Source: a virus
Taxonomy: Duplodnaviria > Caudoviricetes
Direction: 5' to 3' (one strand)
Virus record (IMG/VR): IMGVR_UViG_3300015082_000002
Coordinates: 1 to 48,701 of that record
Length of the DNA: 48,701 bases
Shown: positions 1 to 48,701 of the stretch, piece by piece
Numbering within the stretch: the stretch's first letter is position 1
How the letters are laid out: each line of letters begins with the position of its first letter
Translations under genes and position numbers: made by a program
The notes under the pieces: generated by a model
What the model saw: only the letters and a program-made list of their open reading frames with translations
The model's database searches: none
What the model was told of the DNA's origin: nothing

Positions 1-126
1 CCTGGAGAGGTTGGCCTTGGAGAGGTTGGCCCTGGAGAGGATGGCCTCCACGACCGCAGCTCGCACCGACGCCGCATCCTTGGCGACGTACAGCACCTTG
101 CCGTTGACTGACTTGATCTCGATCAT
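1..126 (-). CDS. Pentapeptide-repeat protein, 5' part (continues across the contig end into 48266-48701)
   Basis: ATG at 126 overlaps the upstream TGA (ATGA) after GAGGA. Reads MIEIKSVNGKVLYVAKDAASVRAAVVEAILSRANLSKANLSR and runs off the window in A(N/I)LSx repeats. Confidence 0.85.
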   Translation of the reverse strand, partial: MIEIKSVNGKVLYVAKDAASVRAAVVEAILSRANLSKANLSR

Positions 127-638
127 GCGGACAGTTCCTCTCGGATCAGGGCTCGGGCCGCGTTGGCTCGAGCGAGGACGGTGGGATGCGTCAGGCCCAG
201 GAGGGCGGCGGCTTCACGCAGCGCGGCTCCGCGCAGCTCGGTGAGGATGAAGGAGGCACGCTCGGGCTCGGCCAGGGCGCGGACGGCCCGGTCGAAGTCC
301 TGACCGAACGTGGCCATCTCGGGGGTGAGCGGTCGGCCCAGAGCCAGCTCGTCCAGGTCATGCGCGAGGCCCGAGGGCTCCTCGCTGAACCCAGCCTGGC
401 TGCGCCGGTCTGACTTGCGCCAGTGGTCAGCGAGCAGCGAGATGATGATACCCCGCGACTCATCGAACAGGCGGGCGCGGGGGTTGTCGGTGATGCCGTC
501 GCGGATCTGGTTGAGCAGCTTCTCGAACGCGGCCGAGGTGATCTCCTCGGCTAGCTCATGGCTCCCGGTGAGCCAGAGGACGCGGTCGTGAACCTCCTCG
601 GAATGGGCGCGGAAGATCGCGCCGGCAGAGTCGGCCAG
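123..638 (-). CDS. ECF-type sigma-70 factor (sigma2 + sigma4), probable CTG start
   Basis: Frame of ORF 123..317 stays open to a CTG at 638 behind TAGGAGGG. The extension has region-2-like HDRVLWLTGSHELAEEITSAAF; the C-terminus has region-4 HTH LAEPERASFILTELRGAALREAAALLGLTHPTVLARANAAR. Confidence 0.8.
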   Translation of the reverse strand: MADSAGAIFRAHSEEVHDRVLWLTGSHELAEEITSAAFEKLLNQIRDGITDNPRARLFDESRGIIISLLADHWRKSDRRSQAGFSEEPSGLAHDLDELALGRPLTPEMATFGQDFDRAVRALAEPERASFILTELRGAALREAAALLGLTHPTVLARANAARALIREELSA

Positions 639-797
639 TTTTCCCTCCTACTACAAACACCGCGTGGATGCCTGTTTTGGTAGACGCTGTACAGAATCCG
701 TGCAGCCGGGGGCGGCGAAGTCAGGTAAGAGCATCCCCCCCGGCTCGGTTCAGGTGGTCTTGCCGCCCCCGCCGTCAGGCGGACGGGGCGTGCTGCG

Positions 798-842
798 CTC
801 TAGTCCAAGTAGGGGTCAGGAGGACAAGTCCTCCTGCCCAGT
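798..842. repeat. Palindromic element GGGGTCAGGAGGAC-AA-GTCCTCCTGCCC, related to 8150-8189
   Basis: Direct reading. Its flank CTCTAGTCCAA (798-808) recurs inverted at 8179-8189. Confidence 0.7.
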
Positions 843-938
843 CGTTCAATGGGGACTGGAGACGCTAGGGAACCATGATTAGGAACTAGTCCCTATTAGT
901 AACTCTGCTCTTGTGCATGTAGGAGATTCTCGAGGGGC

Positions 939-1193
939 TCATCCCTCGTCCTTCCCGGCCAGCAGATCGACCGAATCCTGAACCTGCCTGATCCACCGCC
1001 GGACAAGCCGACCCCACACGCTCGGGCGGTCGCGGTAGGTCACGAAGGCCACGGCCAAGTTTGCCACGGCCTCGGCCAAGTTGTTGACGTCCTTGCGCTG
1101 TCCTTCGACGTCACGGACGAGGGCACAGAGCAGCCCCGTCATACTCATCGCGCCGTTGGCGTGGTCTGTTAGCGCCGTGCGACTCTCGGTCAT
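939..1193 (-). CDS. Hypothetical protein
   Basis: ORF coupled to the upstream gene, with SD GAGAGGA. Confidence 0.55.
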   Translation of the reverse strand: MTESRTALTDHANGAMSMTGLLCALVRDVEGQRKDVNNLAEAVANLAVAFVTYRDRPSVWGRLVRRWIRQVQDSVDLLAGKDEG

Positions 1194-1582
1194 AGGTTCC
1201 TCTCAGCCTCGGCAACGAGGCGGTCAAAGTCAGGGGTTCGCTTGAAGCGCCTGTCCGCGATGTACGAGGTCAGGCGGGTGTAGAGGTCTGTCCAGTCGAG
1301 GTCGATCAGGGCGTGTTCGAGAGCCCACCGCCATGCCCACGCCTCGCGGTCGAGGCGCAGTCCCTTGAAGCCGGCGGGGTCGGCATGGTGGCCCAGCTCG
1401 TGCAGAGCGATCTGGTACGGGATCACCGTGTCCGGGATCTGGCTGACCGTGATGTAGCGGGCGCCGTCAACCTCGACGGCCTCGCCTCCCACGGTCTTGC
1501 AGTTCAGGCAAGTCCACACGGGCACGTCGAGATCCCTACCTAGACGCTGCACATGCTCAAGCAGCTCTTGTCCGGTCGTCAT
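1190..1582 (-). CDS. HExxH metallopeptidase (ImmA/IrrE-like)
   Basis: IALHELGHH followed by REAWAW (E-x-x-A). Confidence 0.65.
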   Translation of the reverse strand: MTTGQELLEHVQRLGRDLDVPVWTCLNCKTVGGEAVEVDGARYITVSQIPDTVIPYQIALHELGHHADPAGFKGLRLDREAWAWRWALEHALIDLDWTDLYTRLTSYIADRRFKRTPDFDRLVAEAERNL

Positions 1583-2016
1583 GGCGTATGCCGCTGGGCG
1601 TTGTGGTGCTTGGCGTGCTCAGACTGGCCCGAGAACAGGCGCAGGTTCTCTAGACGGTTGTCCTGCTTGTCGCCGTTGACGTGATGCACGACTTCCTCGT
1701 CCGCGAGGTCGCGGCCAAGGTGCTCGGCCATGACGAGTCGGTGCTCGTACACGTACATGCCTCGGCGTCGACCGCTGGTGCCGGACGCCATACCCACGCG
1801 GGGGTGGTCTTGGGTGACGGTGATGCGTATGTACCCCCCGGACTCGCTACGCCCTCCGCGCCAGCACGGGTGGTCTTTCCCCGAGAGGGCGTCCGCGCCC
1901 CGGCGAGAGTGCCCACGTATGAACCTCAGCGGAAGTCCGCGGACACACCCTTGGTGGCTGTCAGTGCGCCAAGCGATCTTGGTCTCCTGACCGCATCCGC
2001 ACTCACAGGCCGCCAA
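1579..2016 (-). CDS. HNH homing endonuclease
   Basis: CECGCG N-terminus, HPCWRGG, YEHRLVMAEHLGR, VVHHVNGDKQDNRLENL. Confidence 0.9.
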   Translation of the reverse strand: MAACECGCGQETKIAWRTDSHQGCVRGLPLRFIRGHSRRGADALSGKDHPCWRGGRSESGGYIRITVTQDHPRVGMASGTSGRRRGMYVYEHRLVMAEHLGRDLADEEVVHHVNGDKQDNRLENLRLFSGQSEHAKHHNAQRHTP

Positions 2017-2197
2017 CGTCCCTCCTTGAATCCGTGTCGGCGGCCAGGCGGTCGCGTGCGGACTTGAGTATCGGCGCGATGATCTCCCAGAGCGCGGGGG
2101 ACACGGCCGTCCCGAGCTTGCCCCCGGCGCGCAGAAGCGCGTCCAGCTCGGTCTGAGTGAGCCACACTTGCGCGAGGTTGGTGGGTCTGCTGCTCAC
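2003..2197 (-). CDS. Hypothetical protein
   Basis: Short ORF coupled by a GTGA overlap. Confidence 0.55.
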   Translation of the reverse strand: MSSRPTNLAQVWLTQTELDALLRAGGKLGTAVSPALWEIIAPILKSARDRLAADTDSRRDVGGL

Positions 2198-2421
2198 GAC
2201 GCCACGCTCCGCTTCAGCGCCTTGAAGAACTCGACGCCGTACTTCAGCTCGAGCGTCCCCGCGGCCAGGTCGCCGCGATGGGGCAGCTTCGGGAGCAGCG
2301 AGCGCCCCTTCTCGTCGCGGGCCGAGTCCTTGCCGACGAGGCCCGAGGTCAGGATCCGCGGGTCGCTGCTCGTGCCCGTGAAGCGCATCTGGCTGCGGCG
2401 GTTGGAAGCGTTCTGAGTCAT
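2194..2421 (-). CDS. Hypothetical early protein
   Basis: Start reassigned to ATG 2421, behind CCCCGCCAG and GAGAGGA. Confidence 0.65.
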   Translation of the reverse strand: MTQNASNRRSQMRFTGTSSDPRILTSGLVGKDSARDEKGRSLLPKLPHRGDLAAGTLELKYGVEFFKALKRSVAS

Positions 2422-2600
2422 GTATTTCCTCTCATCTGGCGGGGTAAACGGCATGGATACAGCGTTGTCCAGCCTGGCAAATAGCCGCCGCAGTGCGGCG
2501 TGTACCCTCTAGAAATACGCCCTAGAGTGTGCTACGTTTCGGCTGTTGTTCATGCGGCTATACGGGCCTTGACGAAGCCCCCATCACAAGGAGCGAGATC

Positions 2601-2801
2601 ATGGCTGTAGAGACAGTGAGACGGAGCGACGTGTCGGGGAAGGAGATCCCCGAGGGCACGGGCGCTCGAGTGCGCGTGATGTTCTACGACGGCGTGCGCG
2701 TCGACCGGCGTGCAGACCTGACCGATGCCGAGGTCAAGCAGTTGCTCGACTTCACGAAGGACGTGCAGCCTCGGCCGGATCGGCGGGGCCCGACGCGCTA
2801 G
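2601..2801 (+). CDS. Lsr2-like protein (dimerisation domain only)
   Basis: SD AAGGAG. MAVETVRRSDVSG...VRVMFYDGVRVDRRADLTDAEVKQLL resembles the Lsr2 N-domain pattern. Confidence 0.55.
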   Translation: MAVETVRRSDVSGKEIPEGTGARVRVMFYDGVRVDRRADLTDAEVKQLLDFTKDVQPRPDRRGPTR

Positions 2802-3018
2802 TTCAGTTCCCCGCTCAGCGTGCGGACGGACGCTTCGAGTATCTGACGTGCCATCAGAGCACTGATCGGCGGCTCGGCCGATTACGTGGCGCTTGGCCTC
2901 GTGGACGTCGGCGGCGGGCAGCTCGACGCGGCGGTACTTGCGGACGGGGGCGGGCATGGTCACTCCTTCTGGCGGGGTTGCGTTGCGGGGCATCCCTCGT
3001 TCGGTGTACCCCGTTTGG

Positions 3019-3032
3019 GGAACGTATGTTCG
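3019..3032. promoter_or_regulatory. Putative LexA/SOS box
   Basis: GGAAC-GTAT-GTTCG matches the Gram-positive GAAC-N4-GTTC consensus; it is intergenic. Confidence 0.5.
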
Positions 3033-3044
3033 TATCCGAGGTAC

Positions 3045-3097
3045 AAGAAAAAGAGCCCCCGGCCTCAGCGCACAAGTAGCGCAGAGCCAGGGGTGCT
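3045..3097 (-). terminator. Intrinsic terminator
   Basis: Imperfect GC hairpin followed by CTTTTTCTT on the minus strand. Confidence 0.65.
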
Positions 3098-3306
3098 GAA
3101 GGCGCACGCAGGCGCGGGCCAACGGCCCGACGTGAACTGCGTACTTCTCGGGCCGAGCCGGTGGGCTCAGGGTCTCCCGACTTCAGACACGCGCACGGCC
3201 TTGACCACCGCCTAACGGCGTGAGCCGGCCACTCCCCGTCCTTGATAACGGGCCTGGCGACATGCTGGATTTCATGCCTCATCAGCCGAGGGTCTGGGGC
3301 TGCTGG

Positions 3307-3576
3307 TCAGTCGTCCTTGTTGACGACGAACGTGGACACGGAGCCGTCAGGCTCCGAGATGACGCGGTAAAGCAGTACGGTCGGGCCGAACAGGGACTCA
3401 CGCGAGACGGTGAACTCGGCGCGATCCTTCTTCGGCACCTTCTGCGCGAGGGTTTGGGCGCGGGTGACGCCGAGCGCCGCTAGGGGCTCCTCGTGTAGGA
3501 GCCCCGCGGGCCCGGAGACTCGGAACACATCCGTTCCGAGCGTGGGCATTCCTTTTGGTGCCTTGGGCCTAGCCAC
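3307..3576 (-). CDS. Hypothetical protein
   Basis: ORF overlapping the upstream stop. Confidence 0.6.
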   Translation of the reverse strand: MARPKAPKGMPTLGTDVFRVSGPAGLLHEEPLAALGVTRAQTLAQKVPKKDRAEFTVSRESLFGPTVLLYRVISEPDGSVSTFVVNKDD

Positions 3577-4102
3577 GAGCGGCCTTTACCAGTGCCGGGC
3601 CGTTGACGATGAGGGCGCGCGTGCGCGCTCCCTTCGGCAGGAACACGAACCGCCCACTCGGCGGGTAGTGACGCGCCCGGACGAGCACCGGCTCGCTGTA
3701 CGACGGAACTGTCTGCCCGCAGTAGAGGGTGCCGATGCAGAGCAGGTACCTACCGCCCTCGGTGATTGTGTCCTGGTCGAGCGGCTCGAAGCCTTGCTCA
3801 ACCAGTCCGGCCAGGGTGGCCGCGGCAACGTCGTCGCGCAGCTCGCCCTTGGCGAGGTAGACCTCGTTCCCTAGCTGCTTGAGCAGCCGGTCGCGCTCGG
3901 AGCCATGCCGCTCGTGCGGAGGCAGGTCGCCCGCCTTCTCGTTCACGAACCGCTCGGCGTCGTCGTCGTAGAATCCGCCGCTGGCCCGGAACTCGGCCAC
4001 GAGCTGCTTGATCTCCGGGTGTGTCCCGCGCGGCTCTCGGCGCAACCACTCCCCCTCCGGGAGCGCCGCCTTGGCCTCTAGGTATGTGCGAATCTCGCTC
4101 AT
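3569..4102 (-). CDS. Hypothetical early protein
   Basis: Box + GAAAGG SD + ATG; phage-like codon use. Confidence 0.75.
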   Translation of the reverse strand: MSEIRTYLEAKAALPEGEWLRREPRGTHPEIKQLVAEFRASGGFYDDDAERFVNEKAGDLPPHERHGSERDRLLKQLGNEVYLAKGELRDDVAAATLAGLVEQGFEPLDQDTITEGGRYLLCIGTLYCGQTVPSYSEPVLVRARHYPPSGRFVFLPKGARTRALIVNGPALVKAARG

Positions 4103-4371
4103 GGTCGTCGTGCCTACCTTTCACTGGCGGGGATTTGACAGGCGGAACTGCCTCGGCCCGACCGCAGATCAGGCCGAGGCAGCACCGCCCGCCAGGGTCG
4201 GTGCCTCGTTCGCGCTCGAGGGTGGCCCTAGCCATTGCTCCCGGCTGTACGGGCTCTTAGGGGATCGACTACCCCCGTGCGCGGTCTAGTGGCGCCGCTG
4301 TAGGAGCTGGGCGCCGTGGTCGATGTACGTGGGATGCCTGCGAGGGTGAAGCCAGGCACGAAGCGCGGCGA

Positions 4372-4662
4372 TCATGCCGCACCGTGCTCGGGGCAATCCT
4401 CGAGCCCGCACTTCGGGCACGCGGACTCGCCGCATCCCTCGCACACGCCGTCAGGGCCGACACGCGGCCCGTCGGGATCGCACCCCGCGTACCAGTGCCG
4501 CCCCGGAATCGGCGCGTCGTATGCCGCGGGCCGATGTACTGGCCAGAACTCCCGCGCCCACGGCTGCCCCACGCACCCGCACTCATCGATGGGGCACTCG
4601 CAGTAACCCTCGTCCGGGCCGAGGAAGTGGAGGTGCCCGCACTCAGCGCAGGTGCTGGTCAT
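4372..4662 (-). CDS. Small Cys-rich (Zn-binding) protein
   Basis: Start ATG 4662 behind AGAGGA; several CxxC motifs (CAEC, CEGC, CPKC). Confidence 0.65.
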   Translation of the reverse strand: MTSTCAECGHLHFLGPDEGYCECPIDECGCVGQPWAREFWPVHRPAAYDAPIPGRHWYAGCDPDGPRVGPDGVCEGCGESACPKCGLEDCPEHGAA

Positions 4663-4823
4663 GTCGAGTCCTCTACGAAGCGCGCAACCCCGCCGGCGTA
4701 GCAATCCGCAATCGCGCGGATCACTTCCCGATTCGACATGTAGTCCACGGTTTCGCCCTGGAAGTCGCACCACTGGGCCTTGAGGTACAGGCGCATTGCG
4801 CCGAGGATGGCGACGGCAGACAT
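4659..4823 (-). CDS. Small hypothetical protein (54 aa, absent from ORF track)
   Basis: MSAVAILGAMRLYLKAQW...; GGAGG SD; coupled at both ends. Confidence 0.6.
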   Translation of the reverse strand: MSAVAILGAMRLYLKAQWCDFQGETVDYMSNREVIRAIADCYAGGVARFVEDST

Positions 4824-4966
4824 CAGAAGGGCACCTCCATTTCAGCCGCGCTAGGTGCCGCGGGGGTGAAGTTCCAGAAGTCATCCTGCGAAGGGTCGGG
4901 AGCGTTTGTCAGCTCGCGCCATTCTTGGAGCGCCTCGAGGCGCTCGTACAGCTCGTCGGAGATCAT
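4823..4966 (-). CDS. Small acidic protein
   Basis: ATGA-coupled; MISDELYERL...EMEVPF. Confidence 0.6.
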   Translation of the reverse strand: MISDELYERLEALQEWRELTNAPDPSQDDFWNFTPAAPSAAEMEVPF

Positions 4967-5406
4967 GCGGACACCCATGCCTCGAACTCGTTGCACGCGA
5001 TGGATGCGATCAGCTGATAGGGCACGTCGTCCGCGATGGCCCGCGCGTACTTCGCGAACTTGCGCCACTTCGCGAGCATCACGGCGTCCCAGTCCTCGAC
5101 GTCCTCGAGCCCGTGAACTACGGCCCAGCCGCCCGAGCGTCCGGCGCGCTCGACCGTGACGCCTGCGCCGAAGATGTCGGCCGCGTCCTGCTGAACCTGC
5201 TCGAACTCGTCTTCACAGATGAGCCAGAACAGCCCATCCATGTACTCGTCCGAGACGTGGCGCTCGATCCACTCGTGCGTGAGATGCACGTTGAACTCGG
5301 CGGTATCCGGTAGCTTGACGTCGTGGACGTTCTTGTAGACCTTGACGTTGACGGCCGGACGGCCGCTGTACTGCTCGACGTCATCCTTTGTGCGGATGGC
5401 GGACAT
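4963..5406 (-). CDS. Hypothetical early protein
   Basis: Box + GAAAGGA + ATG; acidic 147-aa protein. Confidence 0.75.
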   Translation of the reverse strand: MSAIRTKDDVEQYSGRPAVNVKVYKNVHDVKLPDTAEFNVHLTHEWIERHVSDEYMDGLFWLICEDEFEQVQQDAADIFGAGVTVERAGRSGGWAVVHGLEDVEDWDAVMLAKWRKFAKYARAIADDVPYQLIASIACNEFEAWVSA

Positions 5407-5482
5407 GGCTTGTACGTCCTTTCCTGGCGGGGTTACTAGACGTTCAAGTCGAGCCCCGCCGTACAGGGCTCGATTTCAGCGT

Positions 5483-6058
5483 CTAGGGCTTGAGTCGAAT
5501 GGGCATTAGGAGCGCTCGCGGCGCGTCGTCCCCGTAGCCGGTGATCGGAGAGACGAGGATCGGCCCTAGCGGTGCGGGCTCTAGTGTGCCGCCCACGGCC
5601 GTGAAGCGGATACGGACGCCATCGCTGCCCATCGCCTTGGCCAGCTTGGCCAGCCGGACAGCGTCTAGTCCGATCTCGAACGTGGCCACGTTGTCCGGGA
5701 ACATTTGCTCCAGGTTCGGGAACGTGTACTCGCTCGACTCACGCGGAACCGTGAGATAGGGCGCGAGGTAGTCTCCGTCGGACGGTATTCCCTGCACAAC
5801 CTGCGCGTCCCCGTTCACGAGGATTGCCGTAGCGAAGCGCTTGTCCGGCGGCTTGCGTGACGCCTTCAGCGTATCGACCGGAATCGGGCCGGGTGTGTCC
5901 CCGTCGTCCAGGTCGACCGGGAACCGGGCGGCCATGTAGGAGTCCGTAACCCATACTTCGGACGCATCGACATTGAGATGCACCTTGCTCAGTACCGGCC
6001 TGCTCGCATCCCGAGATGCGATTAGCTCCGGCTGCATCTTGCTCGACTTGAAGCGCAT
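5483..6058 (-). CDS. DNA polymerase III beta-clamp-like protein (shortened)
   Basis: Start ATG 6058. ASRDASRPVLSKV, VTDSY, FPNLEQMFP, IGLDAVRL and the LLMPIR C-terminus are DnaN-like. Confidence 0.7.
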   Translation of the reverse strand: MRFKSSKMQPELIASRDASRPVLSKVHLNVDASEVWVTDSYMAARFPVDLDDGDTPGPIPVDTLKASRKPPDKRFATAILVNGDAQVVQGIPSDGDYLAPYLTVPRESSEYTFPNLEQMFPDNVATFEIGLDAVRLAKLAKAMGSDGVRIRFTAVGGTLEPAPLGPILVSPITGYGDDAPRALLMPIRLKP

Positions 6059-6090
6059 GACGTATTTCCTTTCAACTGGCGGGTAGTGGT

Positions 6091-6198
6091 TCAGGGATTG
6101 AGCGAGTGCGCCACGGTGAGTAGCGCGTAGATTTCCGGCCCTAGCACGATGATCGCGGCAAGGGCAATGCCGGTCAGGAATGCGGCCGTGAGGGTCAC
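6091..6198 (-). CDS. Small membrane protein (35 aa)
   Basis: Box + GGAG + GTG; hydrophobic TAAFLTGIALAAIIVLG. Confidence 0.6.
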   Translation of the reverse strand: MTLTAAFLTGIALAAIIVLGPEIYALLTVAHSLNP

Positions 6199-6248
6199 GG
6201 GATGGGCTCCAATCTGGCGGGGATTTGGCGCCGCAATGCGGCGGATGG

Positions 6249-6509
6249 TTAGGCGAGAGTCTGGAACGTCGGGCCTTCGCCCGTGCGGCCGTCCTTTTCG
6301 CGGACGATTGCGACCAGCTCGCGCCGACCGCCACCGCTCGACCCGTGCGTCATGTAGATGCGGAACTCGTCGCCGTCGTCGCCTACCGTGGCCTCGACCT
6401 CGACGCCGGCATTCCAGCCGCGCAAGTGGGCATCCTGGCCGCGAGCTGAGCCCGAAGCCGTGACGGAGTTTCCGCGGCTGTTCACCGTGGAGCAGTAGAA
6501 CCGTGACAT
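6249..6509 (-). CDS. Hypothetical early protein
   Basis: Box + GAGAGGA + ATG. Confidence 0.75.
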   Translation of the reverse strand: MSRFYCSTVNSRGNSVTASGSARGQDAHLRGWNAGVEVEATVGDDGDEFRIYMTHGSSGGGRRELVAIVREKDGRTGEGPTFQTLA

Positions 6510-6586
6510 GGGTGTTCCTCTCTCTGGCGGGATGGAGCGCGTAGGCGTTCCTATGCGGGCTCGTTGCCAAGCCCGCCTAGCAGCGT

Positions 6587-6925
6587 CTAGAGCACTGCGC
6601 TTGCAGAGCGCACTACCTCGTCCTCAACGCCAGAGCTGAACCCATCCTCGAATGCGCTGAGAATATCGTCAGCGGCGTCGTCGTCCTCGTCTACGTCGAG
6701 CGAGGAGAGAACGTCCCTCGGGAGCAGGCAGTCGGCCCATTCCCCGGATAGTGGCGAGGAGGGGAGCGCGTCGAGCACGGCTGGATCTCCGTCCTCAATG
6801 CCCGCGAGAATGTATCGCGCAGTGTCCTCGGAGGTATTACCGTCGATGACCCACGATCCGGCAGCCTTCCCGTGCTCGTATCCGGCCACGCGGGCAGCCT
6901 CGATAATGGCGTCGTAATCGCGCAA
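6587..6925 (-). CDS. Acidic hypothetical early protein
   Basis: Box + GAAAGGA + TTG. Confidence 0.75.
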   Translation of the reverse strand: MRDYDAIIEAARVAGYEHGKAAGSWVIDGNTSEDTARYILAGIEDGDPAVLDALPSSPLSGEWADCLLPRDVLSSLDVDEDDDAADDILSAFEDGFSSGVEDEVVRSASAVL

Positions 6926-6965
6926 TGGGTGTTCCTTTCCTGGCGGGTTATCTATCGGCCGATGG

Positions 6966-7151
6966 TTAGGCGAGAGCCTTGCGAATCTCGGACATGGACA
7001 CGCGCACTGCCGCGCCCTTCGTGCGCCATACCTGCCCCGTGCGAGTGTCGCAACGGGCGACTACACACGCCGAGCCCTGCGGCAAATCGGCGTCGTACAC
7101 GTCCAGAATGAACGGCGTGTACTTGTTGCGCGGCTTCGTGCGTAGGGTCAT
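6966..7151 (-). CDS. Hypothetical protein, first gene of the early transcript
   Basis: Box + GAGAGGA + ATG. Confidence 0.7.
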   Translation of the reverse strand: MTLRTKPRNKYTPFILDVYDADLPQGSACVVARCDTRTGQVWRTKGAAVRVSMSEIRKALA

Positions 7152-7389
7152 TGTCGGATCCTCTCTGGCGGGTTATCTCTCGGCCGCGCCTCACGCGGTC
7201 GAGCCATAGTCCGCTTCGATCTATCGGACGCCCGTAGCAGGCTCGTGGGCCTTGGGCTCACGTTGGGGCGTTGCACCCGTTCCGACTGGCGACCTAACCC
7301 TCTAGTCCGATAGAGGCCTGCGTTAGACGCTTCTCTCCGAGTAGTGCCGCTTCACTCTGCGGGTGCTCCGGCTTTCCGTATCTAGGCCC

Positions 7390-7417
7390 AATATAGCCGC
7401 TGTACAGCTAGAGTCAA
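7390..7417 (-). promoter_or_regulatory. Leftward early sigma70-type promoter with an operator-like palindrome in the spacer
   Basis: TTGACT-16 nt-TATATT. Spacer holds GCTGTACAGC (7399-7408), with a second copy at 7445-7454. Confidence 0.75.
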
Positions 7418-7472
7418 TACGTAGTTTCTACTTGTTGTGCAGCCGCTGTACAGCTCGTGGCCCAGGCTCTCC

Positions 7473-7509
7473 GTGCGCGCGTAGTGCGCGCGTAGTGCGC
7501 GCGTAGTGC
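7473..7509. repeat. 11-bp tandem repeat GTGCGCGCGTA x3
   Basis: Direct reading. Confidence 0.9.
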
Positions 7510-8149
7510 CTGGCCGGGCAAGGGTGCCCAGCCGCGCCGATCACTGGGACGGCTGGGCACTGGGCACGGGGGACGACATCGGGGAGTGTTGGCATGCCAG
7601 GCAACGCACCTCGTCACTGTGCCCAAAGCCCTCGCTGTACCCTAAGATAGGTGTCAGGCTAGGCAACGTACACTCATGCCCTGCCCACTAGTTGCCTGCC
7701 CTGCCAACACTGCCCACGTTGCCCAGCCTGCCAACGCCGTGGGGCCTCCCTAGTTGTCCGCTGAGGCAACGGCCGGCCCCCTTGGGCCCGTGTGCGCACA
7801 GGGGGAAGGCCACCCATCACATGACTGCGCCTAAAGGCCCTGTGCAGGGCTTTCCTGCCCCGACTGTTGCCTGTTCTGGCTACATACGGGGCCGTGTTAT
7901 ACACCCGCCATGGCCCCCGAGGGGAACCCCGGCTCCAAGAGGTTCCCGATCTGGCACCGAGGGGGCCAGGGTCGACCCGGAAGGCGCGATGAGCGCCGCC
8001 ATTGGCGACGGTGGGGGCCGATTTCGGGTCGATTGGGGGGCGCCAAAGGGGCCACCGAAGGGGGCTTCGATGGCCAGCCGGCCTGGGGCTATCGGTGCCC
8101 CCCTCGAGATGCGCCGGCGGGGGCCGATTCGGCGGTTTGGAACCCTAGG

Positions 8150-8189
8150 GGGGTCAGGGGACAAGTCCCCTGCCCCAGTTGGACTAGAG
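8150..8189. repeat. Palindromic element GGGGTCAGGGGAC-AA-GTCCCCTGCCCC, related to 798-842
   Basis: Direct reading. Confidence 0.7.
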
Positions 8190-8360
8190 AATGGGCCCCT
8201 ACGGGGCCCTTAATAGGGAAAAACCGCGTACGCACGCGAGGGAGGGGCCGATTTGGCTCAGACAAGCCCTTCTTCCGCCCCGGCCGCCAGGCCGAGAGGG
8301 CGGGTTGCCAAGTTTCTCACCCCCAGCGGAATAAAAAGTGCCCCCCAGCGCGGTTTACTT

Positions 8361-8770
8361 AGTGCAGGACTCCTTTCGGCGGACGGTGGGGTGTCCTGCA
8401 ACTCATTCAGAACTGCGCTCAGCCCATAGACGGCATCGAGCGCGACAAGTCGGTGCTGCCGGGTCTCGGTGGCGCCGGTCAAGGCTGCAAAGGGAGTGTC
8501 AGATCCGGCTTCGGCCGCGCAGTGCCATCAATCCTTCTCCGGGGTCGCTAGGAGCTACGGGTGAACGACTGTCGGCAGCCTTCGGGCTGCTGGCGGGCGG
8601 GATCTCGCCGGCTCTGGCTTCGGTTGGGGTGCGGGAAGTGGGGCGCGGTTCATCCGGTTAGGCATGTTCGGTGTTCAGCGAGGCTCGGGCCGCAAGCTCG
8701 AGCAGGCGCGGATGCCGTGAACTGGCGGGTCTTAATGGCCGGCGACGTCGAAGTATGGCAGCACCGAACT
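8361..8770 (+). ncRNA. Large structured non-coding RNA candidate
   Basis: 11-bp closing helix 8450-8460/8757-8767; three cUUCGg hairpins and a GCAA-containing hairpin inside; G-U pairs favour the + strand; no credible ORF. Confidence 0.75.
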
Positions 8771-8776
8771 ACCCTC

Positions 8777-8848
8777 TGCGGGGTCGTCTAGCCGGTAGGA
8801 CAGTGGCCTCTGACGCCTCCAACGTAGGTTCGATCCCTACCCCCGCAG
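8777..8848 (+). tRNA. tRNA-Gln (CTG anticodon)
   Basis: Acceptor TGCGGGG/CCCCGCA, D-arm GTC/GAC, anticodon loop CTCTGAC, T-arm GTAGG-TTCGATC-CCTAC. One U-U mismatch in the anticodon stem; CCA not encoded. Confidence 0.9.
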
Positions 8849-8852
8849 CCCT

Positions 8853-8898
8853 TGGCGACCCTCGACCTGCCCCCCGGCGTCGGGGGTCGCCCATTTTT
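8853..8898 (+). terminator. Intrinsic terminator after the tRNA
   Basis: GGCGACCCTCGAC...GTCGGGGGTCGCC followed by ATTTTT. Confidence 0.75.
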
Positions 8899-8930
8899 CA
8901 TTGTCATCGCACGAACGAGAGGAGGCCGGT

Positions 8931-9308
8931 ATGCCCGGCTCGTACACTTCCGGCTCCGTCGCCACCACCGCGGTACTCGCCCAGGATCTCACTGTCTCCG
9001 AGGAGGAGTGGCTCACCGTGATCGCCGTCGCTGGCCCGACCGCCACGGCCGCGGGCGACATCTCCGTCGCAGTGCTCCCCTACCTGTCCGACCGCCCCGG
9101 AGCCTCGGGCCAGAACGCCCCGCTCGCTCCGGCCACGCTGCCCCTCGCAGTCACCACGCAGGAGCCCGGCACCGCCGCCGTCCTCGCCGCTGGCAAGGCG
9201 TACGTTCTCGCGCGCTACGCGGTCACCGGCCTGGACAAGGTTCAGGTGCAGGCCAAGAACAACAACGTCGGCACCCTGCCCGTCGAGATCAACGCCTTCT
9301 ACGGCTAG
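8931..9308 (+). CDS. Putative virion protein
   Basis: GGAGG + ATG 8931; beta-rich Ala/Val/Thr composition. Confidence 0.7.
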   Translation: MPGSYTSGSVATTAVLAQDLTVSEEEWLTVIAVAGPTATAAGDISVAVLPYLSDRPGASGQNAPLAPATLPLAVTTQEPGTAAVLAAGKAYVLARYAVTGLDKVQVQAKNNNVGTLPVEINAFYG

Positions 9309-9458
9309 ATGAACGTCCGAGTCCAGGGAGGCACCAACGCCGGCTGGCGTCGGGTGCTCAACCGCTCCAAGGCGAGCTACACATGCGAGAACTGCGGAGC
9401 GCGCAACCGCTACTACTGGGTGCGCTGCCCCGTCTGTTCACACCCGCGGCCCGAGTAG
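9309..9458 (+). CDS. Small zinc-ribbon protein (49 aa)
   Basis: YTCENCGARNRYYWVRCPVC. Confidence 0.65.
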   Translation: MNVRVQGGTNAGWRRVLNRSKASYTCENCGARNRYYWVRCPVCSHPRPE

Positions 9459-9589
9459 TGCGCTGGCAGCACGACGACCCTAACGCCCCCTGGCACACGC
9501 AGCCGGGGTGGCAGATTGGCGTGGCCACGCGACACCCGCGCCTCTGGGCTATCCGTCACGCACTGACTCGACTTCGCAGGAGGTAGCGC

Positions 9590-10567
9590 ATGGCCTTCAA
9601 GGCAAAGACCTGGGAGCACGATGAGAAGCTAGTCCCCAGCTCAGTCACCGACGAAGGCAACGCGACGGCAGAGGTCATGCACGCGCGCAACTTCGTGTGG
9701 GATCCCATCGGGCTGGCATGGGTTCGCGCCACGCAAGCCGGCGCAGGCGGCGGGGGCGGCGCAGTCACGGTCGCTGACGGTGCAGACGTTGCACAAGGAT
9801 CTCGCGCTGACGCCGCGTGGGTCTCGGGCTCGGGCACCGTGATCGCCCTGCTCAAGAAGATCGCATCCGCAGGCGGCAGCGCCGTGTCCATCGCGGACGG
9901 TGCAGATGTCGCCCAGGGCACCACCACTGACGCCTCGACGGCCAGCACCACCATCGGCCTCCTCAAGGCTATCAAGGCGGCGGTGCAGGGAACTGTCGCC
10001 GTCAGCGGCACGTTCTGGCAGGCCACCCAGCCGGTCAGCGGCACGTTCTGGCAGGCGACACAGCCCGTCAGCGCAGTCTCCCTACCCACCCACGGCGTCA
10101 CGGTGGCCGATGGGGCCGATACGGCGCAGGGCACCACCACCGACCTCAGCTCAGCAAACACGGTCATCGGCATCCTCAAGGCGATCAAGGCCGCAGTGCA
10201 GGGCACTCTGGCGGTGTCGGGAACCTTCTGGCAGGCGGTACAACCCGTGTCGGGAACCTTCTGGCAGGCCACCCAGCCGGTCAGCATCGCGGCGATGCCG
10301 TCAACGCCGGTCACCGGAACCTTCTGGCAGGCCACGCAGCCGGTAAGTGGCGCTGTCTCCGTGTCGAACCTCCCGACCACGCAGTCCGTGGCGGACACCG
10401 CGCAGCAGACGCGGAACGGGGTTCCGGTCATCTCGACCTACGACATGGACAACCGCATTCTCCTTGAGCAGATGCTTCTGGAGCTGAAGTACCAGACGGC
10501 GCTACTCGCGTCACTTGCACCGCCCTCGGCCACGGCCTCGCGGCCAGACCTGGCGCTACTCACCTAA
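9590..10567 (+). CDS. Repeat-containing putative virion protein
   Basis: AGGAGG SD; five V(S/T)GTFWQA(T/V)QP repeats and three ADGAD(V/T)AQG repeats. Confidence 0.8.
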   Translation: MAFKAKTWEHDEKLVPSSVTDEGNATAEVMHARNFVWDPIGLAWVRATQAGAGGGGGAVTVADGADVAQGSRADAAWVSGSGTVIALLKKIASAGGSAVSIADGADVAQGTTTDASTASTTIGLLKAIKAAVQGTVAVSGTFWQATQPVSGTFWQATQPVSAVSLPTHGVTVADGADTAQGTTTDLSSANTVIGILKAIKAAVQGTLAVSGTFWQAVQPVSGTFWQATQPVSIAAMPSTPVTGTFWQATQPVSGAVSVSNLPTTQSVADTAQQTRNGVPVISTYDMDNRILLEQMLLELKYQTALLASLAPPSATASRPDLALLT

Positions 10568-10577
10568 AGGAGCACGC

Positions 10578-11198
10578 TTGCAGAATGACATCCGCGTCGG
10601 TCTTCAGACCAACGCGCAGAACAGTGGTGCCCTTGTGGCCGCCCGCGCGACCCGCTCCGGCGAAGCCGCAGTATCGGATGCGCACGCGCGCTACCAGGAG
10701 GCGGTGCTTCAGGGCAGCGTCTACACCGGTGGCAACGTCGCCGCGCAGGCGGTGACCCTCGGGGTGGCCGCAGCCACCGGCCTGATCCTCACGAACCCCG
10801 TGGCGTCGGGCAAGAACCTCGTGGTGCTCGAGGCGCAGGCATGGATCGCCGCAGCGATCACCGCCGTCGCCAATGTGGCGATCTTCGCGAACACCAACCC
10901 GGCGGCAGCCGCCGTCGCGCAGACGACCCCCATCGCCCCGAAGAACGCACTCCTCGGCGGCCCCGCGGGCGTCGGGCTGCTCGCCTCCTCGGCAACGCTA
11001 CCAGCCGCACCGACCCTCATCCGCCCGCTGTTCGGGTGGCACTGGGTCACGGCAGGCACCCCCGCGGCGCAGCTCGGGGTCAAGGACGAGGTAGCAGGCG
11101 CTCTCGTTCTCGCCCCCGGCACCGCCATCTCGATCCAGGGCGTCACCGTCGCGCACTCCATCCTCGCCTCGCTGACCTGGGAAGAAGTCCCGGTCTAA
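10578..11198 (+). CDS. Putative virion protein
   Basis: AAGGAG + TTG 10578; Ala-rich. Confidence 0.7.
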   Translation: MQNDIRVGLQTNAQNSGALVAARATRSGEAAVSDAHARYQEAVLQGSVYTGGNVAAQAVTLGVAAATGLILTNPVASGKNLVVLEAQAWIAAAITAVANVAIFANTNPAAAAVAQTTPIAPKNALLGGPAGVGLLASSATLPAAPTLIRPLFGWHWVTAGTPAAQLGVKDEVAGALVLAPGTAISIQGVTVAHSILASLTWEEVPV

Positions 11199-11201
11199 GT
11201 A

Positions 11202-11405
11202 GTGCTCAAGTTGGCCATCGTCCGGGTCAACGACGACACCGGACGCCAGAGAATCCTTGCCACCGAGCCCCTCCACGAGCTGCTTGCAGAAGCGGCTCGG
11301 GAGGGCAGCCGGTGGGGGTTCCGCGACCGGCATGTCAAGCGCGTACTAGCGCACCTAGCAGCAGCCGAAGACCAGATGAAGGGCATGTCCATACGCCTTC
11401 AGTAA
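11202..11405 (+). CDS. Hypothetical protein
   Basis: Fills the gap before the terminase. Confidence 0.6.
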   Translation: MLKLAIVRVNDDTGRQRILATEPLHELLAEAAREGSRWGFRDRHVKRVLAHLAAAEDQMKGMSIRLQ

Positions 11406-11414
11406 GGAGGCCGC

Positions 11415-12938
11415 ATGGACTACCGCTCCCAGCTCGCCGGTGGCGACCACCGCGGCGACCTACTCGTAGACACCGCGTACCCGGAGGCGGTCAATGCCTT
11501 CCCGGTCAAGTTCTGGTGGTTCAACCAGCACGGGTACAAGCCGCATGTGTGGCAGGCGCTGTTCCACGGCGCCGCCATGAGCTACGGCGACGTCAAGCAG
11601 TTCCGGCACCTCGTGGCCGGACGCCGAGGCGGCAAGACCCTCAGCGCCGCATGGGAGGTCCTGTTCTACGCGCTCCACCCCTCCGAGTTCCACCGTGACG
11701 CGCATCAGGTCAGCAGCGAGAAGGCCCTCTGGATCTGGATCCTCACCAAGGACTTCCCGACCGGCTTCCCCGCGCTCACCACGCTCCTCGACGTCATGGC
11801 CCAGGCGGGCCTCGTCAAGGGCAAGGACTACTCGTACAACAAGGTCGAGCGCCGGATCGAGTTCACCGAGTCCGGCACCGTCATCCAGCTCAAGACCGCC
11901 GACGACCCGCAGTCCCTCCGCGGCGCCGGCCTGGACATCCTCTGGATTGACGAGGCCGCGTTCATCAAGGACGACGAGGCGTGGCTGGTCGTGGCCCCCG
12001 CGCTCGCGGACAAGGAAGGGCTCGTCATCACGACGACGACGCCCCACGGCAAGAACTGGTTTTGGCGCGAGTTTTTCGACGGCAAGGCGATGGACGACCC
12101 GCACCAGTTCCGCGTCGAGTACACGAGCATAGACTCGCCGTACTTCTCGAGACGCTCCTGGCAGTACTACCGCGAGCGGTACCACCCGATCATGTTCAAG
12201 CAGGAGTTCATGGCGGCGTTCGACGCCTTCACCGGCATCGCGCTCCACGGCGACTGGCTGAAGTACTACGTGACCGGGGGCGCCGACGCCAAGACCGACG
12301 ACGTCAGCCTGAAGCGGTACAAGGACGACGAGACCGGCGCCTACAAGCTCCGCATCTTCATCGGCGTCGACCCGGCCATCTCGCTGAGCGAGAGCGCCGA
12401 CCACTTCGCCATGGTCGCGGTGGGAGTCCCCGAGGACAACTCGATGGTCTTCCTGCTCGACGTCTTCGTCGGCCGGCTCGAGTTCCCCGACCAGATCGAC
12501 AAGCTCCGCGAGTGGTTCCTGAAGTGGCGCCCCGAGCGCATGGGTATCGAGGCCGTTGCCTACCAGCAGGCCCTGTACCAGATGGCCCAGCGCATGGACG
12601 GGATGCCCGCCGTGGTGCCCGTCTTCTCGAAGGGCAAGAAGAACGACCGTATCCTAGCGATGGCCCCGCTGTTCAAGATCGGCAAGGTCAGGATCGCGAA
12701 GACCCAGGGCGAGTTCATCGAGCAGTGGGTCAACTTCAACCCGAAGATCAGCAACCAGGAGGACGACATCCTGGACGCCACGGAGATCGCGCTCAGCGCA
12801 GCCGGGGTGCTCCTACCGATGATGCCGCACGCGGCGATCATCGAGGGTCGTCCCCGAACCATCCACCAAGAGGCCACCGCGCAGATCCGCGCTGGACGCC
12901 GGGGCAACTACGACCCCGAGCTGGGCTCAGAGAGCTAG
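11415..12938 (+). CDS. terL: Terminase large subunit
   Basis: Walker A GRRGGKT, Walker B LRGAGLDILWIDEAA, TTTP coupling motif, nuclease IGVDPA and DDILDA. Confidence 0.95.
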   Translation: MDYRSQLAGGDHRGDLLVDTAYPEAVNAFPVKFWWFNQHGYKPHVWQALFHGAAMSYGDVKQFRHLVAGRRGGKTLSAAWEVLFYALHPSEFHRDAHQVSSEKALWIWILTKDFPTGFPALTTLLDVMAQAGLVKGKDYSYNKVERRIEFTESGTVIQLKTADDPQSLRGAGLDILWIDEAAFIKDDEAWLVVAPALADKEGLVITTTTPHGKNWFWREFFDGKAMDDPHQFRVEYTSIDSPYFSRRSWQYYRERYHPIMFKQEFMAAFDAFTGIALHGDWLKYYVTGGADAKTDDVSLKRYKDDETGAYKLRIFIGVDPAISLSESADHFAMVAVGVPEDNSMVFLLDVFVGRLEFPDQIDKLREWFLKWRPERMGIEAVAYQQALYQMAQRMDGMPAVVPVFSKGKKNDRILAMAPLFKIGKVRIAKTQGEFIEQWVNFNPKISNQEDDILDATEIALSAAGVLLPMMPHAAIIEGRPRTIHQEATAQIRAGRRGNYDPELGSES

Positions 12939-12946
12939 GAGGCACC

Positions 12947-13255
12947 ATGGCAACAGCGATCCGCCTGGGAGACACCGGGCACATGCGCGACCTCGACTTC
13001 CGCTCCGCGGGCTTCGTCATGGACGCCGCGTACCCGACCGGGGGCTACCCCGTCACGCCGGCGCAGTTCGGGCTGAAGACGATCCGCTTCTTCGATGCCA
13101 CGGCATCGCAGGGGTACATCTTCGAGTACGTCGCAGGCAAGCTCAAGGTGTTCGTCAGCGGTACGACCGGCGCAGCACTGAACGAGGCCGCCGCGAACCT
13201 CGCCGCGCTCAACGGCGTCGTCGTCACGATCCTCGCAGTGGGCGATCCGGCGTAG
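12947..13255 (+). CDS. Small virion/decoration-like protein
   Basis: AGGAGG + ATG 12947; YPTGGYPVTPAQFGL motif. Confidence 0.7.
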   Translation: MATAIRLGDTGHMRDLDFRSAGFVMDAAYPTGGYPVTPAQFGLKTIRFFDATASQGYIFEYVAGKLKVFVSGTTGAALNEAAANLAALNGVVVTILAVGDPA

Positions 13256-13611
13256 TGCGCGTCTTCCACCGCCGCCACCGGCCGTCCCACCTCGAGGATC
13301 TTCGCGAGTCCCGCGACCGCGAGATCAAGCAGCTCAACCGCTTGGTCGAGGCGCTGGCCGAGCAGATCGAGTACCTCCGCTTCCAGTTGCAGCAGGTTCC
13401 CAAGCTCGGGCAGCCGCTCCAGCCGGTCGCGCGCACGTACACCGAAGCGCCGGATCTTCCCGACCTCGACCTCGAGCCGGGCCTCGCCCCGTACGTCGGG
13501 GACGAGGAGGAAGACCTCCGCTACGCCCACGAGGCGGGGCTGATCGACACCGTGCAGCTCCAGAACGAACTGGAAGCCCTCGGAGTTCACGGCCCGCTCG
13601 ACGTCGACTAG
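13255..13611 (+). CDS. Hypothetical protein (coiled coil)
   Basis: Coupled to the upstream gene; precedes the portal. Confidence 0.7.
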   Translation: MRVFHRRHRPSHLEDLRESRDREIKQLNRLVEALAEQIEYLRFQLQQVPKLGQPLQPVARTYTEAPDLPDLDLEPGLAPYVGDEEEDLRYAHEAGLIDTVQLQNELEALGVHGPLDVD

Positions 13612-13636
13612 CACACCCTGAATAGGAGGTGATCGC

Positions 13637-16186
13637 GTGGCTCAGCCAGGCGACAACCCGCGCTCGCCCGCACTACGGGAGATCGTGCGCGATCCCTCCA
13701 AGCTCCAGGAGAAGCGCAAGGAACTCGACAACCTCCGCACCGACGACTTCCGCGAGTGGGTGCAGAACAAGGCGTTCTACCGCAACCAGCAGTGGGTCTT
13801 CTGGAACAACGCCTCCGGCACGCTCCAGTCTCTCGCCACCGACGACGGCGACAAGCCGCGGTACAAGATACGGCTCACCGCCAACCAGATCACCGGCGGG
13901 GTCACGCAGCTCGTGGCGCAGATGACCAAGACGCGCCCGACGATCCGCGCGGTGCCGGACTCCGGCAGCGACCGCGACGTCAAGGCCGCCGAGCTGGCCG
14001 AGAGCCTCTACGACTTCTGGTGGAAAGAGTTCAACCTCGACGCCCGGCTGACGACGGCGCTGACCAACGCGCAGCTCAACCAGGGCTGGTGGCTCATCAC
14101 CTGGGACGCCCTCGCGGGCAAGCCCTTCCGCGTGATGGTCGACCCGACCGGCAAGCCGATCACCTCGACGGAGATGGAAGACATCTACACCGAGGAGCTG
14201 GAAGACCAGGCCAAGCAGAACGGCATGGATCCCCAGCAGCTCGTGGAGCAGTACCAGAAGACGCTGATGCTCGGGGACATCTCCGTGCGGACGCTCTCCG
14301 GCGAGCAGGTCTGGATCGACCCGACAGCCGACTCGTTCGATGACGCCGCCTACGCGATCTGCAAGCTGCCGATGGACATCGACGCAGTCGAGGCCCGCTA
14401 CGGCCACGCCGTCACCCCCGACGCCGTCACCGGCGAGGCCAAGCCGGCGCTCGCGTACACGGGAGGCAAGGACGCTCGAGCGAAGAACGTCCGGGACGTC
14501 TACATCGGCTACTTCAAGCCGACGCCGCAGTTGCCGAAGGGCCGCTACGTCGCCTGGATAGAGGGCCCCAACACGATCCTCGAGGAGAGCGACTGGCCAT
14601 ACCCGACCAGCGACCTTCCCCTCGTCAAGTTCCCCGGCATCGAGCGCCCAGGCCACGCCCTGGACGACGCACGGGTGACGCAGATTCGCCCGCTCCAGAA
14701 GGAGCTGAACCTCGCGATCTCCAAGGTCGCGATGTACCGCAACCTGACCCTGAAGCCGCAGATGGTCGCACCCTACGGGTCTCTCCGTCAGCGGATCACG
14801 GACGAGCCGGGCGCCGTGTTCGAGTACAACGCCGTCGCCGGTCTGCCGGAGCCCCAGTGGCGCCCGGTGCCGACGCTGCCTCAGTACATCTTCGAGAGCA
14901 TCCAGGACGTCCAGGCCCGGATCGACCGTGCCTTCAACAAGACGCCCACCGAGCGGTCGCAGCTTCCGGCGCGTACCGACTCGGGCCAGCTTCTCGACCA
15001 GATGCAAGAGGCCGTGGCTGACTTGCTCAGCCCCGAGATCCGGCGCATGGAGACCGCGCTCGCGCGGGCGGGCAAGCTCATGGCCGCCCTCGCCAAGAAG
15101 TACTACATCGAGCCGCGCCTGCTGAAGATCACGGGCGACGGGGGCTCGATCCGCGTCAAGAAGTTCCTCAACTCGGAGCTGGAGGGTGGCTACACCTTCC
15201 ACGCCGAGGCCGGCTCAGGTCTCCCGCGCACGCGGGCGGGCCAGGTCGCGCAGATCAAGGAACTGATCGGCATGAACGTCCTCAGTGCAGAGGACGCGAT
15301 GCCGTACCTCCCGCTCGGCGGGCTTAAGGCCGTACAGGCCAAGCTCATGGCGGACGAGGACTACGCCTGGCGCAAGATCGACATGCTCATCAAGGGCGAG
15401 CCGCTCAACATGATCTCGGCAATGGACGCCGTGGAGACCGTGAAGTCTGGTGAGAACCCGACGACCGGGCTACCGTTCCAGACCCCCGAGGAGGCTCAGG
15501 ACTTCGTACAGAACGCCGCGTCGTCTCCTGCCCCGTTCGAGAACTGGTCGAAGACGATGAGCGTCCTGCGGACGCACATGCTCTCGCAGGAGTTCTCCAA
15601 GTACGAGCTGGACGTGCAGAAGCGGTTTACCGACCACTACGAGGCACTCCGCTCGACCGTCATGAGCATCCCGTCTCAGATCGAGCCGATCAAGACGACG
15701 ATGCGCTTGCAGGGCACCGTGGGCCCGACCGTTGCCGCAGACATCCTGCGTCACGGTGGGATCTGGTCTGCCAATCAGCAGTCGATGGCAGAGCCCCCGC
15801 TGGACACCCGCGTCAACGACGAGCTATCGAAGCCCGACGCCAGCGGATCCGGCAACACCCAGGCCGATCAGGCCCAGGCGGTGCAGGGGATGATGCACGC
15901 AAGCGATCAGCACAACGTCGCTCAGGCCAAGGCCGCCCACGAGGTGGCCTTGTCCGAGCACGCGACCAACAACGCGCACATGGTCAGTCAGCGGGCCGAG
16001 GAAGTTCACCAGGCCGCTGCTGACAACGCCCACATGGTGGGCCAGCGGGCCGAGGAGATCCATCAGGCCCAGCTCGCCCAGCACGCGGAGACGCTGAGGC
16101 AGACCCAGCTCGACGGCGAACACCGCCGCGCGCTGGCCGCCAAGGCCGCGGAGCACAAGGCGAAGGCCAAGCCCAGTGTCAGCTAG
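13637..16186 (+). CDS. Portal protein (podovirus-type, long C-terminal extension)
   Basis: Size and position after terL; AFYRNQQW, NQITGGVTQLVA, IRPLQKELN are typical portal segments. Confidence 0.85.
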   Translation: MAQPGDNPRSPALREIVRDPSKLQEKRKELDNLRTDDFREWVQNKAFYRNQQWVFWNNASGTLQSLATDDGDKPRYKIRLTANQITGGVTQLVAQMTKTRPTIRAVPDSGSDRDVKAAELAESLYDFWWKEFNLDARLTTALTNAQLNQGWWLITWDALAGKPFRVMVDPTGKPITSTEMEDIYTEELEDQAKQNGMDPQQLVEQYQKTLMLGDISVRTLSGEQVWIDPTADSFDDAAYAICKLPMDIDAVEARYGHAVTPDAVTGEAKPALAYTGGKDARAKNVRDVYIGYFKPTPQLPKGRYVAWIEGPNTILEESDWPYPTSDLPLVKFPGIERPGHALDDARVTQIRPLQKELNLAISKVAMYRNLTLKPQMVAPYGSLRQRITDEPGAVFEYNAVAGLPEPQWRPVPTLPQYIFESIQDVQARIDRAFNKTPTERSQLPARTDSGQLLDQMQEAVADLLSPEIRRMETALARAGKLMAALAKKYYIEPRLLKITGDGGSIRVKKFLNSELEGGYTFHAEAGSGLPRTRAGQVAQIKELIGMNVLSAEDAMPYLPLGGLKAVQAKLMADEDYAWRKIDMLIKGEPLNMISAMDAVETVKSGENPTTGLPFQTPEEAQDFVQNAASSPAPFENWSKTMSVLRTHMLSQEFSKYELDVQKRFTDHYEALRSTVMSIPSQIEPIKTTMRLQGTVGPTVAADILRHGGIWSANQQSMAEPPLDTRVNDELSKPDASGSGNTQADQAQAVQGMMHASDQHNVAQAKAAHEVALSEHATNNAHMVSQRAEEVHQAAADNAHMVGQRAEEIHQAQLAQHAETLRQTQLDGEHRRALAAKAAEHKAKAKPSVS

Positions 16187-16334
16187 TAAGCCACCTGCGT
16201 ACGATCTCGCGGCACTACACGCGCGAGTCACAGTGATAGGAGACCCAGGCTACCCGAAGGGCGATCCTGCGGGCTTCATCGCTGCGCTGAAAGCTGAACT
16301 CGCGGAGATCCGAGAGGAAATCCGTGGCCGGTAG
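16176..16334 (+). CDS. Small hypothetical protein (52 aa)
   Basis: GTG ORF spanning the gap and overlapping both neighbours. Confidence 0.45.
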   Translation: MSASKPPAYDLAALHARVTVIGDPGYPKGDPAGFIAALKAELAEIREEIRGR

Positions 16335-16821
16335 GTCGACGTACTCGGGGGCTGACAAGGCTTCCGCGTACGTCGTCCTCGGCACCAACGAGGGGAACGT
16401 GAAGCGCACTGCGCGGGACACGGGCCTCCCCGAGGCGACCATCCGCCGCTGGAAGCAGGTCTGGGAAGCAGAAGGGCCGCCCGACACCACCGAGGTGCAG
16501 GTAGCGGTCAGCGACTTCCTGACGGATGCCAAGCGCATCCGCAACAAGGCACTCATGGAACTGGAGCGTCTGATTGACGCCCAGCAGGTCAAGGCCAACG
16601 ACTTGAACAACGTCATGGGCACCTTGGCCGACAAGATCGACCGCGCGAACGGCCTAGCCAACTCGCGGGTCGAGCACCGGATAACTCTCCCCTCACCCGA
16701 GGAACTGCGAGCTGCGCTCGCGGGGCTTACCGACGGCGCCAGGGAACTGGCCCAGAGTCGGCAAGAGGAGATCATCGACGCGCAGTTTGTGGAGCAGCCC
16801 GCTCTCCCCGCCGGGAGCTAG
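16324..16821 (+). CDS. HTH protein, possible terminase small subunit
   Basis: GNVKRTARDTGLPEATIRRWK HTH followed by a helical region. Confidence 0.6.
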   Translation: MAGRSTYSGADKASAYVVLGTNEGNVKRTARDTGLPEATIRRWKQVWEAEGPPDTTEVQVAVSDFLTDAKRIRNKALMELERLIDAQQVKANDLNNVMGTLADKIDRANGLANSRVEHRITLPSPEELRAALAGLTDGARELAQSRQEEIIDAQFVEQPALPAGS

Positions 16822-16854
16822 GACTCACGACCGCGCCGACAAAGGAGTTTCACA

Positions 16855-17805
16855 CTGTCTGAAATGTGGACGGACGAGCAGGCCGAAGCGGCAATCGCGG
16901 AGGGCGTGGCAGCAGATGCCGCGGCCGACGGCGATCAGGCCCCCGCAGCCCCCAGTCCAGTCACTCCCGAGGGGGAGACCCCTGCCCCAGTGGTGCAGCC
17001 CGAAGCGGCCCCCGCCGCCCCGGACACCTTCGATGGTGGCAAGTTCAACCCCGACACGCTCGCGCCCGAACTCCAGCCCGCGTGGAAGCAGCTCCAGGCT
17101 GCCTACACCGAGAAGACGCAGGGGCTCGCGGAGCAGCGGAAGCAGTTCGAGTCTCTAGGCTCCGTCGAGGAGCTTCAGCAGGCTGTCGAACTGAGGCAGC
17201 GGATCTCGGATCCGGCGAACTGGCAGCAGCTCCATGCCGAGCTGGCCGACGCGATGCAGCAGCACGGGCTCACCCCCGCGCAGGCATCCGCAGAGGCCTC
17301 ACGGCAGATGGGCGAGGCGGCGGCGGAAGCCCCCGCGATGCCAGCACTCCCGTCCGAGGACGATCCCGAGCTGGGCCCACTTGCCCAGAACCTCAAGGCA
17401 CTCCAGGCCCGCATCGACACGTTCGAGCGCAGCCAGGTTGCCCAGCGTCAGGCCGCCGAGCAGGAGCGTATCCAGCTCGCCGTGCTTGGTGAGCTTCAGC
17501 GCCAGGAGATCCTGGTGAAGGAAGCCCACCCGACGTGGGATCAGACCAAGATCGACGCAGTGTACGACCTCAGCGGGTCGCTCGGCGGGAACCTCGTGCA
17601 GGCAGCAGATCGCCTCGAGCAGCTCCTCGCCGCCGACCGCGAGTCGTACGTCTCGCAGAAGATCGCTGCCCAGCAGGCATCCGACACGGCACCCGTGCTC
17701 GGCGCGAACTCGGACTCGACCAAGCCGACTCGCCCGACCACGCTGGCAGAGGCCGAGGCCCTTGGCCTCGCAGACCTCGCCGCTCTCGCCGCCGCGGACG
17801 CCTAG
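16855..17805 (+). CDS. Capsid scaffolding protein (CTG 16855 or ATG 16864 start)
   Basis: Acidic Pro/Ala N-terminus, LQAAYTEKTQ motif, coiled coil, directly before the major capsid gene. Confidence 0.8.
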   Translation: MSEMWTDEQAEAAIAEGVAADAAADGDQAPAAPSPVTPEGETPAPVVQPEAAPAAPDTFDGGKFNPDTLAPELQPAWKQLQAAYTEKTQGLAEQRKQFESLGSVEELQQAVELRQRISDPANWQQLHAELADAMQQHGLTPAQASAEASRQMGEAAAEAPAMPALPSEDDPELGPLAQNLKALQARIDTFERSQVAQRQAAEQERIQLAVLGELQRQEILVKEAHPTWDQTKIDAVYDLSGSLGGNLVQAADRLEQLLAADRESYVSQKIAAQQASDTAPVLGANSDSTKPTRPTTLAEAEALGLADLAALAAADA

Positions 17806-17870
17806 CACCCCACCCCATCCGCCGGGGAGTGGTCATCCGACCACCATCTACCCCCACGGGAGAGTGAACC

Positions 17871-19100
17871 ATGGCCGGCGCAAACGTCGCAGCCATCTCG
17901 AACGTGCTGAAGTACCGCTACCTCGGCCCGATCCAGGAGCAGCTCAACAACGACGTTCTCGTCACCCAGATCCTCGATCTGAACACGAAGAACATCGACC
18001 TGGACGGCCTCAAGGCTGTCGTACCTCTGCACTACGCTCGTAACTCCGGTGTCGGCGCTCGTCGCGAAGACGAGGCCCTGCCGACCGCCGGAGCACAGTC
18101 CTACGCCGCCGCTCAGTTCGACCTCGCCTACCTGTACGGCACGGCCCGCTTCACCGGCCAGGCCATCCAGAAGACGAAGACGGACGCGGGCGCGTTCCTG
18201 CGTGTCATCACGTCGGAACTCGACGGACTGAAGAACGACCTGACCCTCGACTCCGCTCGCCAGTTCTACGGCGACGGCACGGGCGTCATCGCCACGGTGG
18301 CCTCCCTCGCGGGCCAGGTCATCACGCTGACCTCAGCGGAGGCGCTCGACAAGGGCTACCTCGGCATCGGCATGACCATTGACATCGGCTCCATCGCGAA
18401 CCCGACGCTCCGCAACGCCGCGGTCGCGATCACGGATGCGGATCCCACCGTGCCGTCGATCACGATCACGGGCGCGGGCGCCATCGTCGCGAACGACGTC
18501 ATCTTCCGCGCGAGCAACGCGGACGGCACGGGCTCCAAGGAGATCAACGCCGGACTTCAGGCGCTCATCCCCACGGCAGCCAACACCGTCGGCGGCATCA
18601 ACGCCGCGTCGGTCGGCAACAAGTGGTGGGACAACAAGCGCGACACCTCTGGTGGGGCGCTCTCGCTGTCCAACCTCATGCTCGACTGGAACAAGGTTCT
18701 GGCGGCCGGTGGCCGCCCGGACAACATGGTCGCGCTGACCACGCCGGGCCTCGTGCGCCGGCTGTTCGCGACCTCGGACTTCACGTCCAACGTGCGGTTC
18801 GTGGATTCGACGCAGCTCACGGGCGGCTTCGAGTCCATCTCGTTCCAGGCTGGCGGTGGGCGGGTCAAGCTGATGGCTGACCGCCTCGCTCCGTACGGCA
18901 AGGTTCACTTCGTGGACAAGGCGAAGATCCAGGTGTACTCGCCGGGCGACTGGGACTACCTGTCGCGCGACGGCCTGACGATCCGCTGGGACTCCAACAA
19001 GGATGCTTACCTGGCAGTTTTGTTCAGGTATGTCAACCTCGGCATCTCGCAGCGCAACACGTCGCTCGTGATGTCCGGCCTGACGGACACCGGCTTCTAA
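17871..19100 (+). CDS. Major capsid protein
   Basis: 409 aa after the scaffold; GVGARREDEALP, QFYGDGTG; strong codon bias; followed by a terminator. Confidence 0.9.
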   Translation: MAGANVAAISNVLKYRYLGPIQEQLNNDVLVTQILDLNTKNIDLDGLKAVVPLHYARNSGVGARREDEALPTAGAQSYAAAQFDLAYLYGTARFTGQAIQKTKTDAGAFLRVITSELDGLKNDLTLDSARQFYGDGTGVIATVASLAGQVITLTSAEALDKGYLGIGMTIDIGSIANPTLRNAAVAITDADPTVPSITITGAGAIVANDVIFRASNADGTGSKEINAGLQALIPTAANTVGGINAASVGNKWWDNKRDTSGGALSLSNLMLDWNKVLAAGGRPDNMVALTTPGLVRRLFATSDFTSNVRFVDSTQLTGGFESISFQAGGGRVKLMADRLAPYGKVHFVDKAKIQVYSPGDWDYLSRDGLTIRWDSNKDAYLAVLFRYVNLGISQRNTSLVMSGLTDTGF

Positions 19101-19122
19101 GTCGGCGCAACTCTGGCTTCCG

Positions 19123-19169
19123 CCCGGCTGAGCCTGCCCCTTCGGGGGCGAATCAGCCGGGACTCTTTT
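19123..19169 (+). terminator. Terminator-like hairpin after the capsid gene
   Basis: CCCGGCTGA...cTTCGg...TCAGCCGGG then ACTCTTTT. Confidence 0.6.
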
Positions 19170-19297
19170 CATCGGAGAATCGGGGAGGTGATGCCTCATT
19201 TACCCGCAACCGAATACTGCTCCTCAGCTTCCGGGCACCATTTTAGTCGGCCCCGCTGGCTAGTAGCGGGGCCGACTACACACACCAAGGAGGGCGC

Positions 19298-19714
19298 ATG
19301 ACCGACATCTACCTGCCGGGATTCGGCCGCGTGCCGTTCAACATCGTCTCGGCCCAGAACGCCGTCTCGGAGTACGACCCCGACCTGATGCTCGGCCGCA
19401 ACGAGCACACCGGCGAGTGGCAGGCGCTCATCAAGAACGGCCCGCACGGGGGGCAGCCCTTCCCGGTATTCACCTTCGGGCTCGAGCTTCCCGACTACGA
19501 GGGCATCAAGCGCAAGCTGTACCTCTCGGACGTGCGTAAGCGCGGCCACCAGATCGTGCTCGACATCCAGAATCGGAACGACGCGCGCAAGGCAGAGCGC
19601 GACCGTGTCGCAGCCGACGCGGCCGGAGAGGTCGCGGAGTTCATGGAGCACGAGTTCCGCAAGTCAGGCGAGCACCCCAGCCCGCGCATCTTCGTCCCGT
19701 CCGGCAAGGAGTAG
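19298..19714 (+). CDS. Hypothetical protein
   Basis: AAGGAGG + ATG. Confidence 0.75.
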   Translation: MTDIYLPGFGRVPFNIVSAQNAVSEYDPDLMLGRNEHTGEWQALIKNGPHGGQPFPVFTFGLELPDYEGIKRKLYLSDVRKRGHQIVLDIQNRNDARKAERDRVAADAAGEVAEFMEHEFRKSGEHPSPRIFVPSGKE

Positions 19715-19717
19715 CCA

Positions 19718-20473
19718 GTGCTACCGATCATGAACGTGAAGGCGGGCAACGACCAGCGCAAGGCCCTGGCCCAGAAGATCATCTCGCAGATGCAGAACCA
19801 GGCCGTGCAGGGCCCCGGGGCCAACGCGCTCGCGGCCGTGAACCCTGGCGGCGCGATGCACGGGGCCAGCCCCTCGGGCGCCGCAGGCGCTCCGGGCTTC
19901 CAGCACTTCCTCACCGGACACGGCGGGGCGCCGAGCATGACCTTTCAGCCGGGCACCGCACCCGGACTCCAGCGCCAGCTCGGCCCCGGCTCTTTCGGGC
20001 ACGCGGGCGTGGGCCAGTACTCCGACGTGTACGGTTCGCCTACATCTGACAACGGCGGGGGGCACGGCGTGGGTAACAGCGTTGCGATGCGAGTCGCCCT
20101 TGCGGCGGCGATGGCCGGCATGGTCGGTAGCGGCGCAGGAGTTGCCCACGGCATGGGAGTTGGCCCCGGCGGCGGCGGCCCTCCGGGCCAGAATCCGGCA
20201 GTGCAGTCTCCCGGCGGCGGCTACATCAGCACCGTCAACGGCGTCACCACCTCGGGACAGGGCGCGATTCCCGGCGTCTCGGGCAGCGTTGCCCCGAACA
20301 CCCCGGCGCCGACCCCGTTCGTCAGCGCGCCCGGATCCAACATGGACGGCGGCTTCTACCAGCAGCCCGACACCTCGCAGAGCATCCACCTCGGCAACGG
20401 CGTCTACTACAACCCGCAGTCGGACACCGTTCACGGGATGCCGCTCGGCGGGGTCAGCCAGTGGTTCCGCTAA
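19718..20473 (+). CDS. Gly/Pro-rich protein
   Basis: In the late operon; AAGGAG SD. Confidence 0.7.
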   Translation: MLPIMNVKAGNDQRKALAQKIISQMQNQAVQGPGANALAAVNPGGAMHGASPSGAAGAPGFQHFLTGHGGAPSMTFQPGTAPGLQRQLGPGSFGHAGVGQYSDVYGSPTSDNGGGHGVGNSVAMRVALAAAMAGMVGSGAGVAHGMGVGPGGGGPPGQNPAVQSPGGGYISTVNGVTTSGQGAIPGVSGSVAPNTPAPTPFVSAPGSNMDGGFYQQPDTSQSIHLGNGVYYNPQSDTVHGMPLGGVSQWFR

Positions 20474-21136
20474 ATGGACATGACCACGATCTTCTCGGAG
20501 CTGGACGACGCCGGGTACACCGACATCTCCCCCTCCCGGAAGCTCACCGTCGTCCAGGCCGTCGTATGGGACATCGAGCGTAGGCACGCCTGGCCGTTCC
20601 TCGAGAAGACCATGACGCTGACGTTCAGCGGCAACAGCCCGATCCCGACGAACATGCCCGCCGACTTCCGCGCGTCGATCCGCGTCAAGGATCTGACCAC
20701 CGGGCGCCGCCTCACGTACATCCGCGAGGAGGAGTTCGAGGACTCCGTCGCCCTGCGGTACACGGAGGGCGGGGACACCGCCTGTTACTACTTCGACGGC
20801 ACGAACCTGAACGTGTGGCGCCTCCCCACGGCAGCGTCCACGATCAAGCTGAAGTACATCCGCTGGTCGCCGGTGCTCACGCAGTCCTCGCTCGAGACCG
20901 ACTTCCTGATCCCCAAGTACTTCCACCGGGACACCATCGTCAACGGCGCGCTCATGCGCCTGGCGGTGATGGACGACGACACCGAGCTGGCCCCGATGTA
21001 CCAGACGTACTTCGAGAACGGCATCGAGTCGATGGTCGAGGCCGTGTTCGCGCGGCAGTACGACCTCCCCGACCATGTGCTTGTCACTGACCCGGACGAC
21101 TGGGACTACGACGGCGCAGTGGGTCGGGTTCTCTAA
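20474..21136 (+). CDS. Head-tail adaptor / tail tubular protein A-like
   Basis: ~220 aa; RRHAWPFL, MPADF, IPKYFHRDTIVNGAL are typical of podovirus adaptors. Confidence 0.75.
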   Translation: MDMTTIFSELDDAGYTDISPSRKLTVVQAVVWDIERRHAWPFLEKTMTLTFSGNSPIPTNMPADFRASIRVKDLTTGRRLTYIREEEFEDSVALRYTEGGDTACYYFDGTNLNVWRLPTAASTIKLKYIRWSPVLTQSSLETDFLIPKYFHRDTIVNGALMRLAVMDDDTELAPMYQTYFENGIESMVEAVFARQYDLPDHVLVTDPDDWDYDGAVGRVL

Positions 21137-21165
21137 GAGACCACACGCAGACATAGGAGGTGCCC

Positions 21166-23697
21166 ATGCCGATGAAGATCGCTATCCCGGCTGGGCCCTC
21201 CTCGTCTGTCACGGAGACCTTCCCTCCGGCGCCGGGCGGCATGAACGTCGCCGTCCCCGCGAACGAGCTGGACGACACTCAGGCCCGGATCCTCCAGGAC
21301 ATCCTGGTCGACTACCCCGGCCTCGCGCGCCGGCGCGGCCCCATGGTGGCCGCATCAGGCGTAGCCGCGATGACCCGCATGGGTACCGGGATCGCCATGA
21401 CTCTCAACCCGCAGGGCATCGACCGCTACGCGGTGCTCAACGGCGACTCGGGCAACGGCTACTTCAGCGTGCTCTCGGCGGACATGTCCACCTGGACTGA
21501 CCTCGCCTGGCCGCACCCGCTCCCGACGTCCCCGCAGACCAGCAAGGCGCTCGCCTACCGGATCTACGACGCGCAGGCCGCCATCCTCGGCGGCGCGATG
21601 GTCGGGGTCAGCTCGGCCTACGACGCGAACGCGCCCAACGAAGCGCTCGCCTACTGGCGCGGCGGCATCAACGCGAACTACGCGACGGGCACGCTCACCG
21701 TGGCTCGGGGCTCGGCAGCCGTAGCGGGCGCGGGCACCGCCTGGGTCGCCAACGCCTCGCCGGGCATGCACCTGTTCGCCACGACGGACAACCGCGTGAT
21801 CGCTATCCCGACCGCCGTGGTTCCAACCCCGTCCACCGCGGGCGGCACCCTCGCCGCCAACACCTACTTCTACCGGGTGACGGCACTGAACGGGGCCGGG
21901 GAGACCACCGGATCCGTCGAGGTCACCGCGACCACGACCGGCGCTACCGGCAGCGTGGCCCTCGTCTGGGCCGCAGTCGCCGGGGCCACGTCGTACCGCA
22001 TCTACCGCGGCACCGCAGCCGGCGCCGAGAACGTCTTCTACACCTCGGCAGTCGCGTCCTTCACCGACACCGGGGCGGCGAGCACGGGCGGCACGGTTCC
22101 CGTCTCCAACACGGCCACGGTCGCTGGGTTCACGCAGACGCTGATCGGCACGGTGCTCCAGGTCAACTCGGACACCTCGATCACGCTCGACAAGGCCAGC
22201 CCCTACCCGATCACTGGCAAGGCGTACACGCTCCAGTCGATCCGCGGCGTCTACCCCCGCGTAACGGTCGGCCGGATCACGTGCGACATCAACAGCATGG
22301 TCATCAACGGCGGCGACACGAAGTTCCGGTCGCAGGGCCTCGGCACTGGCAACTGGAACCTCTACCGCGAGTCCGACTTCGTCTGGATCGGTGAGGTGGC
22401 CTCCGTCGCCTCCGAGACCTCGATCACGCTGATGGCCAACGCGGCCGTCGCGGTCGCGGACGAGGCGTACGTCGCCCTCCGCGCCGACGCCGACTGGAGC
22501 CTGACGATCACCGGCAACACGCAGAAGCCGGGGTTCCTCACGGCCTCCTACGCGGAGTTGCAGTGGTACGCCAACAACGGCCAGCAGTTCGACCACACCT
22601 ACCGCGTCTGGTTCTCGGACAGCTCGCACCCCGAGGCGCTCGACATGACCGACGACGGAAACTGGATCCCGGTCAGCTCGAGCGGCGAGGTGCAGGAGTC
22701 GATTCGCGCCATCGGCGCCGCGTACAACTCGCTCGTGGTGATGAAGGAGAACGAGACCTTCGCCATCATCGGATCAAGCCCCGCCACGTTCGCGGTCAAG
22801 AAGATCGAGGACGACGGCACGCTCGGCGGCATGTCCGTCCAGCAGTTCGGCGGCGGCGTGATCTGGGCGGGCCGGCAGGGCATCCACTACTACGACGGCA
22901 TCCAGCCCGTAGACCTCGTGGCCGACAAGCTCGGCGCGGTCTACAAGAACTCGATCCGCACGTTCGACCCGTCGCGCTACCGCCTCAACTCGATGATGGT
23001 GCGTAACCACTACTACCTCTGGGTCGAGAACATTGCCCCCACCCTCGCCATCGTCAAGGGCAACGTGTCCACGACGCCGAGTAGCTGGGGCATCGCGATC
23101 AACATGGAGACCCGCGCGGTCACGATGATGACGAACCTGCACATCCGGGGCTCGGTCGTCCTCCCGGCCAGCACGGGGCGCACGGTCTGGTACCTCGCGA
23201 ACGACGCCACCCACGGGTACGTCTGCGATGCCAACGCGCTGTTCGACTCCGAGGGCATTGACGCCTTCGCGGCCGACGGCGGGACGGCGGGGCCGGACTT
23301 CTTCTACGAGTCCAAGAAGTTCGACGCGGGCGACGGGATGCGGCTCAAGAAGTTCAAGGAGCTGGCGGCCAACTACCTCGCGCAGGGCGGCAACCTGAAC
23401 ATCGACGTGGTGCTCGGGCTGAACGACATCGGGCAGACCCTGACGTCTAGCTTCCCCTCGAGCGTCTACACCTGGAACACGCTGCGCCAGTCGTTCGCGA
23501 CCTGGACGGCGCTGAAGACCTCGTACCCGACGTGGCTACAGGTCATCCAGGGCGTCTTCCAGCCGAAGCGCGTGCGCTTCTCCAAGGCATCGGAGTTCTT
23601 GTCCTTCCGCCTCTACCAGTCGTCCAGCGCGATGACTCGAGTGCGGATCGGCCCCTACAAGATCGGCTACAAGCTGATGCGGAACATGAGGGTCTAG
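21166..23697 (+). CDS. Tail nozzle / stabilisation protein (P22 gp10 or T7 gp12-like) with an FN3-like insert
   Basis: PGGMN start, VWFSD..PE, LVVMKEN propeller motifs; inserted YFYRVTALNGAGET...SYRIYRGT module. Confidence 0.75.
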   Translation: MPMKIAIPAGPSSSVTETFPPAPGGMNVAVPANELDDTQARILQDILVDYPGLARRRGPMVAASGVAAMTRMGTGIAMTLNPQGIDRYAVLNGDSGNGYFSVLSADMSTWTDLAWPHPLPTSPQTSKALAYRIYDAQAAILGGAMVGVSSAYDANAPNEALAYWRGGINANYATGTLTVARGSAAVAGAGTAWVANASPGMHLFATTDNRVIAIPTAVVPTPSTAGGTLAANTYFYRVTALNGAGETTGSVEVTATTTGATGSVALVWAAVAGATSYRIYRGTAAGAENVFYTSAVASFTDTGAASTGGTVPVSNTATVAGFTQTLIGTVLQVNSDTSITLDKASPYPITGKAYTLQSIRGVYPRVTVGRITCDINSMVINGGDTKFRSQGLGTGNWNLYRESDFVWIGEVASVASETSITLMANAAVAVADEAYVALRADADWSLTITGNTQKPGFLTASYAELQWYANNGQQFDHTYRVWFSDSSHPEALDMTDDGNWIPVSSSGEVQESIRAIGAAYNSLVVMKENETFAIIGSSPATFAVKKIEDDGTLGGMSVQQFGGGVIWAGRQGIHYYDGIQPVDLVADKLGAVYKNSIRTFDPSRYRLNSMMVRNHYYLWVENIAPTLAIVKGNVSTTPSSWGIAINMETRAVTMMTNLHIRGSVVLPASTGRTVWYLANDATHGYVCDANALFDSEGIDAFAADGGTAGPDFFYESKKFDAGDGMRLKKFKELAANYLAQGGNLNIDVVLGLNDIGQTLTSSFPSSVYTWNTLRQSFATWTALKTSYPTWLQVIQGVFQPKRVRFSKASEFLSFRLYQSSSAMTRVRIGPYKIGYKLMRNMRV

Positions 23698-24200
23698 TGC
23701 CGCCGATACAGCAGGACACCATCGGCGGCTGGGCCCAGTCCCAGCTCGTGAAGTTCATCCAGGACTTGTTCACGAGCCACCCGCCCGAGAACTTCCCGCA
23801 GCTCAAGGTGGAGCGGCTCACCGTCACCGAGCTACTCACCGTCGAGGACAAGATCGGCTTCAACTCCGACCCGACATGGCGCGACGTCGGCTCGACGGGG
23901 CAGCCCTTGTTCGAGAACGGCTGGGCCTCCTGGGGCCTGCCGTACCACAACGTCGGCTTCTGGCGTGACCCGTTCGACTGGGTTCACCTCCGCGGGGTCG
24001 TCAAGTCAGGGCTCGTGGGCAAGCAGGCGTTCACGCTCCCGGTCGGTTTCCGGCCGGACGCGAACATCGCCCCGTTCGCCGTCGTCTCTGGCGGCGTCTT
24101 CGGGCGTGTCGACGTCGGCTCGGACGGGACGGTCACTCCGATCTCGCCGTCGGCCAACACGTCCGTCTCGCTCTCCCAGATCGTCTTCAAGGCCGCGTAG
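23697..24200 (+). CDS. Tail-associated protein
   Basis: GTG 23697 coupled; FENGW...VHLRG...FTLPVGFRP is a tail-fibre tip-type motif. Confidence 0.7.
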   Translation: MPPIQQDTIGGWAQSQLVKFIQDLFTSHPPENFPQLKVERLTVTELLTVEDKIGFNSDPTWRDVGSTGQPLFENGWASWGLPYHNVGFWRDPFDWVHLRGVVKSGLVGKQAFTLPVGFRPDANIAPFAVVSGGVFGRVDVGSDGTVTPISPSANTSVSLSQIVFKAA

Positions 24201-24236
24201 GCCCCACCACTTACACCCCGCCAGGAAGGAGGCCCC

Positions 24237-25148
24237 TTGCCAACTGACGCCAATGGAGCGCCTACGTCTCTGGGCATCCCCACCTACGACGTGAACGCCG
24301 ACGCGCCTTCGGGTCTCGGGTTCAACGCGGCGATGGCGGTCATCAACACGCTGATCGGCGCGCGCATGACCGCACCCGCGACCCCCGCGGACGGCGATGC
24401 CCCGGTGTGGGACTCGGCCTCGTCCACCTGGAAGTCGAACGCGACCGCCAAGAAGATCGCCATGGGCGGCCTCGCGAGCTACCCGTTCGTGAACGCGGAC
24501 GTTGCGGCGGCTGCGGCCATCGCGGTCTCCAAGCTCGCGGCGGGGTCGAACGGCCAGGTGCTCACCACGACTGGCGGCGTTCCCGTGTGGGGCGCGGGCG
24601 GGTCGACCGTGCTCAAGAAGACGGCCATCACCGACGTAGTGAACTCTCTGGCTGTCACGGACATCCTCGCTGGCGTGGGGGTGCTCCCGATCCTCACCAC
24701 TACGAGCATCATCCGGGTGAAGCTCTGGGGTGACCGCCTGAACAACACCGGCGCGGGGCACGCTCTCACGCTCGAGGTCAAGCTGGGCGCCACCACGATC
24801 TGGAAGGACACCTTCAACGCCGCTAACGATTTCGCCGCCGCCACGAAGCGAGCCTGGACACTCGACCTCGAGATCGTCAACAACGGCGCCACCAGCTCCC
24901 AGACGGCGGCCGGTCTTTACGTTCTGGGCGCGGAGACCGCCCCGACCACCGGATTCGGCGGCGGCAACAGCGGCGCAATCTCGTGGACACCGTCTGGCAC
25001 CGCTAACAAGGCTCTCGGGGTTACGCTCGGAGGCTCGGCTGCGGAGGACACCACCGTATCCAAGACTCTCGTGGTGAACGTCACCCATGACGCCGCCAAT
25101 GCCCTGCTGTCTCAGCGATGCACCGGCGCCCTGATTGAGGTGCTCTAG
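24237..25148 (+). CDS. Tail fibre-like protein
   Basis: Box + AAGGAGG + TTG; AAIAVSKLA and GSNGQVLTT fibre motifs. Confidence 0.7.
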   Translation: MPTDANGAPTSLGIPTYDVNADAPSGLGFNAAMAVINTLIGARMTAPATPADGDAPVWDSASSTWKSNATAKKIAMGGLASYPFVNADVAAAAAIAVSKLAAGSNGQVLTTTGGVPVWGAGGSTVLKKTAITDVVNSLAVTDILAGVGVLPILTTTSIIRVKLWGDRLNNTGAGHALTLEVKLGATTIWKDTFNAANDFAAATKRAWTLDLEIVNNGATSSQTAAGLYVLGAETAPTTGFGGGNSGAISWTPSGTANKALGVTLGGSAAEDTTVSKTLVVNVTHDAANALLSQRCTGALIEVL

Positions 25149-26018
25149 GTGAGTGCCGCAGCGCCCGCAGCATCGGCACCGTACGACACGAACGTCCCCG
25201 GCGCAGCGGGCTACCTCCAGGCCGACCTCATGGCCAAGACCGCGTACCAGAACTCCCTCACCCGGATCAACGGGCAGCGGCAGCAGGCACTCCAGCAGGC
25301 GGGGTACACCGGCGGCATCGACCCGAACAACGGGACGATCACCGGGCTCAGCGTGGACGCCAACAACCCGTTCGGCGGGTACCAGCAGCTCCTGAAGAAC
25401 GGAGCGGTCAGTGCCCAGGCAGCCCAGGACGCCGCGCAGCAGCGCGGGCTTGGGCACGGGGGCCTCGCGGCCCAGGGCATGGACGCGGCCAAGTTCGACT
25501 TCGGCAACGCCTCCAACTCCTTCGGCACGCAGTTCCAGTCGATCCTCGGAGACCTCCAGGGCCAGCAGAGTGACGCGGCCTACGCACGCGACCAGGCTCT
25601 CTGGTCGGCGCAGCAGCAGGCGGCGCAGCAGGCCATCGCGGCGGGTGACTTCAACCCGGCGATGTTCGACTTCACGCCGGCCGACTACTCGACGCCCAGC
25701 GACGGCAGCACCGCTCCCGTCAGCGGAGACCCGAACAGCATGGACTTCGCGTCTGAGCTTCAGCGCAACGTCACCCGCGCGCTGGGGGGCAGTGTGGCGC
25801 AGCAGGCCCTCGATACTAGAGGCGCAGGCATGAACTTCCTGCACGGCAACGGCACTACCGCGGCGCAGAACGGCAACGCCGTCCTGAACCCGGTCGGCAA
25901 GACCGCCGCGCAGCGTGCAGCAGTCCAGCGGATCGTCAAGTCGATCCAGCCCCAGACCAAGACGGCAGCGGCGTTCCAGCCCAAGCCAGCCGCGAAGCCC
26001 GCGGCCAAGAAGAAGTAG
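25149..26018 (+). CDS. Internal virion / ejection protein
   Basis: Ala/Gln/Gly-rich helical protein after the tail genes. Confidence 0.65.
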   Translation: MSAAAPAASAPYDTNVPGAAGYLQADLMAKTAYQNSLTRINGQRQQALQQAGYTGGIDPNNGTITGLSVDANNPFGGYQQLLKNGAVSAQAAQDAAQQRGLGHGGLAAQGMDAAKFDFGNASNSFGTQFQSILGDLQGQQSDAAYARDQALWSAQQQAAQQAIAAGDFNPAMFDFTPADYSTPSDGSTAPVSGDPNSMDFASELQRNVTRALGGSVAQQALDTRGAGMNFLHGNGTTAAQNGNAVLNPVGKTAAQRAAVQRIVKSIQPQTKTAAAFQPKPAAKPAAKKK

Positions 26019-26028
26019 GAGGCGAGAC

Positions 26029-27549
26029 ATGGGATTCGCACCCGGCCCCGGTGGGGCCAAGCTCGCCAAGACCTTCGTGGGCAAGGCGAAGCCGAAGATC
26101 ATGCCGCAGACGGGAACCTCGGTTCCCGGCGGGCGCACCGCTACGGGGGCGCTCACGGGCACCAAGACGGTCAACGTCGGCGGGCCCGGCGTCACGCAGC
26201 AGCTCGACGTCAAGGCGCTACAGGCCACCCTCGCCAAGGCCGGGTACAAGATCCCGGTCGACGGTCAGCTTGGGCCGACCACGAAGGCCGCGCTGGGGGA
26301 TTACCTCCAGGTCAGCAAGGGCCACCCGATCAGCACGGCCCTCCAGGCTGCGCTCGGGAAGACCGCGATCACGGGCAACCGCGACCCGGCGAGGTTCAAC
26401 TCGCTGCTGAACCCGAGCACCAAGAGCATCGTCAGCACGGTGAAGGTCGACAAGAACGGCAACGATCCCGGCGGCACCACGGCCCCTCCGGCCGGTGGTG
26501 GTCAGCAGCAGGGCAACGGCAGCATCGACTTCTCGAGCCTCGGTGACCCGAACACCGCCTCGGTCTACTCGGAGGCGCTCGCCAACGACGGCTCTCACGC
26601 CATCGACCCCAGCTACGCCAACCAGATCGCCGGACTCCAGTTCGACCCGCAGATCACCGACCTGGCGAACCAGATCAAGGGCCAGCCCGAGCAGGCCGCG
26701 CAGAACATGCACGACATCCAGCACTGGTACGACCTCGTCAAGGCGTCCCAGGCGACCGCGGGCACCCGAGACGCGGCGGCCGGGGCAGCGGGTGTCCACT
26801 CGATCCAGGGGGCCAACTCGTCCATCCTCTCCTCCCTCGGCGGGGCGGCCAACGCGGCCGGTGCCACCGTGGGCGCAGCGGGAGCAGCCGGGCTCGGCAC
26901 GCTCGCGGCCAACGCGACGACGCAGGATCAGTACAACAACGACATCGCGCCTATCCTCCAGTTGGAGCAGTCGGGGGCACTCTCTCACGAGAACGCCCGA
27001 CAGTCCCAGCTCGCGGCGTCCCTCGCCGCCCAGATGGCCAGCCTCAAGGGCCAGCGCGGGCAGGCGCAGGGTGTCGCCCAGACCGACCTGATGAAGTACA
27101 ACAACGACCAGTCGAACAACTACTTCACGCGGCTGATGGCGATCAAGGATCACAACTCGGCGGCGGCGCAGCAGAACTACACGAACCGGCGCTCAGTGAT
27201 CGAGGATCAGATCGCCGCCATGACCAACGGCATCAAGGCCCAGGCGGCGCAGACCATCGCGGACGCCAGGCTCGCAGCCGCCACGGGCGGCGGGGCCAAG
27301 GCAGTCAACATGGCGAAGATCGCCCAGGTGGCCTCCGGGCTGCTCGGGGTCGACGCGCAGGGCAGGCTCCCGGTCGGAGTCACCCCGGCGGCGGCGGCGC
27401 AGAAGATCGCGGCAGCACTGATCTCGCAGGGCCTCACTCGGGGCTCGAGCGAGTACCAGACGCTCGGCCAGCAGCTCTACGGCACGTACAAGGGCAACGA
27501 CGGCCAGCCGCTACAGGCGCAGCCGACGTGGTTCAGCGGGCAGGGCTAG
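26029..27549 (+). CDS. Internal virion protein with a peptidoglycan-binding domain
   Basis: ATG 26029 behind AGGAGG; DVKALQATLAKAGYKIPVDGQLGPTTKAAL matches PG_binding_1. Confidence 0.75.
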   Translation: MGFAPGPGGAKLAKTFVGKAKPKIMPQTGTSVPGGRTATGALTGTKTVNVGGPGVTQQLDVKALQATLAKAGYKIPVDGQLGPTTKAALGDYLQVSKGHPISTALQAALGKTAITGNRDPARFNSLLNPSTKSIVSTVKVDKNGNDPGGTTAPPAGGGQQQGNGSIDFSSLGDPNTASVYSEALANDGSHAIDPSYANQIAGLQFDPQITDLANQIKGQPEQAAQNMHDIQHWYDLVKASQATAGTRDAAAGAAGVHSIQGANSSILSSLGGAANAAGATVGAAGAAGLGTLAANATTQDQYNNDIAPILQLEQSGALSHENARQSQLAASLAAQMASLKGQRGQAQGVAQTDLMKYNNDQSNNYFTRLMAIKDHNSAAAQQNYTNRRSVIEDQIAAMTNGIKAQAAQTIADARLAAATGGGAKAVNMAKIAQVASGLLGVDAQGRLPVGVTPAAAAQKIAAALISQGLTRGSSEYQTLGQQLYGTYKGNDGQPLQAQPTWFSGQG

Positions 27550-27686
27550 GCAGGCTGCTGAACCAGTCCGGCTGAACTGCCGAACGGGCTGTACGGCTTC
27601 GAGTGGTGGGGGTGGTGGCTCATAACCAGGGCCGCCACCACCACCGCTACGGCCAGCACTACGACGCTTGCGGCTACCCAGCGCAC
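27546..27686 (-). CDS. Small membrane-anchored protein (moron-like)
   Basis: MRWVAASVVVLAVAVVVAALVM transmembrane segment; fills the intergenic gap antisense to the late operon. Confidence 0.55.
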   Translation of the reverse strand: MRWVAASVVVLAVAVVVAALVMSHHPHHSKPYSPFGSSAGLVQQPA

Positions 27687-27716
27687 GCGCACACCGTACC
27701 ACTGAAAGGAGGCTCC

Positions 27717-30074
27717 ATGGCAGCACCGGGATACAACCCCTTCTCGGGTGGAGGCTCCACCGCGGCGTACACGCCCTTCGCTGCGGCGGGTGGCGCCCCG
27801 ACGGTTCACCACAACATCCTCGGCAACCTTCTCTCAGACATCAAGTCGACGGCACTCGGCCTCCCGGCTGGGCTCGTCAACATGGCTGAGCACCCCATCA
27901 GCAGCGTCGAGCAGATGGGCAAGTCCACCTGGCACGACTGGGCGCCCCTCGTCCACGGCGACTTCGCCAAGTTCGGGCACCAGTTCGCCGCGCACCCCCT
28001 CGCTCCGATCCTCGACGTCGCCTCGCTGCTGACGGCCGGGGCCGGCGCGGCAGGTATGGGCGCGCGCCTCGCCACGGCGGGGGAAGCGGCCAAGACCTTC
28101 GAGGCTGGCGGCTCGGTCGCGGACATGGGCAAGCTCGCCCGCTTCGGTCGTCCTCAGGAGCTGAACTACGCCAAGAACGTCGCGGCAGACGCAGCCAGTC
28201 AGACCCCTGCGCCCGCGATGGTGCGCCAACTCAGCCGCAACCCGCTCGTGCGGATGCGCCAGCTCGGGTTCCACAACGTCAGCAACCAGCTCGAGCAGCA
28301 CCTTCCCGACTGGTACGGCACGCGCGTCGGCTCGCAGGCGAAGTACGGGCGCATGTTCAACAAGGAAATCTCCCGACGCGACACCGCGCTGCGGAACCAG
28401 ACCAACCAGATCCACTCCGACATCGCCAAGCAGAACGTGGCGCTCACGCCGGCCCAGGCGGTAGCCGTCCACGCCCAGCTCGGGCAGATGACGGAGGCGG
28501 GGCGGATGCTCTCCAACGAGAAGCGCGCCTCGAGCGGCCTCATCATGCAGAACGTCTACGACCAGATACACCACCACGCCATGGTGATCCCGCACCCCGG
28601 CCCGAACGGGCTCGCGCCCGACGGCTTCGCGTTCGTCAAGCGCAACAACGGCAACCTCGCCAAGAACCGCGTCGGCGTCCCCATTGAGCAGCAGCTCAAG
28701 GAAGCCCCCGCGCTGTTCACGACCAAGAACGTCAGCGAGGCAGCGGTCGGCGCCGGCGGACACGGCGTTCGCGTCGTGCCCAGGCGCACCTTCGACATGT
28801 ACGCGAAGGAGGGGGCCGACTCGGCCTCGTTCCTCAAGAAGATGTACACGCAGCCCTCGCGCATCTGGAAGATGGCGCAGGTCGGCTGGTCTCCGCGCAT
28901 GGTCGCTGACACGTCGGTCGGCAACCTCGCCATGTACCTGATGGCGCAGGGCGGGCACCACGCGATACACGGCCTGCTCGACGCCCAGCGCATGGGCCAC
29001 GGCGATGCGGTCGCGTTCCAGGATCTTGTCAAGGGTGTCAAGGCGGCGGACGGCAAGGCCATCCTCGACAAGCACTTCGGGGACATCATCCACTCCACCA
29101 ACGCCTCGAGCCTGATCGGCCCGAACTCCGAGGGCGGGGCAGCGGGTCGGCTGGGCAAGGGCCTCTACGGCGTCGTCCACCGCAACGAGCAGTACCTGAA
29201 GCGCGCCCAGATTTCCGCGGGGCTCCGCGGCTCCGAGGAAGTCAAGGCAATGGCCGCCAAGCACGGCCTGAACATGGGCGACACGAAGCAGTTCTGGCAG
29301 GCATCGAACAAGGCGCTCACCGCGCACCCGGCGCTCGTACGTCGGCTCGCGCACGACGCGCGCACCACCATCGGGGACTACCAGAGCTTCAACGGCACCG
29401 AGAAGGCGATTCGCAACATCGTCCCGTTCTACTCGTGGGACAGGCACATCGCCCGCCACACCCTGAACATGCTCTCCGAGCACCCCGGCCGCGTGGCCGT
29501 GGGCAGCCAGGTTGGTCAGCAGGGCGCGGCGATCACGAACCAGAAGCTCGGCAACATCCCCTCGTTCATGCAGGGCCTACTGCCCCTGTCGATGCTCGGG
29601 ATCAAGGATCACGGCGGACGGGTCGGCGCCATCGACACCGGCGGACTCAACCCGTACTCCTCCGTGCCCAGCCTCATCGACGCAGGTGCCGCCCTCGTAG
29701 GCGGCGGCGGGGTCAAGGCGGGAGACGCCCTCGGCGGCCAGGTGAACCCGATCATCTCGGGACTCGTCGGCGCCGTCACCGGCAAGAACCTCTCGAGCGG
29801 TGCCCCCGTGGCGCAGCACGGCGGGGTCATCCCGACCGTCGCGACGAACATGGTCGACGGCATCCCCGAGTCCAAGATCCTGCGGACGATGATCTTCGGG
29901 CCGCCGCAGCCGAAGCCCAACGCTCGCACCGGCACGGTCAAGCCGTTCCTGTACGACAAGAGCATGACCGAGACCGCCTCGCACTTCGCGGGGCTCCCCA
30001 TCAAGCACGTCAGCCTCGCGGCAGCGTCCGCACTCGCTGACAAGGAGAAGGGGATCAAGAAGCCCAAGTCCTAG
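27717..30074 (+). CDS. Large internal virion (DNA ejection) protein
   Basis: ATG 27717 behind AAGGAGG; EKAIRNIVPFYSW motif typical of large podovirus ejection proteins. Confidence 0.75.
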   Translation: MAAPGYNPFSGGGSTAAYTPFAAAGGAPTVHHNILGNLLSDIKSTALGLPAGLVNMAEHPISSVEQMGKSTWHDWAPLVHGDFAKFGHQFAAHPLAPILDVASLLTAGAGAAGMGARLATAGEAAKTFEAGGSVADMGKLARFGRPQELNYAKNVAADAASQTPAPAMVRQLSRNPLVRMRQLGFHNVSNQLEQHLPDWYGTRVGSQAKYGRMFNKEISRRDTALRNQTNQIHSDIAKQNVALTPAQAVAVHAQLGQMTEAGRMLSNEKRASSGLIMQNVYDQIHHHAMVIPHPGPNGLAPDGFAFVKRNNGNLAKNRVGVPIEQQLKEAPALFTTKNVSEAAVGAGGHGVRVVPRRTFDMYAKEGADSASFLKKMYTQPSRIWKMAQVGWSPRMVADTSVGNLAMYLMAQGGHHAIHGLLDAQRMGHGDAVAFQDLVKGVKAADGKAILDKHFGDIIHSTNASSLIGPNSEGGAAGRLGKGLYGVVHRNEQYLKRAQISAGLRGSEEVKAMAAKHGLNMGDTKQFWQASNKALTAHPALVRRLAHDARTTIGDYQSFNGTEKAIRNIVPFYSWDRHIARHTLNMLSEHPGRVAVGSQVGQQGAAITNQKLGNIPSFMQGLLPLSMLGIKDHGGRVGAIDTGGLNPYSSVPSLIDAGAALVGGGGVKAGDALGGQVNPIISGLVGAVTGKNLSSGAPVAQHGGVIPTVATNMVDGIPESKILRTMIFGPPQPKPNARTGTVKPFLYDKSMTETASHFAGLPIKHVSLAAASALADKEKGIKKPKS

Positions 30075-30087
30075 TAGGAGGTGCCGC

Positions 30088-31149
30088 ATGGCCGATCCGG
30101 TCAACGGACTGATCGACCAGTACGCACCCATGTATCACCTCGACCCGGCGGCCGTGAAGGCCGACGCATCGGGGGAGGGCGGCGTCCACTACGGCGCCGT
30201 CGGGGACAACGGCACCTCGTTCGGCCCGTTCCAGATGCACATCGGCGGGGCGATCCCGAAGCAGTACGCCGTGAGTGCGGCGGCAGCGTCGGCGTTCGCC
30301 AACAGCCCCGCGGGTGTCCAGTACGCGATGCGGCAGATGGCCGCCGGCGGCGCAGCAGGGCTCACGGGCCCCAACGCCGTTGGCGCCATCGTCCGCGGCT
30401 TCGAGAAACCCGCAGACATCCCCGGCGCCATCGCCACCCGCTCGGCCCGCTACGGGCAGTACGCGAGCGGCGGCGTCCCGGTCAACGCGAGCTGGAACCC
30501 CGGCAGCGGCCCAGGCTCCCCGATCAACGGGGGCGGCAGCCCGCTCAACTCCCCGGCCAAGCAGGCGCTCCTCCAGGCGCTCCTATCACACGACCACAGC
30601 CAGGGCGGCGGCCTCGGCGCAGGCGGCCTCATGCAGATGGCCGCAGCCCGCCAGCAGGCGCAGGCCACCCAGCAGCAGTTCGGCACCACCTCCCCGGCCG
30701 GCTCGAGTCAGACCGTGCCGCTCGGCCAGAACCACGCCGTGCAGGTCGCGGGCCCGATGACCCAGCAGGACGCCGGCGCGATCAACCTCGCCAAGCAGTA
30801 CCTCGGATCCGCGTACCACTGGGGCGGCGCCAACCCCACCACGGGGTTCGACTGCTCAGGCCTGCTCCAGTACACCTGGAGCAAGCAGGGAGTCCAGATC
30901 CCGCGCACGACCTACGGCCAGTTCAAGGCTGGCGTGGCCGTCCCGCGCAACGGGCTCCGTCCCGGTGACGCCGTCTTCTTCAAGGGCAGCGACTCCAAGG
31001 TGGGCTCGAACGGTGAGACCCTACCCGGCCACGTCGGTATGTACCTCGGCGGGGGCAAGTTCATCCAGTCCCCGAGCACGGGGGACGTCGTGAAGATCAG
31101 CTACCTGACCAACTCGAAGGACTACATGGGCGCAAGGAGGTACGCATAG
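30088..31149 (+). CDS. Virion-associated peptidoglycan hydrolase (lysozyme-like + NlpC/P60)
   Basis: N-terminal E...GDNGTSFGPFQ...FEKPA; C-terminal YHWGG..GFDCSGL, PGDAVFF, HVGMYLG. Confidence 0.9.
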   Translation: MADPVNGLIDQYAPMYHLDPAAVKADASGEGGVHYGAVGDNGTSFGPFQMHIGGAIPKQYAVSAAAASAFANSPAGVQYAMRQMAAGGAAGLTGPNAVGAIVRGFEKPADIPGAIATRSARYGQYASGGVPVNASWNPGSGPGSPINGGGSPLNSPAKQALLQALLSHDHSQGGGLGAGGLMQMAAARQQAQATQQQFGTTSPAGSSQTVPLGQNHAVQVAGPMTQQDAGAINLAKQYLGSAYHWGGANPTTGFDCSGLLQYTWSKQGVQIPRTTYGQFKAGVAVPRNGLRPGDAVFFKGSDSKVGSNGETLPGHVGMYLGGGKFIQSPSTGDVVKISYLTNSKDYMGARRYA

Positions 31150-31476
31150 GTGGCTGACGGAGACCTGACGATCAAGGAGCTTCTGCTCCAGATCGTGCTT
31201 CCCAAGTTGGACGGCATCGAGCGCAAGCTCGACCAGAAGGCCGACCTGGCCGACCTCGTCGCGCTCGAGACCCGCGTGAACACGGCAGTCCAGAAGGCGC
31301 AGACCGACCTCACTGCCGCGAACCTGCGCATGAACAACCGCGACACCGAGATCGACGGGGCACTCGCCTCGCTGGTCGCCTGGCGCAACCGCACCGTGGG
31401 CGCCCTCGCGCTGCTCACGTTCCTAGGCAGCACGGTCGGTGTTCTCGGCACGCTGTTCGGCCACCTCTTTCCGTAA
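31150..31476 (+). CDS. Coiled-coil membrane protein of the lysis cassette
   Basis: C-terminal transmembrane helix. Confidence 0.65.
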   Translation: MADGDLTIKELLLQIVLPKLDGIERKLDQKADLADLVALETRVNTAVQKAQTDLTAANLRMNNRDTEIDGALASLVAWRNRTVGALALLTFLGSTVGVLGTLFGHLFP

Positions 31477-31498
31477 CCACCTCCAAGGGGAGAACCCA

Positions 31499-31900
31499 TT
31501 GAGTAATCTTGAGCGCGTTGCGCTCTCCGCACTGAAGGCGTTTGCCGGTGCGTCCGGCGCGTTCTTCGTCGCCAACCAGGCCAACCTGATGAGCACGCCC
31601 GGCGGCAGCAAGGTCATCGGCTTCGAGGCGCTCGTCGCCGGACTCGCCGCGGCCTCCAAGGTGATCCAGGTCGCCCTCGAGAAGCAGAAGGCGCGGAAGG
31701 CCGTCAACCAGGCCGACGCGCTCCAGGTGCTGGTCGACTCCTTCTCGGAGCAGGCCACCCCCACGCCGTGGTGGGTGTCCGGCCCCCCGGCTGTCGCTCC
31801 CGCTGTGTGGCAGGAGCCGAAGCTCCCGGTGGCACAGCCCACCTCCCCCGCGACTCCCGGAGACTTCCCGACCACGGGCGATCCCGTCCCGGTGGCGTAG
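31499..31900 (+). CDS. Putative holin
   Basis: TTG 31499; ERVALSALKAFAGA and LVAGLAAA, two hydrophobic helices; directly before the lysin. Confidence 0.6.
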   Translation: MSNLERVALSALKAFAGASGAFFVANQANLMSTPGGSKVIGFEALVAGLAAASKVIQVALEKQKARKAVNQADALQVLVDSFSEQATPTPWWVSGPPAVAPAVWQEPKLPVAQPTSPATPGDFPTTGDPVPVA

Positions 31901-32682
31901 TGTTCCGCGGCTTCGACGCCTCGAACAACAACGGGCACGTCGACTTCGCGGCGGCCCAGTTGCTCGGGCTCACCTTCTGCTACGCCAAGGCCACTGAGGG
32001 CGCGGCGTACGTGGACGGCTTCTACGACGAGTTCCGGCTCGCAGCTCGAGCCCACGGGATGCGCTTCGGCGCGTACCACTTCGCCAAGCCCGGCCAGAGT
32101 GACGGCCGCACGCAGGCCAAGCAGTTCCTACTCCACGCCCAGGTGCGGCGGGGAGACCTGCTGCCCGTGCTCGACTTCGAGGTGGACGACGGCATCCACT
32201 CGACGCGGCAGCTCATCCAGTTCGTCAAGGACTTCAGCGACGAGGTGCTCCGGCAGCTCGGGGCTCGTCCGATCCTCTACACGTTCCCGTCGTTCCGGCC
32301 GGACGTGCTGCCCTACTGCGGGTACGACGCGCTCTGGCTCGCCTGCTCCGCATCGAAGACGAAGATGCTGCCCGCCCGGTGGAACCACTGGGTGCTGTGG
32401 CAGAACGCCGACCACACCGTGAACGTCGGCGGCAAGGGGCTCGACTTCAACCAGGCCCCCAGCCTCGACGCGATCACCTACCTCGGCAGGGTTCCGCACC
32501 CGGTGCCGCCCAAGCGGCCCGTGCCGCCGAAGCCCACGCCGGCCCCGAAGCCGCTCGACCCCCGCGTGGTCGTCGTCGGCCCCAAGGGAGGCGCGATCAC
32601 GGCAGGCCCCGCCACGGCGGTCGCTCGCCTGCTCCCGGCCCTCATCGTGAGGTTCGGCAGCGTCACCATCCGCAAGCACTAG
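31900..32682 (+). CDS. Endolysin, GH25 muramidase
   Basis: GFDASNNNG, YAKATEG, GAYHF, PVLDFE, LWQ motifs; Pro-rich linker. Confidence 0.92.
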   Translation: MFRGFDASNNNGHVDFAAAQLLGLTFCYAKATEGAAYVDGFYDEFRLAARAHGMRFGAYHFAKPGQSDGRTQAKQFLLHAQVRRGDLLPVLDFEVDDGIHSTRQLIQFVKDFSDEVLRQLGARPILYTFPSFRPDVLPYCGYDALWLACSASKTKMLPARWNHWVLWQNADHTVNVGGKGLDFNQAPSLDAITYLGRVPHPVPPKRPVPPKPTPAPKPLDPRVVVVGPKGGAITAGPATAVARLLPALIVRFGSVTIRKH

Positions 32683-32690
32683 CACATCTC

Positions 32691-32727
32691 ATGGCCCCTC
32701 GGCCCCAAACCGAGGGGCCCATTTTGT
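32691..32727 (+). terminator. Terminator ending the late operon
   Basis: GGCCCCTCGG-CCCCAAA-CCGAGGGGCC then CATTTTGT. Confidence 0.8.
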
Positions 32728-32809
32728 GCGTTCACAATCACCCTTGCGGGTGACGGTATCTGCTGTAACTTGAGGCAACACCCACCAACCGCAGGCGAAG
32801 GGGGTCTAC

Positions 32810-32962
32810 GTGGTTGAACCCACAGCAGCGTGGATTGTACTAACCACGACAGACGTTCAGGCACTAGTCGACTGGCACCGCGCGGCGTTCCTAGGGGACG
32901 TCGTCTACTCGCTGCTGGACAGTGAGCTGATCGACCGCATCACCGCTCTCCTCCCGATGTAG
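32810..32962 (+). CDS. Small stand-alone ORF (50 aa)
   Basis: GAAGGGGG + GTG; upstream TTGCGG-16-TAACTT; downstream hairpin. Confidence 0.5.
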   Translation: MVEPTAAWIVLTTTDVQALVDWHRAAFLGDVVYSLLDSELIDRITALLPM

Positions 32963-32967
32963 ATACA

Positions 32968-33001
32968 CTAGGCCCCCTGCTGTAGACCGCAGGGGGCCTA
33001 G
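32968..33001. terminator. 13-bp perfect hairpin
   Basis: CTAGGCCCCCTGC-N8-GCAGGGGGCCTAG. Confidence 0.6.
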
Positions 33002-33033
33002 AGCCTTTGGAACGCTAGTCCTGGGAGTACACC

Positions 33034-33088
33034 CGCTGTACGGCTTGACGCCGCGGCTGACTAGGCACTATGCTGCGATCTGTACAGA
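33034..33088 (+). promoter_or_regulatory. Recombinase promoter flanked by CTGTAC operator-like sites
   Basis: TTGACG-18-TATGCT; GCTGTACGGC upstream, TCTGTACAGA downstream. Confidence 0.65.
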
Positions 33089-33106
33089 ATCCAGCCAGGA
33101 GGAGAG

Positions 33107-33946
33107 ATGTCCGTCGTATTCGACCAGTACGAGGAGCGGTTGCATCGGCTGAACAGGCACGCCAGCACGATCATCGCCTACCGCTCATCCACCCGCCCGC
33201 TCGTGTCCTACCTGTCGGCGCACCGGCTCGACGCCGAGCAGGTCGACTCGGAGACGCTAGAGGAGTACTTCGCCCAGCTCGAGCGCGCACCCAGCACCAA
33301 GCAGCTCCACCTCATGCACATCGGCGCCGCGTACCGCTACGCGCACCGCCGGGGCCTGCTCACCCGCGACCCGACCATCGACGTCCAGCTCGAGCGCGTG
33401 CCCGACAAGGAGCCCGTCACGATCCCGGCCCGCGCGCTGCGGGATATGAAGGCCCGCCTGTCGGGGGATCGGGAGTGGCTGCTCTGGCATCTGCTCGCGT
33501 ACACCGGGATGCGCCGGCATGAGATCCTCGGGCTCAAGTGGGTCGACGGGGTGAAGTTCGAGGACGGGACGATCACGGTGCTCGGGAAGGGCGGCAAGCT
33601 GCGCCACATCCCGATCCACCCCGCGCTCGGGGAGGCGCTCCACGACGCGGGCCCGCGGGAGGGCGAGTGGGTGCTGCGCGGGCAGCGGCGCTACGGGGAG
33701 CCGCGCGCCACAGCGCAGGGCACCTTCCACCGCGTGCTCGACGCGATCACCGAGTCGAAGTACACGGCGCACGACTTCCGGCGCACGGTGGCCAGCTCGC
33801 TCTATGCGAACGGGGTCGACGGCGACACCATCGACAAGATCCTCGGCTGGAGCCCGCGCGTGGTGCGCACCCGCTACTACGTGAGCGTGGCGCCGGCTCA
33901 GTTACAGCGGGCGATCCTCAAGCTCTACGCGGACGGGCCGATCTAG
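33107..33946 (+). CDS. int: Tyrosine recombinase/integrase
   Basis: TGMR, GKGGK, HDFRR, LGWS, RYY: complete catalytic set. 279 aa, no arm-binding domain. Confidence 0.93.
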   Translation: MSVVFDQYEERLHRLNRHASTIIAYRSSTRPLVSYLSAHRLDAEQVDSETLEEYFAQLERAPSTKQLHLMHIGAAYRYAHRRGLLTRDPTIDVQLERVPDKEPVTIPARALRDMKARLSGDREWLLWHLLAYTGMRRHEILGLKWVDGVKFEDGTITVLGKGGKLRHIPIHPALGEALHDAGPREGEWVLRGQRRYGEPRATAQGTFHRVLDAITESKYTAHDFRRTVASSLYANGVDGDTIDKILGWSPRVVRTRYYVSVAPAQLQRAILKLYADGPI

Positions 33947-33950
33947 CCAT

Positions 33951-34011
33951 AGCCGGGGGGCCGGACACCCACCACGGCACCGACCCCCCGGCTGTCGCTC
34001 CGTGGTGGGTG
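33951..34011. repeat. Rearranged copy of holin 31765-31800 (28-bp inverted, 18-bp and 12-bp direct)
   Basis: Exact matches read from the sequence. Confidence 0.9.
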
Positions 34012-34038
34012 AGCGCCGAGCCTACACCCCCTACAACG

Positions 34039-34078
34039 AGAAAAAGGCCCCCGAGACCAGTGAAGGTCTCGGGGGCCT
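34039..34078 (-). terminator. Intrinsic terminator of the replication arm
   Basis: AGGCCCCCGAGACC-loop-GGTCTCGGGGGCCT then TTTTCTC on minus. Confidence 0.85.
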
Positions 34079-34113
34079 ATCTGTCCACCCCGCCAGGAGT
34101 GGAGGCAGGTAGT

Positions 34114-34770
34114 CTACTCGACGCGATCGATGAAGCCCAGCTCGAGGGCCTCGGCGGCGTCCATCCAGTCGTCCGTCTTCTTCCAGCGGCGGCTGATCTG
34201 CGCCTTGTTCAGCTTCGTCCGCTTGGTGTAGATCTCCAGGATGCGATCCTGGAGCCGGCGGATGAACTTCAGCTCGTCCTCCATGTCGGAGGTCTTGCCC
34301 CCGGAGCGCGCGCTGATCTCGTGCACCATGAACCAGGCGTTGGCGTCCAGGATGCGCTCGTCGCCCGCCTGCATCAGGACGGTCGCCATCGAGGCGATCA
34401 TGCCGATGCCGTGCGTGGTGACGTAGTGGCCCTTGCGGCGCAGCCGCAGGATCGTGTCGAACAGGGCGAAGCCGTCGAGGACATCCCCGCCCGGCGAGTT
34501 GATCCTGATCGTGATCGGCTGGCCGGGGTCACGGCGCTCCCAGTGCTCGAGCCGTGCGATCCACTCGTCCACCTGGGCGCCGTAGATCGGCCCGTTGATG
34601 TTGAGCTGTCGGTAGTCGCGGGCGCCGGGGCGCGCGAGACGGTCGGCCTCCTTGTCGCGGGACTCGCGAAGGTCGATGTCCATCATCTCGCCCTGGATCT
34701 GCTCGGTGCGGATCTCCGCGCGGATGAGTTCGGCCCTCAGAGCCCGGAGGTCTAGTTCTTCGACGGCGAT
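34114..34770 (-). CDS. clpP: ClpP-family serine protease (ATC 34770 or ATG 34686 start)
   Basis: INSPGGDV, IASMA (Ser), FMVHE (His), DDWMDAAEALELGFID. Confidence 0.9.
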   Translation of the reverse strand: MAVEELDLRALRAELIRAEIRTEQIQGEMMDIDLRESRDKEADRLARPGARDYRQLNINGPIYGAQVDEWIARLEHWERRDPGQPITIRINSPGGDVLDGFALFDTILRLRRKGHYVTTHGIGMIASMATVLMQAGDERILDANAWFMVHEISARSGGKTSDMEDELKFIRRLQDRILEIYTKRTKLNKAQISRRWKKTDDWMDAAEALELGFIDRVE

Positions 34771-34946
34771 GGATCCTCCTTCGTCATTTTCCCGCGGAGC
34801 ACGATGGCCTCCACGATCAGGTCGTCTAGCTGGTCACGGTCGAGCTGGAGCTGGAGCCAGCCGTCGGTGATCTCGGCCTGCCAGTACTCCTCGGCGGTCA
34901 GCGTCAGCAGCCCGACGTGGAGTTTGTCGGCGCTCAGGGCCGCCAC
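34752..34946 (-). CDS. Hypothetical protein
   Basis: Coupled ORF, 3' part of 34752..35078. Confidence 0.6.
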   Translation of the reverse strand: MAALSADKLHVGLLTLTAEEYWQAEITDGWLQLQLDRDQLDDLIVEAIVLRGKMTKEDPSPSKN

Positions 34947-35512
34947 ATCTCGGGAGGACGGAGCATCCCGTGCTCCAGCATCAGCTTCCGAAGCTGCTTG
35001 TGCTGCCGGATGTCCCCGACGACGCGGCGCTTCGTCTCCGCGATGCCCTCGGGGGTCAGGCGGTTGGCGGAGCGCCACATCGCCTGCGTCATGTGGTACT
35101 TCGGGGCGGTCACCCCGAGCATGTCCGACAGCGACTCCTGGGACGCGGAGATCCCGCTGCGCGTCCGCATGTGCACCTTCGTGTCCGACGTCAGCTTCGG
35201 GGACAGCGGCGGCAGATGATGTTCCATCAGCGCGCCGTTGATGATCGGCAGGTCGTGCCGGCGGATGTAGTGCCCGGTCACGATGTCGGCCTCGTCGTAC
35301 AACTTGACGAACTCGACCAGCATCTCCTTCTGGGAGTGCTCCCCGAGCAACCAGACGGCGATCTTGGACTCGCCCTCGAACCCCGCCGCGATGGCGGTGA
35401 TGTCCGACGTGGTGAAGTCCATTCCCAGGTACGACAGCGGGCGGTTCTCGATGTCGAAGTCGAGGATCTTCAGCTTCGCGCCAGGCACCAGCAGGCTAGG
35501 CGAGGACGCCAT
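34934..35512 (-). CDS. RNase H-fold (DnaQ/YprB-like) exonuclease
   Basis: ILDFDIE, ADIVTGHYIRRHDLP, VVGDI. Confidence 0.8.
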   Translation of the reverse strand: MASSPSLLVPGAKLKILDFDIENRPLSYLGMDFTTSDITAIAAGFEGESKIAVWLLGEHSQKEMLVEFVKLYDEADIVTGHYIRRHDLPIINGALMEHHLPPLSPKLTSDTKVHMRTRSGISASQESLSDMLGVTAPKYHMTQAMWRSANRLTPEGIAETKRRVVGDIRQHKQLRKLMLEHGMLRPPEMWRP

Positions 35513-35741
35513 CCAGCTCCTCTGCCAGGATCTCCTCGATGCGTCTGAGATGCGCCGGCCCCAGCTCGAGCAGCGTGCCGGCCCCGAGCGAGGTCTCGAA
35601 CTGATCCTGAAGCTCCGGGAGGATCCGGTTCACTGCCCGTGCCTTTGCCCGTGAGGCGCGCAGGTTGGCGATGTACTGCACGGCAACGCGGATGTCCCCC
35701 CACGCAAGGTCGGCCTGGGTCTTCTTGGTGTAGCGGGCTAT
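35496..35741 (-). CDS. Hypothetical protein, probable ATA start
   Basis: AAGGAG-5 nt-ATA overlapping the upstream TAG. Confidence 0.6.
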   Translation of the reverse strand: MARYTKKTQADLAWGDIRVAVQYIANLRASRAKARAVNRILPELQDQFETSLGAGTLLELGPAHLRRIEEILAEELDGVLA

Positions 35742-35929
35742 GAGTTCTCCTTCAGTCGGATGTCCATGCGCGACAGGTACTCGCGCAGGCGGAAGCGGCG
35801 GGCTCGGGCCCGCCCTTTGGCGGTCAGTAGGTACGCGCGCTGGCGTGCCTGGTTCTTGGTTCGGCAGCGCCACCTAGGGCCATTGGGGGCCATCGGCTCG
35901 CCGTGGCAAGCGCAGAGCGGCGGGGTCAC
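35738..35929 (-). CDS. Small basic Cys-containing protein
   Basis: GTGA-coupled. Confidence 0.55.
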   Translation of the reverse strand: MTPPLCACHGEPMAPNGPRWRCRTKNQARQRAYLLTAKGRARARRFRLREYLSRMDIRLKENS

Positions 35930-36105
35930 GAGACCTCGCGCACCTCGACCAGGAAGCGGCGGACGGGCGCATCCTCGTCACGCCCCTGAAGCCCCCGGCG
36001 GACGGAGGCTTCATCGACGTCGAGGTGCTTGGCGATGAGGCGATTGGACATGCCCTGATCGCGCAGCGCCTCGTAGACCACTGGCGCGAACTTCGGCTTG
36101 CTCAA
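35926..36105 (-). CDS. Small HTH protein (59 aa, absent from ORF track)
   Basis: GGAGG + TTG; LRDQGMSNRLIAKHLDVDEASVRRGL. Confidence 0.75.
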   Translation of the reverse strand: MSKPKFAPVVYEALRDQGMSNRLIAKHLDVDEASVRRGLQGRDEDAPVRRFLVEVREVS

Positions 36106-36401
36106 TCCGTACCTCCGTTGGCGTAGTAGTGGGTCTCCTCGACGGCACGGCGGTACCGCTTCGAGACCGTGGACTGGCGTACCTGGAGGAGACGGGCCGT
36201 CTCCATCTGGGACAGGCCGATCAGGCCGTGCAGGAGAACCACCTCCCAGTACTCGTCCGGGAGCTTCTCCAGCGCGCTGTTGATGTCGGCCTGGAGAGCC
36301 AGCCAGCTCAGCCCCCGGCGGTTCGTATCGACCCGCTCGGTGACCAGTTGGTAGTTCTCCAGCAGAGCCTCCACCTCATCCAGGCTGTAGTTCTGCGTCA
36401 C
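36102..36401 (-). CDS. Sigma-70 region 4 domain protein
   Basis: ALEKLPDEYWEVVLLHGLIGLSQMETARLLQVRQSTVSKRYRRA; GTGA-coupled start. Confidence 0.8.
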   Translation of the reverse strand: MTQNYSLDEVEALLENYQLVTERVDTNRRGLSWLALQADINSALEKLPDEYWEVVLLHGLIGLSQMETARLLQVRQSTVSKRYRRAVEETHYYANGGTD

Positions 36402-36760
36402 ACTCCGCGGAAGTCGTCCAGGGGCAGGAGCGTCTCGTACGGGACGTGCTGCGAGCACGGCCCGACGTACTCACCCGTCACCGGGTCGACCTCGAGGTCG
36501 CGGCCCTGGTCGTCCGTGGCGCACGGGCGGGACGTCAAGCGGGACTGATGGGCCAGGAGCCGACACCAATCCTTCATGCGGTTCTCGATGTGCTCGGCGC
36601 TGGGGGTGACGCCCCGGCCCAGGGTCTGCCACACGTTGATGAGGCCCTCCTGGTTCAGGTCGTCGTACTCGGCGCTGACTCGCTTCGCCAGGGGGCTGTT
36701 CACCAGGCGGGCGGCGATGGAGTCGACCAGGCCGGCGTAAGCGCCGACCTGGTCGTTCAT
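36398..36760 (-). CDS. Sigma-70 region 2 domain protein
   Basis: YAGLVDSIAARL...EYDDLNQEGLINVWQ. Confidence 0.7.
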   Translation of the reverse strand: MNDQVGAYAGLVDSIAARLVNSPLAKRVSAEYDDLNQEGLINVWQTLGRGVTPSAEHIENRMKDWCRLLAHQSRLTSRPCATDDQGRDLEVDPVTGEYVGPCSQHVPYETLLPLDDFRGV

Positions 36761-36778
36761 GTCCGGGGCCGTGACGCC

Positions 36779-37147
36779 CTAGAAGGGGATGTCGTCGTCG
36801 TCGGGCTCGGCGGCCGTGGTGCTCGTGTTCACCGTGTCGGTCTTCACGCCGGCGTCGGCGTTGCCGAGGACGAGGATGCGGGAGACGCTGATGTTGTGGT
36901 ACGTGACCACGGCGCCGTCCTTCTCCCCCTTGTTCTGGGTGTAGCTGCCCTCGAGCGTGACGACGTCGCCCTCGGCAACCTCGACGTGCGCGTGGGACGG
37001 CCACAGGGTCGCGCTGACGCGGATCGCCTGCTCCTTGAATCCGGCCTGGCGGACGGCGATGTTGCGGACGGCCTTGCCGCCAGCCTCGCCCTCCTTCGGC
37101 TCGAACTGGACGATGCCGTGGATGACGCGATAGACCTTGTCGGCTAT
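36779..37147 (-). CDS. ssb: Single-stranded DNA-binding protein, probable ATA start
   Basis: OB-fold-like (VSATLW, EGDVVTLEGSY); acidic tail DDDDIPF; AAGGAG SD before ATA. Confidence 0.8.
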   Translation of the reverse strand: MADKVYRVIHGIVQFEPKEGEAGGKAVRNIAVRQAGFKEQAIRVSATLWPSHAHVEVAEGDVVTLEGSYTQNKGEKDGAVVTYHNISVSRILVLGNADAGVKTDTVNTSTTAAEPDDDDIPF

Positions 37148-37575
37148 GAGAGTTCTCCTTCGGTTGTGGCGGCCAGGAATAGCCGCGTGAAGTCGGGCCA
37201 CTGGATTCGGACGAGCAGGTTCGCCGTCGTCTTCTCGGTGCCCGCTATCTCGTACGGGGTGGTGAGGCAGTGACACACGCGCGCCCGGAGGTACGCGAAG
37301 TCGGTGTGGCGCATCTGCACCACGTCCCTGCCCCCGCGTCCGCCCTCGCGGACGTTGAGCGCGGGGATGAGGCGCGGCTCGTGCTTGGCCGCGTTCCTGA
37401 CCGCCTGGTTCCAGTCCTCGGTCAGGAAGACGAGGCGCTTGTACGCCTTGATCTCGAGGCCGATGAGCGGGATGTCCTTGCAGTCGGGATCGTCGCGGCC
37501 GGTGGGGCCGGATCGTTCGCCGCCGAGTTCTCGGCACTTCTTCAGCTCCACCTTCTTCCAGTTGGAGCTGGCCAT
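37144..37575 (-). CDS. PD-(D/E)xK nuclease, Holliday junction resolvase-like
   Basis: WKKVE, DPD...LEIK, WNQAVRNA. Confidence 0.65.
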   Translation of the reverse strand: MASSNWKKVELKKCRELGGERSGPTGRDDPDCKDIPLIGLEIKAYKRLVFLTEDWNQAVRNAAKHEPRLIPALNVREGGRGGRDVVQMRHTDFAYLRARVCHCLTTPYEIAGTEKTTANLLVRIQWPDFTRLFLAATTEGELS

Positions 37576-37661
37576 CAGTGGTGCAGGAAGACGAGGGTGA
37601 CGACGACGCCGTATGCCGCGAGCAATAGGCTCGCGATCACGAAGTCGCGGTCAGGGAACAT
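37575..37661 (-). CDS. 28-aa membrane peptide
   Basis: MFPDRDFVIASLLLAAYGVVVTLVFLHH; coupled at both ends. Confidence 0.55.
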   Translation of the reverse strand: MFPDRDFVIASLLLAAYGVVVTLVFLHH

Positions 37662-38070
37662 GAGTCAGCGCCGCCAAGTCCTCGTCGCTCAGCGTCAGGC
37701 TGAACGGGCGGACGGTGTACTCGCGGTTCTCGTGGACGTAGGCGAGGATCTCGAACGTCTGCTGCCCGACCTGGATCAGGTCGGTCGGGGCCAGCCTCTC
37801 GTACAGCTTGGCGAACACGTCCCAGGAGCTGACCCAGTAGTGCCCACCGTCGAAGCGCACCTTGGTCTCGATGATCGGGATGATCGGCTTGGCGAGCGGC
37901 TCGCCGCTCTCCAGGTGCTCCTTCAGGGCGGCGACCTTGTCGGCCCAGTCCTCGTCCGGCTTGGAGTCGCCAATGCGATCCGTGTCGTCTCCGCAGACCA
38001 GGCACTTGTTGTAGCGCCACTCGTCCGGGTAGCTGATCCCGTCAAGGGAACAGCGTCTGCTGGATGCCAC
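37651..38070 (-). CDS. Hypothetical protein with CxxC
   Basis: GAGGAG SD + GTG 38070. Confidence 0.65.
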   Translation of the reverse strand: MASSRRCSLDGISYPDEWRYNKCLVCGDDTDRIGDSKPDEDWADKVAALKEHLESGEPLAKPIIPIIETKVRFDGGHYWVSSWDVFAKLYERLAPTDLIQVGQQTFEILAYVHENREYTVRPFSLTLSDEDLAALTHVP

Positions 38071-38071
38071 G

Positions 38072-39412
38072 CTAGAAGGGCTCCTCCTCGTCAGCTCGGT
38101 TGACCCGCACGAATCCGTCCTGCTCGACGTCACCCTCGATGACTGCGGAGAGGTGGCGCGTCTGCCGACGTGGCTTCGACGGGAAGATGTTGATCCGTCC
38201 GGTCTTCACGCCCTTCGACTCGGCGGCCACCGCGGAGATCACCTGATCCGCCGAGTTGCGGATCGCGGTCGCACCGCGGGGAGCCGTCCCGGTCTGGGAC
38301 GTGTGGTGGACAAGCACGACCGCGGCCCCCGTCTCGCGGGCCAGCGGGATGACGCCCCCGCGCATCAGGCGTGTCATGTCGGGGTTTGAGTTCTCCTCGG
38401 CGCCGATGGCGACACGGGAGAGCGAGTCGACCACGATCAGGGCCGGCTCCATGTCGAGGGCCTCCTCGAGCAGCTTCTCCGGCTCGCCCAGCAGGTCGAC
38501 GCCCGAGTACCAGAGGAACTCCAGGTTCGGGAGGTGCCGACCCTTGTCGAGGCCCAGAGCGTTGAGGCGCTGGAGCACGAGCTGGGCGCTGTTCTCCTCG
38601 TCCACGTACAGGACGGGGCCGTGCTTCTTGATCGGCAGGCCCAGGAAGGTCGGGTCTCCCCCCGCCACGGCGAGCGCGAGGGCCATCATGATGAAGCTCT
38701 TGCCGACGCCCCCGTCACCGACGAACGCGGCGGCCTCGCTACGCACCAGGAAGTCCTCCACCAGCCAGTCGGTCGGCGGCGGATCCTGGCTCAGGTCGAG
38801 CCGCTTGTAGTGGCGGACGGGCGCGGCGGCGGACTTCAGCAGCTCCTGGAACGCGGCCCAGTCGTACTGCTGGAAGAACTCGGCCACGTCGTTGATGCCC
38901 TGCGGCAGGGTGACCTTGCGGGCCTTGCGGCCCAGGTCGCCCTTGATCTGCGTCCAGGCCTTCTGGCCCGCCGCGTGGGCGTCCGCACTCTCGTACGGGT
39001 CGTCGTTGTCGAGCACCACGAACACGCGCTTGGCGGGGCCGAACAGCTCCTCGACGTAGCGGGACTTCCAGGAGTTGAAGCCGGACAGGCCGACGATGGA
39101 GACCTTCCCGCGCAAGTCCTCGGGCAGGGCCTGATAGGCGGCCATGGTGTCTGTCTCGCCCTCGAGCACGATCATGCGCTCGGCGGGCTGGAAGTCGGGG
39201 GGCAGGAAGGGCACCTGGCCGGACGCCGTCGCGGGCTCCCAGAAGAAGCGGCGCCCGCCTTCCTCGTCCTTCTCCAGCCCCACCCGAACCTTGGTGGCCC
39301 CTCCGGGGTACGGGTAGCGGACTTCGCGGCCCGACACTGCGACCGCGAAGGCATCTAGGGTCTCCCTGCTGATCCCACGTCGGCTGGCGAACCAAGCGTA
39401 GGCATCAGCCAT
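38072..39412 (-). CDS. Primase-helicase (TOPRIM + RecA-like/AAA_25)
   Basis: VLEGETD, LDNDD, INDVAE; Walker A GDGGVGKS, IVVDSL, VLVHH, PRGATA. Confidence 0.9.
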   Translation of the reverse strand: MADAYAWFASRRGISRETLDAFAVAVSGREVRYPYPGGATKVRVGLEKDEEGGRRFFWEPATASGQVPFLPPDFQPAERMIVLEGETDTMAAYQALPEDLRGKVSIVGLSGFNSWKSRYVEELFGPAKRVFVVLDNDDPYESADAHAAGQKAWTQIKGDLGRKARKVTLPQGINDVAEFFQQYDWAAFQELLKSAAAPVRHYKRLDLSQDPPPTDWLVEDFLVRSEAAAFVGDGGVGKSFIMMALALAVAGGDPTFLGLPIKKHGPVLYVDEENSAQLVLQRLNALGLDKGRHLPNLEFLWYSGVDLLGEPEKLLEEALDMEPALIVVDSLSRVAIGAEENSNPDMTRLMRGGVIPLARETGAAVVLVHHTSQTGTAPRGATAIRNSADQVISAVAAESKGVKTGRINIFPSKPRRQTRHLSAVIEGDVEQDGFVRVNRADEEEPF

Positions 39413-39770
39413 AGTGCTCTGCGCGGTGGCAGGCGTCACAGAGGATGTCGCACTTGGCGATCTCAGCGGCGAGTGCCTCCTGCGACGAGTTAGCCATAGT
39501 TGACACCTTCCTCTGTTTGGTTGTTGGGTCGCGGTGGTGGAAGTGCAGCCGGCCAGGGTCAGGGCGTGCGCCGCAGCGCACGCATCCCGACCTCAGCTTC
39601 ATCTGCTGTAGCCACTCTCTGAACACCCGCGAACGTTCGCGGTCTTGTGCGCGCTTGGATTCACGCCGCGCCGGTGTCTGCTCCCGTTCCCGGAAGTACT
39701 CGCGCAGACGTTCGCGGTTGCGCTCTCGGTAGGCGCGCTGATACTCGGCAACCGCCTCGGAGAGAGGCAG
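39405..39770 (-). CDS. HNH endonuclease, probable CTG start
   Basis: CVRCG, LHFHHRDP, CDILCDACH; frame open to CTG 39770 with EYQRAYRERNRE N-terminus. Confidence 0.8.
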   Translation of the reverse strand: MPLSEAVAEYQRAYRERNRERLREYFREREQTPARRESKRAQDRERSRVFREWLQQMKLRSGCVRCGARPDPGRLHFHHRDPTTKQRKVSTMANSSQEALAAEIAKCDILCDACHRAEHYG

Positions 39771-39773
39771 CGG

Positions 39774-40007
39774 CTAGACCGGCGGCAGCGCGCGTGGAAT
39801 CGGCACCGCGTGGAGCATCGGCAGGATGGTGTTCACCCTGTCAGCTACTTCGCCAACGCGAGCCTCGATGCCCTCGAGCCGCTCGGCCAGGGACGGGAGG
39901 ACGATGCCCTCCGCGCCGAAGTAGGTGGTCAGCTCGGTCTGGATGTTGAGCAGCTCGCCCTTGATGAAGTCGAGGTCGGTCTCGATCTCGGTGTCAGTCA
40001 GCGGCAC
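39774..40007 (-). CDS. Hypothetical protein
   Basis: AAAGGAG + GTG. Confidence 0.65.
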   Translation of the reverse strand: MPLTDTEIETDLDFIKGELLNIQTELTTYFGAEGIVLPSLAERLEGIEARVGEVADRVNTILPMLHAVPIPRALPPV

Positions 40008-40462
40008 TAGGCTCCTTTGGTTTGGTCGAAGGCGGGGAACACCGCGTCCTCTTTGCCGAGGCGCATCAGGATCCGGTCGGTGACCTTGTCCCAGCTACCC
40101 TTGCGGCCGGCGTATCGCTCGGCCTTGTCGTCCACGTAGACGCTGCCGCCGGGCTTGCCCTCCTTCGTCCAGATGTCGATGAACGTCAGGCCCTTGCTGT
40201 CGAGCAGGTTCCGCATCGCCATGACCTCACCGAAGACGACGGCGGGGTCGCGGCGCTGACTCGTCCACGGGTCGTACGGGGAGAGACGGGCCGACGCGAT
40301 CACGATGCGGACGCCCGCCGCGTTTAGGCGGAGCATGTTGTCCTCGAAGCCGGGCATGAAGCGATCCGGCTGCTCGGGCCACATCGCCGGGACGGCCGTG
40401 CCGTCCCAGTCGATGATCGCGGTGTGTACTGGCGTGTCTCCCCAGACCCGCGGCCTAGCCAT
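40007..40462 (-). CDS. HAD-superfamily phosphatase
   Basis: IIDWDGT, IASAR, GKP..VYVDDKA. Confidence 0.85.
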   Translation of the reverse strand: MARPRVWGDTPVHTAIIDWDGTAVPAMWPEQPDRFMPGFEDNMLRLNAAGVRIVIASARLSPYDPWTSQRRDPAVVFGEVMAMRNLLDSKGLTFIDIWTKEGKPGGSVYVDDKAERYAGRKGSWDKVTDRILMRLGKEDAVFPAFDQTKGA

Positions 40463-41027
40463 CGGGGCTCGCGTCGTTGGGGGGCCCGAGCTTGACGATC
40501 TGCCCGGACTGGGCGAGGCCGAACTCGGGAACGTGGGCCCCCGACTTGGTGAAGTCCTCCTTGGTGAAGAACACGGGCGTCGGCGGGACGGTGTGCTCCG
40601 TGTGGTAGCGGATCTGCTTGCAGAGCATGCAGTTCTCGTCGTAGTCGAGTCCGCGTAGGGCCTTCGACGTCTTGGGCTTCTCGGCCGCCATCTTCTCCTC
40701 GACGTACTCCACGAGGTTGACGTTGAAGAACAGCGCGGCGGCGTGATCTTCGTCACGCTCGCCGTTGAGCCACGACTCGAAGTGCCTGGCCGCCGACTCG
40801 CGGGCACGCAGTAGCTCCTCGGGCCCGTCCGCCTGCGTCCAGTTGGCGACACCGGGGGCGATGGGCGGGTACTTGGCCTCGGCCTTGGTCAGGTGCGCCG
40901 CCCAGCGGCGCTTCATCGGGCCGGGGAGGATCAGCAGGAAGTTGATCTTGCCCTCGGCCGTGTCCCTGACCATGCCGGAGTCGAACTCCCGGCGTGCGCC
41001 GGAGTCCTTCACGGTGAACTCGGACAG
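40455..41027 (-). CDS. dATP/dGTP diphosphohydrolase-domain (DUF5664-like) protein, probable CTG start
   Basis: FDSGMVRD..GKINF, KY...NW, SAARHF..WLNGERDEDHAAALFFN. Confidence 0.75.
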   Translation of the reverse strand: MSEFTVKDSGARREFDSGMVRDTAEGKINFLLILPGPMKRRWAAHLTKAEAKYPPIAPGVANWTQADGPEELLRARESAARHFESWLNGERDEDHAAALFFNVNLVEYVEEKMAAEKPKTSKALRGLDYDENCMLCKQIRYHTEHTVPPTPVFFTKEDFTKSGAHVPEFGLAQSGQIVKLGPPNDASPDG

Positions 41028-41833
41028 AAGCTCTCCTTCCATTCGTCGTAGTCGACCTTGTCGGCCCACGACGTCGTGGACACCTCATGGTCGACGGAGA
41101 TGGGGATGACCGCCGTGATCGCCGGGAAGTCCGACATCAGGGCTGGGACATGCTCGTGCAGGATCGGCAGCTCCGACTCGGGGCCGTCGAACACGATCTC
41201 GTCGTGGATCACCAGCACCATCCGGGACTCGATGTCCGCGGACTGCACCCAGGCGTCCACCTTCAACAGGGCCTGCTTCATCAGGTCAGCGGCGCTGCCC
41301 TGGATCAGCTTGTTGAGGAGCTTGAACTCGCCCCACTGCTCGGCGTGAAGGTGCCGACCCCACGGGGTCTTCAGGTGCCCCCGCTGCGCGTAGATGCGCT
41401 CGATGGCGCCGGGCTCGTAGTTCGGGTGCGCCCCACCGCGCGGCGTCGGGTTCGACATCAGGCGGATCTGGGGGAGCCCCTCGTGGAAGTCCGCGTAGAA
41501 CTTCTTGGCCTCCCCGAGCGGAATCTCCAGTTCCTCGCTGACCTTCTTCGGGCCGGCGCCGTACAGGCTCATCAGGAACCAGACCTTGCCGTGCTGACGC
41601 TCGGACTCGGTGATCGCCTCGGCGGGCTTCTTGAGCGCGCGGGCCGCGATCTCTACGTAGACGTCCCGGCCCTCCCGGTACCAGTCCGCGATGCTCGTGT
41701 CTCCGAGCTTGGCGGTGAAGTAGCCGAACAGGCGGGGCTCGATCTGGCTGTAGTCGAAGTAGCTGAACGCGCCCCGCTTGGGCAGGATCACCCGCTTGAC
41801 CGACTTGTCGTCCCTAGGGATGTTCTGGAAAGT
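41009..41833 (-). CDS. polA: DNA polymerase A, C-terminal part (motifs A, B, C); start unclear
   Basis: FQNIP, DYSQIEPR, RQHGKVWFLMSLYG, LNKLIQGSAAD, IHDE. Confidence 0.92.
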   Translation of the reverse strand, partial: TFQNIPRDDKSVKRVILPKRGAFSYFDYSQIEPRLFGYFTAKLGDTSIADWYREGRDVYVEIAARALKKPAEAITESERQHGKVWFLMSLYGAGPKKVSEELEIPLGEAKKFYADFHEGLPQIRLMSNPTPRGGAHPNYEPGAIERIYAQRGHLKTPWGRHLHAEQWGEFKLLNKLIQGSAADLMKQALLKVDAWVQSADIESRMVLVIHDEIVFDGPESELPILHEHVPALMSDFPAITAVIPISVDHEVSTTSWADKVDYDEWKESFCPSSP

Positions 41834-42229
41834 TCATGCCGCGCTCGACCTCCGACGAGCGCCTGTATCCCATCCGTTGGTGCCGCGCCGACTAGCTCCA
41901 GCGGCAACGGCCTCGAGGTACTTCTTGACCTTCTTGGACTCGTCGGTCAGGTACGGACGAAGCCGCTCCATGACGTCATGGGCTGCGGGCCCAGAGATGT
42001 CCACGGCATACCGGCGCCGCTCGCCCTTCAGGAGGTGCGGGCCGTTGACCTTCCCTGCGCCGACGGCGCGTACGAACCTATCGAGCGGGTACCTATCGCA
42101 GACTTGCGCCACGTTGAGGCGCAGTCGCGGGGTCACCGTCCCGCTGGATCCGGGGGGCGTGACGTACACGCTGCCCTCCCCGTCGAAGAAGCCAGCCGCC
42201 CAGGCCAGCTCCGTGTCGAGGTGGGTCAG
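41834..42229 (-). CDS. LAGLIDADG homing endonuclease (single motif), probable CTG start
   Basis: LAWAAGFFDGEGSV, LNVAQ, RLRPYL; CTGA overlap with the upstream stop. Confidence 0.85.
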   Translation of the reverse strand: MTHLDTELAWAAGFFDGEGSVYVTPPGSSGTVTPRLRLNVAQVCDRYPLDRFVRAVGAGKVNGPHLLKGERRRYAVDISGPAAHDVMERLRPYLTDESKKVKKYLEAVAAGASRRGTNGWDTGARRRSSAA

Positions 42230-43062
42230 GGTGTCCGGCTGGGCGAGGGATCCTGCTTGGAGAATCCACTGTCGGAGGGATGGCCGGTGCGGAAGTTGAG
42301 CACCTGATGCCAGCCCAGGGCGTCGAAGTACTGGGCGTACCCGCCGGGGCGGATCCACAGCGGCTGCTGCGCGAGGCCCAGGAAGTCGTACGGGCCGCCG
42401 ACGCCGTCGTTGAACCAGGCGGGCGTCACGAAGTCGCTGATGGCGACCGGCTTGCCATTGGCGCCGGGCAGGGTGTAGAAGTCGGCCTCCACCGGATCGC
42501 ACACTTCCTGGAACCAGCCGTAGGCGTTCTGCGGGACGGCCTTGAGTGCGAGCTGCGCGTTCTCGAGCCAGTAGAACTGCGACGGGTAGCCCTGGTTGAC
42601 CGCTGAGGTCACCGGGTCGGCCGCCAGCTCGAACAGCTCGTGCGTGAAGGACACCGAGTTGTCGTAGCCGTAGTAGGCGCCCGTGCCCGCGTAGACCGTG
42701 ATGCTCGGCTTGTTGCCGCGCTCGATCCAGTGGTAGGCGAGGGCTCCCTTGACCGGGCCGCTCGTGCGGAACTCGGCGCTGATGACCCCCGGCGGTGCCT
42801 TGTGGCTGCCGATGAAGACCAGCTTGTACTGCGTGGAGTACCAGTACTTGGCGAAGTCCACGTTAACACTGTGCTCCCACGCGGGGATGTCGTTCTTGAT
42901 CTCGGAGTCGCTGATGAAGGTCGCGGCGAAGTTGGAGATGTAGATGGTCTCGGTGGCCTTGGCCGGGGCGGGGTGGCTCGCAACGAGGCCGCCCACACAC
43001 AGCGCAAGCACGAGCACGGCGTAGATCCCGACCAGGGCGGCGAGCCCTCGGTATTGGCGCAT
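42226..43062 (-). CDS. Secreted or membrane-anchored protein, possible zinc peptidase
   Basis: Signal peptide; LAYH, THELFELAADP, EVCDPVE. Confidence 0.7.
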   Translation of the reverse strand: MRQYRGLAALVGIYAVLVLALCVGGLVASHPAPAKATETIYISNFAATFISDSEIKNDIPAWEHSVNVDFAKYWYSTQYKLVFIGSHKAPPGVISAEFRTSGPVKGALAYHWIERGNKPSITVYAGTGAYYGYDNSVSFTHELFELAADPVTSAVNQGYPSQFYWLENAQLALKAVPQNAYGWFQEVCDPVEADFYTLPGANGKPVAISDFVTPAWFNDGVGGPYDFLGLAQQPLWIRPGGYAQYFDALGWHQVLNFRTGHPSDSGFSKQDPSPSRTP

Positions 43063-43085
43063 AGGTCTCCTAGGTAGGGGGCGGG

Positions 43086-43655
43086 TTACTCGCCCGGCAG
43101 GATGATCTTCGGCGGGTCGAGGAACTCCTCGGCGCCGTCCTCGGTCTTGACGATCATCGACGCGGGGATCCCGGCCAGGATGACCTGACCCTCGGCACCG
43201 ATCACGTCGAACGTGGGCTCGTTCTGGAGCTTGGCGAGTAGCTCCGCGTTCACGGCCTCGGCCTCGAGGCGCTCGGCCTCGATCTGCGCGACGGCAGCGT
43301 TGTACGCCTCGTTGAACTCGCGGCGGTTGGAGCGGCGGGCGATCTGCGTGGCCTTGCGCCGCGCCTGCCGCACCTTGCGCCCATTCGTCACGCTCTCGTT
43401 GGACGACCGTGGCTGCGCGGGGCCTTTGGCCTGGCGGACGATCTTCTTGACGGTGCGGGCCAGCTCACCCTTGGGCGCGAAGGCGCTCGGGGTCTGGGCC
43501 ACGTTCGCGAAGAAGACCGCGAGGCGCTGGTAGTTGGTCTGCTCGTCGTCGCTCAGGACGTAGTTCTCGTCCTCGATGACCGCCTTGAGTGCGACGGTGA
43601 CGATGAGTGCCTGGTCGTCGGTGAGCAGCGTCTGGACGAACTGGATAGGCTTCAC
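43086..43655 (-). CDS. Hypothetical protein
   Basis: GTGA-coupled start; 3' part of ORF 43086..43898. Confidence 0.7.
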   Translation of the reverse strand: MKPIQFVQTLLTDDQALIVTVALKAVIEDENYVLSDDEQTNYQRLAVFFANVAQTPSAFAPKGELARTVKKIVRQAKGPAQPRSSNESVTNGRKVRQARRKATQIARRSNRREFNEAYNAAVAQIEAERLEAEAVNAELLAKLQNEPTFDVIGAEGQVILAGIPASMIVKTEDGAEEFLDPPKIILPGE

Positions 43656-43990
43656 TCCTTTTCTAGATAGGCAGCCGCGGCGCGGAGCAGCGCGGGGTCG
43701 TCTCGCAACTTCCCCATGCCGGCGTTGCAGGCATGGCAGAGCAGGCCGCGCACCTTGCCGGTGGCGTGGCAGTGGTCTACGGCGAGGCGGTGCGTGGGAC
43801 TCACTCCCTCGCAGATGGCGCAGACGAAGCCCTGCTCCACGAGCATCAAGTAGTACTCGTAGAGGGTGATCCCGTACCTCGTGAGGAGGTGCGAGCAACG
43901 GGTGTGGTGGTTGTGCCTGGCGCGGTTGGCGGCTATCCAGCCCTTCTTGTACTCACGAGCCCGCGTCTTGCTGGCCTCACTCCGAGGCAC
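43652..43990 (-). CDS. Endonuclease VII-family homing endonuclease
   Basis: RYGIT, QGFVCAIC, LAVDHCHATGKVRGLLCHACN. Confidence 0.92.
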   Translation of the reverse strand: MPRSEASKTRAREYKKGWIAANRARHNHHTRCSHLLTRYGITLYEYYLMLVEQGFVCAICEGVSPTHRLAVDHCHATGKVRGLLCHACNAGMGKLRDDPALLRAAAAYLEKE

Positions 43991-45092
43991 TGCTGCTGCT
44001 CATGCGGCCAGTGCGCGCGGCGTCGTCGTTGAAGTTCGCATGGACTATCTCGCCCCGCCTTTCTCGCTGAAGATTTTGCAAGTACGTCGTGTGGACGCGC
44101 TTGTCCCCGCGGTAGGCGAGCAGCGCGCGGGCCAGCTCGTCATCGAGGCGCTCGAGCGTCTTGGCCTCGGTGGTCTCGAGCGTGACCCCGCGGGCGGCGA
44201 AGGCCTCCATCACCTGCTGCGGCGACTGCGGGTTGAACTCGGGGTTGCCGACGAGGTCTACCACCTTGCTCCAGCCGTGCATGACCTTGACGCCGTACTC
44301 CGACGTGGTCTTGTCGAGGTACGGGATGTCGACGCCCAGGCCGTCCGCCTCCATGCGGAGGAGCACGCGCTTGAGCTGCATCGCCTCCGTGTAGAGCTGG
44401 AGGATCGCGGGATCGTTCAGCCGCTCGAGGCGCGGCATCAGGGTCTCGTGGAGCCGCAGCGTGAACTCCGTATCCTTGAGGGCGTACGGGATCAGCAGCG
44501 GCCGGGGCAGGAGGTGGTAGCCGTCCTCCTTCTTGAGGCCGAGCTTCGTGCGGGCCTCCTGGAGCCGGTAGTCCTCCTTGACCACGGTGCGGGTCAGCCC
44601 GAGCTTGGCCTTCGGCCCGGACTTGTAAGGCACCTCGATGGTGTTCTTCTCGTGGAGCACCGAGACCGCGAGCACCTTCAGGCCCTTGCGGCTGTTCTCG
44701 TCCAGGAGCGTGAACTGCGTCTGGGTGTCGTGGATCGTGGCCACGTTGACGTCCCCGATGGTGAGCCCGCCGGCCAGGATCAGCTTCTGAAGGTCGAACT
44801 TCAGGTTGTGCCCGACCCAGCTCGTGGCGAGCTGGCGCATCATCCGGCTGAGTAGGTCAAGCCGGGACTCGCGCCCTGGGCCCTCCAGGTCGAAGTAGCC
44901 CGAGATGAGCTGGCCCTCGAGCCCTCGGAACGTGACGGTGGCGGCGAAGGGCTCGTCGTAGAAGCCGGTGCCGGTGGTCTCGGTGTCGACGGCGAGAGTG
45001 ACGTCCCTCGGTCGGTGCTTGGCGACCCGCTCGAGCTGCCCGTACGTCCATTCGGCCCAGGAGTCGTAGCGGAACTCTCGCAGCCTAGGCAC
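43977..45092 (-). CDS. polA: DNA polymerase A, N-terminal part (3'-5' exonuclease + thumb)
   Basis: AVDTETTG, GHNLKFD, YALKD, MEADG, FNPQSPQQ; ends ARTGRMSSS. Confidence 0.92.
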   Translation of the reverse strand: MPRLREFRYDSWAEWTYGQLERVAKHRPRDVTLAVDTETTGTGFYDEPFAATVTFRGLEGQLISGYFDLEGPGRESRLDLLSRMMRQLATSWVGHNLKFDLQKLILAGGLTIGDVNVATIHDTQTQFTLLDENSRKGLKVLAVSVLHEKNTIEVPYKSGPKAKLGLTRTVVKEDYRLQEARTKLGLKKEDGYHLLPRPLLIPYALKDTEFTLRLHETLMPRLERLNDPAILQLYTEAMQLKRVLLRMEADGLGVDIPYLDKTTSEYGVKVMHGWSKVVDLVGNPEFNPQSPQQVMEAFAARGVTLETTEAKTLERLDDELARALLAYRGDKRVHTTYLQNLQRERRGEIVHANFNDDAARTGRMSSSSASE

Positions 45093-46023
45093 GGGCCGCG
45101 TCCGCCAGGATCAGGCGGCCGACAACTTCCACGACCTGAGGAACCACCGCGTTACCGAGAGCGCGCAGCCGCTCAGTGCGCCTAGCGGCGCCCTTGTCTG
45201 TCAGGGGGCTTAGTCCGTGCTCCCAAGATCCGTCCAGCCACGCGGGAACCCCATGAGCGGCTCTACCCAGTTCGCGTTCAAACGCCTCCCAGGATCGTTC
45301 ACCGCTGCGGGTAGCGAAGATGCATGACCGCCCCGCTCCCTGCTCCCCGCTCCCGGCGCTCCCTTGTAGTCCCGAGCGTTGGGGGTCGGATACCTCCCCC
45401 TGGCCTTGCCGCCCACCACTGCGCCTGGAGGCACTGGGGCCGACAACGTCGCCCCTGGGAGGGCCAGGAATACCCTGTCGCCCTTGCCCTTCTGGTACCC
45501 CGCGTTCAGTGGATCGTTCGCGGTGGGGGTAGGCCACGATCCAGACCCGGTCGCGGCGGTGAGGGGCACCAACGGCTGCCGCTGAAATACCCTCCCACTC
45601 CGCGTCATACCCGAGCGCGGAAAGGTCTTGAAGCACGTCCCCGAGTCCTTTCGACCGGAGTCCGGGGACGTTCTCCAGCAGGACATACCGTGGTCGTAGG
45701 TGCCCAACAAGACGACGGGCGACGTGAGGCCAGAGCCAGCGCGGGTCTTCTTGCGCGAGGCGCTTGCCTGCGAGGGAGAAGGGCTGGCAGGGGAAGCCTG
45801 CGGCGATGAGGTCGACGTAGGGTGTTCCCTCTCCGAGGTCTCGCACGTCCCCGAGGTTGGGGACGTCGGGCCAGTGCTTCCGCAGGACTGCGTTGGCGAA
45901 GGGCTCGATTTCGGAGAACCAAGCGGTGCGGAATCCTCCGGTGCGCTCGAGCCCGAGGTCGATGCCGCCGATGCCGGCGAACATGGAGCCAACCGTGAGC
46001 GGAGCAGCGTGTCCGTCAATCAG
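45085..46023 (-). CDS. C5 cytosine DNA methyltransferase, large chain
   Basis: LTVGSMFAGIGG, GFPCQ, LENV, PHRRDR, LRALGNAV. Confidence 0.92.
   Translation of the reverse strand: MIDGHAAPLTVGSMFAGIGGIDLGLERTGGFRTAWFSEIEPFANAVLRKHWPDVPNLGDVRDLGEGTPYVDLIAAGFPCQPFSLAGKRLAQEDPRWLWPHVARRLVGHLRPRYVLLENVPGLRSKGLGDVLQDLSALGYDAEWEGISAAAVGAPHRRDRVWIVAYPHRERSTERGVPEGQGRQGIPGPPRGDVVGPSASRRSGGRQGQGEVSDPQRSGLQGSAGSGEQGAGRSCIFATRSGERSWEAFERELGRAAHGVPAWLDGSWEHGLSPLTDKGAARRTERLRALGNAVVPQVVEVVGRLILADAARA
45210..46019 (-). CDS. Overlapping alternative-frame methyltransferase small chain
   Basis: WPTPTAND, YPTPNARDYKG and motif IX-like LNANWVEPLMGFPRGWT in a shifted frame. Confidence 0.7.
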   Translation of the reverse strand: MTDTLLRSRLAPCSPASAASTSGSSAPEDSAPLGSPKSSPSPTQSCGSTGPTSPTSGTCETSEREHPTSTSSPQASPASPSPSQASASRKKTRAGSGLTSPVVLLGTYDHGMSCWRTSPDSGRKDSGTCFKTFPRSGMTRSGRVFQRQPLVPLTAATGSGSWPTPTANDPLNAGYQKGKGDRVFLALPGATLSAPVPPGAVVGGKARGRYPTPNARDYKGAPGAGSRERGGHASSLPAAVNDPGRRLNANWVEPLMGFPRGWTDLGSTD

Positions 46024-46670
46024 AGCACGCCCTCGGACCGGAGGATCGACTCGAGCGTGGTGGGCTCGGTCAGGTCGGCCACGTCCACGGAGAACAGGGC
46101 CGCGACGTCCGCGAGGGTCGGCTTGTCCTTGGCCAGCCGCTCCTTGGCGATGGCCCAGACCGCGCGCTTCAGGGTCAGCGGCGTGGCCGCGACCTTCTGC
46201 TTGGCCTCGAGGTCGGCGCGCTTTACCTTGTCGTACAGGCTCAGCCCGAACTGGTCGCCCAGGTTCTTGAGGGCACGCTTGACGCCGTCGCTGACGGCCT
46301 CCTTCATGGCCAGCTCCTGGACGGTGAGGGACGAGCCCGAGTAGTCCTGGCCGTCGCCGTAGCCGACGTCGGAGAAGGTGACGGTGTCCGTCTTGCCCGT
46401 CTTGCCGACGTGGATCGTCACCTTGACGAGTGCGGAGTACGCGGCCTTGAAGCCCTTTTTGCCGTCGCGGCTGATCGGGTCGACGCCGAGGAGCTTCAGC
46501 TCCATCGTCTCGTAGCCCCAGCCGCCGATGCCGAAGATTTCGTTGGCGGTGCGGATCGCGTCGTGCGCCTCGATGTACGAGAGGCCCTTACCGCCGCCGC
46601 CCTCGCGCTGCTTCACGCGCTTCGGGTCGAGCGCCTCGCTGAGTCGTGCGTAGTCGGGCTCGGTGAGCAT
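46020..46670 (-). CDS. Rad52/Sak-family single-strand annealing protein
   Basis: QREGGGGKGLSYIEAH..ANEIFGIGGW, DVGYG, KEAVSDGVKRALKNLG. Confidence 0.9.
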   Translation of the reverse strand: MLTEPDYARLSEALDPKRVKQREGGGGKGLSYIEAHDAIRTANEIFGIGGWGYETMELKLLGVDPISRDGKKGFKAAYSALVKVTIHVGKTGKTDTVTFSDVGYGDGQDYSGSSLTVQELAMKEAVSDGVKRALKNLGDQFGLSLYDKVKRADLEAKQKVAATPLTLKRAVWAIAKERLAKDKPTLADVAALFSVDVADLTEPTTLESILRSEGVL

Positions 46671-46960
46671 GGTCTCCTTCGGTTTGGAAAGGGGTTTCTG
46701 ACGCGGCCCATGCCGGTTCTCCATCCGGTCGATTCCGCCGCACCCGCCGCATAGGGCGAGTCGCTTGTAACCCCAGCGTGGGTTTTGCGGGGTGGTCGCG
46801 TCAGGCTTGGGAAGGGGGTGCCCCCGGAGGCGGGGACTTGGGCGGCGTTACCACCTCAGCAGGCGTCCCTGCATCCTTTGGTAGCCGCGTCGGACTGACC
46901 CTCCGTAGCCGCGCGTGTCGGTTGCGTAATCCGACCTCATTCCGCGCGGATCTTGTGGCG

Positions 46961-47332
46961 CTAGGGCGTGATCGTCGGCTCGACGCTCTCGTAGCCCTTG
47001 CGAGTTACTAGGTATTCCTCGGCAACCGTGCGCCAAGCCACATCCTCTAGATGCGCCAAGCGCACGTTGCACCGAAAGCAGAGCAGACCCCGAACTGTCC
47101 CGGTCGCGTGCTCGTGATCTATCGCCAGCCGACGCCCAGCCTCGGGCTTCGAGCAGATGGCGCAAAGCCCACCCTGCTCCTCGAATAGCTCGTCGTACCG
47201 CTCAGGCGTGATCCCGAACTTGCGCCGCAACTGGCTTCGGCGGCGCGCTTCCTGGGAGTTACGGTTGTACTCCGCCACCTTCTGTGGGTTGGCCTTGCGC
47301 CATACGCGCTGAGCCTCTGCCTTTTCATACAC
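46961..47332 (-). CDS. Endonuclease VII-family homing endonuclease
   Basis: KFGIT, QGGLCAIC, LAIDHEHATGTVRGLLCFRCN. Confidence 0.92.
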   Translation of the reverse strand: MYEKAEAQRVWRKANPQKVAEYNRNSQEARRRSQLRRKFGITPERYDELFEEQGGLCAICSKPEAGRRLAIDHEHATGTVRGLLCFRCNVRLAHLEDVAWRTVAEEYLVTRKGYESVEPTITP

Positions 47333-48269
47333 GCGGGAACGCCTCGGGGTTCACGCCCTCGCGGCCGCGTCTTGGCCAGTACGTGCCGTCCGTGTCGAAC
47401 GTGCCCAGCTTCTCGGTGCCCTGGGTTCTGCAATCGCACAGGGAGTCCGGGAACGGGCAGTACGCCGTCGACCAGTTCGGCACGAGCTTCAACTCGTGGG
47501 TCTCGGAGGCACGGTCGAAGAACGTCCGCTGCTCCCGCGGCTGGACAGGCTCCAGCTCGTCGGTCAGCCAGGCCTCGATGGACTGGTGCTCGTGCTCGGC
47601 CTCGTCCTTCATGCCCGCGCGGATCGCGCGGCCCTGGGACAGGAACGGCAGCGACTTCTCGTAGTCACTGACGCGGCCGAACCGGCGCTTCGCCTCCCCG
47701 TGGATCTGGCGTGCGGGGAGAGGGTCGAAGTCGATCAGGACAGGCTCGGTCGGGTTGGGCCCGCGGGTCTCGTTCTTCGGTAGGTAGTAGACCGCGAGCT
47801 TCTTGGCGAGCGGCAGGCCCATCTTGCGGGCCGCGTGCCAGTAGAGGGACGTCTGGGCGATGTGCTCCTGCTTGGCGCCGTCGCGGATCAGGTAGCGCAG
47901 CGACTCGCCCTTCGTGGTCTTGAAGTCGGTCAGGACAAACGCCTTGAGGTCTGGGTTCCAGATCAGGGCGTCGAGCGTGCCGCCCCAGCCTGCGGGTAGC
48001 CACGGGGTCATGCTGACCTCGGCCATGTAGGGGACGCCGACCTGCCGGAGCATCCGGTGGATCTCCTCGTGAAGCAGCGTGCCGATCCAGAGGGGCATCG
48101 AGCGGACGAGATCCTCGCCCAGAGTCGGGGCGCCGGCGATGGCGAGCTGCGTGTGCCGGAGCGAGCCGATCAGGTCGGAGCTGGCGTGGGCGAGCCCGTC
48201 GGGGGTGCGCCGCGCCTTCATCAGCTCGGTGTGCAGGATCTCCGAGAGGTCGAACGGTAGGAGGCTCAG
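47325..48269 (-). CDS. PD-(D/E)xK (RecB/Cas4-like) exonuclease, probable CTG start
   Basis: IGTLLHE, GTLDAL, LTDFKTT, QTSLY; CTGA overlap at 48269. Confidence 0.8.
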   Translation of the reverse strand: MSLLPFDLSEILHTELMKARRTPDGLAHASSDLIGSLRHTQLAIAGAPTLGEDLVRSMPLWIGTLLHEEIHRMLRQVGVPYMAEVSMTPWLPAGWGGTLDALIWNPDLKAFVLTDFKTTKGESLRYLIRDGAKQEHIAQTSLYWHAARKMGLPLAKKLAVYYLPKNETRGPNPTEPVLIDFDPLPARQIHGEAKRRFGRVSDYEKSLPFLSQGRAIRAGMKDEAEHEHQSIEAWLTDELEPVQPREQRTFFDRASETHELKLVPNWSTAYCPFPDSLCDCRTQGTEKLGTFDTDGTYWPRRGREGVNPEAFPRV

Positions 48270-48701
48270 ACCAGGCCCAGATCGGCCAGGTTCTTCTCGG
48301 CCACGATCTTGCAGCGGTGGACGCGGAACTTGCCGTCAGTGCCCGACGGGATTGATGCGATGTCCTCCGCGGCGAACTCCGCTACGAGGATGCGGTATCC
48401 CGGCTGCCACTCCCGCAGGATCCAGTCCATCGTGGCGAGGTTGATCCCCGCGCCACACGCGGCTGAGGTGGTGTCGGCGTCGGCCACGGAGTACTCGTAG
48501 CCCACGGCGTAGGGCTCGCTCGTGTAGTACGGGCCAGTGCCATCTGCCTTGACGAGCTTGTAGGCGCGTATCGGGCCGGGCTGGTCTAGCAGCACCATCA
48601 GGGGCGTAACGCGCCACGCCTCCACCCCGTCGGCCTCGTAGAGGTCGGCCCCGGAGAGGATGGCCCCGGAGAGGTTGGCTCCGGAGAGGTTGGCTCCGGA
48701 G
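48266..48701 (-). CDS. Pentapeptide-repeat protein, 3' part
   Basis: LSGANLSGANLSGAILSGADLY then AYKLV...CGAGIN...DGKFRVHRC; frame open to the window end. Confidence 0.85.
   Translation of the reverse strand, partial: SGANLSGANLSGAILSGADLYEADGVEAWRVTPLMVLLDQPGPIRAYKLVKADGTGPYYTSEPYAVGYEYSVADADTTSAACGAGINLATMDWILREWQPGYRILVAEFAAEDIASIPSGTDGKFRVHRCKIVAEKNLADLGLV

What the first reader, a model, noticed from the sequence alone, without database searches (positions are those of the whole stretch)
2436..7172. CCCGCCAG box abutting the RBS of nine early genes: candidate translational regulon
Seen: the octamer occurs nine times in 4.7 kb, always sense to the mRNA and 0-3 nt 5' of the SD (e.g. TAACCCGCCAGGAAAGGAACACCCATTG). 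It also precedes tail gene 24237, and a variant CCAGCCAG precedes the recombinase. Known analogue: start-associated sequences of cluster K mycobacteriophages, which have a different sequence. Inference: an RNA element (protein or sRNA site, or a C-GCCA-G mini-hairpin partly masking the SD) that co-regulates translation of host-takeover genes.
Basis: partly seen in the sequence, partly recalled or inferred. Interest (0 to 1): 0.85.

Follow-up and report, generated by a model that had tools for sequence, protein, structure and literature searches.

The report
Phage start box with partner hairpin
A family of uncultured soil phages keeps the same eight-letter box (CCCGCCAG) just in front of the ribosome-binding site of its separately started, likely early genes, and always together with a small hairpin sequence elsewhere in the genome whose invariant tip is partly complementary to the box, so a hairpin RNA is predicted, but not shown, to switch these genes as a group.

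Summary
CCCGCCAG occurs nine times on the minus strand in 2436-7172 (0.27 expected), each time just 5' of a Shine-Dalgarno. It marks 9 of 9 independently started genes and 0 of 9 translationally coupled ones in a hand-made list. Related soil phages (terminase 52-67% identical) with largely unrelated genes there keep it unchanged.

New here: a ~40-nt hairpin at 8362-8400, behind the divergent promoter-like site, with a covarying stem and invariant head UCGGCGGACGG (16 phages, no Rfam match). Box and hairpin go together: 8 of 9 informative loci have both (the ninth has a variant box), and three near-complete relatives have neither. The head can pair with the box, but only modestly better than shuffles (13 of 300), and no compensatory change was found.

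Best reading (0.4): a phage-encoded RNA that reads a multi-gene translational regulon. A protein reader is nearly as likely. It is SAS-like but not a cluster K SAS. The scan earlier noted a different CCA-type box on other DNA (e1-6382545), not this one.

The parts
7165..7172 (-). box 1, before ORF 7151-6966 (61 aa)
6940..6947 (-). box 2, before ORF 6925-6587 (112 aa)
   Evidence: homologue in boxed relative L146
6524..6531 (-). box 3, before ORF 6509-6249 (86 aa, phrog_5927)
   Evidence: its homologue in G006 is also boxed
6214..6221 (-). box 4, before ORF 6198-6091 (35 aa)
6076..6083 (-). box 5, before ORF 6058-5483 (191 aa, weak polymerase processivity factor hit)
   Evidence: phrog_947, E 6e-7
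5424..5431 (-). box 6, before ORF 5406-4963 (147 aa), just 3' of a 21-bp inverted repeat
4124..4131 (-). box 7, before ORF 4102-3569 (177 aa), just 3' of a 26-bp inverted repeat (4136-4194)
2969..2976 (-). box 8, before ATG 2957 (ORF length doubtful)
2436..2443 (-). box 9, before ORF 2421-2194 (75 aa)
7390..7417 (-). sigma-70-like promoter match (TTGACT-16-TATATT) heading the boxed arm
   Evidence: 1 found, 1.1 expected in shuffles, so a consensus match only
8333..8361 (+). weakly conserved promoter-like stretch in front of the hairpin
   Evidence: alignment of 14 phages; inferred
8362..8400 (+). conserved hairpin: covarying stem, invariant head 8376-8386, loop GCGGA 8379-8383; candidate partner RNA
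8401..8775 (+). structured non-coding stretch with two perfect anti-box copies (8590-8597, 8722-8729), not conserved in relatives
8776..8851 (+). tRNA-Gln(CTG)
33091..33098 (+). one-mismatch box CCAGCCAG before tyrosine integrase 33107-33946
   Evidence: different degenerate versions in G002, G007, G008, G009
24217..24224 (+). exact box before structural-arm ORF 24237; not conserved
2601..2801 (+).

Best explanation
CCCGCCAG is a conserved box placed directly 5' of the Shine-Dalgarno of the separately started genes on the likely early arm, and its most likely reader is a predicted ~40-nt phage hairpin RNA (8362-8400) that would be made from the divergent promoter-like site. Shown: the box, its position, its conservation, the covarying stem of the hairpin and their co-occurrence. 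Inferred: the hairpin is transcribed and released as a small RNA, for example by RNase P cutting at the tRNA that follows it in many relatives. Inferred: its GGCGG pairs with box CCGCC, the weak U-G top of the stem opens, and the U tract extends onto the purine run that leads into the SD (9-12 bp with one bulge or mismatch). Inferred: this covers the SD and turns down translation of about ten genes at once when the structural arm comes on. Direction and timing are not shown.
For: Box marks 9 of 9 genes with a gap of 32 nt or more (counting the first gene, which has no upstream neighbour) and 0 of 9 with a gap of 19 nt or less, on my hand-made gene list. It is exact in relatives whose genes in this arm are mostly unrelated. 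The base 5' of it is never G (0 of 48 RBS sites, against 7 of 29 other copies) and positions +1 to +6 are almost all purines, as expected of single-stranded RNA. Hairpin: 16 phages, 10 of 13 pairs changed on both sides, 0 of 500 shuffles as high; the plus strand folds better in 16 of 16. Of 9 loci with 1.6 kb or more upstream of the hairpin, 8 have an exact box+SD and one a variant. Records G001, G003 and G005 (92-100% complete) have neither element. G001 keeps the promoter-like site, stem and U tract but has another head and sits among boxed clades in the terminase tree. Head-to-box duplex averages -22.8 kcal/mol over 41 sites; 13 of 300 loop shuffles and 2 of 300 random 11-mers do as well. 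In this window the 5' arm reads anti-SD then anti-box, in the right order.
Against: The perfect match is only 5 bp. Box C1 and A7 face A and C of the head, yet both are near-invariant, which plain antisense pairing does not explain. After paying to open the hairpin, net binding is weak (-0.1 to -4.5 kcal/mol) and shows no preference for boxed starts in 2 of 6 phages (G008, G009). No compensatory box/loop change was found. L122 has an unchanged head but CCCACCAA, which breaks the GGCGG pairing (one site). Co-occurrence can reflect shared ancestry, with only two or three independent losses. An unrelated gut phage has 4-5 similar sites and no such hairpin (not significant after correction). L129 has a CCCGCCAA+SD on the hairpin's own strand. 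The energy test was designed after the match was seen.
Confidence: 0.4

Rival explanations
1. The box is the site of a sequence-specific RNA-binding protein (phage or host) that represses, activates or cuts these mRNAs. The hairpin is then a separate cis element, for instance a boxB-like antitermination signal with a GNRNA pentaloop for the structural operon.
For: All eight positions are conserved, including those that do not pair with the head. Flanks are G-poor and somewhat more open than shuffled controls. Three boxes lie within 80 nt in one G007 leader. Degenerate integrase sites look like tuned affinity. The invariant 3-bp stem with a GCGGA loop directly behind a promoter-like site fits a protein-bound hairpin (the GNRNA rule for boxB is recalled; one search did not confirm it). 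Similar boxes occur in an unrelated phage.
Against: No convincing reader gene. The best co-occurring protein (2601-2801) looks weakly like an Lsr2 dimerisation domain (4 of 80 members, best E 0.003; Z 4.0, rmsd 5.9, 51 aligned) and also occurs in an unboxed phage. It does not explain why G001 lost exactly the complementary head.
Confidence: 0.33
2. The box is a translation enhancer read by the host ribosome or another host RNA, as an extension of the SD.
For: It marks only de novo starts and is invariant across divergent phages, as expected for a fixed host partner.
Against: The box-to-SD spacer varies, so there is no continuous helix. In 301 sampled Actinomycetota genomes box+SD never exceeded 7 copies and ran near the reversed-pattern control (the host phylum is inferred). 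It is missing from structural and replication genes, and from close relatives G001 and G003.
Confidence: 0.1
3. The box is a DNA site: a stoperator-like operator, a Chi-like protective site, or a crossover point for shuffling gene cassettes (PeSL- or integron-like, with the phage integrase).
For: Asymmetric, single orientation, hypervariable gene region. The complement CTGGCGGG resembles Chi GCTGGTGG (recalled). The integrase is present in 5 of 5 boxed records. A 24-nt repeat ends two unrelated boxed-region genes.
Against: Position is fixed to the SD, not to promoters or gene ends. No shared flanking repeat or upstream motif. G004 has the integrase and no box. No joint at a box in three same-study assemblies (weak, contigs only).
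Confidence: 0.13
4. A cis mini-hairpin C-GCCA-G partly masks the SD.
For: C3 and G8 can close a GCCA loop on paper.
Against: Mean pairing probability 0.09, above 0.3 in 6 of 48 sites. The second pair needs G at +1, present in 14 of 49.
Confidence: 0.03

Closest known systems
Start-Associated Sequences (SAS/ESAS) of cluster K mycobacteriophages (PMC3203893, passages and first part of section 15 read) and cluster EF Microbacterium phages (PMC7302621, passages)
   Same: Short asymmetric repeat, about 10 copies, one orientation, at translation starts of non-structural genes that follow longer intergenic gaps; conserved across unrelated genes; reader unknown.
   Different: SAS contains the SD itself (13 bp with an AGGAG or AAAGGA core); this 8-mer lies 5' of a variable SD. 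No 17-bp inverted-repeat ESAS was seen. Here a candidate partner RNA co-occurs.
C4 antisense RNA of phages P1/P7 (PMC5320573, passages; PMC12197685, passages)
   Same: Short phage RNA, released by RNase P, whose loops pair with mRNA upstream of and over the ribosome-binding site.
   Different: C4 has three stem-loops and a variable specificity loop, and acts in the immunity system. This is one hairpin with an invariant head and about ten putative targets; no Rfam C4 match.
Trans-acting phage sRNAs PreS/LPR1 and VpdS (10.1101/2024.10.31.621285, passages)
   Same: Seed-type pairing to a motif shared by many targets.
   Different: PreS is Hfq-dependent and mainly targets host mRNAs, and VpdS is described as regulating host and phage mRNAs; here the targets would be the phage's own genes, each carrying an identical site.
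PeSL cassettes of T4-type phages (PMC2839356, abstract and outline)
   Same: Repeated regulatory module in a hypervariable early region.
   Different: PeSLs are promoter plus terminator stem-loop units that recombine; no promoter or common stem-loop accompanies this box.
Lambdoid boxB / rrn leader hairpins (recalled; search listing only)
   Same: Hairpin with a G-N-R-N-A loop just behind a promoter-like site, ahead of a long operon.
   Different: No conserved boxA after it and no N-like protein identified.

Membership tests
Cluster K/EF SAS | Asymmetric repeat in one orientation immediately upstream of start codons | tested here: met
Cluster K/EF SAS | Mainly before non-structural genes with longer intergenic gaps | tested here: met
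   9 of 9 versus 0 of 9 in a hand-made gene list; similar but noisy in three relatives
Cluster K/EF SAS | 13-bp consensus that itself contains the SD core | tested here: not met
   8-mer lies 5' of a variable SD; definition
Cluster K/EF SAS | Associated ESAS inverted repeats or upstream motif | tested here: not met
   no conserved position from -40 to -5 and no strongly enriched hexamer in 80 nt upstream
C4 antisense RNA | Three-stem structure matching the Rfam model | tested here: not met
   no hit at gathering threshold or at E up to 5
C4 antisense RNA | Loop pairs with target upstream of and over the RBS | tested here: inconclusive
   13 of 300 shuffles as good; weak net energy
C4 antisense RNA | Released from a longer transcript by RNase P | not testable with these tools
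   a tRNA or tRNA-like gene follows the hairpin in many relatives; no RNA data
PeSL cassette | Promoter plus terminator stem-loop in each unit | tested here: not met
   one promoter match in 1-9500 and none at the boxes; no shared upstream motif
boxB/nut antitermination site | GNRA-like pentaloop hairpin with boxA and an N-like protein | tested here: inconclusive
   loop fits the recalled pattern; the downstream sequence is not conserved; no N-like protein was sought
Lsr2 dimerisation domain (gene 2601-2801) | PF11774 match and fold | tested here: inconclusive
   4 of 80 members, best E 0.003; top VIA-align row Z 4.0, tied with unrelated rows; Foldseek E 0.82

The most novel reading that the evidence does not exclude
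The phage runs a seed-type RNA regulon on itself: one ~40-nt hairpin RNA, cut from the front of its tRNA/structural transcript, pairs with an identical 8-nt site stamped in front of every independently started early gene and switches them together. This would give SAS-type repeats their first identified reader.
Probability: 0.35. Interest if true: 0.85.

Novelty: new variant of a known kind. Interest (0 to 1): 0.62.

Why it matters
Start-associated repeats have been seen in actinophages since 2011 with no known reader (PMC3203893). Here the repeat is separable from the SD and comes with a specific, conserved candidate partner, so the RNA-versus-protein question becomes a simple compensatory-mutation experiment. 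If the pairing is real, it is a phage early-to-late switch carried by RNA, and newly acquired genes could join it by picking up eight bases. Even if it is not, the hairpin is a conserved phage RNA motif with no Rfam match.

Tried and rejected
1. Perfect anti-boxes at 8590 and 8722 as sRNA seeds: absent from the 500 nt behind the hairpin in all 15 relatives (one CTGGTGGT-type look-alike in L202); dropped as a family mechanism.
2. Mini-hairpin: rejected.
3. Hairpin on the minus strand: folds worse in 16 of 16.
4. Same DNA-binding protein for box and hairpin: the two octamers differ at three positions and did not mix among the sites seen.
5. Search for variant loops or variant boxes that would show covariation: none in de novo motif scans, in the covariance-model search of 82 sources, or in a loop-degenerate scan (57 stretches, 55 loci examined; the 4 family hits there all have GCGGA).
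6. Hairpin head pattern in 301 bacterial genomes: 1 match, not examined.
7. Expression: no RNA holder listed, which says nothing either way.
8. Single-sequence terminase locus searches found nothing; the alignment did.
9. Results for the small plus-strand gene are void: I gave a start one base off (2600 for 2601; likewise 8930 for 8931 and 2958 for 2957). Redone.
10. The first tree run did not finish; one search used 65 of 127 rows (all at 58% GC or more, plus a thinned remainder).
11. Literature: a search for the octamer gave 782 papers, none of the 20 listed on phage regulation; searches showed no report of this box or hairpin. The library lacks most subscription papers.
12. Atlas and PDB sequence searches for gene 2601 gave nothing usable.
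Full report
Setting. The window is a 48.7-kb, terminally repeated phage genome from soil. Its capsid protein is about 33% identical to those of Arthrobacter phages Adat and Jasmine. A rightward arm carries terminase, portal, capsid, tail and lysis genes and an integrase. A leftward arm starts near 7400 with small unknown genes and continues through the window end into replication genes. An actinobacterial host is inferred, not shown. 'Early' below means position at the head of the leftward arm; there are no expression data.

Observation. CCCGCCAG occurs 15 times (5.56 expected, 0 of 100 shuffles). Nine copies lie on the minus strand in 2436-7172, each before an SD-like run and a start. It is the top octamer of 31,370 for preceding SD+start+ORF (8 of 15 by a strict rule, background 2.9%, p 3e-9). 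In my hand-made list of 18 genes from 7151 to 939, the nine boxed ones are the first gene and the eight with gaps of 32-349 nt; the nine with gaps of 19 nt or less have no box. So the box marks starts that need fresh initiation.

Conservation. A 52-sequence terminase alignment fetched 163 loci. Exact box+SD sites occur on the same arm in G002 (6), G006 (8), G007 (6, plus 4 one-mismatch variants), G008 (3), G009 (9-10), L123 (2), L132 (1) and L146 (2), although most genes behind them are unrelated to the window's. Across 49 sites, positions -4 to -1 are G-poor, +1 to +6 are nearly all purine, and nothing further upstream is conserved (this set includes two probable false sites, G006 plus strand and L313). 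The -1 base is G in 0 of 48 RBS sites and in 7 of 29 other copies. The integrase carries a different degenerate box in the window, G002, G007, G008 and G009, and none in G006 or G004. The copy before gene 24237 is absent in six homologues. Among 202 viral loci picked by box+SD patterns, the eight with three or more exact sites are all from this family. In 301 sampled Actinomycetota genomes box+SD reached at most 7 copies, near the reversed-pattern control (five of the 301 are flagged unpublished and enter only this pooled tally).

A second element. Comparing the non-coding region with relatives revealed a hairpin at 8362-8400. It follows a weakly conserved promoter-like stretch, and in many relatives a tRNA or tRNA-like gene follows it. 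A covariance model found it in 16 phages, 15 of which built the model. The stem covaries: 10 of 13 pairs change on both sides in the free alignment and in the model-fitted one (94.6% paired, 0 of 500 shuffles; that alignment leans towards the structure). The head UCGGCGGACGG is invariant. The plus strand folds better in 16 of 16. Rfam has no match.

Co-occurrence. Of nine loci with at least 1.6 kb upstream of the hairpin, eight have an exact box and L122 has CCCACCAA before its first gene. G001, G003 and G005 (98, 100 and 92% complete) have neither element; G004 and G010 (60 and 55%) also show neither. G001 and L136 keep the promoter-like site, stem and U tract but carry another head, and G001's leftward genes show no substitute motif. 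On a 65-row terminase tree the hairpin appears in three separate clades, with the G001 lineage sister to the window's clade (support 0.90). That suggests loss of both elements, but from few independent events in mosaic genomes.

Mechanism. The head's GGCGG is complementary to box CCGCC, and the U tract 5' of it can pair with the purine run that leads into the SD. Over 41 sites in six phages the duplex averages -22.8 kcal/mol; 13 of 300 loop shuffles and 2 of 300 random 11-mers do as well. Net of opening the hairpin, binding is -4.5, -1.3, -1.2, -1.8, -1.7 and -0.1 kcal/mol, against -0.9, -0.3, -0.05, -1.0, -2.3 and -0.3 for unboxed starts, so two phages show no preference. I commit to the trans-acting RNA model at 0.4. 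Release by RNase P, pairing in vivo, repression and timing are all inferred. Against it: two near-invariant box positions do not pair, no compensatory change was found, L122's variant breaks the core, L129 has a variant box on the hairpin's own strand, and an unrelated 58%-GC gut phage has 4-5 similar sites with no such hairpin (selected by the pattern and not significant after correction).

Rivals. A protein reader with an independent boxB-like hairpin (0.33) explains full-length conservation better but lacks a candidate. The co-occurring 66-aa gene is weakly Lsr2-like and also sits in an unboxed phage. DNA-level readings (0.13), a host enhancer (0.1) and the mini-hairpin (0.03) fit worse.

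Comparison with known systems. It works like an SAS in placement but fails the SAS definition, since SAS contains the SD and often an ESAS (PMC3203893; PMC7302621). The proposed pairing resembles P1 C4 RNA (PMC5320573), but the RNA is not C4. Searches showed no report of this box or hairpin; supplements were not read and most subscription papers are not held. It resembles L122's variant and hints at a wider CCRCCAR class; I did not test it.

Verdict. A real, conserved and apparently undescribed SAS-like element, with a new candidate partner RNA; the mechanism is open but directly testable. Novelty: new variant of a known kind. Interest 0.62.

Noticed in passing
window 2601-2801 (+): 66-aa gene in the opposite direction inside the leftward arm; 81 hits, 55-79% identical apart from its own two records; weakly like an Lsr2 dimerisation domain without the DNA-binding half, a possible counter-silencer.
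   Followed up: partly
window 8401-8775: Structured non-coding stretch before tRNA-Gln; relatives also have several hundred bases of non-coding, GU-rich sequence behind the tRNA with shared short motifs. Possibly a further ncRNA.
   Followed up: partly
L135/G001, L136, L145/G010, G003, L222: Relatives without the box carry arrays of 16-26 tRNAs at the same place, whereas boxed records have 0-2 tRNAs.
   Followed up: no
G321 (L439 13100-17730), L369, L373, L399: Unrelated gut phage family with CCCGCCAG, CCCGCCAA or ACCGCCAG directly before the SD of 4-5 genes, with extra CCGCC upstream.
   Followed up: partly
L437, before starts at 12015, 14585 and 19745: A different repeated motif of about 17-19 nt just upstream of the SD of three genes in an unrelated phage.
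   Followed up: no
L425/G316: Three or four box+SD-like sites on both strands of an unrelated 69-kb contig, no hairpin; not significant genome-wide.
   Followed up: partly
window 4136-4194: 26-bp inverted repeat just upstream of box 7 whose 5' arm (minus strand) contains a perfect anti-box, allowing an alternative fold over the box.
   Followed up: no
window 6239-6262 and 6956-6979: 24-nt, 92% identical repeat at the ends of two unrelated genes, each upstream of a box.
   Followed up: no
window 41009-45092 (-): DNA polymerase A gene in two pieces separated by ORFs that include an HNH endonuclease; possibly introns.
   Followed up: no
window 1-47 and 48651-48701; 7473-7509: 15-nt coding tandem repeat across the circular junction, with a longer allele in run X3; an 11-nt triple repeat near the divergent promoters.
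   Followed up: no
window 8824-8895: Sub-threshold Rfam 6C hit (35 bits, gathering 47) on the terminator-like hairpin after the tRNA.
   Followed up: no
window 34089-34096 (+): Exact box followed by an SD-like run just after a hairpin, antisense to the end of the ClpP-like gene, with no plausible gene behind it.
   Followed up: no

Follow-up and report, generated by a model that had tools for sequence, protein, structure and literature searches.

A family of non-coding RNAs with a predicted Y-shaped fold, previously uncatalogued, beside tRNA genes in a clade of related phages

The stretch of DNA analyzed here, referred to as the window, is a virus record of 48.7 kb (48,701 nucleotides, 96% complete), which was met in the soil metagenome runs of one study. 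Its genome codes for a large terminase, a portal, a major head protein, an integrase, a primase-helicase, and a DNA polymerase. The nearest annotated capsid proteins belong to Arthrobacter phages (33% identity), and this likeness, together with the general features of those phages, suggests an actinobacterial host and presumably a podovirus-like build. The large terminase subunit (11415–12938, + strand; PHROG E 1.7e-33) has 685 homologues and served as the bait for related phages; the terminase pattern also matched four MAG contigs of unrelated taxa. On the − strand, overlapping ORFs at 36398–36760 and 36102–36458 carry a sigma-70 region-2-like match (E 7e-4) and a region-4 match (E 1e-8), which suggests a split or frameshifted phage sigma factor, and a further region-4 ORF lies close to the left end of the window (123–317, −).

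The locus under study lies between the end of the leftward genes and the start of the rightward virion genes, and all of its features lie on the + strand. It opens with a putative late-promoter region (8333–8363), in which a AAAAGTGCCC-like box and an AT-rich box, both recurring in relatives, stand before a leader hairpin (8363–8400); a scan gave no sigma-70 consensus on the + strand. A second hairpin (8414–8444), a 318-nt element (8450–8767), and a tRNA-Gln(CTG) 8 nt past it (8776–8851; called by ARAGORN, 54.9 bits with Rfam) follow, and the unit closes with a terminator-like hairpin and T run (8854–8898). A preliminary description had taken the interval 8361–8770 as one large, ornate RNA at the head of the packaging operon. 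The two leading hairpins, the tRNA-Gln, and the place at the head of the virion and packaging genes, abutting the tRNA, were all recovered as described, and the 318-nt RNA stands, while the leader and the second hairpin proved to be elements of their own. For the terminator proposed after the tRNA, a G+C-rich hairpin (8854–8891, −31.1 kcal/mol) followed by T5 is indeed present, and a terminator scan gave no call.

The leader hairpin is small, conserved, and an RNA element in its own right. Its 15-nt core (8375–8389) is invariant, its stem covaries, differing in sequence but still pairing, and, counting the window, it was seen in 11 distinct phage loci. It also occurs in loci without the large RNA (L275, L353, and L319, in our numbering of the loci), has no Rfam match, and could be an antitermination or protein-binding site; its pattern matched once in 401 genomes, at a site where the stem was absent. 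The 11-nt loop region of the second hairpin was met again in RNase P-like RNAs from L167/L279 and from L305, as well as in one unrelated locus, and the hairpin may be left over from a phage RNase P RNA helix whose gene was deleted. The first gene past the RNA unit is a 125-aa ORF (8931–9308) with no PHROG or Pfam match, whose relatives come after the RNA in L243, L307, and L317. It is followed by a 49-aa ORF (9308–9458) with a zinc-finger spacing that we take to resemble the RanBP2 type; a Pfam search gave no match for it. This zinc-finger ORF is present in several related phages, in three carriers of the RNA and in several non-carriers, and a role as dedicated partner of the RNA was rejected. 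Neither ORF tracks the RNA across relatives.

Folding of the 318 nt is more stable than expected by chance (none of 100 shuffles as good; z −2.97), with modest z-scores of −2.6 to −3.0. A perfect 11-bp helix (8450–8460/8757–8767; 12 bp counting a G-U) encloses them, as had been noticed before. With regards to the inner structure, the earlier drawing fared less well. The CGCAA hairpin is present (8683–8703, a GCAA tetraloop closed by C-G), and so is one UUCG hairpin at 8569–8596, whereas the two drawn near 8505 and at 8611–8630 give way to longer-range pairs in the family model presented below. The three nested long-range helices found no support. Forcing GTTCA/TGAAC and GGCAT/ATGCC costs 8.2 kcal/mol compared to the minimum free energy fold, and adding the third one (CTCGCC/GGCGGG core) raises this cost to 16.2 kcal/mol, while the family model costs 1.2 kcal/mol. 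In the latter, GGCAT (8661–8665) pairs with GTGTC (8496–8500), GAAC (8719–8722) with GTTC (8666–8669), and GGTCT (8728–8732) with AGGCT (8482–8486). The window copy accordingly has a closing stem, whose 5′ strand (8450–8488) pairs with 8725–8767 and carries a G-U/GA site and the motif M1 (8483–8486 with 8728–8731), a long arm (8496–8665) opened by the motif M2 (8496–8500/8661–8665), holding the motif M3 (8542–8546/8616–8620) and ending in a UUCG tip, and a side arm (8666–8722) ending in the GCAA tetraloop (8692–8695). A different M2 partner, 8643–8647, was dropped in favor of 8661–8665, which has an ensemble probability of 0.81 and the matching spacing.

Related phages were gathered via the terminase and via the leader hairpin, and duplicated records were counted once. 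The resulting family comprises 12 distinct full-length copies of about 300–346 nt, including the window, and one 3′ fragment at the end of L244/L276. In these related podovirus-like phages, every copy adjoins a tRNA, or an element resembling one, and precedes the virion genes. The copies in L243 and L245/L277 were recognized by the closing helix and a core length of 314 nt shared with the window, and further ones were recognized in L280, L296/L291, L307, L317, and L384. The L164 copy was found by a profile HMM, and those of L279/L167, L305, and L274 by inspection past the last tRNA of their arrays. These arrays, and that of L164, hold 17–26 tRNA genes just before the terminase. In a quick tree of 30 terminase rows, which does not include L384, all carriers fall within one 17-row clade (SH-aLRT 97). 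It holds 12 carriers (11 full, one fragment), a single non-carrier with a covered slot (L275), and four rows in which the slot is not covered or ambiguous (L285, L298, L300, and L316), so that the RNA is present in 12 of 13 rows with a covered slot. The L275 slot contains the leader hairpin and no RNA copy, and outside the clade no copy was seen in L175, L287, and L318. In the sister group (L353, L319), the same slot after the first tRNA contains shorter, end-paired multibranched RNAs of about 255–265 nt, which are not family members by descriptor or HMM. Folded stretches free of genes were also observed, in the tRNA slot or close to it, at L164:910–1224, L175:4300–4900, and the contig ends of L294/L316.

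Membership was examined with descriptors and with sequence profiles. A strict motif-and-spacing descriptor gave 20 matches in 392 loci (2.8 Mb), all in family loci. A descriptor of pairing and spacing recovered the window copy and ranked nine of the 12 copies close to the top of its 89 raw matches; its extra candidates in L352 and L173 look like coding or chance sequence. When a sequence-only HMM was applied in a leave-one-out fashion to eight copies, seven were recovered (E 2e-17 to 0.21), and the window copy was not recovered by the HMM of the other seven at E ≤ 10. Its membership is based on the closing helix, the 314-nt core shared with L243/L277, the spaced motifs, the side-arm loop, and the position. 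BLASTN against annotated phages and plasmids returned short chance matches only. Among viral contigs, 81 stretches with the closing-helix pattern lacked profile or BLAST support, and of 22 further ones only L247, identical to L243, was genuine. The sequence-only model, which has low sensitivity, matched weakly in seven genomes from a 151-genome sample of one phylum (E ≥ 5e-5, none supported; one match lies in the unpublished genome G092, on which no claim is based) and in none of 101 genomes of another such sample.

All 12 copies can fold as one three-way junction, at which a long and irregular closing stem meets a long arm and a short side arm. The folds were made under constraints on three short helices, with anchors picked by hand, and these constraints cost 0–1.8 kcal/mol in eight copies, 4.4 and 5.5 kcal/mol in two more, 9.1 kcal/mol in L274, and 12.5 kcal/mol in L305. 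A helix motif of G-C, a G-U wobble, and C-G occurs three times: in the closing stem (M1), at the junction (M2), and in the arm (M3). At the second position of M2, nine copies have G-U, the window has U-A, L164 has C-G, and L305 has U-G. As placed, M3 fails to pair in L305. M1 and M2 are 12–13 nt apart, and M2 and M3 44–50 and 45–48 nt; these spacings were set on eight copies and are kept in three of the four later ones, while L305 lies 1–2 nt outside. An invariant A stands on the 5′ side of the junction in all 12 copies. The freely varying part is the distal tip only (61–86 nt). The side arm measures 53–65 nt and has a clear GNRA loop in 7 of 12 copies and none in three. In most copies, a G-U stands beside GA/GA near the base of the stem. 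The window has TA on the 3′ side of this site; contigs from two soil runs, one of which may be the window's source, read G instead of T at 8754, and this G restores the family's GA. A pairing of GGUC with GAUC given by RNAalifold is broken in two of six copies, and the GGGUC/GGCUC helix, paired in 12/12 at four of five positions, was preferred to it. The conserved letters thus sit in helices at fixed distances, and the loops are generic (UUCG-like at the tip, GNRA in the side arm). Paired bases amount to 70–76%, G-U to 20–32% of pairs, and A to 10–15% of all bases. The longest unpaired run is 5–11 nt, and its place is not fixed. Since every copy has, under the model, exactly two hairpin loops and one junction, the modeled element is rod-like and not ornate in the sense in which the preliminary description had compared it with the large phage RNAs GOLLD and ROOL.

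The conservation statistics bear on the objection that there is no RNA gene and that G+C-rich DNA folds by chance or forms a DNA inverted repeat, for which the modest z-score of the window might speak. Pairwise identity among eight copies is 53–70%, compared to a shuffled baseline of 51%. Nevertheless, in the columns flanking M1 and M3, outside the anchor cores, 70 and 72 of 84 cells are paired, with 30 two-sided changes each, and 0 of 5000 column shuffles, which take no account of relatedness among copies, reach the observed pairing. In slid registers, the first eight copies pair in 17–25 of 56 cells, compared to 43 and 52 in register. The four later copies alone give a weaker signal of 27/28 (176 of 5000 shuffles) and 20/28 (34 of 5000). 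The sense strand folds 38–71 kcal/mol better than the antisense strand, and this asymmetry together with the high G-U share argues for selection on an RNA and not on a DNA palindrome. Stops close all + frames in eight of nine copies checked. With twelve syntenic copies, covarying flanks, this strong strand asymmetry, and a strict descriptor confined to family loci, the chance-fold explanation is largely refuted, and we are very confident that the RNA family exists.

It is also absent from the catalogs searched. Rfam at gathering thresholds reported the tRNA only, a search of 7400–9400 at E ≤ 10 gave no meaningful match, and eight related loci gave no family match at E ≤ 1. Rfam and ARAGORN found no known ribozyme and, in line with the preliminary description, no tmRNA, SRP RNA, group I or II intron, or RNase P RNA for the element. 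No description of the Y-shaped RNA was found in the literature searched, a search whose reach excluded most subscription journals; the accessible part of one viral RNA screen lists candidates of at most 151 nt (PMC10690425). Considering the missing Rfam match and the covariation across homologues, the earlier suggestion of a new structured RNA class can be upheld: this is a real phage RNA family, previously uncatalogued, whose Y architecture is simple yet tightly conserved.

The tRNA neighborhood is where the window departs from its relatives. It had been proposed that tRNA processing sets the 3′ end of the RNA. This does not hold as a family rule, because 11 of 12 copies come after a tRNA or tRNA-like element and the window alone precedes its tRNA. 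A T-arm and acceptor strand end 3–5 nt before the RNA in six of nine copies by script, and the same arrangement was seen by eye in L296 and L317. The L274 RNA directly follows the last tRNA, and those of L279 and L305 come after one or two small hairpins. In L277, L280, L296, L307, and L317, ARAGORN calls no tRNA in the direct neighbor; these elements have an acceptor stem and a T-arm, and some are without D or anticodon arm, as expected if they are kept as processing signals. The tRNA-Gln(CTG) is likewise the likely processing site in the window. By established tRNA biology, RNase P would free the 3′ end of the RNA there, and tRNA 3′ trimming the 5′ end in the other copies.

The position between leader and virion genes in all copies, and the fact that the RNA is the last element before the T run in L164, L279, L305, and L274, would also suit a cis-acting role, in which the RNA either protects an end of the tRNA and late transcript or serves its termination/antitermination. 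We consider this quite improbable, as the window, L296, L307, L317, and L384 have a separate terminator-like hairpin after it, RNA and tRNA stand in swapped order in the window, conservation extends to inner motifs lying 100 nt from the ends, and L275 has the leader without a copy of the RNA.

True RNase P RNA genes lie in the same tRNA unit of relatives. L305:7171–7430 (+) is a short RNase P RNA gene (RF00010, 60.4 bits, E 3e-17, below gathering), and RNase P-like RNAs also lie inside the tRNA arrays of L167/L279 and L274; in the literature searched, no paper on a phage RNase P RNA was found. As the Y-shaped RNA is large, structured, situated beside tRNAs, and similar in size to class A RNase P RNA, a ribozyme that cleaves itself, splices, or derives from RNase P was weighed. 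However, the Y-shaped RNA has no RF00010 match even below gathering, and both RNAs stand side by side in L305, L279, and L274, where the 3.4-kb search of L305 that picked up the diverged RNase P RNA gave no Rfam match for the Y-shaped copy. No Rfam ribozyme or intron matched at E ≤ 10, nor in relatives, and few unpaired bases are conserved. A ribozyme is therefore highly unlikely.

Large structured phage RNAs near tRNA genes with unknown function are already known from GOLLD and ROOL (PMC12286853, PMC5737381), so that the novelty lies in the family and fold class and not in the phage-beside-tRNA setting. According to the accessible parts of these reports, GOLLD is often longer than 800 nt (PMC12286853), ROOL averages 581 nt with six multistem junctions as well as three pseudoknots (PMC5737381), and both form cages via kissing loops and A-minor contacts (PMC12286853). 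The Y-shaped RNA, at about 300–346 nt, has one junction and matches neither the GOLLD model nor its conserved 3′ domain; it is about half the size of these two RNAs or less, has no kissing loops, and receives no Rfam score. The shared setting, the fixed geometry, the GNRA loop, and the G-U sites, which could make intermolecular contacts, might nevertheless indicate RNA-only oligomers formed by self-assembly. Against this stand the presence of only two hairpin loops, the A-poor composition, the three copies without GNRA, and the finding that no complementarity linking unpaired segments from different regions is seen in more than one of 12 copies, which leaves no recurrent pseudoknot or kissing potential. 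Self-assembly thus appears improbable.

The phi29 pRNA, a phage RNA with a three-way junction and interlocking loops, is part of a prohead motor. It resembles the Y-shaped RNA in its junction and in its proximity to packaging functions, and a virion or packaging-motor RNA would fit an element that heads the packaging genes and is present in nearly all covered slots of the terminase clade. The phage, however, possesses an ordinary large terminase and portal, which is another packaging system; the Y-shaped RNA is larger, has no Rfam match, and shows no recurring loop complementarity of the kind that interlocking loops would need; and the slot of L275 is without it. We judge a packaging role to be very unlikely.

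The 6S RNA is a hairpin of about 180–200 nt with a central open bubble. It and Ms1 are stable RNAs and, like the modeled Y-shaped RNA, mostly helical, and an analogue that binds the host RNA polymerase and shifts it toward phage promoters or reserves it in slow-growing hosts is a special case of protein binding, weighed here on its own. Ms1 is of similar size (about 300 nt; PMC9130861), and the CoRP RNA of Corynebacterium, a precedent for such an RNA flanked by tRNAs, binds polymerase and lies among tRNA-Gln/Glu genes (PMC11077062), both according to the accessible text; the phage itself codes for the sigma-70 region-2-like and region-4 ORFs. On the other hand, the Y-shaped RNA has no central bubble, its unpaired runs are short and shift from copy to copy, and there is no Rfam match to 6S RNA. 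RF02566 (Ms1) gave no match in the window; homology search misses distant Ms1 RNAs, as the available part of the Ms1 paper itself warns (PMC9130861). Two fetched Ms1 copies show a layout of 5′ hairpin, center, and 3′ hairpin, with 4–5 G-U in about 97 pairs and no profile match, and are without the long closing stem, the high G-U share, or the G-U motif. CoRP, as far as its accessible text and supplement go, is chromosomal, 516 nt long, and A-rich by eye, and its sequence bears no likeness to the Y-shaped RNA by eye. A polymerase-binding role is thus unlikely, too.

Helix-borne conserved letters, generic loops, the high share of paired bases, the lack of a bubble, and the absence of recurrent complementarity between regions fit a protein-binding rod better than a cage, a ribozyme, or a promoter mimic. 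Our preferred reading, to which we assign a probability of roughly 0.42, is that of a stable, tRNA-processed rod acting in trans by binding a host protein at its G-U motifs. The RNA would be transcribed together with the tRNA ahead of the virion genes from the putative late promoter, cut free by host tRNA processing (RNase P in the window, tRNA 3′ trimming elsewhere), and persist as a nuclease-resistant rod, on which the three spaced G-U helix motifs would present repeated sites to a host protein, either as a decoy or as a scaffold. A host factor is favored as the partner because no neighboring phage gene tested travels with the RNA. The binding itself is predicted from the modeled anatomy, and helix packing could be another use of these G-U motifs; the family, its conserved pairing and spacing, the tRNA adjacency, and the strand asymmetry are direct results of the comparison.

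Few large structured RNAs are known from bacteria and phages, and their biochemistry has often proved unusual. The present one is nearly fixed in its phage clade though its sequence has diverged almost to the level of random identity, and it is small and regular enough for transcription, probing, imaging, and use as bait. A bolder and more doubtful version of the protein-binding rod is a new class of tRNA-processed RNA effectors, in which a rigid Y with three G-U sites seizes a core host machine. If this were true, that machine would be RNA polymerase or an RNA-sensing defence protein, and the clade, in which almost every member keeps the effector, would also carry an RNase P RNA of its own and reduced tRNA-like elements for its release. 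The family would also show phages retaining degenerate tRNA-like elements as signals that release a non-coding RNA.
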